Of a DNA stretch of 64,000 bases, positions 1 through 64,000 are shown piece by piece. The notes beneath the pieces were generated by a model. It searched no databases. It worked only from the letters and a program-made list of their open reading frames with translations, and had not been told where the DNA came from. Both the position numbers and the translations under genes were made by a program. This stretch comes from Psilocybe cubensis. Taxonomy: Eukaryota. The stretch is from contig CM039001.1 of assembly GCA_017499595.2 (NCBI GenBank), positions 558,001 to 622,000 of the forward strand, read 5' to 3'. Numbering within the stretch: the stretch's first letter is position 1; the number at the start of each line of letters is the position of its first letter.

Positions 1-2784
1 GAATGTTATGCGTGAAAGAGAAGTAAGACGGGGTTCGGAGGACTCGGGGCGGGTGAAGCGGTCCCAGAGAATGCTGTCAGCTGTGTTGGAGGAAAGAAGG
101 GTTTGTGTAGTGTGAGCGCCATATACAGTGTCTGCAGCAGCGACGGTCTAAGAAAAGAAAAATTAGCCATAAGCGATGATATATTTGTCATTGACTCACA
201 TGTTGCAGCGGAGGAAGGACGAGAGCGGCTGTGGAACCATCACGATGTCCTTCGTCACCTGGTGTGTGCATATCGGGTACAGCCTCCGTTTTGTTGAGTT
301 TCACAACTTTCGCAGTAACTCCTGGACATTCGCACATTTGCACCACGAGAGCCAATGCCAGACGATCATCGGGTCCACCAAAGAACGGTAGGAACAAGTG
401 CTGCTTGCCAGTGCCATTAGATACGACACCACTGCCACTACCGATTACCCCACGATCGACAAAGAGGCCAATATCGCAAGGCGATTTGGCAAAGACGTTT
501 CGAATATATTCAGAGTAGACGTACGAGCTCGTCTGATCTTGCGTGGTCGTTTTGTGGAAAATACCATCGAACGGGTTGCGCGTGCCCACTGCTACTCCTT
601 GCTGTTGTCCTGCCTCGCCTGCGACATCCTCCAATACAGACGTTATACCCCTTGCCCAAGGAATGAGCACCAGCTGCGCCGACGTGTCCGCAACGTGCTT
701 CGCAATCGTTTCAGGGAATTCGTCAAAATTGACAACAGCGAGGTTGGCCATGACATTGAAATTGTGTAGCTGTCCAAACGTGCGGTACACGGACACGACC
801 GGATCGTTGTAGATCAGGGAGCTGGCCTCTTGAGAACGCAGCACTGCAGATGTACGATTGGTAAGTTCCATAAGACGAAGAGCTTCGATTGAAATTGGGG
901 TTGAGTTTGACGAAGGGGATGGGTTTGATTGAGACGCAGCTTCAACATTTTGTATATCATCGGCATTGGCTCTAACGTTATCAACGAGATTCGATGAGAG
1001 TGGTGCCACAGAGTAGCTTTCAGGAGCTTGAAAGAGTTGTGAGAGAGTCATAGCTGCCGACAGCGCCTCAAACTTATCGAGGACAATTGCAAATCTGGTT
1101 TTTCTGTGATCATCAGGTGGAGGGCCAGAGATGCTAGTAGGCTTTTCGTCGCTTTCATTAACCTTATCTCCCCGGTGATGAACCCTGTGTCTTGCAGGAT
1201 AAAATAAAAGGACAAGTGGCGTGGTCATGAATGTGAGCACCAGCGCGTGCACCACAAACATAGAAAATGTCTTGGTATTTAGGATGTTGGCTTGAAGCCC
1301 GATGTTGAGAACGATTAGTTCGACTAGGCTGTTATTGCAGGGTCAGGACAACGCTACTGACAGAACAGATAAACAAATAAGAAACGTACCCTTTGCAACT
1401 CATAAGCGAACCAATTGCACCAGATTCTCTCCAATTGAAACCCGTAAGACGAGCAGCACCTCCGCAAGCGACGAACTTAGAGGTGAAAGCAACAAGACAG
1501 ATGATCACGATATATCCCCAATCAACACCGTTATTCAGAAGACCAAGATTAGTTCTGAGACCTGAAAGCGTGAAATACTATGACAAGCGAGAAAAAAATC
1601 AGCGAGAAATGCTATAACCAGACGAAAAGGCCTACAATTGGCAGGAATAAAATCGTGACCAAGTCTTCGATTTTTTCAACAATTGAAATCGCGAAACCGT
1701 TATCATGGGGGATAATCAAGCCAGCAAGGAATCCTCCTGTGGTTGTTTCCTTCAGATACTAACAAAATCGATGTAATCAAGCTGCTCACCGAAGATAGCA
1801 TGCACACCGATGATGTCAGTGAAGAAGGCTGAGATGAAAACGACGAGCAAAGTTATTGTCATCATGAAAGGTGTAGGCGACCCTTGTTCCAAACTTCCTG
1901 TACGTCGCGCCATCCAACGGAATGCCCATCGTCCAGGATACAAAAGGAATATAGTGTATCCTGCACAGACAAGTAATACCCATAGCGCAGTCAATCCAGA
2001 AGAAGCATTGACCAATGCAACAGTGAGTGCCAACAAAATCCACCCTATGACATCGTTTCCTATGCCAGCCGAAAGGGTGACCAATCCAACTTCAGTGTCA
2101 AGAAGTTTGAGTTCTGTCAAAATGCGACATAAAACTGGAAAGGCTGTGATGCCAATGGCGACAGCGATGAACAACAGAAAATGTCCGAAATTGACTGGCG
2201 AGTCCACAAATTCTCTATACACACCGACCCCCAACGCCGCACCCAGACCCAGGGGGATAACAAGACCGGCAATGGAGACTGATGCGGACGCCAGTATGTT
2301 CCGTTTCAGCAAACGTGTGTCGATTTCCAGCGCGACCAGGAAAAGAAAAAGGATAAGGCCGATGGTACTGGTGACAGCGAGTAAGGGCATACTATCCTCT
2401 GGGAATATGGTTTCTTTAAAGTGAGGTATGCGACCCATAACTGTTGGGCCGAGAATGACACCGCCGATAACTTCTGCAATGACCCGAGGTTGGCGAATGC
2501 GCGATAGTATGAGCGAAAGCAATTGAGTCATGGATATGATGATTACTATTTCGCGCCGCCATCTCAATAAAACATTGAAAATTTGTTTACACTGTGCACT
2601 CACCAAGCTGGATAATCCATAGTCGGATAGGATTGCTAGGGCTGTACTTCGTGGGGTTATCTCCAGAAATGACACCTCCCTACAGCAGTAAGTTTCAGTA
2701 AGAAAGGAGGAACCGTCGAATTCATACCTGTTCGGATGCCTCTCTAGAGACCAAAGAGTAAAGGGCGTTCGTAAATTCTCCCAT
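1..2784 (-). CDS. KHA1: Cation/H+ exchanger (CPA2), K+/H+ antiporter; multi-exon, 3' end runs off the window
   Basis: Spliced N-terminus [44 protein letters not shown], then [43 protein letters not shown] and [15 protein letters not shown], which are typical fungal Kha1 motifs. Confidence 0.92.
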
Positions 2785-3472
2785 GGCCAACCTACTGTCA
2801 AGGTAGAAGGACTCAAGAAGGGAAGAAAGTCGCAATGAAGAAGACCATTTCGCAGACTTAGATAAGTCACTATTGAATGGACTAGGGTCAAGCGGGCTCC
2901 TGTCGAGTTACCTGTGCATTGACATCGGTGCAATGGAGCCTGGACCTAAAACAGGACAAAAACATATGCAAAGCAAACAAATCAGGATTGCCAAGCAGAA
3001 CAGTCCTCTACGAAATATGCTTGGCAGTGTGTCCTGAATCCATTAATTTCGCACCAAACCCTGCTGAATTCAATTGAGTGTTGCGCGGAGAAAACACAGT
3101 TGCAGACAAGCGGCCCATTGGGAAGCTCGGTAGGTGTCTTGTTACTCATGCATCGGAAGGCGATATCGATACCAAATCAACAACGTACAAATTTGAAGCT
3201 GTGGTATCAATAATGAGAAAGGAAATTGATTATGATTTGCATGAATAGAAGGTGGTACAGTGCAGATGAACAAAAGCATGGTGGCCGAATGTTACGGCAG
3301 TAGCAGACAGTACATACCGAAGGCATTACGATGGTGAAGAGTGCCTGGAAATATGATGGATACGTGATGAACGGAATAGCAAACCTGTTATCTGGTCAAC
3401 GAGGTAATTCCCTGGATCTGGTTTTATCAACATAAATGCAAGACGCTGATTGTTGAATACAAGAAAAAAAGT

Positions 3473-4083
3473 TTAAGAGTCGGAACTACATCCGCGACAT
3501 CCTAATAGTAAGGAGAATGACTATATGCGGTAGAAAAAAGGCGAGGAGCGAACATACCACAGTGAACACATTCGACGACAGTTCCTGATCGTACTTGAGC
3601 TTTGGGAACACGACATATACATGTTGATCCTTGATAATTCATATCCTAAACACACATTAGCGAACGAGGTTGAGTCAGTAAATGGCTCAAACATACCCTT
3701 GTTTGAATGCACCGAAGGCAGCAGAGCTTCTCATATCCAGTTTTCTTCCATTTAGCCACTAGGCTGTAAAGACCATCCAGAATAAGTATATGGACGTTTG
3801 TGTAATCAAAGAGACTTTACTTTGCATCTGCATATCCTTCCTTCAGTAACCAGTCGTACAACTCTCTTGAAATAGCTTCTCGTTTATAGTAGAGCTCATA
3901 AATGTATCTTGAGCGCGCATGAGAGATTCGCATGATAGGCCATAGCGATTCAGCCTTTCGTTTGCCTTCATGAGACTCGTTTTCGGCGTCACGCATCTTC
4001 TTTGCATAGTCTTCTAGAATCTCCTCTATATCTTCATAGCCTTCTGGTGGTGCTTTTGTTCTTGTTGTCCTGATTTTCGGCAT
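3473..4083 (-). CDS. BUD31: BUD31/G10 spliceosomal protein (4 exons)
   Basis: [20 protein letters not shown]...[61 protein letters not shown]. Confidence 0.96.
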
Positions 4084-4411
4084 CGCAGAGAAATTGTGGT
4101 GAGAGTACTAGTCCAAGTTACAGCCACAACTAGTCCGGATTGTGCCCTATGTATTACATAATACCCTCCTGCCACAAGCAACCATTCCACCGTGCGGCAG
4201 CATTGGCGACGTGCTGCTTGCTCCTCACCATCACAATTCTCACTCAGGAGGGCTTCCGAGGACTACTGTTTAACGCGTGTGGTACTGCGGGAAACCCTCT
4301 TAATACATGCAAATCGTGGCGCGGTAGCGTCGACTCTTGGTTGACACTCTTCAACTTGCGCGGTAGACGACACCAGGACGACACACTCTGTTCAGCTTTT
4401 CCAAAGCAACA

Positions 4412-6645
4412 ATGGCGCTATTCCTTCCAGTTCTCCGCCTATTGATGCTGTTCCTGAATGTATATGACTCTTATAAGACACTGAAAGATCCACCACCGTC
4501 GTCACGCCATTCTGGGCGTCCAAGTGTACGTGCAGTGTCGCAAAGAAAGAGGGACATGAAAGGATGTTTGGCCGTATGGATTGTATGGGTGAGAAATATG
4601 GTCCTCTTGGAATCTATACTGCTAATCCAAACAATATATTCATTTAGGCCTCTCTTTCTATCTACGAACGAACGGTGGAATCTCTTATTTGCCTATTTAT
4701 ACCATTTTACGACGAAATCAAGAGCCTGGTCCTGTTATTTCTTATCTTGACTCGTGCAAGAGTCAGTGATCTTAATTTTGTAGGAATTTTTTACTTACTG
4801 ACCTTTTCTCAGGGAGCAGAACCCATATATTTGCATCTCATTCGACCACTCATTAAACCATACACAGGGACCCTCGATGCTACTTTAGAACTCGCGCTGA
4901 TGATCGGTGACTTCATCTTTGCGTTATCCACCTATCCTATTCGCGTTGCACTGGATTGGTATAAGAAGTTTTTCGGTTCGTACAGCGCCCTTCTTGTGAC
5001 TGAGGAAACAGAATCAGAGTCCAGTCCCTCATCCAATGACGTCAATACCTCTGAAGTAGCGACATCGTTCCTCGATACCTCTGGCATTGTTCCAGTGCCC
5101 TCCGATATTGATATACCACAATTACCCAAGACGAGCGTTCAAGTGAAGACTAGGATGCAGCCTCCAAGTCGACGCACGTCTGGTGATGCCACCGCGTCTC
5201 GACAAACCTCCAGCAAACAATCTTCCACGAGAAAACGGTCAGAAGTGGCGACCAATGCCAATTTAGAACCAAATTTCTTTGACTCCAAGAAAGCTCGAGA
5301 TCCTCTCAATCTTCGTTCAGGCTCTTCCTCCGAAAAGGTTGCGAAGCCACCTTTACATCATAGATCTTCTGGTAGCCCTAATCGCCCAGCTTCGAAAGCA
5401 TCCAAGCATACAAGGGAATCCGCCGAAGGATCATCATCCCTCCATCAAATTTGGTATCCACCGAGTTCTTCTTACGAGGACGAAGATCGGCACGTTCACG
5501 CTGATCAGACGATTCGAGCAAAACCAGTGGAACAAGATCCCCTTTTGACCCTCGAATATCAACAATATGAAGAATGGCGACAATATCCTGCATTTCCGTC
5601 AGCTTATCCCCCGACACCGCTTGCCACTACCTCAGCGCTCGCGACTATCTCAGTCGCTGCACCTTTGAACCTTCACCCAACTATTGCCGAAGAAACCCAG
5701 CAGGATTTTCGCCAGTCGCTCCTGCCGCCGCGTGAACCATTGAATCCCAATCACGCCGGCGACTTGAGCGACAGACACAGTATATATGGGATCACATCTC
5801 CTGACGTTGATGATGCAGATGATAGCATGTCAACTGACGATGAAGATGGCTATGAAGATGAGGATGAGTTTAACATCACCCTTCGGACACCACTTCCACC
5901 TTTTGGGTCGCTGAGGTCGCAAATTCAGCCTCGCCGATTGGTTTCTTTACCTTCAACTTCTTCAGCGCTGAGCGTGCCGAGTAGGTCATCAGCACTGACA
6001 ACAGCCGATAATGGATCATCACTGCCTTTGGGAACATCCTCCGACTCCTCTGCCCCCAAACCTAGTCTCAGTCCTTCCGTTATTGGCAAGAAAAGGTCGT
6101 ACCCGCGCTCAAAAATGCCTCTTATCAGTAACAGAGTTCGCCAAATCGAGGATGAGACATCGCAAGACCCGTCTTCCTCCGATCATGATTTACAGGACGT
6201 TACTACTACGTTGAAAAACGTGGTTCGCAAGTCCTCTTCTAGTCTATTAAAACTTACCGATGAAAGCGCTGCAGCATCGCCTAGTAGCCTCAGCGCCGCA
6301 GAGTTGCAAAATCAGGAACCACAAGACCAAATACCTCCTGAAGAAAAGAGGCGTAAAATTGTGCGATCTGTGCGACCTACAAGGGCTATCCACCCTTCTC
6401 GGCCTGTTCGACCTCGAGTTCCTCGGATCACTCCTCTGCCCCCACACTCGAAAAAAGGCAAAGCTGCAGTGTTACCTGGAGCAACCATCAACAGTGTCCC
6501 GATCCCCTCATTCCCCGGGTCAAATGTTGATAAGGTCAAAGAAAATGATGCCTCTCTCAGCGCATCGTCAGCTTCTGTTAGTGATGCCCCTCGACCTCGT
6601 ATTCCTAGTAGACCTCCCAAGCGGGCCTCCGTGCGCAAGCTTTGA
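4412..6645 (+). CDS. TB2/DP1/HVA22 (REEP/Yop1-like) domain protein with long disordered Ser/Pro-rich tail
   Basis: YDSYKTLK...MKGCLAVWIVW, FIPFYDEIKSLVLLFL, GAEPIYLHLIRP; two GT-AG introns near 4589 and 4763. Confidence 0.75.
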
Positions 6646-7768
6646 AACAAAGTACAATTTTCTGTAGTCGGCCGCATTTCTTATTACAGGTTTGCTATAT
6701 AGCTCGAGCATACGAACACAATATTCCCTTAAAGTAACTTCCTCGCGTTATTTCTATTCGTCCACATATGTATATCTATCACCGCATTGGCATGTCTTCA
6801 AGGCTATTCTGGTTATTCTTACTTCGTAACGTTGTCATCTCCCATTTATTTTGTCGCGATAGATCATTATTAAATTGGAAAGTTACTTAGCCAGTGATCC
6901 CGGCGGTGAGTCGTTTTCATTGTGCGTCAATCGATGGATCTGTATGCGAAATGGCATCAACACCGAACTTGCTAAGTCACTAGCGGGATCCAAAACTAGG
7001 CTGATTTCGGAAATGCCCGATAGCTTATTTTGCTGGGTATCTTGGTCGTATCACTCGATGTTCAGCGACGCTACAGCATGGTTTGGCAGTTTGTGGCAGT
7101 GCGTTCTTTGGGTGTATGTGTTGCCTTGTAGGACGTTGCTAATTATTTTAAGTTGTTTCATACACTTTCAGTTCAAGTTGAAGATAGTAACTCATGTCAT
7201 CGTCTCGTAGCGATTTGAATCAACTCATCTCGACGACTGTGACCATGCATGGGAGCTTAGTAGAAATGTTAGAGTTGCTGCAAGACACGCGGCGAACATA
7301 AACATAAGTTTCAATTATAGGATCTGCATGCATCATTTGCCAATACATCTGTAATAATCATTAGCTTTTTTGTAAGGCATTTCGTTGTTTGAGCTTTGGC
7401 ACCGAATGTTGAATGGGTTTTAATCGGGATTAATAGAAAATTGCTTGTTTGAGTGATATCATTTGCGTTTAATTCTTTTAAATGGGATAGCAGTGGCGAA
7501 TGATATAGCAATGATTCACCGGTGTCGGTGAACTGCTATCATCTATGTAAAACAAATTGCAACGATCTATTATTGGCTATGTTTTCTGTTTTCAAAAGGT
7601 TTTTCCGTCCGGTCAACAAACTATTTTAAAAACCACAGACTGCTTTGGATCACAAAGGGCTTGCAACACATCGGGCCAGTATGGCAGTATCGAAGTGTTC
7701 TGGGTTATATAAGGTCAAGCACAATTCTTTGAGCCTTAATAACAGATCCCTCGGTCCTGATAATAACC

Positions 7769-8636
7769 ATGTCATCAAGTCAAAGTAAAGCAAAGAAGCC
7801 TCGCAAACCCGTCGTCTATCGAAATCGCCACAAGATTTTAAAAGACTTGAAAACAGAGGTAAGAAATATCACTCGTATGTTGGTGTAAATTCGTAACGTT
7901 GACCAATTAACACCATGGCTGACAGGATACAGAACATGGATTCCAACACCGTATCAAATTTCAATTGCAGACAAACAGTGAACCGGCTAGACATTCAGAA
8001 CCAGCGTTCTGCGGTGTTCTAGGTGACGATATAAGTGATTCAATTCAAATGACCGCACATAATTACAAAATAGTCCCCAAAAAATTGCACAATCGCGTCC
8101 GGGGACGTCAGAGTCGGGGTGTTGATAAAACTTCACACAATCCAGTCAACGAAGAATCACCAATATCTAATTGGCCGACATACCCATTAGGATGTACCCA
8201 TCCAGGAGTACTTGCCTATTCTCAGCCATTCAGTAAACCTGGAGTATTATTGGACGTTGATACTCAGTCCAGCATGGACAACACACAAAATATGGGAGCT
8301 TGCCAAGAATTTCCCACTGAACACGTCTTGGACCAGTCAAATTTTGAAATACGCTACGAAGATAATACTGATACCAGAGACTACCGTCTCTTCGGTGATG
8401 AATCTTGCAAGTTCAGCCCTATTTTCGATGCCACTGTTCCTCATGCTAAATGGCACCAAGGAACACGGAGACTTGATGTTCAGGGGTCATGTCAACCCTC
8501 CTATGATTCACACCACGTTTGCGTTTCCATTACCCCACAACCTGGGCCAATAAACTCGACTGTATTGTCCAATTCGTGGAGTGAAAATGCAGTGGGGCGT
8601 GGAGTTACATATACGTATTTGTATTCTCATCAATAA
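7769..8636 (+). CDS. Orphan hypothetical protein with basic N-terminus (2 exons)
   Basis: TATATAA at about 7706, ATG 7769, phase-0 GTAAGA...CTGACAG intron (7859-7926) joining in frame to the 223-aa ORF. Confidence 0.55.
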
Positions 8637-10650
8637 AAATGTGGCGGCTAGGAAAGGCCTAGTAGCGATGGGGTGGAAGGCGTGTTGGCAGAATGAGTGC
8701 TAAGCATATTGGCTTCACGATAATTGATAAGCAGATCAAAAATGCATTGAAACAGAGATTCATGTATCAATGCAAAGTAAGATAGCATGTTTGTCCCGTA
8801 CTGTGCCATGGGAGAATTTCAAGCTATTGTGAAACACCAATCTTTGCGCGATGCGCATAAACAGCTTTAAGGACCGAGTCTATAAATAGCAAAGTAACGC
8901 AAATATGGCAATTATAGTTCGTCATTTATGGCTGCCTATGCTGGCGTCCGAGTCTAACCGCAGCCGAACTCAACCTTCTTAAAGATTAGTGAGATATTAC
9001 ACACCATTACATCATGCATCACTCAACGCGGTAGTGCCTCTACCCTGCTTACTGTTAACATGTTTTGTTTTCGAATATTACTACTTTTGGATATTGAGTA
9101 AACAAACTAATAGTGGTATGCTCTGTAAAGAGGCAAAGTTTAGAAGTTGTCGAACGGGTTATTTAATATGACGGATGGTACTGTGCGTGTATTTTTGTAC
9201 TGGCTCTGTAGCTGCCAGCAGCTAAACCCTAAACCTATTCGACTCCAATTACCGGAAAGCCTGGCTTTCAAGTTGTTATATAACAAGAAGCCCGTCAATG
9301 AGTCACTGCCCGCTCTGTCTAAGCTCACAATAAAAATAGAGATAACAAGAGAGTTCCATACTTCAATAAACTTATTTATTGCATCTCGGGTCTTTGTGTG
9401 TCGAATAGCACCGTATCGATGTACAGGCCGACAATCTAGGCACAGGGAAGAGTTTGGTCCTTCGGTGAGTTGGCAGGTAGGTCTGATCGATTCATGTCAA
9501 TAAATTTTTTCATTCGAATACATGAAATAGAGGCAGGACAATGAAGCTATTAAAATTTACGCATACCTTCTAACAGTTTAAATTCTGTGGCGAATGCACC
9601 ACTTGCTACCTGGGATAACGTGGAAGTTACGTTTAATTTGGGATCTTCTCTTAGCTCAGATGAGAAAGTTGAAGGTTGGACAGCTCAAAGTTTCTCTTTT
9701 GTAGTCACACCGGGCCTATAACCGACCACAAATTTTTTCGGAAATCTCAGCAACCTCAAAGTTGCCTAAACCAGGCTTCGACCCGGACAACGGGCCAGCC
9801 TCGGCCAATCACTTGATGCCTTACCATAATGGTCAACCATGAACCGGCGGTTCAATTACAGAAGAAACTTTGAATCTGTAAACTTGATCGAAACCATCAT
9901 CCATGCCGCGAGGCCTTGCGCGACCCTGCACTATCAAATTAATGACCGTGTTGGAGTCGCACTTTATCTCCCCTCTCAGTCATTTGGACTAAGATCCGTC
10001 TACGCTTTTTGTTGACCCTTAACACACTGCCCACAGCCAAACTACTACGCGGCCGCCTTACGCGGAGATTCACTCACTATATCTGATATGTAGAGAGAGG
10101 TATATCGACTACGCCAAATTGCGCATTGAAACGATTCGGGCCCAGGGCATAACATGGTCGGAGATTAATTAGGTATGAATTGACGACTTTTGTGTATTTC
10201 AAAGTTCAAACTACAATTTTTCTTTCTTCGCAGACGTCAAGCCTTTGAAAGCTTTGAATTTTTGGCGATATAATCTAATTCAGTCAGATTTGTTGCTTCT
10301 ATTCTGATCTCTGTAACATATTGTAATTTCCCAGGAACATGCCTTTTATTTTGCGCACCCTGACGGAACGATTTGGGAGACGGAAATACTGGCCTCATGG
10401 CTTCAAACCAACCTTTAGGCACTTCTATGGCATTGTGGACCGTGATGCATTCAGGACTCATGTTTGCTAACCGACTACGCTCTACATTCCATCACTTTTT
10501 GTCGTATATGGTTAATACCGTCCATATATGCAACGTAAAAGAGAGTATTTAACAGTGGGCACACGAAAAAATGGTTCTCTCCAAGCTCTGGTTTCCCCAT
10601 CCTCAATCCCACAACGCACCCTCATTCTTTATCAACCCCCGTCAGACACC

Positions 10651-11539
10651 ATGGAGAAAAGCACTTGTTCCAGCATCGCAAAACACACCAAGACGAAGAA
10701 ACGCGACACCGTTAAGAAGCTCAAACATATCAATCCGAGGGTGGGTCGTTTGTTTCGTGTCAACTGCTGATGACTCATTGGTATACTGTATAGCATTTTA
10801 ACCACTCATTCCCGTATGAATAATTGTCCTTTTTCTTTGATTGTGCTTATAACATAGAAACAGGAGGTTAAAATTGGTTGAATCCATAACAAGACGTACT
10901 GCTCGATCGGTTCCCCTTGCCCCGGCGCTCGCTAGCGGTGTGGGTCCTATGGACTCGTATCCTTCGTCTTTACAGCGCCACTCCGTCAACTCGTCTGGAG
11001 CTTTAGGACGTCTTGATTATCCACCACTGACCTTGCCGGACCAATTCGGTACCACTGTGTCTCGTATTTGTCCGGGTACAGATTTGTCCAGGTCTTCCCC
11101 ATACACTATTAATCCCTTACTTTCCGCCTCTGATCTCTATCCAACGGCGGATCCATCAAGAGAAGTCAACTGGCTCGATTCACAGACTACGTCGGTACTA
11201 TCACATGAAGCTGTAACTCCTTCTCGCTACTTCTCACCCACATCGGGGGACACATACACTCTCGGACACGCAACAGGAAGCCAACAGCCGGACATGGAGG
11301 GTTTTGTGACTGACTATAACCAATTCACATCACTCTTTGGAGCTCCAAGCTCGCTTGAGGTGTGGACAAACGAGACACACGGTTATCCCACCAATCAGGA
11401 GGCTTTATATCCCATAAATTTCTCTACAGTAGAAGACCCTGAGGTCGCACCAAATCTGCAAGAAACAATGGTAACTTCGATAAATAACCTCTCTACGGAT
11501 ATTCAAGACGCGTACCATTTATTCTATTTGCCAAATTAA
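10651..11539 (+). CDS. Orphan hypothetical protein with basic N-terminus (3 exons)
   Basis: MEKSTCSSIAKHTKTKKRDTVKKLKHINPR|HFNHSFP|NRRLKLVESITRR; two short GT-AG introns join in frame to the 221-aa ORF. Confidence 0.55.
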
Positions 11540-14449
11540 TCCCTCAGCTTCCGAAATCTACAACGTACCGACGTATTGGCCAAATGAATCACCTCAGCTC
11601 AGTTCTTTTATTCTAAACACGCCGCCATTATTTACCTGACCAGGGACTGGAGGTTCTACATTATTCGCGGACAAAAATATTATAGAAAACAGTAATTATT
11701 ATTCTTGGGACAGTATCCGGTAATACTAATCCCTTGAGGCTTACAATATGTCATCTGTGAGTGTATGTACAGTCTTTTGACGTCCATCAAGTGAAGCAAT
11801 AGTACTAGTAAATAATATGTGGAACTTAATATTTATTAAATTATACCAAAATTAAGGATTACATACTTTATTGTTTGGCCTCTGATATGAGTATAACTCT
11901 TGATATTTTTATGCTATAACACTATATAGTACTATTTTGTGTTCAGGAGCATTCTTGCCGCCGATTGAAATTGAAGTCATAAGGTTTGAAGTCACATGAT
12001 GGTGGTGATTACGACTGAGATGTCGCAGGTAATTACAACCAAACAAACGAAGAGTAAGTGCTCGCGAGTCTTGCCGCTTCTACGTTTGTAATTGCTAGCT
12101 TTCCACTATGCCAGTCCCTTGGGAGGCCATAATCCCTTTCGGTACGTGACCAGGAAATGAACTTTAATCAGATATTGAGATAACCTACAGGTCTTCTGAC
12201 CGCTATGTTTGGCGTTGCCGGAACACTCGTCAATGTGTCCCAGCGAGCCCAAAATCAAGGAAAGGTATGAATCAGACAAGTAAATCTCTGTGTTCCGGTT
12301 TCGTTTACTCACGAATATTTTCATAGCCACCCCGCTACTCAATTGATAATTGGGATACCATGATGATGAAGCGTGACAAGCAAATGACAGGGCACGTTCG
12401 AGGGCAGTCGGTGTGTTGAGCTCCTTCCCTATTAACCTACTTCAGAATTATATCACCTCATCTCGTTTTTCGTTTAGGCGAACCCTGTTGCTCCTCCAGA
12501 ATTCTCGAAGAATAGTGTATGGACAGCAGACCAGTTACTGTAATTGCTTAACATGCCGCAGTTCTCTTTTCAATTTCTCGTATGGACTGTTTAGACTGAT
12601 ATGTTTCGAAACCATCTCCACGAAAACCGTCCAAGCGGTTGATCCCAATATTCCGAACACGCTCTTTTCCATTTATCCATACCGGGAACCCACACGTCCT
12701 CCCTCGTGCTTTCCCATGCGGAATATCCATCACTGTCAATTAAACTCTTCATGATATCTTCCAGAACACCAAAATTCCTTCTCCGTATATCTTCTATGGT
12801 GTATTCCCCTTTTAAATTGCGCCGTTCGCAACTCGACTCAGTTTGATCCTTTCGCGATTGTGGATTCTGGGTAACTTCTGTTGTTTTGTCACGTGACCTT
12901 GTTCATGAGTCCTCAGTCGGTACCGACTTCCGACTGAAGAAATTAATTAGGTCCTATAGGCATCGCCTACCATACGTTCTGTGGGCTCTGTGTTGTGCTC
13001 GCCTCTCAGGTTTTAAAAATGGAACTTCTACCCCAAGTAGATCTTTTCGTCAGGATTTCGCTTTCTGCGACGATGTACAGCTAACTAAACTTACAACTGC
13101 ATCCGACCTAAAACTGTGCTTTCTTTAAATGTTTTGATTGTGAATGTAAGCGTTTACTGCTTTTCAACCCATCAGCTAAATGGTAAGCTCGGATGCATTT
13201 CCAGATTGTAGCCAAAATACGCCTTCCGTCAGACGTGACTGGTACAGTGAGCTCTCAACACCCTTCAACTTACGAATGTATACAGTCGATATGCTTCTTA
13301 GCAATGCCTTTCAACTTTTACGACGACACCAAAAAATCTTTGAGCGCACTTGCGATCACGTGTCCTCGAGCGCTTATTGATTGTGAGGCCGCAAAGTATG
13401 GCAGATTTTAACAATCTATATTGTGTTCCAATAACTAACCTTAGAACGCAGATACCACGAATGGTATATGAAAGGGTTATCATGCCATAACGTATAACGC
13501 CAACTATGGATATGTCCAGTCCCGGATCGCGGAACTCGGAAAAATACCGAATTTCGAAGGTGCTTATAATTTACTTACGCCTATAACTCGAGTGAGATGA
13601 TTGGATAGCTTCGGTTACAGTACCGCGATGGAAGTTGGAAAGTTGTTCTACATCAGGTTTTTTAATTAAATATGATCACCATAGTGCAAAATATCATAAT
13701 TTTGACCCATTAGCCAGCGTTTTTGAGGCTACGGAGAGATAATTTTGTTTGACAGTACGACAAGCATATCATACATTAGATGCATAATAATGCGCTTGGA
13801 CTCAAATCTAGTTTGCAAGAGCAACTATTGATTTGTCATTGTCTGAGCATTGTCATTTTTCATGTAACAAGAATCAAGCAGACGAAGGACCGATTAAAAT
13901 GCCTCACATTAGTCCGGATAAAGAAAGGAAGATTGGCAACTCTGCTTCTGTGAAGGGTGCGAGTTGGGTTATTATTTTATTAACCGAGGTTTCCTTTAAA
14001 GTTTACGGCGTTTGGGCACAGTCACGAGGATGTCTTAACAGCGTGTAGGCTACACTGATGGAGGCGTTCAAGAAACGCCGATATTGTGGTCTGACAGAAT
14101 AAATCCTGCCGTTAGATTAACTCTTCGGGAGAAGTAGAAAGGATTTTTGAAATGAAACTTCTGTAAACCTCCCAATGCTATATGTTTCTTCTGTTTTCAT
14201 GCGGGTCTAACTTCAAAGCTGTGACCATACCATGGACGCCTTCACTTCGGGAGATATGGATACACCAGAATAGAAGAAACGTGACAGTTGACAGATAACA
14301 GCACTTGATCAAAAGGGTAGAATCGACTACCATTCCGAAGTCTTTGTCCGTTTGATGCCCATAGGCCTTCTGAAATTCTCATGCAGAACAAGTCCAGACC
14401 TTTGGAGCATCATGGTTAGATACGAAAGCATAAATCAAAGTAATACATA

Positions 14450-16316
14450 TCAAAAGTTAACGTTCGTGGCAGTCCTCAGCCATGAGTATAGTTCGTGCTG
14501 CGGCTGTGTCCATTTCGCGGCCTCTTCCGCGGAAACAGCCCCTAGAAACCCATATCTTTTCCCCACTAGACAAAGTCTAGAGAAAGCGTTCAAATCCGAA
14601 AGCAAATCTTTGGAACCCTCGAGCTTCATGATGCAGTCAAGAATCAAGCCATGCCGCGAGTGTATCTCGATGTCCTGTGAGTCAAATTACTGAGCAAAGG
14701 TGCGCAGGCGATAAGGCAATGACTTGCCATTTTTCCCCACGGAAATTCCCTTTGTAAAGTGTGAGTGAATTGAGGGGTTTGTCCAAACATCCAGTCCCAT
14801 GTCTAAAAGAAGTGAAGTCATATCCGGAAAGAGTGGGTGACAATGTAAAGAGTTCGGTACTTACTGACAATTCAGCCATGCCTTTTTGGATATATTCTAT
14901 ATTTTTGATATCTTCCGAATCATGTACAATGCAGGACTATTTCCAGGACCCCAAAGAATATACGTGTAAGGAAACCTGAGCCTTTGTTAGATTTGAGCGG
15001 GAAATACCTTGCTAGTCACCTTAAACTCCTTCCGAAACTGCTCCACGATCGCAGAGCTAAGGCTTTCGTGTGATACATTGGGATCATGCGCCTGCAGATT
15101 ACAAACTGGGGATCGAACAGATCCGACGCCCTTTGTGACAATACTTCCCTGAAAGTTCCGGGAAATTGGTAAGAAATGGGGACATGGGATAGAAACATGC
15201 ATGAATCATACACGCCGGGGCAGTACACCCTTTAGGCAGTATGGCCTTTCGATGCGGATCACAAAGGCATACTTTGGCGGCGCACCAAGGAGGTCTTTGG
15301 CCTAATTTCCACGCACAACTATAGAGAAGGAAGAATGAATGACCCACCGATTCGAGTTGTGGGCGCAAAACGTCACCCAACGTGCCCAATTTGGTCGATA
15401 TCAACATCGTGCCGTGATGATATGCACGGTTATTGACAATTTTATAGGCTGAACCTGAAACGTGAATGAGAAATAATTAAGTACATTATGACTCCTGACA
15501 TGTTTTTGGATGGAATGGCAAAGGAGGTTAGTGCATGGTGACTCATCTTCTCAGTTCCGATACATAGGTCGTTCCGGTCGTTAAGACGAGCATCGATTCC
15601 GAGAGATCTTACAGCACCTAGTACAAGTCTACCTGTAGCATGTCGATCGAAGGACGTTCTAGGAAGATGTATTGAGAAATTTGTATTTCCTAAGTCCTGT
15701 GGTGTAAACATCGGTCCCTTTCTCAGGAAAATATTTCAAGAGTGAGGTATAACTCACATGGTAGACGGTTCCCCCTCCACTTCTCCTCCGTATGAAGGGA
15801 ATTCCGGCGGAACGAAGGGCAGAAAAATTAACTTCTGTCCATGGATTTTGGTTTCTACCGATGACAACGCACGGGGAGTCACGGTAGATTAACAGGAGAG
15901 GTTCTTCTGGACGAGCGTGTCGAAAAAGCCTACATGATGCGAGGAGAAAAAAGAAGACAGGTCAGCAGAAGATCACACCAAGATAAGAAACTACAATAGA
16001 TGATCTACTGGGAAATCCAAAAAGGAGATAGACATAAAACAAAAATAGGCCATTGTTCATGCAGCAAATTTAATACAGAAAGTGGGCAGTTTCAGCAGAC
16101 ATACCAATCTTCCAAAGTCAGATTGAAGAAGGGGTCTGAGGAAGTAGATAGGTAAATGTCGTGGTGCTGGCTTAGTGCCGGTGGAGGGCTAGAATCTTTC
16201 GACGCCGCGCTTTGTGTGGACAAACTGCGGACGCTCTGTTTGATTGTGGAGCAGCGTTTAATGTGAAAGAATTCCTTCGTACATAGACGCGTTGAGTGAC
16301 GCATTGTGTGCCACAT
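14450..16316 (-). CDS. AIM22: Mitochondrial lipoate-protein ligase A (BPL/LplA family), multi-exon
   Basis: IYLSTSSDPFFNLTLEDW, VIGRNQNPW, RRRSGGGTVYH, DLGNTNFSIH, NDRNDL, AYHHGTMLIST, GVGSVRSPVCNL; basic presequence-like N-terminus; 3' end approximate. Confidence 0.88.
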
Positions 16317-16705
16317 AGTACAACGTGCCAGAAAGCAACAATATACCGACAGCTTGGCGGTAGAGCCTGAGCCTGCAACTCAGTTGGAATGTCTGAGAAA
16401 GGGGACAAATGGAGCAAGAATTAGACGCTGAGAAGTCCGCTGGAGTTTCCCTGAGTGTTGAAACTTGAAGTTTGAAGCTTGACCTACAGACGCTGGTGGT
16501 TGTCCTCAAGATGCTTTAGCGGATACTCAGGGCCGCCGTCGCGAGCCGACGAACTGGAGCACTGTAGGGTTAAGGTTCAAATTCAAACCTTTCATTCGCA
16601 AAATAACCTTTCTACTTTTCTGGACCCTGACGCCCAACAATTTTGCATCACTTTCCTATCAGTTCGCATATTCTCCAGTGTGAATCGCTTCTTGTTGAGT
16701 CGCTT

Positions 16706-17482
16706 ATGGCTTCTCGACAGGTTTTGCGTGGCTTCAGGGACTTCAACTCCCATGCCACTGGTAGGGCATGGTACAGTTTCGCTTCTTCGACGTCGTCGCG
16801 TCTCTCCAGACCGAAGTGCACACGATTATCTGCGACACCTTTGCCTATGACAGGTTGGCATAGCCTTACCTTTGGTACAAGAGGGCTTCACTCCACGCGA
16901 GCTGTACGAGACAGCTCATTCACCAATCTACTAGCGGACGACGGTAATCCACCCCCAGTGCAGGTCTCATCCATTTCGGATGCGGGGATTCAGCTGGCAG
17001 ATGGGCTTATTCTACCAGGCGCTTGTATGTTTCTTGAAGGCAAGGTCTTCCTTTGGGACGTGCCAAACACAGACTTGAAGTCAAAAATTACGGCGGAAAG
17101 ATGGAACGGGTGGAATGGGGAATTGTTCCAGATACTGGAAGTGGTGACCCCAAAGCCTGGTAAGCAATCAAAACGTTACAAGGGGTGTTCTTGGTCTTAT
17201 AATTACACATTTCTCTTTAGAAATGCTTTTGTTGGGTACTGGGAAGACACTAGTGCCTCCTCCAGCATTCTTGCGGTCATATCTCAGTGGTTTAGGAATT
17301 CAGCTAGAGATCATGGACACGGTATTACCCACGTCGCCTAAGCCCGACTTCATTTTCTGATCTCTTCTCCACAGAGAAACGCTTGTTCTACATATAACCT
17401 GCTGTCTGAAGAAGGACGACGCGTCGCTGCTGCTTTGTTACCGTTCAAACCTTATACCTGGCCCAAAACAACCCAGCCATGA
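16706..17482 (+). CDS. NDUFAF3: NDUFAF3/Mth938-domain complex I assembly factor
   Basis: PKPE-MLLLGTG, LGIQLEIMDT|RNACSTYNLLSEEGRRVAAALLP (Mth938/DUF498 signature); presequence-like N-terminus. Confidence 0.88.
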
Positions 17483-17662
17483 ACGCCATTCGTGTACGAA
17501 TAAAGTCTTGGTTATATGTCCCCTCAATCTGGGCTCTTGCAACATATCTGGCCTGATGGCCCCAAGTACTCGGCTGTCAACCTGGCAATCTATGCTAGTC
17601 GTGTTTGTACATTATATACACAGGACAAGTCGCCAAAGTGCTGACAATCTAATCTTTCCGGA

Positions 17663-18387
17663 TCATGCTGTTTGGGGTGCGCTTTTGGATGGATCTTCGT
17701 CTTCCACCTCTTGTGCTTTTCGTTTGCCTTTGTTGCTACTGCTACCCGTAGTCTCGGATGCTCGACTTGGGTTTTCCTCAGTGTCATCTATTACTGGCGG
17801 AAGTGTATACGTGATCGGAAGAAGATCGCCTGTAGATTTCATGCGCCCGTTTGTTTTTGGTTTGTGTTTCGAAGAGTAAATAAAGATGATGTGATGATGG
17901 TACAAGAGCAAAGTAGATTTTATATTGAGAACAAACGAAACAAAAATGGAATGGATAATGGTAGGGAATGGATAGCGAATGTAGCTGCTTACCGGTTTCT
18001 TTGTCCCGAGCCTGCAAAAATATCGCTTCCCATCCTAAGAGGCCTGAGTCACGCAGCGTCTTTGTGGGCACCAGGAGGTCGTATTCGCCTGTCGGCCTCC
18101 CTCTTTCTCTCTTTGCGCGGCATAGCTCAAAGTCGTCCACAGTATCAATATTTAATTGCGGTGGGTCCATGGCAAATGGATCCAGCGCATCGTCAGCCAC
18201 GTCGGATTTGAGCGCTGAGAGCGTGTCGGCCTTGATTTCTGCCACCGTTGTTGTAGGTGGAAGGCTCGAAAGCATGATGCTAAGCTTATGGGTTTTCACC
18301 AACAAGTGGTGAGCCTTGACTATCCTGGGTGGCTACACAGCGTAATTGAGTCAATATATGTCATATATCAAGAATAAAACGTACCAT
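17663..18387 (-). CDS. Hypothetical protein (3 exons)
   Basis: ATG|intron|PPRIVKAHHLLVKTHKLSIMLSSLPPTTTVAEIK...IFLQARDKETG|DLLPITYTLPP; canonical introns, frames consistent. Confidence 0.7.
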
Positions 18388-18629
18388 GGTTGTATCGTGA
18401 GGGACGTCTTCGCCGCTTTATATTAGACTCGTGGAGTGGACGCGAGTAATATTGATTGTTCAAGAGGATACAAACTCCGCTAATAATTCCCACCCGCATC
18501 GCTTTCCCGACCAGTACCGTCGCTCCGTCACTGTCATTTGTAAATAGTTCTCTCTGAGGGAGACAACCGACTGCCACTGGCCACTGGACATCTTGTAACA
18601 CACCTTCTTATTTATCCAGACCGGGAAAT

Positions 18630-19348
18630 ATGAGTCAAGTGCACCAGCAAGGAGGGGTATACCCACCTAAGGAGTATGTTGAATCTGCACCCATGCCCGC
18701 CAACATTCCCCACGTCGACGAGGTCGGAGCAACGAGTGGCCCGCTGAAGAGTGCATCCTTCTTTATTGGAGCGTATTGCAAGGAGTATAACGGTTCGTAC
18801 GCGTATTCGGCGTGGGCGCTTGGTTACGGGTGGTTGATTTGATGCGGTTGTTCTTTGGTCTACAGAGGATTTCATGCTTTGCAAAAATGAGAATCGGGAC
18901 CCTGCTCACTGCTTGAAGGAGGGAAGGAAAGTTACGCGATGTGCTATAGATTTGTGCGTGTATTCAGAGTTTACTGTTGGGGCTTCATTGCTGAATGTCA
19001 GTTTGTATACAGGATAACAAAGATGCGCGAGAACTGTGCCCAACAGTTTGATGCACACTGGGAGTGTTTGGAGAAAAGGAACCAAGTACGCGGCTGTATC
19101 TATGCTTCAAAAAGACTCCTCTAATCTTGTTTACGCAGGAGTTCTATCTTTGCCGCAAACAAGAACGAAAGCTCAACTCGTGTATGTTTGAGAAACTTGT
19201 AAGTTGCTAAAGAACCTAAGGCCGTCTGTGTTAAAACATTGTTGATGAAATTCTGCAGGGTCTGACAAAAACCATTCCTGGATCACCAGCAGGCCAGCCC
19301 CAAATTCACGAGGTGCAGAACCCCATATACAAGCCCATTCAGAAATAG
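18630..19348 (+). CDS. NDUFA8: NADH:ubiquinone oxidoreductase alpha subcomplex subunit 8 (CX9C protein)
   Basis: IPHVDEVGATSGPLKSASFFIGAYCKEYN|EDFMLCKNENRDPAHCLKEGRKVTRC...CAQQFDAHWECLE...CRKQE. Confidence 0.95.
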
Positions 19349-20251
19349 AGTGTTTTACGCGCCGAGTACCGATATTCAATACCAGTGCGAGGTCGAAGGG
19401 TGGGAGATCGGCTATGTCAGGGTCCTCCTTACTCCTTATTCCCCATAGATGAAGGTCCTGTACTACACATAGCTGAAAGTGGAAGAAGAAACATTTCTCA
19501 TTTTTCCTTTTGGAACCATTCAGCAAGTTAGATCGGAGGTCGTGAAATGACCTTGCACACTTCCAAGTTCCTGCCCCATTCTCACCAGATATGTGTCTTC
19601 TCAAATCAACATTTTAAACTATCTTGAGTATCAGGTGTGGTGAATGAACATTCGGGTTGAATGACAATGGGCAGAACTTGGGATAACATGGGATATATGA
19701 AGTCGAGATATATATTAGCCCAGTCGCGGCAGCGACTATTAGTATTCCGGAGTTTCGCTCGTGGTTGAATTAAATAAATCAGGGAAGCTCTTGCCAAATA
19801 TTAATAAACTAAGCGGGCCGTTACACGGAAATGTGGTCTTCAAAACTCATTAAAATTTAGAGTCGACTTCTCTCGGAAAACGGACGGTTGACGCACGTGA
19901 GGAGGCGCGGCGTAACAGCCTGTCACCCCCCTCACTGTAAATGTGTCACGCTGACCGTCGTCTTCCATTTTGGGAAGGCGTGATGGTCGATCGTCACCTC
20001 GCTTTACGCATGTTTCGTACTCAACCTATTGCTCCCCGTTGCCTCTATACCTCTTTTATTCGCTTCTCCGTCTATCGTTACCGCTTTTGCTAATTTCTCT
20101 TAATTACAGATGCAACTATGACCTCATTTCCAAAGGCTTTGAATTGCCAGCAGCAGCAACATCAACAAATCCGATCAGGAATCTCTATGGACCTACGCTT
20201 GTGTTGGCTCTCATCTTTGTCTTGACAGTCCTCGCTCTTCTTCCTGGGGCA

Positions 20252-21935
20252 ATGGAAGAACTTCAAAGCATCAATAAGTCATCAATTCTGTTGGAGGTTG
20301 ATGTTGAGAAAGGGCCGCCTCAGTCAGATGCAAGCAGGCTTCCGCTTCCCGCTCAGTCCAAAGGAGGTTCAGGGATCACGGTTTGCTACGTCGATGTGTG
20401 AGTCTTTCTGTTTTTACTTATATATTCCATTTCTAATGTAGTTTTATAGTTTTAATATGAAGAAAGCTGATTTGGTAGACCTGTGTCGCCAATACAAGCT
20501 TCCTGTTTCCGGTACAATCAAGGTTCTTATCGAGAGATTACAGGAGTTTAGTGGTCAGCGAGAACAATGGGACCGGTTAGCCTACTCTCTCTGTGCTTTC
20601 CTTCTAGGTGTTTATTATAGCTAATCTATTCCTACAAGACTCACTACAGGTGTTGCTCGTCGTTCTCATCTTGGGTTTAGCACCCATTCTTCTACAAAAC
20701 CAACAGCCAGCCACAAAAAGTCAGTGCAGCGTCGTGAAAAAATGTTTTTGGAGTCAACAAATACAGAAAATGGCAATCCGAAATCTCTTCCATCTATTCT
20801 ATCAACGGCAGTTCAGCCCTCTCATCAATGGTGTCAAACTCGTCGAGCTGCCGATCTTGATTGGGTACGCATGTTGTATATTTGTTTAGTTGCCCTACAA
20901 CTCATACTAAGCCCTCATTTGATGCTACAGGCACGTTATATTGTCAATTTATACCCATATCGTAGAGAAGAAACTAGGAATAGGTTGGCAGAGCGTGATG
21001 CGGCACAATTTAATCAGAAACGACTGGTAAGTAGTAAACATTCTTATTATTGTTTTATCATTAATTGTATCTATATATCTAGTTCTCAAGCTCAAATGAC
21101 GATGACGTTAAGGCTGGGATTGAGATAGCGAATGGCCATCTCTTAAAAATTGTCAACTGGGTTGAAGCTGGGACTACTTCTCCTCATCCAACTCCATCGC
21201 CCTCTCATCAGCTTCAACCAAGCACATCCCACTTTTCGGTGGCAGCTACTAAGGATTTGCAAAATTCTCAAGGTCATTCAATTTCTGCTTCTACCACAAC
21301 CACTCCTACTCGCACAGTAACTATGGCTAGTGGATCTATTACTTTTTCATCATCCGATGTTCCACCACCACCCGCTGTTTCATTTGCTTCTGATATTCCT
21401 GGATTGAATCGCATGTGGGACGATACAAGCATTTATTGGGATGGATATTCTGTGCTTACAATTAAGGGAACGGCCATTCCTATTGTATACTGGAAGGAGA
21501 TATACACCTCTAAGGGTAGTGTTGAATGGAAGCCGAAGCAGTGGGAGTCACTCAAAGGGAAATTTTTTGATTGGAAGGTAACTGGCTAATGTTCATTCTT
21601 GAATCTTGATGAATATGTTTTGACCGCTTTTTGCTCAGATTCTTGTCCATCAATGGCGACAAGGATCTCCCGAAGATTTCTGGGCTAAATTCACCAAAGA
21701 CGGCAAGATACTGGGCTATCGTCAAATTCTTGATCAACTCGCTGAACAAAGAACTGCTCATGATGCACTTTTTGCACAACAGATTATGCACGAGTATGGT
21801 AATCAATTTTCATCTATTTTTTCTTATGTTAAGAATGGGACAAGACATGTCAAGACAAAACCTTGTCATATTATTAAGCAGTACCGTAGGATGAAGGGTC
21901 TCATTAACGAAGACGACAATGATGAGGATAATTAG
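20252..21935 (+). CDS. SAP-domain protein with Trp-rich C-terminal domain (element gene 1, about 6 exons)
   Basis: Spliced: MKKADLVDLCRQYKLPVSGTIKVLIERLQEF (SAP consensus), ARRSHLG, LNRMWDDTSIYWDG...IPIVYWKEIY...QWESLKGKFFDWK|ILVHQWRQGSPEDFWAKF...DEDN*; start codon uncertain. Confidence 0.8.
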
Positions 21936-21984
21936 TTGATTATGTTTTTGCTCCAATATCTTACATCAATTATATATAATTTTA

Positions 21985-23668
21985 CTATGCACAGTGACAT
22001 GTTCGTCCACACATAAAGCACTTGACTGCAGGTGGTTTATCAGAATTAAAAAAGTCTTCTCGACGCTGTGTTGGGTTATCATTCCAAGATATTAGATATC
22101 TCACAATAGTGAGATTAGAAAATTCAGTACTCCATCCACCCCATTCACAAATAGTGCGAATAGACCAACGTCTTTCTGATGAAAGGTATTGGCAACCACC
22201 ACGACGGAAAGAGTGTGTTCCATATGGTATTGGATCAACGCCAATATCAAGAAGATTGTTTCGGAACAGCTCAAGAAATTGCTCTGATGTCTATTTGAAT
22301 GAGAAATAAGTAGAAGCATTTGTATAAATAGCATACCATGGGTATGTTATCAGCCGATGGCCTATCCCCAGATGCAATCTTTCGAAAAATGTAGCCATCG
22401 GTAATCTCGCTTGCATCAAGCCAATTTGCCATTGCACGAACAGGACAAAGATGAGCCTCATTTTCTGCTAGTAACCGCAGATAAAATGGCTTAATTCCTA
22501 AAGAAATATATATTAGAATAGACTTCAAATAGTTTAAAAAAGTTTTACCGCCATGCTGATGTGTTTTGCGAAATGGTAGTGTAAGAACCAGTCCAGGTGG
22601 ATTCATCTGATAAACAATATGTTCACGTCGGATTTTCAATACCTCATCTGATCGGAGTAGACAGAGAAAAGCAATTGTATAAATTGCCTCAAGAGCGCGT
22701 CGGGCTAATCCTCCTCCCCAATGGTTGCTATCTTGTTCTTTTCTAGACCCTGGAGCATAGGGTTTGATATCATAGTTTTCGGATTTATGATTTTCATCAT
22801 AAAGAGCTTTTAGAGTAGCTGAGGTGATTGCGCGTGCACTTGTTGGTGTTTCACCATTTCGAATCTAAAAAGGAGATATATAGTCAAAACTACAGCCAAT
22901 CAAGCAATTTGAGTGCAACTTGAACATTACCTTCCGAGCACGCAAACTCATCATGTATGTTGCTACGGTGTCGGATACTGATGGATTTCCTATCATTTTA
23001 CCCGTAAGCTCATTTCTTCTCCACCTATCTGAGCCTAAACCAAGTTCACGTCCAAAAAGATATGTCATAGACGCTCTCATCTTTTGGCCATGTACATAGG
23101 AATCACGGACAACATGTGTTGGCTTTAAAGTTCCATCAAGATAAATATCATCGCATCTAGAAAATACGGTAGTTTGAAAAAAATTCCAATAGAGAAAATC
23201 AATAAGCTTACTTGTCCATAATCCATGCCGCAATGAAAAAAGGTGCATCGTCGGGTGGATTGCAACAAGCAAAATCTTCACGTTTTTTAATCATGTTCTT
23301 GCTAATCAGAAACTTGATACATTGCTTGATAAGACTAGAATAAAAACAAAATAAGCGCACTATTTAGAAATGAAGACAGGATAGTATTACCGCTGATAAT
23401 CAGCATCAGTTTTGTCTGTGACTCCTTTAGATGCACCAGTAATTGTATCTCGCCACTTGGAAGCTGTTGGATTGTGGCTATCTAAATCTTCACTAGAAAG
23501 ATCATGAAGTGACAGATTGGGCAGAGTCTCTGTTTCACCGTCGAGATCGTTTTCAACGTCTTCTGGTATAAATGGTTCATTTTCAATAGTAGGAGAAGGA
23601 CTGCCAGATATAATGGAGTTTAGACCGGCATAGATTGAGTTTGAGGGCACCACCATTGAGGAAAGCAT
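21985..23668 (-). CDS. Tyrosine recombinase (DNA breaking-rejoining enzyme; element gene 2, multi-exon)
   Basis: Catalytic set in order: FLCLLRSDEV (R), PFRKTHQ (K), YGTHSFRRGG (HxxR), EWGGW (W), IVRYL (Y); also GNPSVS..YMMSL and HLCPVRA; ends CFMCGRTCHCA*; start approximate. Confidence 0.9.
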
Positions 23669-23883
23669 AGTAGGGATTAGATTTAAGAAATTGTAGCGGA
23701 AAGGAGTACACTGATTAGAATATATACTTTTGTAAAGCTTACTGCGGACAAAACAGATAGGAGTAGTAGACTCATTTGAAACACATTGTAAGAAGGCAAT
23801 TTACAGCAAGGAGGCGATCTAGTGGCATTATGGTGAAGACACGCTCAAACACGTAAAAAAACAAATATAAGCCATACCTAATT

Positions 23884-25484
23884 CTAAATACCCTCCATCA
23901 TATTACTTGGAATCCATGCACGTAGCTTTGGAAGACAATTTTGAATCCAAGAATCGACACTTGATTGATCAAATCGAGGATTTTCTTGAGCCGCTCGAAG
24001 CCTATTAATGCCATCTTGAATAATGTCTTTTGGAAAATCAATCTTGACACGTAATTCCGGAGAGCGCTTGCTAGATTGTCGCTTCCCAACAATTTGGCCA
24101 AAAAACATGTGGCCATAATAATGAAAGCCAATATCCCGAGCTCGAGCAATTTGCATTGCCGACCTAAGTGCAATTCCAGGAAGAATGCTGTTAGACAGGT
24201 GGCGTAACATAACCACAGCATCTGTACCCCATACGAAATGATCTTCGGCAAATAGCATCATGGCTGGAAGAGATAGTTGACGAGAAAAAAGAACTGGAAT
24301 GAGATCATCGGATACAACAGGATGGAGATAATAGCTTAGTATATCGGAAGAGGGAAAGTCTGCCGGAAGATTGTGGGCCAAAGATGGGCAGCGGCGAGGT
24401 AAATGAAATGAAGAATTGCTATGAGCTTCACTTATTAGCTGGCTTCGCCATTCATGTAGGAATTGTTGCTGTGCTTCTTGACTGTAGTTGTTTTCCTTAA
24501 GGCCACACGCTAGTGATCGACCAAAACCAGCTTTTGCAAGTCCAAGTGCTGTTTCAATGCCACAGCCTTTGACTCCACCCTTAATAAAAAAAAGTTATAA
24601 TACAATTAATAGAAAGAATAAATTGGAAAATTACAGGATTGTAGTCGCCACCAACCAATAGTGCAATAAGAACCATATCCTCGCTATTCATCTGAAGAGC
24701 TTGAAGAATATCAGATGATCGATATACAACCACCTGTTCATCATCGGACACATCTTCATCGCTATTAAAATGCCATATTAAAATTTAGATTGAGTTGAGC
24801 TAAAAGTGTACTTACATTCGCAAGACAGTTGTGGTACCAAATACAATACTATCAGAGTCTTCTGTAAGAACGGCATCGAGATAGTCCTCCTTTGTAAGTC
24901 TGGCAAGCTCCGCTTCAGCTTCACCAGGTGCCTATTCCCATAATATGTATGAGCCGCCCAAGCCTTAGGCTACTGCAATAACCAATAAAGAACATACCTC
25001 ACACCAAATAAAACCGTAAGCATCTAACAGCGATTTGAAATCAGCTTCAATCCAGTGGCGATTTCCCCTTATGTTCTTTTTGCGCTTTATACTTGGTTTG
25101 TTGGGGCCATCAAAGACAAAGATGGGCAGAATAGGAAGCGAGTATAGGCGGCTACAGCGAGCATTTAGAGTAGCAAGCTCCATATTCTTTGTAGCACCGT
25201 GTCGGTAGCATGCACGGTAAATCCACCCCCTATTGTCAATAACACCGAATCAATTTATGTTTTTGAAAAAGAAATCAACAATATATACATACATTGCATC
25301 AACACCAAGCCTATATCCTCGGGTTCCTTGACGGTTTGACATAAATCCATCCTCAACAGCCAGACGTTGAAACGAGGCTCGTGTTGCTACAGGGTCTAGT
25401 AGCTACATAAATCCAATCTGTCAGCAGCTACGTGCAAGAGTCATAGAAAGTCATACGCACCTTCCACAGGCCTTTAACGCCCAT
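23884..25484 (-). CDS. XPG/Rad2-family PIN nuclease, GEN1/Yen1-like (element gene 3, multi-exon)
   Basis: MGVKGLWK|LL, LGVDA, IFVFDGPNKPSIKR, APGEAEAELA, DAVLTEDSDSIVFG, IALLVGGDYNP|GGVKGCGIETA, FPSSDILSYYLHPVVS, RAWIP; 3' end may include a further exon. Confidence 0.88.
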
Positions 25485-26410
25485 CGTATGGAGGCTAAAC
25501 GAAAGCTAGATCAATAGCGGACAAAAGATAGATATAAGATAAACCCACCCGAAATGTTTTGCAAATGTCTAAGCATCAATGTCTGTGAACAGAAACGCAT
25601 ACAGACCACGATAATGAGCCAAACTATTACAAAAGGGGTATTATTTGAGCAAAGATTGTGATCTACACAAAAAACTCAAGAGTTCTAGCTGTAATTTAAA
25701 ATAAATCATATTAATTTTGTAAAAGCGGAGTAGTAGAACAAATGCACGGCAATAAACACCTCATGCTAGCCATACAGAAGCGCCTCGGCCCAGGGATGAT
25801 CCTTAGTTTCTTCTGTACGGCTAGCATGTGGTGCCTAGCAGACACGGCAATATAATAGAATAATATTTTTCAGTACTTGAAAAGCACAACCATAGGCCTG
25901 TGTACGTGTCTGCATGCATGCGAAGAAAGGATTTGAGGTGGCGGCAGTGATGCAAGGAAAGATGATGGATGGTGTGAATGTGTATCTATAGCTTATACTC
26001 AGTAATACGAATAAAATCAAGAATCAAAGAAGAGGGCACTGGCAGCCTAGTGTATGCCCAGGCATGAGTATTCCTGGGCTGCCATTGTGCGACGAAAAGG
26101 ATGGGGGTATTCCATAATAAAGTATCAGAACACACCTAGATTCCAATTCTATCCTCTACGTAGCACCCTAAATCAAACAATCTAGCTTGCGCTGCAGGGC
26201 AATTTGCATGACTAAACGGCTCCGTTGAGCGACAACACTGCAAAAAAAATGCTAAGATACTTACCGGAGTGAGCCTCTTGACCAACCTACGAGACAGACG
26301 TATCTCATAAATTATAGCACCACACAGCTGATGGAGGGAGATGTGCATGGATGGGACGCAAGGAGGAGGTGCATGAACGGGAGAGAGCAGGAATCATCGA
26401 TTCAACCAAC

Positions 26411-26521
26411 ACGCGTGCCAGCACTACACGTGATTGGACGTGCTGATTGTAATTCACGCGACTCCTGTAAATTCACGCGACTCCTGTAAGATTCACGCGA
26501 CTCCCTGGTTAAAACACGCGT
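26411..26521. promoter_or_regulatory. Cluster of ACGCG cores: three ATTCACGCGACTCC direct repeats flanked by two ACGCGT (copy 2 at 33958-34068)
   Basis: Repeats at 26452, 26471, 26491; ACGCGT at 26411 and 26516; CACGTG and ATTGG nearby; function is inferred. Confidence 0.5.
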
Positions 26522-27798
26522 TACGCACGTTGTATATGGCAGTGTCGTGCCTCGGCAGCAGGCATTAGTGTAGTACGTGAGATAACAAGGTGTGAACGTC
26601 ATTCTCTCACTATGAACTGTCTTTTTTTACAGTAGAACTGTCTTTTATTGGCCCAATTGAGGTAAGCTTGATGCCGTATTTGCCTTCTGATCGTCATTTC
26701 TGAGCCTTGGCTCAATTTCGTAGTTTCCAATCTCGCCAATTAGTCAATACGTTAGTCACACCAATCCACGGCAATCCACCCTACGTAAAAAAGAATGTTT
26801 TATTGTTCAATTCTACGGTTATGGTGTGTAGTGCGGCATTGAACCTTAAGCTTAGCCAAACTCAAAACCCACTGCCCTCCTGCGAGGAATTTCTCTATGG
26901 AACGGGTCCCTTGAACGTGCTCCAGCAAACTCTAAGTTTTTACAGAAGGTCAGAATCTGAGTCGTAATAATATGTCATATTAGTTAGATCCGGTAAACTA
27001 CAAATCAGCACGAATATGTAGCTTTAAAACAAGCCTTGTTCCCCCTCTCCTTCTTTCCATCTTTCTGCGTCCGTCGTCGGTGTCAAAGCATCTCGAAAAA
27101 AATGCCTGTTGCAATTGATTCATCCGCCCTAGTATGGCAGTGAGTAGGGTTTTATGTACTATCTGGTCGCAAGCTTGCTCCATGCTTTTACTGTTACTTG
27201 TGCCCTCAGAACTTTTCGTTTTTCTTGCTGCTGCCATCCCGAGGCCCTCCACGGCGACGCCGTTTGAACCCGTTTTGAGTGATCGAGGGCACCTCGGCAC
27301 ACCTCTCGTGCGAGGGTTGTGCGAGGGTTAGGGTCGATCGTAACGCTGTGACCGATGGCGCCGATCGCTTTGTCAGGCTGTGCCAACCGTCTTTCTGCTC
27401 GGTCGCAGCTGTACTTCTCTCGGAAAACGGACGGTTGACGCACGTGAGGAGGCGCGGCGTAACAGCCTGTCACCCCCCTCACTGTAAATGTGTCACGCTG
27501 ACCGTCGTCTTCCATTTTGGGAAGGCGTGATGGTCGATCGTCACCTCGCTTTACGCATGTTTCGTACTCAACCTATTGCTCCCCGTTGCCTCTATACCTC
27601 TTTTATTCGCTTCTCCGTCTATCGTTACCGCTTTTGCTAATTTCTCTTAATTACAGATGCAACTATGACCTCATTTCCAAAGGCTTTGAATTGCCAGCAG
27701 CAGCAACATCAACAAATCCGATCAGGAATCTCTATGGACCTACGCTTGTGTTGGCTCTCATCTTTGTCTTGACAGTCCTCGCTCTTCTTCCTGGGGCA

Positions 27799-29482
27799 AT
27801 GGAAGAACTTCAAAGCATCAATAAGTCATCAATTCTGTTGGAGGTTGATGTTGAGAAAGGGCCGCCTCAGTCAGATGCAAGCAGGCTTCCGCTTCCCGCT
27901 CAGTCCAAAGGAGGTTCAGGGATCACGGTTTGCTACGTCGATGTGTGAGTCTTTCTGTTTTTACTTATATATTCCATTTCTAATGTAGTTTTATAGTTTT
28001 AATATGAAGAAAGCTGATTTGGTAGACCTGTGTCGCCAATACAAGCTTCCTGTTTCCGGTACAATCAAGGTTCTTATCGAGAGATTACAGGAGTTTAGTG
28101 GTCAGCGAGAACAATGGGACCGGTTAGCCTACTCTCTCTGTGCTTTCCTTCTAGGTGTTTATTATAGCTAATCTATTCCTACAAGACTCACTACAGGTGT
28201 TGCTCGTCGTTCTCATCTTGGGTTTAGCACCCATTCTTCTACAAAACCAACAGCCAGCCACAAAAAGTCAGTGCAGCGTCGTGAAAAAATGTTTTTGGAG
28301 TCAACAAATACAGAAAATGGCAATCCGAAATCTCTTCCATCTATTCTATCAACGGCAGTTCAGCCCTCTCATCAATGGTGTCAAACTCGTCGAGCTGCCG
28401 ATCTTGATTGGGTACGCATGTTGTATATTTGTTTAGTTGCCCTACAACTCATACTAAGCCCTCATTTGATGCTACAGGCACGTTATATTGTCAATTTATA
28501 CCCATATCGTAGAGAAGAAACTAGGAATAGGTTGGCAGAGCGTGATGCGGCACAATTTAATCAGAAACGACTGGTAAGTAGTAAACATTCTTATTATTGT
28601 TTTATCATTAATTGTATCTATATATCTAGTTCTCAAGCTCAAATGACGATGACGTTAAGGCTGGGATTGAGATAGCGAATGGCCATCTCTTAAAAATTGT
28701 CAACTGGGTTGAAGCTGGGACTACTTCTCCTCATCCAACTCCATCGCCCTCTCATCAGCTTCAACCAAGCACATCCCACTTTTCGGTGGCAGCTACTAAG
28801 GATTTGCAAAATTCTCAAGGTCATTCAATTTCTGCTTCTACCACAACCACTCCTACTCGCACAGTAACTATGGCTAGTGGATCTATTACTTTTTCATCAT
28901 CCGATGTTCCACCACCACCCGCTGTTTCATTTGCTTCTGATATTCCTGGATTGAATCGCATGTGGGACGATACAAGCATTTATTGGGATGGATATTCTGT
29001 GCTTACAATTAAGGGAACGGCCATTCCTATTGTATACTGGAAGGAGATATACACCTCTAAGGGTAGTGTTGAATGGAAGCCGAAGCAGTGGGAGTCACTC
29101 AAAGGGAAATTTTTTGATTGGAAGGTAACTGGCTAATGTTCATTCTTGAATCTTGATGAATATGTTTTGACCGCTTTTTGCTCAGATTCTTGTCCATCAA
29201 TGGCGACAAGGATCTCCCGAAGATTTCTGGGCTAAATTCACCAAAGACGGCAAGATACTGGGCTATCGTCAAATTCTTGATCAACTCGCTGAACAAAGAA
29301 CTGCTCATGATGCACTTTTTGCACAACAGATTATGCACGAGTATGGTAATCAATTTTCATCTATTTTTTCTTATGTTAAGAATGGGACAAGACATGTCAA
29401 GACAAAACCTTGTCATATTATTAAGCAGTACCGTAGGATGAAGGGTCTCATTAACGAAGACGACAATGATGAGGATAATTAG
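27799..29482 (+). CDS. SAP-domain protein, copy 2
   Basis: Same ORF translations as 20252-21935 at offset +7547. Confidence 0.8.
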
Positions 29483-29531
29483 TTGATTATGTTTTTGCTC
29501 CAATATCTTACATCAATTATATATAATTTTA

Positions 29532-31215
29532 CTATGCACAGTGACATGTTCGTCCACACATAAAGCACTTGACTGCAGGTGGTTTATCAGAATTAAAAAA
29601 GTCTTCTCGACGCTGTGTTGGGTTATCATTCCAAGATATTAGATATCTCACAATAGTGAGATTAGAAAATTCAGTACTCCATCCACCCCATTCACAAATA
29701 GTGCGAATAGACCAACGTCTTTCTGATGAAAGGTATTGGCAACCACCACGACGGAAAGAGTGTGTTCCATATGGTATTGGATCAACGCCAATATCAAGAA
29801 GATTGTTTCGGAACAGCTCAAGAAATTGCTCTGATGTCTATTTGAATGAGAAATAAGTAGAAGCATTTGTATAAATAGCATACCATGGGTATGTTATCAG
29901 CCGATGGCCTATCCCCAGATGCAATCTTTCGAAAAATGTAGCCATCGGTAATCTCGCTTGCATCAAGCCAATTTGCCATTGCACGAACAGGACAAAGATG
30001 AGCCTCATTTTCTGCTAGTAACCGCAGATAAAATGGCTTAATTCCTAAAGAAATATATATTAGAATAGACTTCAAATAGTTTAAAAAAGTTTTACCGCCA
30101 TGCTGATGTGTTTTGCGAAATGGTAGTGTAAGAACCAGTCCAGGTGGATTCATCTAATAAACAATATGTTCACGTCGGATTTTCAATACCTCATCTGATC
30201 GGAGTAGACAGAGAAAAGCAATTGTATAAATTGCCTCAAGAGCGCGTCGGGCTAATCCTCCTCCCCAATGGTTGCTATCTTGTTCTTTTCTAGACCCTGG
30301 AGCATAGGGTTTGATATCATAGTTTTCGGATTTATGATTTTCATCATAAAGAGCTTTTAGAGTAGCTGAGGTGATTGCGCGTGCACTTGTTGGTGTTTCA
30401 CCATTTCGAATCTAAAAAGGAGATATATAGTCAAAACTACAGCCAATCAAGCAATTTGAGTGCAACTTGAACATTACCTTCCGAGCACGCAAACTCATCA
30501 TGTATGTTGCTACGGTGTCGGATACTGATGGATTTCCTATCATTTTACCCGTAAGCTCATTTCTTCTCCACCTATCTGAGCCTAAACCAAGTTCACGTCC
30601 AAAAAGATATGTCATAGACGCTCTCATCTTTTGGCCATGTACATAGGAATCACGGACAACATGTGTTGGCTTTAAAGTTCCATCAAGATAAATATCATCG
30701 CATCTAGAAAATACGGTAGTTTGAAAAAAATTCCAATAGAGAAAATCAATAAGCTTACTTGTCCATAATCCATGCCGCAATGAAAAAAGGTGCATCGTCG
30801 GGTGGATTGCAACAAGCAAAATCTTCACGTTTTTTAATCATGTTCTTGCTAATCAGAAACTTGATACATTGCTTGATAAGACTAGAATAAAAACAAAATA
30901 AGCGCACTATTTAGAAATGAAGACAGGATAGTATTACCGCTGATAATCAGCATCAGTTTTGTCTGTGACTCCTTTAGATGCACCAGTAATTGTATCTCGC
31001 CACTTGGAAGCTGTTGGATTGTGGCTATCTAAATCTTCACTAGAAAGATCATGAAGTGACAGATTGGGCAGAGTCTCTGTTTCACCGTCGAGATCGTTTT
31101 CAACGTCTTCTGGTATAAATGGTTCATTTTCAATAGTAGGAGAAGGACTGCCAGATATAATGGAGTTTAGACCGGCATAGATTGAGTTTGAGGGCACCAC
31201 CATTGAGGAAAGCAT
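29532..31215 (-). pseudogene. Tyrosine recombinase, copy 2, with premature stop
   Basis: Codon 30154-30156 reads TAG on the minus strand where copy 1 (22607-22609) has CAG (IVYQMN); lies between the catalytic R and K in one exon. Confidence 0.78.
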
Positions 31216-31430
31216 AGTAGGGATTAGATTTAAGAAATTGTAGCGGAAAGGAGTACACTGATTAGAATATATACTTTTGTAAAGCTTACTGCGGACAAAA
31301 CAGATAGGAGTAGTAGACTCATTTGAAACACATTGTAAGAAGGCAATTTACAGCAAGGAGGCGATCTAGTGGCATTATGGTGAAGACACGCTCAAACACG
31401 TAAAAAAACAAATATAAGCCATACCTAATT

Positions 31431-33031
31431 CTAAATACCCTCCATCATATTACTTGGAATCCATGCACGTAGCTTTGGAAGACAATTTTGAATCCAAGAA
31501 TCGACACTTGATTGATCAAATCGAGGATTTTCTTGAGCCGCTCGAAGCCTATTAATGCCATCTTGAATAATGTCTTTTGGAAAATCAATCTTGACACGTA
31601 ATTCCGGAGAGCGCTTGCTAGATTGTCGCTTCCCAACAATTTGGCCAAAAAACATGTGGCCATAATAATGAAAGCCAATATCCCGAGCTCGAGCAATTTG
31701 CATTGCCGACCTAAGTGCAATTCCAGGAAGAATGCTGTTAGACAGGTGGCGTAACATAACCACAGCATCTGTACCCCATACGAAATGATCTTCGGCAAAT
31801 AGCATCATGGCTGGAAGAGATAGTTGACGAGAAAAAAGAACTGGAATGAGATCATCGGATACAACAGGATGGAGATAATAGCTTAGTATATCGGAAGAGG
31901 GAAAGTCTGCCGGAAGATTGTGGGCCAAAGATGGGCAGCGGCGAGGTAAATGAAATGAAGAATTGCTATGAGCTTCACTTATTAGCTGGCTTCGCCATTC
32001 ATGTAGGAATTGTTGCTGTGCTTCTTGACTGTAGTTGTTTTCCTTAAGGCCACACGCTAGTGATCGACCAAAACCAGCTTTTGCAAGTCCAAGTGCTGTT
32101 TCAATGCCACAGCCTTTGACTCCACCCTTAATAAAAAAAAGTTATAATACAATTAATAGAAAGAATAAATTGGAAAATTACAGGATTGTAGTCGCCACCA
32201 ACCAATAGTGCAATAAGAACCATATCCTCGCTATTCATCTGAAGAGCTTGAAGAATATCAGATGATCGATATACAACCACCTGTTCATCATCGGACACAT
32301 CTTCATCGCTATTAAAATGCCATATTAAAATTTAGATTGAGTTGAGCTAAAAGTGTACTTACATTCGCAAGACAGTTGTGGTACCAAATACAATACTATC
32401 AGAGTCTTCTGTAAGAACGGCATCGAGATAGTCCTCCTTTGTAAGTCTGGCAAGCTCCGCTTCAGCTTCACCAGGTGCCTATTCCCATAATATGTATGAG
32501 CCGCCCAAGCCTTAGGCTACTGCAATAACCAATAAAGAACATACCTCACACCAAATAAAACCGTAAGCATCTAACAGCGATTTGAAATCAGCTTCAATCC
32601 AGTGGCGATTTCCCCTTATGTTCTTTTTGCGCTTTATACTTGGTTTGTTGGGGCCATCAAAGACAAAGATGGGCAGAATAGGAAGCGAGTATAGGCGGCT
32701 ACAGCGAGCATTTAGAGTAGCAAGCTCCATATTCTTTGTAGCACCGTGTCGGTAGCATGCACGGTAAATCCACCCCCTATTGTCAATAACACCGAATCAA
32801 TTTATGTTTTTGAAAAAGAAATCAACAATATATACATACATTGCATCAACACCAAGCCTATATCCTCGGGTTCCTTGACGGTTTGACATAAATCCATCCT
32901 CAACAGCCAGACGTTGAAACGAGGCTCGTGTTGCTACAGGGTCTAGTAGCTACATAAATCCAATCTGTCAGCAGCTACGTGCAAGAGTCATAGAAAGTCA
33001 TACGCACCTTCCACAGGCCTTTAACGCCCAT
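31431..33031 (-). CDS. GEN1/Yen1-like XPG nuclease, copy 2
   Basis: Same ORF translations as 23884-25484 at offset +7547. Confidence 0.88.
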
Positions 33032-34989
33032 CGTATGGAGGCTAAACGAAAGCTAGATCAATAGCGGACAAAAGATAGATATAAGATAAACCCACCCGAA
33101 ATGTTTTGCAAATGTCTAAGCATCAATGTCTGTGAACAGAAACGCATACAGACCACGATAATGAGCCAAACTATTACAAAAGGGGTATTATTTGAGCAAA
33201 GATTGTGATCTACACAAAAAACTCAAGAGTTCTAGCTGTAATTTAAAATAAATCATATTAATTTTGTAAAAGCGGAGTAGTAGAACAAATGCACGGCAAT
33301 AAACACCTCATGCTAGCCATACAGAAGCGCCTCGGCCCAGGGATGATCCTTAGTTTCTTCTGTACGGCTAGCATGTGGTGCCTAGCAGACACGGCAATAT
33401 AATAGAATAATATTTTTCAGTACTTGAAAAGCACAACCATAGGCCTGTGTACGTGTCTGCATGCATGCGAAGAAAGGATTTGAGGTGGCGGCAGTGATGC
33501 AAGGAAAGATGATGGATGGTGTGAATGTGTATCTATAGCTTATACTCAGTAATACGAATAAAATCAAGAATCAAAGAAGAGGGCACTGGCAGCCTAGTGT
33601 ATGCCCAGGCATGAGTATTCCTGGGCTGCCATTGTGCGACGAAAAGGATGGGGGTATTCCATAATAAAGTATCAGAACACACCTAGATTCCAATTCTATC
33701 CTCTACGTAGCACCCTAAATCAAACAATCTAGCTTGCGCTGCAGGGCAATTTGCATGACTAAACGGCTCCGTTGAGCGACAACACTGCAAAAAAAATGCT
33801 AAGATACTTACCGGAGTGAGCCTCTTGACCAACCTACGAGACAGACGTATCTCATAAATTATAGCACCACACAGCTGATGGAGGGAGATGTGCATGGATG
33901 GGACGCAAGGAGGAGGTGCATGAACGGGAGAGAGCAGGAATCATCGATTCAACCAACACGCGTGCCAGCACTACACGTGATTGGACGTGCTGATTGTAAT
34001 TCACGCGACTCCTGTAAATTCACGCGACTCCTGTAAGATTCACGCGACTCCCTGGTTAAAACACGCGTTACGCACGTTGTATATGGCAGTGTCGTGCCTC
34101 GGCAGCAGGCATTAGTGTAGTACGTGAGATAACAAGGTGTGAACGTCATTCTCTCACTATGAACTGTCTTTTTTTACAGTAGAACTGTCTTTTATTGGCC
34201 CAATTGAGGTAAGCTTGATGCCGTATTTGCCTTCTGATCGTCATTTCTGAGCCTTGGCTCAATTTCGTAGTTTCCAATCTCGCCAATTAGTCAATACGTT
34301 AGTCACACCAATCCACGGCAATCCACCCTACGTAAAAAAGAATGTTTTATTGTTCAATTCTACGGTTATGGTGTGTAGTGCGGCATTGAACCTTAAGCTT
34401 AGCCAAACTCAAAACCCACTGCCCTCCTGCGAGGAATTTCTCTATGGAACGGGTCCCTTGAACGTGCTCCAGCAAACTCTAAGTTTTTACAGAAGGTCAG
34501 AATCTGAGTCGTAATAATATGTCATATTAGTTAGATCCGGTAAACTACAAATCAGCACGAATATGTAGCTTTAAAACAAGCCTTGTTCCCCCTCTCCTTC
34601 TTTCCATCTTTCTGCGTCCGTCGTCGGTGTCAAAGCATCTCGAAAAAAATGCCTGTTGCAATTGATTCATCCGCCCTAGTATGGCAGTGAGTAGGGTTTT
34701 ATGTACTATCTGGTCGCAAGCTTGCTCCATGCTTTTACTGTTACTTGTGCCCTCAGAACTTTTCGTTTTTCTTGCTGCTGCCATCCCGAGGCCCTCCACG
34801 GCGACGCCGTTTGAACCCGTTTTGAGTGATCGAGGGCACCTCGGCACACCTCTCGTGCGAGGGTTGTGCGAGGGTTAGGGTCGATCGTAACGCCGTGACC
34901 GATGGCGCCGATCGCTTTGTCAGGCTGTGCCAACCGTCTTTCTGCTCGGTCGCAGCTGTACTTCTTCAAACGAAAAGGGCACAGGAGCT

Positions 34990-37840
34990 ATGGCGAGCTC
35001 CATTATAAACGAAACTTTTGTCCTCGCCAATTATACGTCGTCTGCGCGAGGAAAATCCACGAAAAAATACACTCCTGGAGTCTATGCGACCTCCACGAAA
35101 AAAAATAGTAACAGCGCGGACGGATATGTTACGGTAGCTGTTCAGGCAGACGGTGTGCATGTTTTGGATGTGAGTAATACTGATTCATATGTCGCTGGTC
35201 AAACCTAAAGATTCGACTGCTGCAGACTTCCGATCTTCACCCAGTGACTTCGCAAACTCTGGGGCCATCGACGTCTTTTTCGTGCCCACCATTGACATTA
35301 CCATCTTCCTCGAATCATCCTTCAAGAACATACGCTATCATATCAACTTCTCCAGAACTGGCATCATCTGACGACGGGGGACGTACATTGTGGGTATGGA
35401 GCGACGATGCATCAAAATCCAAACAAAAAGCGAAGCAGAGCAAAGTCATAGTGCGTACCCCACCAGCGCCATCGCTATTTTGCAAAGCCAATTGACTGGA
35501 AGATGAACACAGCTTTCGAAAGATCACCCTGCTTTTGGAATATACGCAAGCACAGAGCTTCCGGAAAGATTGATTGCATTGTCCACCAATGGAGAAGTTG
35601 CTGTGGTAGATGCAGAGAGCCTTGAAGTGAAATCATCAATACAACAGTCAACTTTATCCAACGTTATCCACGCGACTGTGCTACCTGCCAGTACATCACC
35701 CTTTGGAAGAGGTTTAAATGGCTCCATTCTGGTTGTTGCCTCTGCTGGATCGTCAAAAAATACACATTTAAGAATATTGGCCATCGACGAAGCCGACTCA
35801 ATATCTCAAGAACAGGAACATGAACTTTCCATAGATAGCGAGGCACGTTCAAGCATTTTGATCATTATTTTTCCTCATTGACGCGCCCCATCCATGTAGA
35901 GCATTGTCAATTTGTCTTGTAGCGAGACAGGAATTCTCAGCGTGCTTTGTGCGTGTTAATTTCGATTCGTCATCTTAAAAAAATCGCTGGCACAGTCTGA
36001 TCATAACATATCACTCTAGGCACCGACGGATCGTTGTCATCGTACAGACTGCCATCTGGACCCTCTTCTTCACCAGCAGAACTCTCCCCTCCCCTCCGCC
36101 TCACCAACCTGTCTTTCATTTCTCAACCTTCCAGATATACTTCCTCAATTCTTTCCCTGACTTCCTCCCACGTCCTTCTTGCAGCAGTTGCCACTCAAGA
36201 GGTCGTTCTTCTGTTATGGGATCTCCAATTCTCTGTGCTCCTCGCGTCGCATTCATTACCTATACCAACCACCCTGAATTCCTCGGCTCTGCATGTTAGA
36301 TTAGTCCAAGGCTCTCAAACGCTCACAAAAACGGAAACGCAAGCCATTGGCCAAGCCATCCTTATTCTTTCATCTATGCCTTCGTCAGATTCTTCAGAAT
36401 CTAAAAACAACAAAACGAGCTCTGTGCTGGTTGTTGTTCCATACTCTGTACCTGTTCAGTCGACAATTGCGGCCGCAATGGGCAAGGGCGATGCCGGATC
36501 TAAATGGCTTCGTGTGCCAGGCGAAGAGGCGACAGCGGCTCAACAAAGTCCAGAGGAGAAAGCCAAAGCAAAGTTGTTGAGCACGATGAGAACGGCGATG
36601 CAGGGCGGACGTCCTCAGGCAGCTGTTGCGGCGTTCATGAAGTGGGCACCTAAGCCGGAGACTGATAAGGTATGTTTCTTGGGAACATCATTCTATTTGC
36701 AGTTATTAATTAAAGTTTCCTAGAATGTTGCTTCGACGTTGGAATATAACTTTGTTAAGGAGCTGTTGAGTATAGTGTTGCTTGATCTATCACCAGGAAC
36801 GAAGCCCACGCCAGGGAACTATCAACCTGATGTTGTGCGGTATCTCCTCGAGCAACGGGTCGTATGCAGTGCTATGATTTCGACTCCAGGAGGCCTCTTA
36901 GGCGCTTTGAGAGCAAGAGATGATTGGGTGACAATACTTTCTTGTTAATTTCTAGTGAACGTAGCGCTAACCGATTTATACTAGACATCCATTGAACTGG
37001 CGTTCTACACTGTGCTCGACCTGACCGAATCCGAGATCGTCGAAACACTTTTTGCAGTCGTACACGTACACCACTCGTCAGTCGCCCCTTCATCATCCAC
37101 TGCTACAACAAAACCTGCCACAGAGGATGCCATGGACGTCGACCCACCTACGTCACCTCAGAAAACCACTCAAAAACCTGCTTCATATAATACTGTCCCC
37201 TCTCTTCCTGTCACCCTCGCACTGCTCGCATCATACCCCACGTCGCGTGGCCCGCTTCTCGTTGCGTTCCGCCGGTATTTTGTGGATGCGGCGGATATCA
37301 CGGCTCTGCTTCAGGTTTTGGAGACCTGGGTTGCGAAGAAGACAAGGGCGGATGAGAGGCTGCTGCCAACTAAGAAAGATCTGAAAAAGACGGAGCAAGG
37401 CGTGTGGGTCGTCGTTGGTCGGAAAGGGGACAAAGAAAAAGAAAAGAAGAGGGACGAGGTTCCTTCGCTCCAAAAGGTCGGTTTCATTATTGTCAATTAA
37501 TGTTCTGTTTAATTCTGATGTGTGATGCGAATAGGCTGTTGACCTTATTCAACTACTTCTTGATGCATCATTCCTTTCTCTCCTTACGCACGCACCAGCG
37601 CACAAGATTCTTCGCAAGTTGCAAGACCAACTGAACCCTGAAATTAGTTTCGGGAGCGCCGCCGAAACGCTACGCGGCCCGCTTGAGCCGTTCGCCATCG
37701 CACAAGAGAAGACACTCAAGGAATCGTTGGTGCCCGCGCAGGAGAGGGAAAAGGAGAAACAGAAAGGTGATTGGCGCCAGAGGAGGAAAGAGCTGGCGGT
37801 GGATGTGGGCCTGTACAAATTGGAGGAGCTGGTGCTTTAG
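34990..37840 (+). CDS. Probable UTP8/NOL11-like SSU processome (t-UTP) protein, multi-exon
   Basis: Beta-rich N-half (YVTVAVQADGVHVLD, LWVW, LLLWDLQFSVLLA), LDLTESEIV, LLDASFLSLL and C-terminal GLYKLEELVL*, resembling the Y-x-x-E-x-L end I recall for Utp8/NOL11. Confidence 0.62.
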
Positions 37841-37872
37841 TTTGGCATTGGTTAAAGAGAGTAGGATTGGAA

Positions 37873-37904
<32 letters not shown>

Positions 37905-37912
37905 TATGTGTG
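37873..37912. repeat. (CT)n(GT)n compound microsatellite
   Basis: Directly visible in the 3' UTR region. Confidence 0.9.
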
Positions 37913-38236
37913 CTCTTTTTATTTTTGCATATATCTTAATCAGATCAAGTCTTGCGGATCCCGCTACTCTGGAAGTTCCAATGTGGCCTTTTCTCGCTGT
38001 TTGGCTTCTTCAAGGCCCTTAGGGATTAGTATCGCGTATCTCGTCGCTCGCAACCCCTCCCTGCCCCCCTTGGAGTTAGACCAGATGCAGAAGGACGGAT
38101 ATCCATCAAATTTACAGGTCAGTGAACTAATTGAAGGCCAAAATGTTTGATTTTAGAGTGACAAGTAAAAGAAAAAAAGTGGTTATAAAAAATTACATCT
38201 TCATTCTTGTCGAACGCAGTGAACTAATCCTGATTC

Positions 38237-39080
38237 CTACAATTTCGGTTTGGGGCTGGATCCCGACATCATTATGTGCACTCCGGACGCCACCATTCGG
38301 TGATGGGTAACATTCCAGATCTATGCCACGCATTCAAGATGGATTAAATTTTTGGAAAAGAAATAACGTACTTCCGTGTGTGCAGAACGAGTCCTCTTTC
38401 CAACTGCCAAACTGGTATTTACCAAGCGTATCCTGTCTCCTCTGTACATTCCAGCCGTCAACAACAGGTAATTACAGACTCTGGAGGATATACTATACCT
38501 CGCTGCAGGAGAATGAAACACCACATTGATTGATTGCGACATACTTGGTGTGACTTCTCTCTTTTCATGTAGAAATAGTGCAGCCAAGGCAAACAGCGAC
38601 GAACTTCGACCAATATAGGTAAAAGAATAGTTGCAGAAACATCAGCTTTAATAGGGATAGGCTTGAAAAAACGCTCACACATCGATTAAGAACGCTAGAC
38701 AACCACCGTGAATATTGTCCTCTGCATTGACCATATCTAATCGCCATAGGGCCCAAGTACGGTGAGGAAATCCTTCGGAAAAAAGAACAGATGCGCCTAC
38801 CTTCCATGACGTCTATCTCAATAACCGCTCTTCCCTCCAACTTCAAAGGTTCTTCGGCTTTGGGAATGATCGAAAGCTCGGTGACCATCATCCTCTCCTT
38901 GATAGCCTTTCCAAAGCCAGTGTATCGTCCACATTTTATATAAGTGGCAAAGATTGCAGGTATGTTTCCGAGTGTGCGTTTGATTTCCTCAGAGGCATTT
39001 CCTGATATTCTGGAGATGTCGAGGTGCGGCGGTGATGACGTTGCTTTGGTGGGACGGTTGGTGCCAGCGGGAGTACTCAT
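38237..39080 (-). CDS. HotDog-fold (PaaI/ACOT13-like) thioesterase, paralog A
   Basis: LEGRAVIEIDVME|..MVNAEDNIHGGCLAFLID, SMSQSINVVFHSPA, IRLVNTSLAVGKR, IWNVTHHRMVASGVHIMMSGSSPKPKL*. Confidence 0.85.
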
Positions 39081-39343
39081 TGGGAAAAATGCCTGGATTT
39101 GGGTGTTGAAATTTGCGAGGTGGGTATCTTGAAAAAAGGAAACATGTGCGCATTGCTACTTATACCAATCGACAAGAAGAGAACAAGGAAGCATAATAAA
39201 GTCTACGTTTAGGAGTCAAGGTAATGATGGTAATCATGCTGCAGGTGCGGGTTTAGAAGCTGAAACGCTAGTAAAATGCAAGCATTAAGAGGAACCAAAC
39301 TTTAACTCATATGGCTAGACAAGATAGCATATGTGAGAGGGAG

Positions 39344-40218
39344 CTATAGTTTACTATTGGATGCTGGCATCACTATGCGAAACGCGGATGCCACCATACG
39401 ATGATGTGTGGCGTTCCAAATCTGCCGTAGGAGCGATTAACAATGCGAAAAGGATAGATTAGATAATTGGGCCACAATTAAAGTTGACAGAAACGTACCT
39501 CAGTTCGCACCGATTGCGTTCTCTTTCCTATGGCCATGCTTGAGTTAACTATACGAATTTTATCTCCTCTTCAAGTTTTATGTGCATATTAGTTATGTGG
39601 CAAAGAGGGAAAAGGATATGGGGCTCACATTACCGCTGGAGAATGAAATACGATATTCATTGACTGTGAGATTTTCGGAGTCAATTTTCCCGTTTCCTGA
39701 AGCTCCATCACCCCCAGAGCAAACCCCGATGTACTTCACAATTCAAAGAACGGCAAATTGGAAAAGAAAATATCAATGAGTAAAGGTACCTTCGCTAGAT
39801 TACTCAAGGGCGACGCTCACATATCAATTAAGAACATCAAGCAGCCACCATGGATGGTCGCCTGCCCGTTAACCATCTCTGCTCGGTCCGAGTGTCAAAG
39901 TTTCGTGCTTATGGAACATATGATGTTCATACCTTGGGAGACATCAAGCTCAAACACTGCCCTCCCCTCCATTTTGCTTGGATCCTCGGCATTAGGAAGG
40001 ACTGAGAGCTCGGTAACTATCATCTTGTCCTGGACATCCCTCCCAAACCCATTGTACTCTCGCTCTTCTGGCTTGAAATACGAGGTGAAAATGGCGGGTA
40101 CGTCACCCAGCATGCGCTTGATATTTGCAGAGGCATTTCCAGATATTTTGGATGTGTCCGAGTTAGAGTGTGGCGGAGTCGCATCCTTGATGATGGGGAG
40201 GCTGGAACGTGCACTCAT
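39344..40218 (-). CDS. HotDog-fold thioesterase, paralog B
   Basis: MEGRAVFELDVSQ|..MVNGQATIHGGCLMFLID, final exon IWNATHHRMVASAFRIVMPASNSKL*. Confidence 0.85.
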
Positions 40219-41566
40219 TAAGAGAAAATCTTTGGTGAAAGTAGCAAACGTTGAGTAGACCTGTTGGGAGCAGGTTGCTCAGTATTTGAGAGGAAGTGGG
40301 GGATAGACCACAGTGGATATTATTCGGTTCTTCTGATTCTCGTGGCTTTTATAAAAGTCAGTAAATCTACTTTTGTCAGAGTACAGCAATTGCGATGCAA
40401 ACGCCGATATCGAAATTGTAATAGCAGATGCGGCACATTCCACACCTCCTCAATCGTGGTAATTGTTAAATTATAGACAGCTAGAGAGCTTCCCCTGGAT
40501 CACTTATGTCTCCTTTGCAGATCAAGGAAAGGCCCTCAGCTGTCTCTTGAAGACTTGAAGTACGCTCACTATCCTTGATAACGATTCTACATTGTGGTAT
40601 ATCACAATTTTGCTCTGGGAAAATAACACCTTTTATGTGCATATTCAATGATAAGATGTCAGAAACTTGAATTTGGCGAGTGAAGCATTTTTCCAAGTTA
40701 CACGTTATACTGAGGACGGATCATATCGAACCGTGGCTACTCGCGTCTTCGGAGGCATCTGTTCCGATGCCCAAAAATACATCAATACCCACTTCCTGAG
40801 ATAAAACCACATAGAGAAGAACGCGTGAGTGGAGTGTCCGCGAGGATGCGCTTTCCAGATGCAGTGCCTCGGAACTCTACAAAAGGCCGATAATTGGCAC
40901 TAAAAGCCATTCTCAGTGCTGAGCGGAGTGCCAAGAATTTGCCCGTCCATAAAAATAGCACCGATGGTTGAACGCGACGAAGAAAACACAGGCCAATAAC
41001 ACTGTGCGTACCTTTACGAAGGGAATATAGCAATCATCTTGAGAGTCAAGGCGACGTCAATGTATGCAAGGATTCTGGGTGAACATAAGAAGCTTCATAA
41101 TCAGTAGTTCCATTAGGAAACATAATTACCGTAATATGATGCAGGTGATGATTGGTCGAGACACTGCCAGTGGTGGTCAATAGGCTGATTGTAAGCTGTT
41201 TCCCTTTAATCATCATTCAGCACTTGTTACATATTGAATCCGAACAAAAAGCTTAAATATCGACAAAAGGCTTATAAAACAAAGATGTGATAGTTTGAAA
41301 CCATATATAAATATTGTTTTTCTTCAAGCTGTCTTCCTCTGTCTTCCTTCCTCTCGCACCCTGTCCCGAGTTAAGTGGCATTACATAGGATACTATACTT
41401 TCTAGTATGGCATTGTATGCATCATTATCTCACCGTCGCGAAAGAGTCTATCTCAATGATTACTTGATCTATTATTCGGCCTGGTACTTAAGACCTGCTA
41501 TCGTAGCGGTTTTCTTCTGTGAGTGTTTAAATCATAGCCAACACCGGAGACTAACATAGCCATGCA

Positions 41567-42303
41567 GTGGAACCAGTCTTAATCACTGAGACCAACGGCA
41601 AAATATCGACTACTGTTGGCCAAATTGAACAAGAGTCCAATGCAACTCTTATTTGTAGAGATAGGTGGCACAGATTGAACGTGAGTTAATACCTGCGCTT
41701 TAGTATCTACGTGGAAATAATGTTGAATTTTGTGTTCAAGATTCACCTTTCACTGAATCCTTTCAAAATATTACCGTATGTACACGTCTATAGCGAGCGT
41801 TCTCCGGCCAGTTCTCTTATCTACAACTTTCCTGCAGCTCACAGACAATATATGTCTCGATCTGCATAGGGTATTGGGGCCGACAATTATATCCTCTGTG
41901 AGTCTTTAATTAGTCGTTCCTCGATATTTCCCTCTGATAGTTCATGACACCCTCTCTTAATATATAGATATCCTGGTTAGTTTTTAATTGTCAGTGACTG
42001 TCGTCACAACAATTTAAACACAGGAGAAGCCTATACAAGACGGGCTTCTACCTTCTTCCCCTACTTCTGGGATGTTGCCATCAACCAGCTCACATGTTTG
42101 ACTTGGGAGTATGTCCTTTCTTTGTATTGGGGTACGGAGCACCGGAGACGCCTCTGAAGTGGATCATGACACCCAGAGGGTCCGTCATTCGAATTTACAA
42201 CCTCTGCAAGGTCGACCCTGTCTTGTATGCGGCCGTAAGGCGTCAAGGAAAGTTATTGGTTGCATATCTGCGCATTTGTTTATTCCTGGATTCATATATC
42301 CAC
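41567..42303 (+). pseudogene. Truncated, frameshifted paralog of the orphan gene at 48086-49480
   Basis: High nucleotide similarity to about 48581-49300 including introns; 1-nt deletion in the mini-exon and 4-nt deletion near 42120. Confidence 0.8.
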
Positions 42304-42653
42304 GTTCCACACGCACAGCTGGCGTCTGTGCCCACGCAAACCAGCTTTACGTTCCACTTTCCGACAGCGATTGCTGGCTCTTCTGCCCCGCAATATGACG
42401 GCCACGGTCAGCCTGAGACTAGCCAAGATCCGCAATAAACGTCAATGTTACAGGTGCTCTGACACCCCAACCAAGAAAGGCTGAAGATATTTCTTCAGAC
42501 TTCAGCCAATATAATCCGTGCGTGGTTGACGACAAAAGTAAGCCAGAGAGTGAAGCAGAGGAAACCGTGTCAAAAGAGTGTCCATAGCATCAGCTTCTAA
42601 TGCCTGCGTAGAATTATAACTTTTGGGATATTTGAATAATAGCAAATTGTACC

Positions 42654-43766
42654 TTATATTAGAATAGCATTTTCTTCGACACGATCGCCTCCCATGATAC
42701 GTTCCGTCCTAGCTTCGCAGACCACAATTCTACGAATAATTGATAGGTTGTGGTGGTACATCTCCGTAGAGGTGTTACCCAGTTGGCCTGGGTCAAAATC
42801 AGTTTGAGATGGGAAACCAGTCGCATATGATTCGATGTCTGAACGGCGGAGACGTAATCCCCAGATACTACCTCTATAAGCATCAACTAAATGAACCTTT
42901 TCAAGACTCAAAGCTACATTGAAAGATAAAAGTTGTCGGCTGCACCACGTCAGTACATAGAGAGAAAGACATACATGGGTCGAGAATCAGAGATGCGACA
43001 ACAAATGGATGGAGAAAGATAGCTTGGCCAAGATAGAGCGAGCGAAGAGAGGGTATGACAGGTAGTCGGATGCTGGTATGAACCGACGACATATTGATGT
43101 GTGTCAGTTTGAGTTCGGTAAGATTCGTGTGCTCTGAGAGGGCACGGAATAGATAGGGAATTGCTTGTGGAACAATCTTCAAGATGAGTTAGCAACGTAG
43201 AGAAGGTGTAGGGAAAAAATGAAGACATACGGCGATGGAAAAATGGTGCGGGGGGTCTGGCCCTATCCATACAAATCGGCGAGGACTATTTCCACATGTG
43301 TGAAACCACGCTTCTGTGAATCCAAAGGGCAAGGAGCTCACTTGACGAGCGAAAGAGATGTATAGATCATGTCGATGTGAGGCTGGAATGCATGCGAGTT
43401 CAGTCGCAGGCTAAGAAGATCCAAGCTCATCCGTCCATTCTCGTCTCTTTCCACACCATCACTGGCAAAGAAACATCGGGAAAATAAGGTGAATAGATCG
43501 GTGAATACCAGGTTAGATTCGTCAGCAGTTATATCAAGTTCGATTGTGCGCGGAGGCAGAGGTGCGGATCTTCTCTGGTCACTGTAGGTGGCAATAAACA
43601 ATGAAAGCTGAGCGCGAGACGAGAAACGTAATGTCGAATACAAGTTTCTCAGACATATGTCGTGAAATGCGGTACAAGTCGCCAAAAGCGCTGTTACTGA
43701 TCGTTTTTTCAGGCTCAGCGAATAGTCCAATATATCGTAAAGAATTTCTAGAGGCAATACCGACAT
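42654..43766 (-). CDS. Hypothetical protein with F-box-like N-terminus and LRR-like segments
   Basis: MSVLPLEILYDILDY; NLTELKLTHI, PSLRSLYLGQAIFL, LEKVHLVDAYRGSIWGLRLRRSD; canonical introns. Confidence 0.65.
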
Positions 43767-43969
43767 ATTTGATGTCGTGTTCAAAGTCTGATTGGAAATA
43801 TTATCGGGCAAAGAGGGGTGTAAAGCGGTACAAGCATTCAAACAAACGACGGTTCTCCGATCCTTACAGGAAGGAACACGTGAGAGGGATAAACAACGCG
43901 TCCACAGCCACTTCAGAAGTGTTCACCTTTGGTTTACTCAGTACGTCTTCCTTGCACAATCGATTTCCA

Positions 43970-44734
43970 ATGTCTCGACTATCTAGGGCAAATCTAAAAG
44001 CAAGGGACTCGATATTTGCGAGCCGACCAGAGCAGTACATTGGGGATATTCAAGCTCGGTGTCCACCTGATTTGGAGGAATGTGTGATGGCGATGGAAGA
44101 CTGTTGCGAAGAGGTTAGGTTCAATCTGACTATATGTGCTAAGATATGATTTTTAACGACATTTACCACATAGGCATATGAAGCACAGGTTCTACTTCGC
44201 AATGGTACTGAAGATCTTGCCCGAATGAGCAAAGTTTTGGAGAATGAGCGGGTGCGACTCGTTAATTTTTCGTTTTGCCAGAGGCAACAAATTAATCGTT
44301 TTCGAGCAGGTTTTCTTGTTAGTCAATGAGAGTACAATCAAACGATACAAACGAGGACTAGCGGACGAGATCGAGCCTGCCATCACAGAGCTTATAGAGC
44401 GAGCTGAGCAAGGTCTCAATGCATTGGAAAAGAAGGCCCAGACGTTGCAGGACAAGGTGTGTCTCTTTAGCATGCTGCGCCGAGTATAGGATGCTGATTG
44501 AGTCCGATATTCAAGATTGACAGTGCGAAAATGATACCCCGAAATGCCACTGGAACTAGTGCAGTTCAGAAGCTTGAAGCAAGGCGGCTACAAACGTTGA
44601 CAAAACAACGAGAGAAACTGGAAGCTGAAGTTCGGGCATTAGAAGAGGAGGTTCTACAATCTGTGAGATATAGCACATTGTACACATCCATTCATTTACT
44701 TATAATTACTTAGGCTTTGAAGAATCGGTCATGA
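43970..44734 (+). CDS. SPC19: DASH/Dam1 kinetochore complex subunit Spc19
   Basis: LEECVMAMEDCCEE|AYEAQVLLRNGTEDLARMSKVLENER|VFLLVNESTIK...LADEIEPAITELIERAEQGL; C-terminal coiled coil. Confidence 0.82.
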
Positions 44735-44963
44735 AAGCTACACAATCTTTTGCGGCCAAGCATGCGCATTCCTCATGGCTACCCCATGCTGCAGGCACCT
44801 GCATGATCTTTGGTCTAATATTGTCCCCCTGGAAAGTTACAGAAAGTCTACTCTATTATGCAGTACAACAATGTGGACTACCGGCGGCCAGCTACCTTTA
44901 GGATGACATCCATCGGCATAAACACTATATTTGGTTTTGGTGCCCTAGATTACGATGCCAACG

Positions 44964-45866
44964 TTATAGATTTGCCTTTGGTTTCGAAGGCATCATCTTA
45001 ATGTGTACCCCCGATGCGACCAATCTGTGATGCGTCACATTCCAGATCTGAATGCAAGGCCGCGTGAATAGATCGCATTTGGATTCGGAGACGTAGGAGG
45101 ATAGGCAGAAGTAGGAGGGAAGGTGTTAACTGCTATCAGCAAAGAGTTTGCAGCAGCTCAACGAACGGACAATGCTTACTTCCGTGCGCACTGATTCTGT
45201 CCGCTTGCCTACTGTCATGGTCGTGTTGACAAGTCGTATTCTGTCGCCTCTGTGGGATTTTTGAGCGGAAGGAAGGGGAGGTAAAGAGGAGTCCGAGGCT
45301 TACATCGCAGCCGGAGAATGATACACCACGTTCAAGGATTGCGAAACACTTGGGTGTAATCTCCCTGTCTCATATAGAGTCAATGCGGTCAAAGCGAACG
45401 ATGATGCCCTATAGATTTTGCAAAAACACACAAGTTAGCCCGCAAGAACAAAATGCTTGATTCAAAATGCGCACATATCGATCAAGAACGCTGAGCAACC
45501 ACCATGAATGTTTCCTCCACCATTGACCATGTCTAAACCGTTTGTCCATGAGTTATTCTGATGCCAAAAGAGATCGCCACATCGCCCACCTTCAGAGACA
45601 TCGACCTCCAGCACGGCCCTGCCTTCCAATTTACTAGGCTCCTCCGCTTTCTGCAATATCGCCAACTCTGTTACTACCATTCTCTCCATGATATCCTTCC
45701 CAAAACTGTTTAGTGGTTTCTGACCTGGCTTGAGGAACGCTGCAAAGAACGCGCGCGTGTCGCCGAGAATGCGCTTGATTTCCTCAGGGGCATTTCCTGC
45801 TACTTTAGATGTATCAAAGTCGGGGGTTGCTGATGATGCTGTGGGAGGAACAAAGCTTGTGGCCAT
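44964..45866 (-). CDS. HotDog-fold thioesterase, paralog C
   Basis: MVNGGGNIHGGCSAFLID, SVSQSLNVVYHSPA, IRLVNTTMTVGKR, IWNVTHHRLVASGVHIKMMPSKPKANL*. Confidence 0.88.
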
Positions 45867-46899
45867 TGTTTTCTGCTGCGTGGACGGGTCTTTATGATAC
45901 TTTCTTTTCTACAAGAGTTTAGAGATGAGGAAAGTGGACGTTCATCGGTATTGAAAGGGCGCTGCTATATATCACAACAAGCTTGCAATGGCGAAAGATA
46001 ATTTCATTTCTTATGCCACACTTTGCAGGGAACGGGAAGTCAGGCGGTCATGGAAGCTGGCTACCGGTCATAGAGATACCCGGCGCTGCATATCATACAA
46101 CACTTGGCGCGGAGACGATAAACCTAAGAAAATAATTTCATGGTCAAGGTTTCTGCCTTTGAAGCTATACACCTTATCTTGCAATGGAGGTGAACCAAAA
46201 AAAGTCAGGCCCCTAAGGACGATGTCAACTTTTCACGAAGGATTATGTGGGTAGTCAACAGGCCGGAAAATTTCCATATCCGGAAGGCTTTGTCATCAAC
46301 ATTTTTTTTTCGCTTTTTTTGGCTTTTTTCTCCCAATTTTCTCCTTTCATTTGATTTATGACTTTATGGATGTAACCCGTAATAACAGAGATCATTTTGT
46401 GTAAAATCTATTGGAACATGTATCTGGTTTGGCTGAAGCAATTTTGCGTACACAGGATTCAACGCCTAAAGTTGCGACGAAAATTAAACCTTTCATGTGA
46501 AGTGGCCATAAACGGCAAGCTCAAAAGAAGTACCGCATATAGGGTTTGACCCGATCGCCTGTCGTGTTACTGGAATTCGTTCATAGCGTGCCTGTAGGTG
46601 AGCGGGTAGTGGTGCCTGCCCTAAGGTGCGACATCACACAAGGGAAGCAAGTTTTGGAAAAAACGTCCGATCCCCCATCCAAAAGAGCGGCTAACAACGC
46701 CAGACCATCCATTAGATCTTCAATAATCATTCAATTTTTCACAATTTCCGTCCCCCATGAGCGTGTGTTTCACATTTGAGGTACCATGAACGAAGATTCA
46801 GCGAGGGAAACCGGCATTGGTCTGTCCGATTTGTTACGTCTTCAACCTACTGACTGGTTGTTGGTGCAGTAGAGTATGTCCATATGGATTCGTATGATA

Positions 46900-47690
46900 G
46901 GCCCGATATTTGAGAGAAGAGTAGAGCGAAAATTGTGGTTCTGACTGTGTTGAAAGGTCGACGGACGTCTCAATAGTATTGGCTAGCCATAAAACACGCC
47001 ATGGCGACCGCCTATAGCTAGCGTGGTGCGGTGGAACTGGGATACCCTTGCGTAAACACGCCAAATCAGGATCAATCTGGTGTGTATCTGGAATCTTTGC
47101 CCGGGACATCCATGATGCATTTCCATTAAGCAAAATAATTTCTTTGTTTGGGCAAGAACGAACCGAAATAACTGTAGGGCCATGGGTGTCCTTCGAGGCC
47201 AAGAAGGCTACAATGCCTTCAGGCTGCCCAAACCCATCTGTGTATGGGTCGAATTATACGTTTCCTATATGATTTCGTGCTTTTTGTTGGGATTTTTCAC
47301 GGAAATACCGTTCGGAATGTCATTCCTGACTGTTTCTCTGAAAATCATAACAAAAACTGTGAAATAATATATGAGATGTATCTCTGGATCCGGTTCTTAT
47401 TCAAGAACAAATACTAGTACTGACATGATATACTGTGCAGGGTATATGAGTGACCACATTTGTACGCTGTATCTGGTGCCTCGTCGGTTCCATGTCGACA
47501 AACTACGGATGTCCATTGCCGTCCATGGCTAATGCTGTCCATGGCTTGCTCGATGTCTGAACGAATTCATTGGGATGGTGACGGTGGGTGTGTAAATGCT
47601 GGTTTTGCCAGCAGTCACACAACGTCTCGATGCCTGTCTCCCAGACAGGGTGAGCAAGAGACATGTTCGTGGATATGGTCTTCTCTCGGA
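46900..47690 (+). pseudogene. Decayed spliced coding sequence, homologous in inverted orientation to about 62920-63900
   Basis: Shared blocks such as GCATTTCCATTAAGCAAA, GGGCCATGGGTGTCC, TTTCGTGCTTTTTGTTGGGATTT, CTGTCCATGGCTTGCT; conserved intron ending CTRAC..TGCAG; stops and frameshifts; boundaries approximate. Confidence 0.6.
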
Positions 47691-48085
47691 ACTGATGCCA
47701 TTGAAGCATCGTCTAGCGTCGCTCCCACAGAAGTTGAAGAAGGTAAGTGCGATCTCGTTCATATAACAATTTCAACGTTGATTCTTTGCCTCGCTCACAG
47801 ATGGGAGTTCGCTCACGACGTATAGGCTACGGTCTTTGATGAACAAGTGAACGATAATGTTGTCTAGGGCAGTCGTGCTCGCACACTGTGACCAGTGGCA
47901 CTGATTCGAACTTTCATAATCCTGATGGGCTGGCCGGGGAACTCGGAGGAGTAGCCGGACATGGCCAATCGATGTGCGGACGATTCAACAAACCGCGATA
48001 GACACTGAAGTTTGCCCTAATGGAAACGTGACCGCGAAACATAAAACGGTTCACAATCGCATCTGCCGCTACATCCTCAACTTCC

Positions 48086-49480
48086 ATGTCTTCTACTCCT
48101 CCTCCTCCTCCTCCTCCTCCTCCTGAATTCATCATCAATAGATTTTCGTCAAAGCCCAATGGTTCGTCGTCCCTTTTATCTTACCGTTTTGTCTTCTCCT
48201 ACTCATCCTCTCACACCACCTTCACAGACAATCGAGCCCCTCCTCTCACAGACCATGGAACAATCAGTAATAGATCCATCACCCAGCCCAAAAGGGCTAG
48301 AAAACCTCAGGCATCCGGTTCTATGAACCAAAATATAACATCGGGAGGCCCTTCAAAACGAAACAAACCGAATCGGGCCCAGCAACCGGCGAAAAAAGGG
48401 AAGGCAAAGGCAAGAGCAACTCGCTTTCCGACAGAGACTCCTGGCTCTTCTTCCCAGCAGTTCGACGGCACGTTACAAGTGCTCTCAAACCCCAACGAGC
48501 CGGAAGTGCCACAACAGTATGTGGTTCCGCATCAGCAGAATCCGAACCAGGCGATGCCACTGACGCGACATAGCTACACAGTAGAACCAGTCTCAATCAC
48601 TGAGACGAATGGCAACATATCGACTCTTATTGGCCAAATTGAACAAGAGTCCAATGCTACTCTTATCTATAGAGAGAGGTGGCAAAGACTGAATGTGAGT
48701 TGATACCTGCGCTTTAGTATCTATACATGGAAATAATGTTGAATTTTGTGTTCAAGAATTCACCTTTCCCTGAATCTATTCAAAACATTACCGTATGTGC
48801 CCGTCTATAGCGAGCGTTCTCCGGCCAGTTCTCTTATCTACAATTTTCCTGCAGCTCACAGATAATATGCATCTCGATCTGCATAGGGTATTGGGGCCTA
48901 TGATCATGTCCTCTGTGAGTCGTTTAATTAGTTGTTCCTCGATATTTCCCTCTGATAGTTATGATATCCCGATTAGTTTTTAATTGTTAGTGACTGTCGT
49001 CACAACAATTTAAACACAGGAGAAGCCTATACAAGACGGGCTTCCACCTTCTTCCCTTACTTCTGGGATGTTTCTATTAACCAGCTCACATGTTTGACCT
49101 GGGAATATGTTCTTTCCTTTGAATTATTGGGGTACGAAGCACCGGAGACGCCTCTGAAGTGGATTATGACGCCCAGAGGGTCCGTCATTCGGATTTACGA
49201 CCTCTGCAAAGTCGACCCTGTCTTGTATGCCGTAAGGCGTCAGGGAAAATTATTGGTGGCAAATCTGCGCCATTTGTTTATTCCTGGATTCATATATCCA
49301 ACATCCAGCATATCTCCTCCAACCACTGTAGAATGGAATGAAGAGAGACAAATGTCATCGGTCACCTTCTATAATGGTTCGAGGGGGGAAATGCTCCTGT
49401 TCTTCACACAATATCTTGATCATCACAGTGCGGATACCATCAACACATTCATAAACCTTTTGCCATCCGCACCATTTTGA
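48086..49480 (+). CDS. Orphan-family hypothetical protein X (4 exons)
   Basis: ...RERWQRLN|NSPFPESIQNIT|LTDNMHLDLHRVLGPMIMSS|FLIVSDCRH...FFPYFWDVS..LTWEYVL..IMTPRGSVIRIYD; phase-0 GT-AG introns; start uncertain. Confidence 0.65.
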
Positions 49481-51215
49481 TGGAGACGAAACAGCAGGTA
49501 TGCATTATCCTCTGCATATGCAAAATCACAATGCTCATGTCGCTTGAATACAGCCAGGTTGTACCCCAATATGTGGACGTAAATCCAACCATCATTTTCA
49601 ATATCTCTTGCCTATAGACTGTTTTCTTTTGCCTGTTTTTCTTTCATCACACATCATGCTTTATCTACCTCGGACGCTCTCTCTCATCGCTTTTTTCTCT
49701 CGTAACTGCATTCTCTTTCACTTCATACCTGATCTCTTTACCATCGTCATCCACTTTGTACGTACTCATAGCAACCTCACATCCATGGCCTTTTTGGTCT
49801 GGAGTCCATTTTCAGCCAATCGAGGCACAGAGACTAGTAGGTCTTATTCAATGACTTCACTTGCCAGTACTCACACCTTGAAAAAACTTGCTTACAGAAA
49901 CATATCTCTCTATCGATACCCTCATACTTCCCGTCACGAACATCGGCCTTTTCAACACATCTTCATCGCGATACCGTGCCCTGTTCTCAAGCCACAAACA
50001 TTGTGACCTGCATCGGAATTGCATCGCCGTGTAGGCTTTTATTCGCTGCCTCGATCCTCCGTTAACTTTGCTGACACCGATCTTTGCTCTAGCTCGTCTA
50101 GCTCACAATCCGACTTTCACTTTTTGCTCTATCTTTATCGACATCTGGACTATCCGAACCGGCTTTGAAGGAAACCAACAACAGGGATACACGCACGAAC
50201 ATCAACTCCTTCAACTCACCCCTCTACTTCCTGCTGACGGCACAAAAATGGACAACTGGGCAAAGAGAGCACGACATCAGGTAAGGCTTCTTTGTCTTCT
50301 ATGATCAGATCTTCCTTCAACGTTACTCATGCCAAAGTTTCACAGCTCGCCCAACTCACATTCCAATTCCATTATTTCACTTCTTTACCTCATCCTCATC
50401 ATCATCTGGACGTTCCGAATATACACTCACACTCCGCGTTCTAAGTGCCGCCTCTTCCAATTATCATCGACCTCGCTTTATCCTAGCTATCGTCCTTCCC
50501 AACACCGCTTTATAACACCCGCTCTGCGTTTCCTGTTATCTTCGCTTTTAATCATCTCGTCGTCTCGCTATTTGTATCGTAGTAATTTTCCCGCTCCGTT
50601 TTGTAGCTCTTGTTTTTGTACCACTCGAGATACCCGACAATGAATCAATGATACCATTTTTCAATGTTGTAATCATCGTTTGGCTTTGAATCTGACAACT
50701 TGTTTCTATTCGAGTGGTTGAGACCCAAGAAGCGGCTTGATTCGAAAGTATATGCGTATATGCTTAGAGCAGAACACGAAGACTCGTGGTTGATGAACCG
50801 TAATGTGTCATGTATAGTATGCAGCCTCAGCCTGAATACTATCGATATCGAGCTCAGACGTCTCGTAGCTCATACAACCGAAATTCAAAAAAATCCAAAA
50901 AAAGCTCGAAAAAAATTGAGTCATCCAGGCTATGTGTAATATGTAACCCTGTGTGATCATTCATCATGTCAATGTCATCCTGTCCATGCAGACACATACA
51001 TCAATAACCACACATATGTAACAACAACAACGACATCAACATCAACAGCAGCAGGAACAAGACCTGACATATATAGTCAAATGCGAAGGGTAGTATGCTT
51101 TAATTAGTAATTATTGGCGTCGGTGCTACGCTGATAGGTAAGTAGAGACGCGATGGGTAAAGTTAGGGGTGTGTATTGTACCACGATCACGATTCACGAT
51201 GTTAACAATACAAGC

Positions 51216-51256
51216 TTTCTTTTCTTTTCTTTTCTTTTCTTTTCTTTTCTTTTCGT
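51216..51256. repeat. (TTTTC)n microsatellite
   Basis: Directly visible. Confidence 0.9.
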
Positions 51257-51887
51257 TTCGTTTCTGGGGCATTCTTTCCAAGAAAGTTATATTTTGACTG
51301 TGATTGATCCTGTACAAAGCCGAGATGTTGATTATGTATAATACACAAGAAGAATAAGAGGTCGAGAACACGGATAAGAGAACAAGAACAAGAACAAGAA
51401 AAAGAAAAACAGAACAAGAACAAGGAATTAGCTGTTTATATTCCAAAGTACCATTCCATCAGTCAGACCTTGGGCATAGTATGAGTACGTTCCTTTGAAT
51501 TTGATCGTGATTGTGAGGATTCCAGGTGTAGTCGTCAAGAAGAAATATAATGCCAAGAATGATTAGAAATGAAATGGGCGAAGCCGAGCGGTAGACGTTA
51601 TATAGACACAGTGGAGTGGAGTGGAGAAGTGAATTGAGGTGAAAAAAAAAAGATTTGAGGAAAAACGGACGAAGAGCAAACCATGAAATAACGAACATTC
51701 GAGCCGAATGCGAGTCGGGATAGTCGATGATATGGTAACTCTATAGTGAAAAAGACAAAAAAGGAAGAAGAAAAAGCAAGAGTGCGAAAGCAACGAGCGA
51801 ACGAAAGCGATGACAGGAGGGTGATGTGGTGTGATGCGGGTATCCAATCCTGGTCCTGGTACACAACAAAACAAACAAACAAATATA

Positions 51888-54800
51888 TCACTGTAAAAAA
51901 CACCCAAAATCAGCTCCAAAATCACCAACATCAAAAAAAAAAAAAAAGAAACACGCACCATAAAGTACATCATATTCTGCGTCGAAGCATGCGCAGGCTT
52001 AAAATCCGCCTTGAAGCTCTCAAGCTTGAGATCGCGCTGCCCGCTGAGCTGCGTCGCGCTATCTGAAAAGTCTGATGGACCCGTGCCGGGCTCGTAGTGG
52101 TTCTTGGCGCGCGAGCAGACGATGTCGGCGTAGTAGACTGGTGCGGGGATGGACACGGAGCGCGTTGCTCGTGCGTAGACGTGGCAGAGCGCGAAAGAGA
52201 GATTTTGCATTGCGTCGGCACTAAAAAAAATCATTGTAAGAGAGTAAACCCAAAAAAATGAAAAGAAAAGAAAACCCACTTGAAATTGCTCTCGTCGTAA
52301 ATGACCGAATAATGCGCAGGCCGACTGGTACCCAACAAACCGCCATGAGTGAGCTGATAATAATCAAACTCCGTCGGATGTCCCAATCCCTCATCAATCG
52401 TCGTTCCAGCCGCACAATTGCCCGTGCGGTCCCCATCCTGCGCGAGCTGCGGGAACATGCGGATATGGTGCCGCTTGCCGACGATGATGAGCGTGATCTT
52501 CGCGTTGACGTTCATCGCTTTGCATGCGTCGCGGATCTTGGGCAGTTCTTCGTCCAGGACGTGTTGGAATTGGCCCTCGGATACGCCGTCGCGGTAGAAG
52601 ATTATGCGTGCGCAGGGCCGCCGTCCGGGTTCGACGCGTTCGCGGTACGTGTTGTATTTCGTAAACGCGAACTAAAAGCAGAAAATGCAGAAAAATTGTA
52701 AGTAAGTAGCAGAAAAAAAAAAAGGAAAAGGAAAGGGAAGCAACGCACTCTGACCATCTCCTCGAGATCCTGGATGATTTCCGTCTTGCCCTTCTGGACT
52801 TTGCTGATCGCGACGTACTTGGCCGTCGTCGAGTCGATGCTACTAACCAGACTAGTAAACGACGGGCGGCCCTCCGCGCCCGGAGCAGGGTGAATCACAT
52901 CCGCGCCCATAACAATAACAGGATTATGCGGGTCCTGCAACAGCTGATTGTCCGCAAGCACATTATTAATGCCCCCCAGCTTCACATTCACCTTCAGCAT
53001 CACATTCGCCCAATACTGCGGCTTCGCACCGCGGCATTTCGAACTTTTCAAACACTGCGTCGCAACCCCCCTCTGCACGTCTCCGAAATGCTTCACTTTG
53101 GTGTATATCTCGTTCCCGCCCTCAGGGAGAATGACGACGAAGAAACTCGGCACGCTGCCTTTGGTCGTGCGGCACGACAAGCCCGAGGCCGTGAGCTGCC
53201 CGATCACGTCCCCCTGCGGATTCAGCGTGAAGAGCATCGGCTGCGTCTCCTCGACGCGCATGCCCACCACCCTTGCAGCAGCGATAAAGTCCCCGACGAG
53301 CGCGCGCATATCCGGGAGCTGGAACCGCGGGTCGAACGAGCAGACGACCCAGCGCGGGCCGACGAGCGCGGGGCGGAAGAACTGCTTGTCGCGCATGTTC
53401 CACGCGCCGTGCGCGGGGCGCACAGTGCGCTCGCGGCTTGCGTCGCCGTATTTGAGCACGGGCGTCGCGAGCACGCGCGCTTTGACGGTCATGGGCGTCG
53501 GCGAGACGGTCAGCCCGAATTGGCGGACGTACTCGGACTGTCCGTATTGCAGGACGTTGAGGCCTTTGCGGATGGTGGCGAGCCGTTCGCCGGGTGTGAG
53601 TTTGGAGAAGTCGACGATGTCGGAGGTTTTGCTGTCTGGGATTTGTTTGCGCATGATTTGGCCCGGTGGGACTTCGCATAGCTCGAGCGGGACGACGGCG
53701 CCGCCTGTGCCAATCTACAACGTGAAAAGATCAATAATTTGTGTGAGAACAACGCGGAGAAATAGACAGACCTCTGCGCAGATGATATCAGGGAACTGAA
53801 GAGGCCGCCCAAACATCTTCCTAAAATACTCCGCGACAGTCGTCGTCGTGCCCTCGCGCGTCTGGAATGTGATCTTATTCGCGCCCTGGTGCGTCAAGCG
53901 CGTGATGACGCGCGGGTGGGCGCGGCCGCCCTGGCCCTTAGTGAGCACACGGATGCCCGCGACGAAGCGCTGCAGCGTGACCTTGCCCCTATCCCCCAAC
54001 TGCGCGAACGTCAGACGCGACGGATCGCGCATCTCCATGTACTCGAGACACAGATCGAGCAGTGCGCCGGAGCGGAACATCATCCCGGTCGAGATGTCGA
54101 GGTTGATGTACATCTTGTTCTGGGAGGGCCGGAGGGACTGGAAGTAGCCCCGCCAGAGCTCGATGCCTTTGCCGATGGCGCGCAGCCCCTCGGGGGTGAA
54201 GAAGGAGCGCGAGTTGAATGGGTATTTGAGGTTGGGCTGTTGGCGGATGGCGACGTTGAGCGCGGTGAGGGAGGTAGATACGGCGCTGTCGTATGCGTGG
54301 CGGCCTGCGATGAACTGGTGGAGGACTCTGCGGGGCGGAAGAAACGCGGGTAAATTGAGGAATTAGGTACAAACGGGATGGATGTACGTACTCGGTATTG
54401 ATCGCAGCGACCTTGGTCACCTTGATCTTGTACACCTTTGGGGGTTTGTCGTTGGCGGATGGAGGCCCCGCACGAGGCAAAGTTACGTCGAACTGCGCCA
54501 CACAAAAAAAACGGAGTCAGTTTACATACACACCCACGCATACGGCACGAGGCACAAAGGAAATAACGGTACCGATGCAGAGTCAGTTGGGCCTAGAGGC
54601 AGGGCATCCATGGTGTACGCGTTCTTGCGGCCGTCGTATACGGCGGGGTTGGCGAACACCTGAGGAGCAGTGTAGGTCTGGAGGCCCTCAAAGAGCTCCA
54701 TGTTGAGACGCGCAGGCAGCTTTTCGGGGTTGATAGCTGGACGTCGATATGGTCAAAAAACAGTCTAGGAGTCGCAAAATATGGGGTGCTTACCAACTAG

Positions 54801-55135
54801 ATGAAGAAAAGAGACATCAGAATGACATTAACTGGAATATAGACGACAACTCACCATCATAGTGGTGGATGATATTGTCAGGAATCTCGACAGCAAAGGC
54901 GTTGACGATGGTGTTGACGGCTCTTCCGCCAGTTCCATAGCCAGGTCTCCTTACTCCGATTGTTTTTACATGGTGAGCTAAATGAAAGATCAGGACAGTT
55001 GATGAAGACGGCGATGAACAGACCTTGAGTGGCAATTGCACCTCCGCGGGCCGCCGCTCCGCCGCGTACAGGACCACCAGCACCTCTGATTGCGGGACCG
55101 CCGCGACCACGACCAGCAGTGTTCTTTGGGGGCAT
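51888..55135 (-). CDS. Argonaute (QDE-2-like; N, PAZ, MID, PIWI), multi-exon
   Basis: RGG-rich start, [20 protein letters not shown]-type motif (INLDIS), [85 protein letters not shown]. Confidence 0.97.
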
Positions 55136-55435
55136 AGCAGTGAAGATGGGTTGATTAGAGGAAGAACAATGGCTGGGGGGTTCTGGCAAAGAAGAAATTG
55201 GATAACCTACACACATCGAGGCTTATGCTCTTAATATAGTCTCCGCCCGGCTATCCCCGCCTGTTCTTTTCTGCCTTTTTGGGACACTGGATGCATTGGA
55301 TGTGCTTTGAGGCGGGCCGTGTAGTTGCTCACAAATAGAACGTTTGCGCCATCGATGTACAATAATCCATTCATAACCGATCCCTTTGTATCTTACAAGA
55401 AAGACGCCCTTTCTCTCTTTCAACCTCAAGTTAAC

Positions 55436-58400
55436 ATGACAGGCCAAACGCCACCCATCCGAATAGCCATTCTTACAGGTGCGATAACACTAAAGCCTCC
55501 CTATTGTTCTGCCAATTCTTATTCACACCAGTCAGCGACACTGCTTCCGTCAATCCCACCTTTGACGCCTCTGGTCCCGCTATCAAACATTTTCTCTCCC
55601 AGCCACCCTATGCTACCTCATGTCTCGTCCTCGAAGACTTTATCCAGATCGTCCCTGACGAGCTCGCAGAAATACAAAACATCATCGAGCCATGGTGCGC
55701 GTCCAACTCTGTCGACTGGATCATCACCACTGGCGGCACAGGCTTTGGGCGGAGGGACGTCACTCCAGAGGTACGGTACGTCTTGATCTAATCGAAAAGA
55801 AGACGCTGACATTTCCACCCAACACAGGCGATATCCCCGCTCCTAACCCGCCCCGCACCAGGCCTCGTCCACCTCCTCCTCGCATCCTCCCTCACACACA
55901 CCCCGCTCGGCGCACTCTCCCGCCCCGTCGCAGGCACCATCGCCAACACCCTCGTCACCACCCTTCCAGGCAGCGTCAAAGCCGTCAAAGAGGGCCTCGC
56001 CGCGCTCCTCCAAGATGGCGTCGTGCTGCACGCGATTGACCTTGTACGCGGCGGGACGGGGCGGGAGGTGCACGCCAAGCTCGCTGCGGCTGCGGCTGTA
56101 GATGCAGGTGCAGGTGCAAGTGCAAGCGCAGGTGGAGAGGCAGATGCAGATGCAGGCGCGGGCTCGGGCACACGCGAAGTCTTACCCCGAGGAAACGTGC
56201 TAGCTGCAAATGACCAAGAGCAAGAGCAGGAGCAGGAGCATGGTCATGATCACAGTCATGGTCATGGGAATCGAAGCCACGCGCACTCTCATTCCCATTC
56301 CCATTCCCATTCTCATTCTCATAGCCACTCCCACAGCCGGAGCTCTGGATCTGTATCAGGATCAGGAGGCAGCCACCACCACCACCATCATCATCATCAT
56401 GGCCACCACACACCATCGCCCCGATCTGATACTGCGCTATCGCGCGATCCCACTTTATCTGGTACGTACATCCAACCCAAGATCTCTTTTTTTTCTTTGG
56501 TTCTTTTCTTCTTGCTCTTGCTCTTGTTCTTGTTCTTGTTTTACTGGATGATGCAACTCGGGCATATATCCGCTATTCTAATGTGAGCTACAAAGCGCAT
56601 ATACGGCGTATATATACAGCAGAGTCCACACTCACCTCCCAAAAAAACAAAATCATAAACAAAATGTCCCTGTTCAATCCATACACCCGTCCATACAACA
56701 CCTTCCCCCCTTCCCCTTCCCATTCCCTCTCCCCTTCCCTCTCCCATCACCATTCCCATTCCTACTCTCTTAACTTCTTTAACTACACCATGAAACGATA
56801 TACTAACACGAACTCACACACAGTATCCGCGCGCCACAGAAAATCGCCCTTCCCGATGATATCCCTCGAAGCGGCGCTCGCGGCTATTGAGAAGCATGTG
56901 CGTGTGTTGGATGTTGTTGTTCGGAAGGTGTGTGTTCCGGTTCTGTTGGTGTTTTGGTTTTTGTTTTTGTTTTTGTTTTTTGTTGGTGTTGGTGTTGGTG
57001 TTGGTGTTGCTCGCTCCATTCATGTACGCGGGCGCACGCGCACGTTTTAGCTTTTTCTTCCCTATTTCTCGTTTCTTATTTTTTTCATCTCTGATTTTAC
57101 ATTTCGCATTTCGCATTTCGAATTTCGAATTTCTGACTTTTGCAACGCACAGGTCGACCACACCCTCGCGGGGTACATCCTAGCAGAAGACGTCTTCGCG
57201 CCGCACGATGTCCCGCTCCGTCCAACGACGAGTGTGGATGGGTACGCTGTTTCGTGTATGTGTCTGTTTTTTTTTTTTGTTTCTTTCTTCTTTTTTTGTT
57301 TGTCTTTTCGATTTTGCTTTTTCTTTGCTTCTGTTCTGTTCTTTTATTTATGTTCTGTTCTTCTATTTATTGCTCTGCTCTGCTCTGTTCTTCTCTATTT
57401 TCCCATTCTCTATTCTGCCGTACATCTTCTATCTTCCGTGCTCTTTGCTCTCTTCTCTTCTTTTCCTGCTCTCCTATTTATTCACACCTCCCGTACATCG
57501 CGGCGCGGATCACGCGATACGCGTGAATTTCACATGATCGCGATCGTGATCGTGATCGTGATTTCGTGTTCAGGGATGATCACCAGATCATGCGATCATG
57601 GCAATCAACCACACACGCCACCCGATATGGTGTGTTAATTGCCTTGTATAGACTTGTGGGTCTCTGGGTACCATACCCCATCGTTGTTCTGAGATAAGAT
57701 AAGATGGCAGATGGCCACGATAGTTTAATTTGATCTAATCTACCCTTTCCTTTCCTTTCCCTTTCCCTTTCCCTTTCCTCTGCTTGTTGTGTTTCAATTT
57801 CTCGTCTTTGAAATTCTCGCCTTTTAACACCTCGTCTTTTAAATTCTCGTCTATTAACACCTCGTCTTCAACAGCGACGTTTCCGCCCGGGACGTATCCC
57901 GTTCTCACATCCTACTCATCCTCATCTTCGCATTCGCATTCGACATCGAACGGGACCGGCAATGGAGGCAGGTCCAGCTCGGAAACGAGACCGTACATCT
58001 ACCGCATCAACACCGGCGCGCCTCTCCCCCTCCCTCCCACAAACCAAAACCACGGAACCACATACACATACGACAGCGTGATAATGGTCGAAGACACCGA
58101 GCTCGTCTCAACACACAAACCCTCTCCAACCTCATCAGCGGAAGAAGCGGAGGTGCGCACGTTGGTGCAGGTGCGGGCTGGGGAGAATGTGAGGGTGCCT
58201 GGGTCGGATGTGCGCAGGGGGGAGAGGGTTGCGAGTAGGGGTCAGAGAGTTGGGGGAGGTGGGGGGGAGGTGGGGACGTTGGTGGGTGTTGGGAAGAGGG
58301 AGGTGGGTGTTTTTTTTTTTCAGATTTTTTTTTTGGATTTAGATTTAGATGCGGTGGTACGGTGGCTTTGCGAAACATTTACTAACTACCTATATCATTT

Positions 58401-59667
58401 CCTTCTCTGTTTCGTACAGGTGAAAGTGTACAAGAAACCCGTCGTCGCGCTTCTCAGCACGGGCAATGAGCTCGTGGATCTACATTCCTCCTCCTCTGCC
58501 TCCTCTGGGTCTTCCTCTGCCGATGCAGATGGAAATGGAAATGAGAATTGGGGCGGGATATACGATACCAACCGGCCGAGTCTCAGAGCTGTCCTTGAGG
58601 GCTTTGGGTACGAGGTGATAGATCTTGGGATTGTACCTGACGAGTACGTATATCATCTTTTCCTACGTATCAAAATTCATATAATAATAACTTTCACTTT
58701 TCACTTTTCACTTCACACTTCACACTTTCCACTTTCCACTCTACACTTCACACAGCATAACCGCACACACCGAGACACTCCGCGCAGCACTCGACCGCGC
58801 CGATCTGGTGCTGACGACGGGCGGGACGTCGATGGGACCGACGGACCTGCTGAAGCCTGTCATTGAGCGGTATCTGCATGGTACGGTGCATTTTGGGCGC
58901 GTGGCGGTTAAACCGGGGAAGCCGACGACGTTTGCGAGTGTGCCTGTTGAGGTTGCTGTTGTTGGTGATGATGAGGGTGATGATGAGGGTGAGGGTGCGG
59001 GTGATGCTGAGGGTGAAGAGTCTGCGTCTGCATCTGCGTCTGCGGGTGAAGGAGGAGGAGGAGAAGGAGTGAGGGGGAATAAGAGGACAAAGACGAAGAC
59101 GAAGACGGTGTATAAGCCTGTGTTTGCGCTGCCGGGAAATCCTGCGTCGGCGCTTGTGACGTTTTATGTGTTTGTGCTGCCTGCGCTGCGCCAGATGGGA
59201 GGGTGGCCCGAGAAGGAGCGGCAGTTGCCTCGCGTCATGGTCCAGGTGTGTGTTTTTTTTTATATCTCTCATAACATAATCCAAACAAACATCTCTGACA
59301 AACTATATCTCCTCCTCCCTTGTACTCGCAGATCCAAGACGCAATGCAACTCGACCCGCGCGTCGAATTCCACCGCGTGACTATAAAAAGCAACGGGTCA
59401 AGCACGGTGCTCAAGGCGTATAGCACGGGCGGGCAGCGCTCGAGCCGCGTCGCGAGTTTGGCTGGGGCGAATGGGTTCGTGGTGCTTCCTGCGCTGGATT
59501 TGCCCCATGGTCATGGTCATGGACACGGGCAGGGTGGGTTTGGATCTGGGTTTGGGCTGGGAGAGTTGGGCGATAAGGATCTGAGCTCGGGCGCGGGTGT
59601 GCAGACGCGCTTGGAGGTTGGGGAGTATGCCCAGGCGATCTTGATTGGGCCTGTTGAGATGGTGTAA
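55436..59667 (+). CDS. cnxE: Gephyrin-like molybdenum cofactor biosynthesis protein (MogA G-domain + MoeA E-domain; CnxE/Cnx1 type), multi-exon
   Basis: IAILT|VSD, IVPDE, IITTGGTGFGRRDVTPE, LSRPVAG, TLPGSVKAVKE; SVDGYA, INTGAPLP, DSVIMVEDT, LSTGNEL, DTNRPSL, TTGGTSMG, AVKPGKPTTFA, LPGNPASALV, QRSSRVASL. Confidence 0.93.
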
Positions 59668-61210
59668 AGTGGGAATGGGGGTATCGGGGTGGGTGGCATT
59701 GGGTTCGGGTTCGGGTTCTCTTTGTACATTAGGTTGTTGTGATTGTGGAATTTGTAAAGTAAAGCGATGTTGTGTGGGTGTTTGTACTGGGTGCTGTACT
59801 GTTAGTTGTATTTTAATTTTTTACATGGAATGATATGTATTTTAACGATGTACATCACGTTAGTGGTTCTTAGCTGGCAGAAAGTTGATTCAAGGCGAGT
59901 TGAAAGGCGGAGAAGTTCAAGGTTGGGGTAGTGTAATTGCTTTACAACAGATGATATACTAGATCAGCGTTGGTGATAAGGATGCCATCGAGGATTTGAC
60001 AGATTAAAAGTGGATTTGGGTGCCAGCCACATCGCGACGGCACTCTGCGTTCGATCCTTCAATTAGAAATGAATAGAACGCATAAAAGTTGTATGAATAG
60101 GTTCTCGTATTCAGTACTCAATACTCAAGTACTCAAGGCCAACGACAATCACATGGAAATTTCATATATTCATTGTTCGATACATAACATGTTGCGGTAC
60201 ACTAACAAAGGAGACTCGAAAACTACTACGATACAATTTTTTTCTTTCTTTTAATTTTTAATTTTTTTTTGGGATTTGTGGATGTAGAAAGAGGAACTGA
60301 AAATGATGAGAGAACAGGGACGACGAGAACGGGCGAAGAAAGCGAGAGCAGGTGTTGGAAAGCTGGTGATGAGGGATGTGGCATGGGAAGAGCAGGTCGT
60401 GATTGTCCATATGATGATAATGATGAGAGAATAGAAAAACAATGTGGAAAAGCATGAAAATCGGAACGTGCGTTGGGCGAGCTACGAGAAAGGTTGGGCA
60501 TTAGTCAAGGTAAAGGAAGATTGGAGCAGCGAATAGAGGCCTACCTTACGTCGCCCTCTCTTTGCCATTTGCAAAGCGTAACAGTTGTGCCTTGAGCACG
60601 AGGTATAGATGCAGGATATATTGAAAATGCTGGTATTCGGATGGTGGTATACTTGTCGTAGATGAGGGTAACCATGAAATATAATGCTGATATATGATGA
60701 AGATAGAGAAAGCAGAAGATGAAACAATGCAACTTGGGTCGCGCGAGCTATGAAGAAATTGTGGCATGAGTAAAAGTCGAAGAATGGTCAAAGGCAGCGG
60801 ATGAAGGCATACCTTACGTCGCGCTCGATGATGAGGTTTGTGCCGTTAGCACGGGGTGTACAAGTAGGATACATTAAACAAGATGATGCGATGGCGATGA
60901 TAGATGCATAAACCAGATGATGATAGTGGCATAGGAGGAAAAGAGGTCGAGGATGGTTGTGGAGAGAGTGCCACACGGAACGCAGGTAAACTTGAAAGCA
61001 GAGGCGGGATACAGATGGATGAGAGGCCGATGGAGTAAGAAACACCATCAAATGGGAAACCGAGTCGAGAGAACTACGAGTAAGCTTTGGTATCAGCAAA
61101 TTTAAAGGAAGATCGAGGCAGCAATTGAAGGTCTACCTGACGATGGCCTCTCTTCGAAGATTGTCAAGATTCCTCAGAATGAGGGTTGATCATTGGGTGT
61201 ATCGACACCG

Positions 61211-62463
61211 TCATCGTTGCCGAAACATTGCGCTGTTGACAAAAGTTTGTTTAATTGCGGAATGGAAGGGAAGGGAAGAGGACTGCTTACGAGGTGTAGT
61301 GTTCCACATTTGACAATAATAACCAAGATTGAGACTAAGCAATAAATAGAAGCTTGTGTCGCTGAGGTATTTCAAAATCTCATAGAATAACGCCGACATT
61401 TCGCTATCTGTCGGGAAAAGGTCGTGTTCCCCGGTGACTGGGTTCCAACCTAAATGCAGGTCGAAAAAGTTGGGTGGCCTCTCCGGAGGAATAGGCATAT
61501 TTCTGAGGGTGAGTTCAGGAGGAAATAGGGAGGTCCGAGTCCAACGGCAGAAGTAGAAATAAGCAACTGAGGGGTCAAAAAACCTTAGTAATTTGCCACT
61601 TGGCGTGAGGACAAATTGAGTGTAGGGTGTCCCTCGCACGAGCGACGCAACCTCGATTGCAAGGATGTCGTCCCAGGTGAGGCGGTTTGGCAAAGATGTG
61701 GACACTGACGACCAGAACACTGGTAAAAACATCGTAACTTGGTTGTGGATGGCGCTGGCACTACCATCTGCTGCTGTGAGGTATATATTCGCTTTACAAG
61801 AAAACTGGTTGGAACACGATTAGCAATTGTAATTGATGAGACAACGTAAAAACATACAATCTCATATAGGTCATTTCCCAACACTCTTAAGAGGTCTTGG
61901 CGTACTCGCGCATCATGTATCTGTAGTTCGACGAGGCGATCAGAAGTGAACAAAATTATAGAAACAAAGAACGCACGTTTAAAGCGGAAAATTCTTGAGG
62001 AAATGGCGAGCGCTTTGTGTGAAATAGCAACTGTCAGCTTTCCAAACATCTTGTGCAGCAGAGGAAGGCAACTCACATTAACCTGTTCCCATCTATGCTG
62101 CATAATGATAAGTGCTCTTTCGTGAAACATCTGTTGTGATGTCGGTTGTTCTTGCGAGAGAGTAGTAGGCTCTTGGTTTTGCATAGCATCTGAATTGTGG
62201 AAGTCGGGGACAACCACCGCTGTTATTTCGCTTTCGGCTTCTGGTGTGGGATCATTCACGCGAGAAGCTCCATTCCATCTATTCCTTAGCGCTTTAAGGT
62301 TCAAGATGGGGGTAAGAAATACGACATTTTCATGAATGAATGAGGTCCTACCGTTGTAACCTTCAGGACCAGACACGCTATACTCACGAATTACCGCGCG
62401 ACTCGGAGTTCCCCCTACCGGGATAAAGAATGTAGTATAGAGGGATCCAGTTGGATTAGCCAT
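61211..62463 (-). CDS. Orphan-family hypothetical protein Y, homolog of protein X
   Basis: ...QHRWEQVN|RSPFPQEFSALN|IHDARVRQDLLRVLGNDLYEI|FSCK...FLPVFWSS..LTWDDIL..VLTPSGKLLRFFD; same exon layout as X; 3' end uncertain. Confidence 0.65.
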
Positions 62464-62919
62464 AAGGTGGATCTAGGTTATTAACTAGTAGGAGATGAGA
62501 GAGAAGTATGGAGGATGCAAATGTGGCAGGATGCGCGATTTTAAAGCGTTATGCGGTCACGTTGTCGCTGCACTTTAGGGTAAACTTGAGCAAACTTGTC
62601 CGACTGTTGTTGATTCGTCAACATACGCGTTGTGCATTGTTTGGCTGCTCCGTCGGCCGGGGGATCCACTCCTCCACTCCCTGGCCGGCCCATCAGAGTC
62701 GGGGAGTTACGTGCCAATGTCACGGTGCGCGAGCACGACCCCTTGCTCAGCAGGCAATGTTTCCACATTACCGCTCGCTGGCTGATCGAATGTCGTACTT
62801 CGGTGAGCGTACTCCACCTGTGCTTCACAGTGTCGCAGTCTAGCAGACGTGAACCATGTCAGAAGATTCATGCATTACGCAGAGCACTACAGCGTATCTC
62901 AACAGGTCAGTGACCTCTG

Positions 62920-63900
62920 TCTATCCACGAACACTGTTGACAAAGGTTAGTATATAACGGCGATAGTAGATGGTCATCGACATACTGGTGATCCAAGAAT
63001 TTGCACTACAAAGACTATACCGTACCTCAATCATAGATGGCGACATTATGGAGGACAACGGAACGCCTGAAGCCAGCCGCGACCGATGCAAGCGCGACCA
63101 GAGCAATTCGTCTACCCTGTTCCGGGATCCAAGTCGTTGTGTGACCGCTACAAATCACCAATATGAAGTGGTATAGTGGCATAACCTCTATAGTTACCAT
63201 CCCACTGACCTTGTTCAAACATCCAGCAAGCCATGGACAGGATTGTTATCCACAATTTGTTGACACAGAACAGACTGGAACCAGATGGAGCATACATGTG
63301 TGTTGCTTCATACACCCTGCATCATATATCATGTTAGTGTTGTTTTTGAATCAGAATCAGAACTGGAGACACATCTCATGCATTATTTCATAGTTTTTGT
63401 GATGATTTTTCAGAGAAATACGTTAGGAATGATATTCCGAACGATATTTCTGTGATAAATCCCAACAAAAAGCACGAAATGATACAGGAAACGTATGTTC
63501 CGACAAGAAACCAGGTGGACTGAGCGGTCTGAAGTGGACAGGAGCCTTCTTGGTCTCGGGAAAGGACACCCATGGCCCCACAACCATTTAGGCTCATTTC
63601 TTCGTTCTTTCCCATACAAAGGAATTCCTTTGCTTAATGGAAATGCTTCATGGACCGATCCAGATCGAAGGTTCCTGTCACAGACTCTGTAACTTTGATC
63701 CATGTCAAATTGATCCCAGGCTTGTAAAAGCGAGTTCGGGATGACCCGAAGCGAGACGGTTTTGCCACCACATGGCGTGTCCTTGTGTCTCGTTTCCCTA
63801 GGAGGCACCGTTGATTTTCCAGTGCAGCCAAAATATTCGCTCTTCTTTTCGCAGTTTGGTTCATTGTTTTACGATTCAAGCCTCAACAGACGACACTATG
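62920..63900 (-). pseudogene. Decayed spliced coding sequence, inverted homolog of about 46900-47690
   Basis: HEAFPLSKGIPLYGKER vs HDAFPLSKIISLFGQER; FVLFVGIYH vs FVLFVGIFH; LSMACWMFEQGQWDG vs LSMACSMSERIHWDG; frameshifts; boundaries approximate. Confidence 0.6.
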
Positions 63901-64000
63901 CCCATGGCGAGTCAGTTGCGTGTACACGAATCAGATCGGACAGACCAGAGCCATTTTCTCGCTGAATAGTCCTTCCTTCCAGCCTCAAATATGAAACAGA

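Follow-up and report, generated by a model that had tools for sequence, protein, structure and literature searches.

What kind of element places a tyrosine recombinase (YR), a GEN1/Yen1-like nuclease and a SAP-domain protein twice in succession on a mushroom chromosome, and how did it get there? The question is raised by a stretch of 64,000 nucleotides from Psilocybe cubensis (contig CM039001.1), hereafter the window, in whose coordinates all positions are given. There are few active eukaryotic YR DNA transposons, and most of what is said about their mechanism is inference. The evidence set out below makes it very probable that this locus holds an autonomous P. cubensis DNA transposon that moves by YR-mediated site-specific recombination in the fashion of a Crypton.

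A tandem unit bounded by a 6-bp core

A repeat search found a single direct-repeat family at the locus, with a spacing of 7547, and base-by-base comparison of its two units (Table 1) gave 2 mismatches in 7,547 positions (22609 G versus 30156 A; 27347 T versus 34894 C). Identity between the units stops leftward at 19866 and runs precisely 6 bases (ACTTCT) beyond 34959. The first-pass annotation had described a 7,547-bp unit present twice with ACTTCT at three boundaries, and the repeat search and all three boundary contexts agree with it. In the flanks, the same six letters occur once per 1.4 kb. No inverted repeats of at least 40 nt were found in 15000-40000, and the unit has neither terminal inverted repeats nor long terminal repeats. 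The head region and the 1.9-kb spacer contain 8 further ORFs, none of which matches Pfam; the unit therefore lacks RT, gag and DDE transposase genes, as had been claimed. A non-coding stretch of 2.5 kb that contains tandem repeats crosses the tail-head junction.

Table 1. Features of the tandem element (window positions).
Feature	Position	Strand	Description
Unit 1	19866..27412		7,547 bp, core ACTTCT at start; repeat search and base-by-base comparison
Unit 2	27413..34959		2 differences from unit 1; repeat search and base-by-base comparison
Left core ACTTCT (attL-like)	19866..19871		Breakpoint of empty allele directly after 19871
Junction core ACTTCT	27413..27418		Head-to-tail, equals circle junction; boundary context and unit comparison
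Right core ACTTCT (attR-like)	34960..34965		Boundary context and empty-allele comparison
Head (SAP-gene side) subterminal motif	19872..19895, again 27419-27442		YR strand: ACCGTC-N6-7-CCGAG then AGAAGT
Tail subterminal motif	27379..27412, again 34926-34959		YR strand: AGAAGT-N3-GCTGCGACCGA-N7-9-GACGGT
19-bp tandem repeat	26451..26504, again 33998-34051		2.8 copies; 1.9-kb non-coding spacer upstream of nuclease
SAP-domain partner gene, unit 1	20252..21935	+	Six exons, 461 aa (P0041); 5' end uncertain
SAP-domain partner gene, unit 2	27799..29482	+	Exon mapping onto database proteins
YR gene, unit 1	21985..23668	-	Six exons, 469 aa, intact (P0038)
YR gene, unit 2	29532..31215	-	Broken: nonsense at 30156, codon 295 Q to stop
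GEN1/Yen1-like XPG nuclease gene, unit 1	23884..25484	-	Six exons, 434 aa (P0031)
GEN1/Yen1-like nuclease gene, unit 2	31431..33031	-	Sequence identical to unit 1

Empty sites and other copies in P. cubensis

Four sequencing runs from three studies, none of them the possible source study, were compared at the locus. All four carry the exact empty site, left flank-ACTTCT-right flank with a single core: after window position 19871, the next 30 letters are those of 34966-34995. The earlier prediction that removing the element would restore such a site was thus seen exactly, and no joints were reported in these runs. The element is missing altogether from three of the four; in one of the runs (X10, raw reads), 22 reads span the empty site and unit depth is zero except over a short repeat (26030-26087). 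The remaining run, X9, is empty here and holds a diverged copy at another site, with 51 substitutions, a different left flank that likewise gives way to ACTTCT first, and one 19-bp tandem-repeat unit fewer than in the window. The annotation of the P. cubensis genome places SAP, YR and nuclease genes under consecutive locus tags at three loci, each on a different contig. The dimer of the window is one of the three, and a second looks tandem, with a downstream SAP gene model that starts in the tail of the upstream unit. Both further insertions and an empty ACTTCT allele, the two things that the first-pass annotation had proposed looking for, are therefore present in the species. The insertion point lies 25 bp upstream of an ATG-led ORF (a putative gene start). 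Because the element sits at this distance and is polymorphic among P. cubensis strains, it is a source of strain variation.

Gene content

Mapping exons onto database proteins bore out the claim of three intron-containing genes per unit, except that the YR gene of unit 2 is interrupted by a nonsense change, leaving the YR of unit 1 as the only intact one in the dimer. Residues R280, K309, H394/R397 (HxxR), W421 and Y433 of the YR fall in conserved columns of 19 sequences and are its putative catalytic residues, with Y433 as the predicted nucleophile. A profile of the protein matches a solved integrase (3nkh; 5.8e-4) over the catalytic domain, and Phage_integrase is matched by 4 of 18 YR members, below the curated cut-off. 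The C-terminal tail is Cys-rich. GCR1_C had no match in 18 YR proteins (E cut-off 0.1) or in 5 (cut-off 1), DUF3435 had none among the YR proteins (cut-off 1), and neither DUF3504 nor RT/RNase H had Pfam matches among the element proteins and ORFs. NDC10_II was matched weakly by one of the 18 members (E 0.0066), and the Atlas structure cluster nearest to the YR is "Ndc10 domain-containing" (TM 0.70).

The partner protein has two parts, a SAP domain (E 1.6e-8 in the window exon; matched in 30 of the 84 members of its family) and a conserved C-terminal domain. The latter has a confident predicted model and belongs to a large unannotated family (1,261 cluster representatives), yields no clear match among solved structures, and matches no Pfam family in any of the 84 members. 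GCR1_C, a feature-based Atlas lead for the partner protein (score 0.87), was confirmed in 0 of 84 members, and searches of Pfam and solved structures found no homology to excisionases, Rep or Raf proteins. The protein is the putative DNA-binding accessory factor of the recombinase. Some public models of the unit 2 SAP gene include an extra 13-aa first exon (27102-27139) in the tail of unit 1, and P0042, from another assembly, has the same junction-spanning model as the second tandem locus. Some gene models, that is, are complete only across the tail-head junction.

The nuclease carries XPG_I (1.4e-19) and XPG_N (1.6e-8) domains and aligns over residues 1-295 with solved CtGEN1 from Chaetomium thermophilum (5cnq/6grb; E 4e-47), the next family being Rad2 (5.8e-17). 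Its acidic motif residues are retained, and the motifs GVDA, FVFDG, GEAEAE, TEDSDS and GGDY are present. It thus resembles the GEN1/Yen1 resolvases in its XPG_N and XPG_I core, in its closest relative and in its acidic residues, but it is short (434 aa), lacks any match to the GEN1_C chromodomain at E up to 1, and is transposon-borne in identical copies. Its AlphaFold model (pLDDT 44) is too poor to judge a C-terminal chromodomain.

A family with conserved ends in Agaricomycetes

Related YRs were found at 80 metagenome loci, and the host range of the family is Agaricomycetes. At 38 of the 53 loci testable for the partner gene, it lies convergent to the YR, just downstream and within 1.5 kb. 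The nuclease was found upstream of the YR at 2 of the 19 loci with at least 2 kb of upstream sequence; since it is absent from the other 17, the family cannot require it. Linkage of all three genes, which the earlier annotation had put forward for checking, therefore holds for the YR and SAP genes and not for the nuclease: what the family conserves is the pair of YR and SAP-domain partner. In some lineages the nuclease is added as an optional third gene, and there it may cut Holliday junctions or process circles.

Across the family, distant relatives with unrelated flanks included, the AGAAGT/ACTTCT core and the termini on both sides are conserved. The head-end motif gave 13 matches against 0.07 in shuffles and the tail-end motif 5 against 0.03, and, across the junction, the GACGGT of the tail and the head motif are imperfect inverted repeats of each other. 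Family elements span 5.3-7.5 kb. One relative (L063) is a complete two-gene element of 5,496 bp bounded by AGAAGT, and another (L025) contains a head-to-tail junction; in the pair L011/L040, the right boundary of similarity lacks the head motif. None of 46 candidate stretches in viral contigs holds a relative. A search of the literature, outside which lay Repbase and paper supplements, found no published description, in line with the earlier remark that the gene set is not a described family. This widespread two-gene family of mushroom-forming fungi is apparently undescribed.

Proposed mechanism and alternatives

The empty sites, the copies on three contigs and in X9, the conserved termini and the lack of RT and DDE genes uphold the first reading of the locus: a YR element that is compact, has defined ends and was active recently. 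We propose that the YR pairs the two element ends, each consisting of a conserved subterminal motif beside the ACTTCT core. Strand exchange within the core would then release a circle carrying one ACTTCT and leave one in the chromosome, and the circle could recombine with another genomic ACTTCT. A resident copy would retain half of the element's own site at either end, and a second circle entering at such an end would yield a head-to-tail dimer. YR-mediated sister-chromatid exchange or integration of a dimeric circle might produce the same arrangement. The second tandem locus and the junction in L025 are consistent with the origin suggested earlier for the dimer, in which either a circle re-entered at its own attachment site or the circle that integrated was already dimeric.

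A more ambitious reading, which we consider unlikely, is that this is not a plain Crypton and instead a self-contained eukaryotic recombination module, in which the YR works with a dedicated partner whose DNA-handling domain has a fold unseen in solved structures and, in some lineages, with the element's own Holliday-junction resolvase, which would complete or bias strand exchange. The circular or tandem form would then be the state that is expressed, since it is only where tail meets head that the partner gene acquires its first exon and promoter. If this were true, mushrooms would possess an integrative element akin to an episome, and eukaryotes an integrase system that is compact, programmable and built on a 6-bp core.

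The element could also be real and its dimer an assembly artefact, with one unit at the locus and the second contributed by reads of a circular form or by a copy elsewhere that the assembly collapsed or joined wrongly. Near-identical 7.5-kb repeats are hard to assemble, and the dimer at the window locus is known from one assembly. However, the units differ at two positions, one of them a nonsense change, and are therefore two distinct copies. The source-study runs (X1-X4) contain every sampled word of a junction-spanning query. The tail-head junction, examined in this assembly and in L025, is present in both, each time as tandem DNA, and a gene model at the second P. cubensis locus needs it, as does P0042. 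We regard an artefactual dimer as improbable.

Alternatively, the locus could represent a nuclear episome, or a replicon resembling a plasmid, that has integrated; the yeast 2-micron circle with Flp is a parallel. The normal state of the element would be a replicating circle, and its chromosomal, often multimeric, copies would be by-products. Tandem copies at 2 of 3 loci, the repeat-bearing non-coding stretch across the junction and the gene models completed only there would suit such a replicon, as would the statement, in the portion of PMC9977147 available, that Crypton copy number can rise despite conservative chemistry. Yet unit depth is zero in the three strains that lack a chromosomal copy, which therefore harbor no free circles; the unit has no detected replication gene, the viral contigs gave no relatives, and relatives lie in ordinary chromosomal contexts with unrelated flanks. 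An episomal origin is accordingly very improbable.

Finally, although a segmental tandem duplication of three ordinary host genes through ACTTCT microhomology would give the same three-fold ACTTCT pattern, that explanation and a non-autonomous insert of another transposase making 6-bp target duplications have practically no chance of being correct and are already contradicted: strains without even one unit show a single ACTTCT, the same three-gene unit lies on three contigs, the six bases are identical at other insertions and in distant relatives, unlike target duplications, and there are no terminal inverted repeats and no DDE gene.

The Crypton-like transposon that we favor belongs to a family made useful by its exactly defined ends and conserved 6-bp core, and it varies between strains of a mushroom that can be cultivated. 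The family's accessory genes are conserved and could account for the choice of direction and the resolution of junctions in such elements. A GEN1-type resolvase carried beside a YR by a transposon would bear directly on the question of whether eukaryotic YR elements perform both strand exchanges without help.

Comparison with known systems

By its sequence features, the element appears to work like a Crypton in the broad sense, with YR-based site-specific excision and integration at a short core. Cryptons are DNA transposons reportedly described by Goodwin et al. in 2003. The element has the YR catalytic set, no RT, other transposase or long terminal repeats, and a 6-bp terminal direct repeat that is also the target, one copy of which is left in the empty site. 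Like Cryptons, including CryptonF, it encodes an intron-containing YR, leaves a clean one-copy empty site and is inserted close to a gene start. In CryptonF, the YR protein bears GCR1_C, a DNA-binding domain, at its C terminus (Kojima and Jurka 2011, PMC3212892, in the text available), which excludes assignment by domain here; a separate, convergent SAP partner gene is conserved instead. The available sections of PMC9977147 describe an active CryptonF-1_cRei, which our element resembles in behavior; its short terminal motif doubles as its target, it excises cleanly and it favors 5' UTRs and sequence close to genes, and its authors state that these are, to their knowledge, the first instances in which active Cryptons were observed. 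A GEN1-like nuclease, present in some members of our family, is not among the accessory genes in those parts of PMC3212892 and PMC9977147. The family further differs from Cryptons in its tandem copies and in the conservation of the AGAAGT core and subterminal motifs of ~35 bp. CryptonA, DIRS and Ngaro do not fit, as the element has no DUF3504, RT/RNase H or long repeats.

Starships are fungal elements with a DUF3435 "captain" YR (PMC11162782, as far as available; see also PMC10104507), and the accessible text of PMC11162782 reports that Starships with boundaries were not found in Agaricomycetes. Our element is likewise fungal, YR-mobilized, bounded by short direct repeats and able to carry cargo. 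In contrast, it lacks DUF3435, its YR is the middle gene rather than the first at an element end, its hosts are Agaricomycetes, and it is small (a 7.5-kb unit, and 5.3-7.5 kb across the family, versus tens to hundreds of kilobases).

In the att systems of phages and integrative elements and in the Flp system of the yeast 2-micron circle, circle and chromosome cross over within a short core that is identical in both and has recombinase-binding repeats on either side. Next to the recombinase gene lies one for an accessory DNA-binding protein, and multimers form through the element's own site. The element shares the short-core crossover scheme as proposed here, the partner gene beside the recombinase and the multimers, but differs in its eukaryotic host and spliced genes, its 6-bp target of no greater length, and a partner without matching homology.

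Structure and gene content of the dimer

The only long direct repeat recovered in the window has a spacing of 7,547, and base-by-base comparison of its two head-to-tail units found 2 differences in 7,547 positions (22609 G/A and 27347 T/C). Identity between the units begins at exactly 19866 on the left and extends six bases (ACTTCT) beyond 34959 on the right. The first-pass annotation had described such a 7,547-bp unit present twice, with ACTTCT at 19866, 27413 and 34960, and the sequence agrees with it in all three contexts. The G-to-A change at 30156 in unit 2 (22609 in unit 1) converts codon 295 of the tyrosine recombinase (YR) to a stop, so that only unit 1 encodes an intact recombinase; since the change lies outside any CpG, we do not ascribe it to methylation. 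A 13-nt imperfect inverted repeat, whose arms lie 38 nt apart and contain GACGGT, spans the unit junction. The insertion is intergenic; 25 bp downstream of it, at 34990 (+), an ATG-led open reading frame (ORF) with several exons begins. ORFs at 18558-19124 (+), upstream of the insertion, have no Pfam match at E ≤0.01 and carry Cys motifs that we take to be CHCH-like.

Exon translations of the unit match Psilocybe cubensis proteins, and exact spliced mapping of database proteins resolved the three intron-containing genes of the earlier annotation exon by exon, each with six exons and introns of 46-66 nt. P0031, annotated as "Flap endonuclease GEN-like protein 1", agrees with the nuclease exon at 100% identity, P0038 has exactly the sequence of the spliced unit 1 YR, and P0034, P0035 and P0041 match the SAP-domain protein. 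Three public models of the SAP gene (P0034, P0040 and P0042) begin with a 13-aa exon that falls in the preceding unit's tail (27102-27139, also 34649-34687), joined to 27657 by a 517-nt intron across the unit junction. A transcript with this first exon requires the element to be circular or in tandem. Judging from the homolog P0036, the gene may actually start at the Met at 20252 instead.

Positions of the element and its parts in the window, and locus tags of its copies in the annotated P. cubensis genome
Feature	Position or locus tags	Strand	Details
Unit 1	19866-27412		
Unit 2	27413-34959		
SAP gene, unit 1	20252-21935	plus	461 aa in shortest model
YR gene, unit 1	23668-21985	minus	469 aa, spliced mapping
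Nuclease gene, unit 1	25484-23884	minus	434 aa, spliced mapping
19-bp tandem repeat	26451-26504 and 33998-34051		2.8 copies, unit AATTCACGCGACTCCTGTA; non-coding spacer upstream of nuclease
Window's dimer	JR316_0004294-4299		
Second locus	JR316_0001126-1130		gene order SAP, YR, nuclease, SAP, YR
Third locus	JR316_0006113-6115		single set of three genes

Outside the genes, Pfam matched none of the eight ORFs in the 1.9 kb that separates the nuclease start from the unit end and in the initial 0.4 kb of the unit, no Rfam family was found in 18000-37000, and a tRNA search of the window found no genes. A hairpin-forming stretch of ~50 nt at 26030-26087 (DNA fold -14.4 kcal/mol, z -2.3) recurs at several further sites in element-free genomes (sequencing runs X5, X6 and X10, with loose ends on both sides) and is probably a small dispersed repeat. 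The GC content of the unit is 0.42, compared to 0.45-0.47 in its flanks. Elsewhere in the window, GC reaches 0.55-0.58 within 52001-56000, strong GC skews of opposite sign (-0.17, then +0.22 to +0.25) occupy 56-62 kb, and several short tandem repeats lie at 56.3-59.0 kb.

Empty sites and further insertions

Left flank, unit 1 and the first 68 bases of unit 2 were compared with four P. cubensis sequencing runs (X5, X6, X9 and X10) drawn from three studies, none of which is the possible source study. In all four, sequence matching the window up to 19871 is followed by 30 letters identical to window 34966-34995 and is therefore an empty site with one ACTTCT, as had been predicted from the window. 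Depth over the unit was zero in X5, X6 and X10 except at the ~50-nt repeat, and 22 reads of the raw-read run X10 span the empty site. In X9, the window locus is also empty, and a 7,484-base contig carries a copy elsewhere, whose different left flank again abuts ACTTCT. This copy differs from the unit by 51 substitutions and four small deletions and is short by exactly 19 bases at the 19-bp tandem repeat. Of the 37 substitutions listed over 19866-27356, C>T and G>A changes account for 28, and 16 of these 28 fall at CpG; the CpG observed/expected ratio is 0.81 for the unit and 0.95 for its flanks. Such a pattern fits decay of a methylated repeat.

The annotated P. cubensis genome carries the three genes in consecutive locus tags on three contigs (see table), which, with the X9 copy, bears out the earlier expectation of further insertions. 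The first 13 residues of P0040, the second SAP model on a 4.68-Mb contig, are encoded in a unit tail, and that locus is therefore also head-to-tail. The start of P0039 (M-T-S-L-G-K-R) would fit, judging from the protein, an insertion in which an ATG at the end of the flank runs directly into ACTTCT and the element head. In P0044, a 1,599-aa public model from another P. cubensis assembly, telomerase reverse transcriptase (TERT) and the SAP protein of the element are fused. Because TERT is not present in the window, this is yet another insertion site, and the fusion implies that in that assembly a copy would lie just downstream of TERT.

Conservation across Agaricomycetes

Run against metagenome contigs, the YR alignment matched 554 stretches; 231 of them encode relatives, and the best 80 were kept. 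Among these, a SAP-protein gene lies convergent within 1.5 kb downstream of the YR in 38 of the 53 loci with at least 800 bp of downstream sequence. It lies upstream in others, on the same strand in two loci (as in the fused Suillus model P0016) and on the other strand in five. A nuclease upstream on the YR strand was present in 2 of the 19 loci, again from the best 80 of 231, with at least 2 kb upstream (L002 and L010), and also in the fused Cyclocybe model P0004. Thus, of the proposed three-gene linkage, YR and SAP gene hold together in relatives, whereas the nuclease does not. Its position and orientation are identical in all four cases, L002, L010 and P0004 included, and the four nuclease-bearing tips fall in at least three clades of a rough YR tree (FastTree, 91 rows, omitting 18 rows with <75% coverage, and P0001 and P0002 as duplicates of the window). 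Metagenome loci L011 and L040, 92-94% alike over ~7 kb, have histone H3-like ORFs in the nuclease position (at 7926-8431 in L040 and in the corresponding part of L011; Pfam Histone, 2.7e-19 and 2.5e-10), so that the cargo in this slot is variable. Tandem arrays of ~160 bp precede the YR genes of loci L063 and L080. Named YR relatives come from Agaricales, Boletales and Russulales; none was found among 46 candidate stretches from viral contigs.

The element ends are conserved as well. On the YR strand, the tail end (the nuclease-spacer side) in the window reads AGAAGT-N3-GCTGCGACCGA-N7-9-GACGGTC, and this motif was found in five loci at ≤2 mismatches (0.03 expected from 30 shuffles) and in seven at ≤3 (0.6 expected). 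The head end (the SAP-gene side), ACCGTC-N6-7-CCGAG followed by AGAAGT, gave 13 hits in 12 loci compared to 0.07 in shuffles; its search pattern included AGAAGT, making core constancy at head ends partly a product of construction. At the seven tail ends, the six bases are AGAAGT in five and GGAAGT and TGAAGT in one each. Flanks are unrelated in every case. L063 holds a complete 5,496-bp element between two AGAAGT copies, with YR and partner genes only. At the left edge of L025 (34-120), head end, AGAAGT and tail end follow one another as a head-to-tail junction in a distant relative; the head end recurs one unit length (5,311 bp) away, at 5345-5386, adjoining unrelated flank. This arrangement points to a tandem copy or circle-derived assembly outside Psilocybe. 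The head motif is absent from the right boundary of similarity between L011 and L040; in L040 a similar one is present 1.2 kb past that boundary.

Encoded proteins

R280, K309, H394, R397, W421 and Y433 of the YR fall in conserved alignment columns. Among 18 YR relatives, Phage_integrase matched four, below threshold only, and NDC10_II gave one weak match. The family profile matches a solved integrase catalytic domain (5.8e-4), and in an Atlas structure comparison the YR model is nearest to an "Ndc10 domain-containing" basidiomycete cluster (TM 0.70) and to phage-integrase folds. The nuclease has XPG_N and XPG_I domains (Pfam), retains the acidic motifs and is closest to the solved Chaetomium GEN1 (4e-47 over residues 1-295), followed by Rad2 (5.8e-17); Pfam found no GEN1_C chromodomain in it. 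Its AlphaFold model, built from a 5-row alignment, reached a pLDDT of 44, too low to bear on the chromodomain.

The partner protein combines a SAP motif (Pfam, 1.6e-8) with a conserved, Trp-rich C-terminal domain of ~180 residues. A family profile of 36 rows matched 1,261 cluster representatives at E ≤0.001, 820 of them at ≤1e-10 and 274 at ≤1e-30. In the C-terminal domain, Pfam matched 0 of 84 family members. Its AlphaFold model (pLDDT 95.9) had no Foldseek match in the PDB at E ≤0.001, and VIA-align placed none of 48,161 chains at Z ≥5 (best 3.5), with residues 1-72 hardly covered. Against PDB sequences, the profile returned nothing on this domain, only SAP-type matches (MKL1, 0.24; SIZ1, 1.7) and PDCD5 (0.072) in the linker. 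A GCR1_C identity, raised by an Atlas feature score of 0.87, was unconfirmed in all 84 members and in other Pfam scans of the element proteins. From domain content and linkage, we infer that the partner may act as a DNA-binding accessory and the nuclease as a junction resolvase.

Origin of the dimer and relationship to known elements

The simplest origin for the dimer is that the element recombined again at the end of the resident copy, which would retain half of the element's site. Sister-chromatid exchange or insertion of a dimeric circle would also produce it. Host tandem duplication is rejected by strains without any unit and by units on three contigs. For insertion itself, a variable target duplication of the DDE type is excluded, as independent insertions, and different species, share these six bases.

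The element has the structure by which Cryptons are defined. By domain it falls outside CryptonF, having no GCR1_C, and likewise outside CryptonA, Starships and DIRS/Ngaro. Our search of article texts found no Agaricomycete study in which a YR is linked to a SAP protein or a GEN1/XPG nuclease; the one paper there that names both Cryptons and Agaricomycetes is on an unrelated subject, and tyrosine recombinases are not mentioned in PMC9674265. We class the element as a Crypton-like YR transposon family of Agaricomycetes, built on two genes and a conserved ACTTCT core and apparently new within that scope; the window copy is a young tandem dimer with a GEN1-like nuclease at a strain-polymorphic site. 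As listed in passages of PMC3212892 and PMC9977147, the accessory parts of Cryptons comprise a DDE transposase, a C48 peptidase, and HTH or GCR1_C domains; these lists contain neither a SAP protein nor an XPG nuclease, whereas the window element has both. The Crypton model is backed by events caught live in Chlamydomonas: CryptonF-1_cRei, which has CACCG at its end and CAYCG as its target, leaves clean excisions and prefers 5' UTRs (PMC9977147; PMC3212892). Set against CryptonF-1_cRei, the window element has a 6-bp core, a clean empty site and an insertion near an ATG-led ORF.

Follow-up and report, generated by a model that had tools for sequence, protein, structure and literature searches.

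The stretch of DNA analysed here, hereafter the window, comprises 64,000 nucleotides of Psilocybe cubensis (GenBank assembly GCA_017499595.2, contig CM039001.1, positions 558,001 to 622,000 of the forward strand), and all coordinates given below are positions within it. A tandem dimer spanning 19866-34965 was found in the window, composed of two head-to-tail copies of a 7.5-kb unit and bounded by three copies of the hexanucleotide ACTTCT. The unit holds three genes, which encode a SAP-domain protein, a tyrosine recombinase and a GEN1/Yen1-like nuclease, and which are arranged as follows:

19866..27412, element copy 1, a 7,547-bp unit including one 6-bp ACTTCT, delimited by self-BLAST
27413..34959, element copy 2, head-to-tail with copy 1
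19866..19871, 27413-27418 and 34960-34965, ACTTCT at the left end, at the copy junction and at the right end, respectively
~20457..21935, plus strand, SAP-domain gene of copy 1, convergent with the recombinase gene (span approximate, introns not settled)
21985..23668, minus strand, tyrosine recombinase gene of copy 1, exons 23668-23391, 23334-23212, 23156-22931, 22864-22549, 22497-22337 and 22290-21985
23884..25484, minus strand, GEN1/Yen1-like XPG nuclease gene of copy 1, 434 aa, six exons at 25484-25461, 25402-25293, 25229-24998, 24931-24816, 24761-24635 and 24579-23884
~28004-29482, SAP-domain gene of copy 2
29532..31215, minus strand, tyrosine recombinase gene of copy 2, with a premature stop (Gln codon to stop at 30154-30156)
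31431-33031, nuclease gene of copy 2, identical to that of copy 1

The nuclease gene of copy 1 runs on the minus strand from an ATG at 25484 to a stop codon at 23884-23886, and its five introns (54-66 nt) all exhibit GT..AG borders. The spliced product corresponds with 100% identity to a 434-aa database protein (here P0001) which carries the NCBI name "Flap endonuclease GEN-like protein 1 [Psilocybe cubensis]". P0001 was scored by the Pfam profiles XPG_I (70.7 bits, cut-off 24.9) and XPG_N (35.4 bits, cut-off 22), and the seven catalytic acids of the family were located at D43 (GVDA), D85 (VFDG), E126/E128 (EAEAE), D147/D149 (EDSD) and D200 (GGDY), in conserved columns shared both with a solved GEN1 and with 40 homologues in the alignment. 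On these sequence features, the XPG_N/XPG_I regions as well as the seven acids, P0001 is a member of the Rad2/XPG (FEN) superfamily, and it looks catalytically intact.

The assignment within the superfamily was addressed with sequence and structure comparisons. The best sequence match of P0001 in the PDB was the GEN1 resolvase (6grb/5cnq, E 4e-47, residues 1-295), with higher E-values for Rad2 (6e-17), archaeal FEN1 (9e-17) and EXO1 (2e-5). An AlphaFold2 model of the nuclease built with the 40 homologues reached a mean pLDDT of 93.3 and a pTM of 0.92, and the top-ranking Foldseek match of this model was again GEN1 (5co8, E 1.1e-24, 446 alignment columns). In VIA-align superpositions, the model matched GEN1 6grd with a Z of 36.3 (rmsd 2.9 A, 378 aligned residues, model residues 2-434) and human GEN1 5t9j, likewise over model residues 2-434, with a Z of 28.3, and the Z values for the other families were about 28.5 for XPG, 25.8 for both Rad2 and FEN1, and 20.5 for EXO1. 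The extent of these alignments differed among the families: for XPG, Rad2 and nearly all FEN1 chains the structural alignment ended around residue 340-355 of the nuclease model, and the GEN1 chains aligned with model residues 2-434 through GEN1 residues 448-451. The nuclease is thus, in sequence and in predicted structure, of the GEN1/Yen1 type, with FEN1, EXO1 and Rad2/XPG being more remote from it than GEN1.

Model residues 363-434 comprise three strands (363-370, 378-383 and 423-427), a two-helix insert and a terminal helix (428-433), so that the model places a predicted chromodomain directly after the nuclease core, as is typical of GEN1/Yen1. Lee et al. (PMC5039027) describe the chromodomain as a hallmark of GEN1/Yen1 that is required for efficient cleavage. 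P0001 was scored neither by the Pfam GEN1_C profile nor by a custom GEN1_C profile of 24 relatives; the chromodomain region of this nuclease is too diverged for these two profiles. Because the protein ends right after the predicted chromodomain, at residue 434, it has no long C-terminal tail, and the long regulatory region with CDK sites and NLS known from Yen1 is absent from the 434 residues of P0001. In Yen1, the tail and an insert in the chromodomain bear the CDK control which confines activity to anaphase, as set out in the same paper (PMC5039027). Since the tail by which Yen1 is restrained is missing from the enzyme of the element, the latter may be a naturally deregulated compact junction resolvase.

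Most of what the first-pass annotation had proposed for the gene itself was borne out by these comparisons. The five acidic motifs that it had listed (GVDA, VFDG, EAEAE, EDSD and GGDY) are all present and align with the columns of a solved GEN1, the GEN1/Yen1-like type which it had suggested agrees with the best PDB matches in both sequence and structure, and the compactness of the protein is evident from its 434 aa as compared with 800-1350 aa in the relatives that bear GEN1_C. The distance of about 200 bp that it had given between the end of the nuclease reading frame and the recombinase on the same strand was measured as 215 bp from the nuclease stop to the recombinase ATG (23668), the nuclease being upstream.

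The recombinase exhibits the catalytic motifs of tyrosine recombinases (Arg, His-x-x-Arg, Tyr) as LLRSDE, HSFRRGG and TIVRY, and its last exon contains HSFRRGGCQ...TIVRYLISW...CFMCGRTCHCA. A profile of the recombinase family matched the catalytic domain of the solved integrase 3nkh (E 9.1e-5), and the Pfam Phage_integrase profile gave 12.8-25.6 bits on the recombinases, below its cut-off of 27.1. Among five full-length recombinases, no match to GCR1_C (sought at E up to 1), DUF3504 or DUF3435 was detected, and one of the five showed a weak NDC10_II match (E 0.0066). When the same 40 codons were compared between the two copies, the segment HIVYQMNPP of copy 1 was found as HIVY*MNPP in copy 2, the asterisk marking the premature stop. 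On the opposite side of the recombinase, the Pfam SAP profile scored 34.4 bits on the ORF of copy 2 that is equivalent to the SAP-domain gene of copy 1. In the Suillus gene model P0019 a SAP gene is fused to the recombinase, and tblastn with the SAP-gene part of this model matched 21335-21592 and 21642-21839, which constitute the conserved C-terminal region. A protein atlas search with the SAP-gene product yielded no usable match.

The two copies of the unit are nearly identical. Self-BLAST aligned 19866-27418 with 27413-34965 at 99.97% identity over 7,553 bp, and the only two differences between the copies lie at the equivalents of 22609 (G/A) and 27347 (T/C). Four public sequencing runs with the same species label (X7, X8, X10 and X11) were compared with the left flank plus one unit. 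The raw reads of X8 covered the flank at a depth of about 35 and fell to zero over 20072-25749, and 22 of them joined the left flank and ACTTCT to the right flank found in the window. The same exact empty site, in which ACTTCT occurs once and the sequence passes from 19871 directly to the right flank, was present in one contig each of X10 (30 kb) and X7 (50 kb). A second X7 contig, of 7,484 bp, is one in which the element begins at the equivalent of 19866 after 25 bases and is followed to 27356; these 25 leading bases match neither the local flank nor the right end of the element, and the copy, 99% identical to the window unit, differs from it by 51 substitutions and 32 gap positions. The empty sites in X7, X8 and X10, together with the X7 copy at another flank, identify the unit as a strain-variable insertion, which is present, absent or located elsewhere depending on the strain and whose left end is fixed to the base. 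In X11, which we guess to be an RNA run, the spliced contigs fell on the flanking genes and none on the element, and the X11 strain may lack the element.

The unit contains no long terminal repeats, either inverted or direct (TIR, LTR), and its ORFs gave no match to reverse transcriptase or RNase H. Since a tyrosine recombinase is present and RT, LTRs and TIRs are not, the unit is best described as a recently mobile Crypton-like element. Between the nuclease gene and the right end, the approximately 1.9 kb at 25485..27412 holds no recognised gene; its ORFs had no Pfam match, and a Rfam search of the unit returned no family.

Comparison with described systems supports the placement among tyrosine-recombinase DNA elements. 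Cryptons are portrayed by Kojima and Jurka (PMC3212892) as elements without TIRs or long repeats, whose 4-6-bp terminal direct repeats are the presumed substrates of recombination. The element in the window resembles them in that the tyrosine recombinase is its sole recombinase, in the lack of RT, TIR and long repeats, and in the 6-bp terminal direct repeats that match the target. According to the portions available of that paper and of a 2026 paper, Cryptons may carry facultative second genes (PMC3212892, PMC13465315), and the facultative proteins named in the available portion of the latter comprise a DDE transposase, a C48 peptidase and an HTH protein only (PMC13465315). The present element differs in its second genes, which are the SAP-domain gene and the GEN1-like nuclease, and in the lack of GCR1_C, DUF3504 and DUF3435. 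We regard it as a Crypton-like tyrosine-recombinase DNA element in the broad sense, with a new gene set. Two more specific identities were considered and discarded: a CryptonF, because the recombinase has no GCR1_C DNA-binding domain (five full-length proteins, E up to 1), and a Starship, because there is no DUF3435 "captain" and the unit measures just 7.5 kb with three genes. Starship-like elements are said to be uncharacterised in Basidiomycota in a 2026 preprint.

The nuclease, in turn, shares with the solved GEN1/Yen1 proteins (5cnq, 5co8, 6grb-d and 5t9j), which are its best full-length matches, the Rad2/XPG core with the seven acids followed by a predicted chromodomain, but it is set apart from them by its 434 aa without regulatory tail, its multi-copy, strain-variable and element-borne nature, and its separate clade (see below). 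A further parallel is offered by the ciliate transposons Tec1/Tec2, two-enzyme elements in which, as stated in PMC3212892, a second DNA enzyme is thought to resolve transposition intermediates. The roles are reversed, however: the tyrosine recombinase of Tec1/Tec2 helps a DDE transposase, whereas in the present element it is the recombinase that would drive movement, with the structure-selective nuclease as the possible helper. Our literature search found no paper linking a tyrosine-recombinase transposon with XPG, GEN1 or Yen1. Academ DNA transposons presumably encode an XPG nuclease and would then be a precedent for a eukaryotic transposon with a nuclease of this family. Academ elements are, however, DDE cut-and-paste elements and not tyrosine-recombinase elements.

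The relationships of the nuclease were then examined across a wide range of homologs. A library search retrieved 5,677 relatives at E <=0.001, 584 of them at E <=1e-30, and Pfam annotation of 55 relatives separated two kinds, namely long proteins with a clear GEN1_C (roughly 570-1350 aa, mostly >=800) versus compact proteins without GEN1_C (about 360-540 aa). In a FastTree phylogeny of 193 nuclease cores, P0001 was placed in a clade of 27 rows of compact proteins (SH-like support 99), apart from a mostly GEN1_C-bearing group (64 rows, support 81), and a second compact group was formed by 50 rows (support 91). A quick IQ-TREE search with 72 rows, which included the Cyclocybe aegerita protein P0007 and the nuclease of the metagenomic locus L001, recovered a corresponding clade of 29 rows (SH-aLRT 98). 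Both trees are quick searches without bootstraps, and both place P0001 outside the canonical GEN1_C group. Members of the 29-row clade are 31-55% identical to P0001, and at each of the seven catalytic positions the acid is retained in 25-29 of the 29 members, the substitutions falling in P0150, P0174, P0245 and P0158.

Several members of this clade are linked to recombinases. Gene models in which a nuclease is followed by a recombinase in a single fusion were found in P0007, P0141, P0144, P0156, P0174 and P0240, four of which (P0141, P0144, P0156 and P0174) belong to the 27-row clade; P0240 lies in the second compact clade, and the recombinases fused in P0174 and P0240 are only distantly related. 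In all of the at least eight independent cases of linkage, six of the eight being fused gene predictions, the nuclease lies upstream of the recombinase on the same strand, and all seven recombinase-linked nucleases included in the 72-row tree fell in the 29-row clade. Among the named matches, at least two such paralogues each were found in Gymnopilus junonius, Lyophyllum atratum, Mycena floridula and Desarmillaria tabescens, among others. The first-pass annotation had thought an expansion of XPG-like paralogues in these fungi possible, and the compact type is indeed multi-copy in several Agaricomycete genomes. Together, the phylogenies and linkages show that the nuclease belongs to one element-linked clade of GEN1 paralogues among basidiomycete GEN1s, apart from the canonical GEN1_C group, and the strain comparison shows that it belongs to the mobile unit and not to the host gene set, being dispensable for the species.

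To what extent the nuclease is part of the core equipment of such elements was assessed by scanning metagenome contigs with the recombinase alignment, which confirmed at least 259 relatives; the best 80 of the 259 loci, which are short, were analysed. When 18 nuclease sequences were used as queries against these 80 loci (E up to 0.1), an XPG gene was detected anywhere in only one (1/80), namely L001. When the best 80 of 259 were restricted to loci offering sufficient DNA before the recombinase start, the frequency was 1/19 with at least 2 kb upstream and 1/26 with at least 1.5 kb. L001 has its nuclease at 3963-5444, its recombinase at 6233-7789 and a reversed SAP gene at 7945-8413, in the order seen in the window. 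Locus L056 leaves no space for a nuclease gene, since a mannosyltransferase gene of the host is situated about 1 kb upstream of its recombinase. The SAP gene, on the other hand, is the direct neighbour of the recombinase in most of the metagenomic loci that extend far enough to show it (38 of 48 loci with 700 bp or more of downstream sequence, again among the best 80 of 259). A recombinase tree with 109 rows contains five that are nuclease-linked, two of them representing one P. cubensis gene; their distribution among nuclease-free rows takes four changes to explain, which indicates that the nuclease module was repeatedly lost or gained.

With a nuclease in 1/80 of these loci and in 1/19 of those with enough upstream DNA, and with the SAP gene as the common companion of the recombinase, the core consists of the recombinase and the SAP-domain gene, and the nuclease is an accessory module of optional nature, which this recombinase family does not need in order to move. 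The view of the first-pass annotation that the nuclease is a core transposition or replication function rather than passive cargo accordingly held in one part only. That the nuclease belongs to the mobile unit, with its upstream placement in at least eight cases, was upheld, but a core role was contradicted by the usual lack of a nuclease in related recombinase elements, which the annotation itself had named as a refuting outcome, by the scattering of the nuclease-linked recombinases among nuclease-free ones over the recombinase tree and by the SAP-domain gene being the conserved partner.

Which function such a module might serve can be approached from its likely history. An ancestral element would have captured a host YEN1/GEN1, which would then have lost its tail and been retained as an optional accessory directly upstream of the recombinase. 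The likeliest job of the nuclease would be to cut branched DNA that the element itself makes, and we give this joint reading, a captured tail-less GEN1 kept as an optional module acting on the element's own branched DNA, about an even chance of being correct. Candidate substrates would be the Holliday junctions left after the first strand exchange of the recombinase, for example where the 6-bp overlap or the arms of the target are imperfectly matched, and also flaps or junctions in circles that are multimeric or replicating, of a kind that could yield the tandem dimer. A required role of the nuclease is made less likely by the fact that the junctions of tyrosine recombinases are normally resolved by these enzymes themselves. 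A stronger version, which we consider doubtful, holds that in Agaricomycetes the GEN1 paralogues of the compact, tail-less type are transposon genes as a class (the 29-row clade and perhaps the second compact clade with P0240) and that these Crypton-like elements move by a two-enzyme mechanism, in which the recombinase would make the first strand exchange only and the deregulated resolvase of the element would complete the reaction. Were this mechanism true, integration might be possible at targets that share little beyond the 6-bp core, and the elements would constitute the first family of eukaryotic transposons to bring along a junction resolvase.

Several other explanations must be weighed against the cutting of the element's own branched DNA. 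The nuclease could be passive or host-directed cargo, that is, a captured YEN1/GEN1 copy which takes no part in transposition and hitch-hikes as a neutral or host-useful gene. The rarity of the nuclease among related elements (1/80 loci from the best 80 of 259, 1/19 with enough flank), its patchy distribution on the recombinase tree and the degenerate active sites of some clade members are all what this explanation would predict. Random cargo is nevertheless disfavoured, because the seven linked nucleases on the tree (7/7) form one old clade whose members are 31-55% identical to P0001, because position and orientation relative to the recombinase are constant in the eight cases, two of them with distant recombinases (P0174 and P0240), and because the catalytic residues are retained in most clade members; we rate cargo as unlikely, though a serious contender. 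The head-to-tail dimer in the window would also suit an enzyme that serves the replication or maintenance of an extrachromosomal circle resembling a plasmid or a virus; the nuclease would then act on flaps and concatemers while the excised circle is copied, instead of taking part in the recombination step. In favour of such a role, FEN-type nucleases or junction resolvases that deal with concatemers are encoded by many viruses and phages, but the unit contains no gene for a polymerase, helicase or replication initiator (the Pfam domains found are XPG and SAP only), and this explanation appears improbable.

An ordinary host YEN1 was rejected as the identity of the gene, given the zero depth in X8, the absence from the contigs of X10 and the separate clade of 29 rows (SH-aLRT 98). 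The corresponding scenarios, in which a recombinase element landed beside such a host gene or the 15-kb block arose as a microhomology-mediated tandem duplication of host DNA, are very improbable. Microhomology could also produce the 6-bp end repeats of a tandem duplication, but the whole unit is at zero depth in X8 and missing from the X10 contigs, X7 combines an empty site at this position with a 99% identical copy elsewhere that begins at the same base (19866), and the protein lies outside the canonical GEN1_C clade.

To our knowledge, little is understood of eukaryotic tyrosine-recombinase DNA transposons, and no defined laboratory system exists in which one has been mobilised. The element described here has exact ends, a known empty site, strain differences in presence and position, and an intact copy beside a copy with a dead recombinase, and these properties make it a workable model. 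A GEN1-type resolvase that travels with a recombinase acting through Holliday junctions also constitutes a testable link between a host repair family and transposition, and possibly explains why mushroom genomes contain so many XPG paralogues with the annotation "PIN domain-like".

The non-coding ends of the element were additionally compared with the 80 loci (best 80 of 259), which produced coding matches only and no conserved terminal motif. The tandem dimer as such is compatible with multimeric forms. At its copy junction, imperfect inverted repeats oppose each other (27371-27391 with 27430-27472): two junction-spanning pairs of 11-mers with at most one mismatch were observed against 0.077 expected, a number reached in 6 of 300 shuffles.

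The two tandem copies of the 7,547-bp unit, which carry identical nuclease genes, differ in the state of their tyrosine recombinase, whose frame is open in copy 1, unlike that of copy 2, which is interrupted by the following feature:

30154-30156 (corresponding to 22607-22609 in copy 1), premature stop codon replacing a Gln codon in the copy 2 recombinase

The stretch of recombinase at this stop is exactly what the database protein model P0005 leaves out, as would be expected of a model built on a copy bearing the stop. Comparison of the reference (19866-27356 plus flank) with two contigs from X7, a public run under the same species label, one covering the flank and the other an element copy, revealed that 52 of the 57 differences were transitions, with C>T and G>A together accounting for 38. 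Both differences between tandem copies 1 and 2 were likewise transitions. This excess of transitions may have its source in the deamination of methylated repeat DNA.

The regular neighbor of this recombinase family is a SAP-domain gene (20457-21935, + strand, in the window), whose C-terminal region is conserved and carries no annotation. Three arrangements of this gene relative to the recombinase occurred among the best 80 of 259 metagenomic recombinase loci: 28 had it convergently downstream, nine had it upstream and on the opposite strand, and one had it upstream on the same strand. Gene models also fuse the nucleases of two database relatives, P0174 and P0240, the latter belonging to a second compact nuclease clade, each to a recombinase only distantly related to that of the element. 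On the basis of these models, the linkage between nuclease and recombinase may reach past this element family. In a separate context, a report on the psilocybin cluster of Psilocybe gandalfiana describes a "novel hypothetical tyrosine recombinase" between psiK and psiH (PMC11812301).

The surroundings of the insertion contain the following genes:

1752-2945, Na+/H+ exchanger
18518-19331, + strand, small gene with four introns just left of the insertion site
51563-53714, - strand, Argonaute gene with Piwi, ArgoL2 and ArgoMid domains
57739-59380, MoeA/gephyrin-like gene

The exchanger and the MoeA/gephyrin-like gene indicate an ordinary chromosomal neighborhood, in which the Argonaute gene lies 17 kb from the element. 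In X11, a run guessed to be RNA, the contig that covers the small gene reaches a very high word depth (341), and the last transcript contig left of the element ends at 19741, about 125 bp short of the insertion.

Several repeats were also observed inside and outside the element:

26042-26087, palindromic stretch of 46 bp within the element
41554-42302 and 48568-49300, direct repeats of ~750 bp, 88% identical, ~7 kb apart
43338-43922, F-box-like ORF between these direct repeats
47109-47537 and 63224-63654, inverted pair of ~430 bp, 77% identity

In element-free strains, reads and several short contigs match the unit at the palindrome and nowhere else, and the palindrome is therefore a separate, multi-copy short genomic repeat. 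Either a segmental duplication or an old retroelement, of which they would be the LTRs, could account for the direct repeats.
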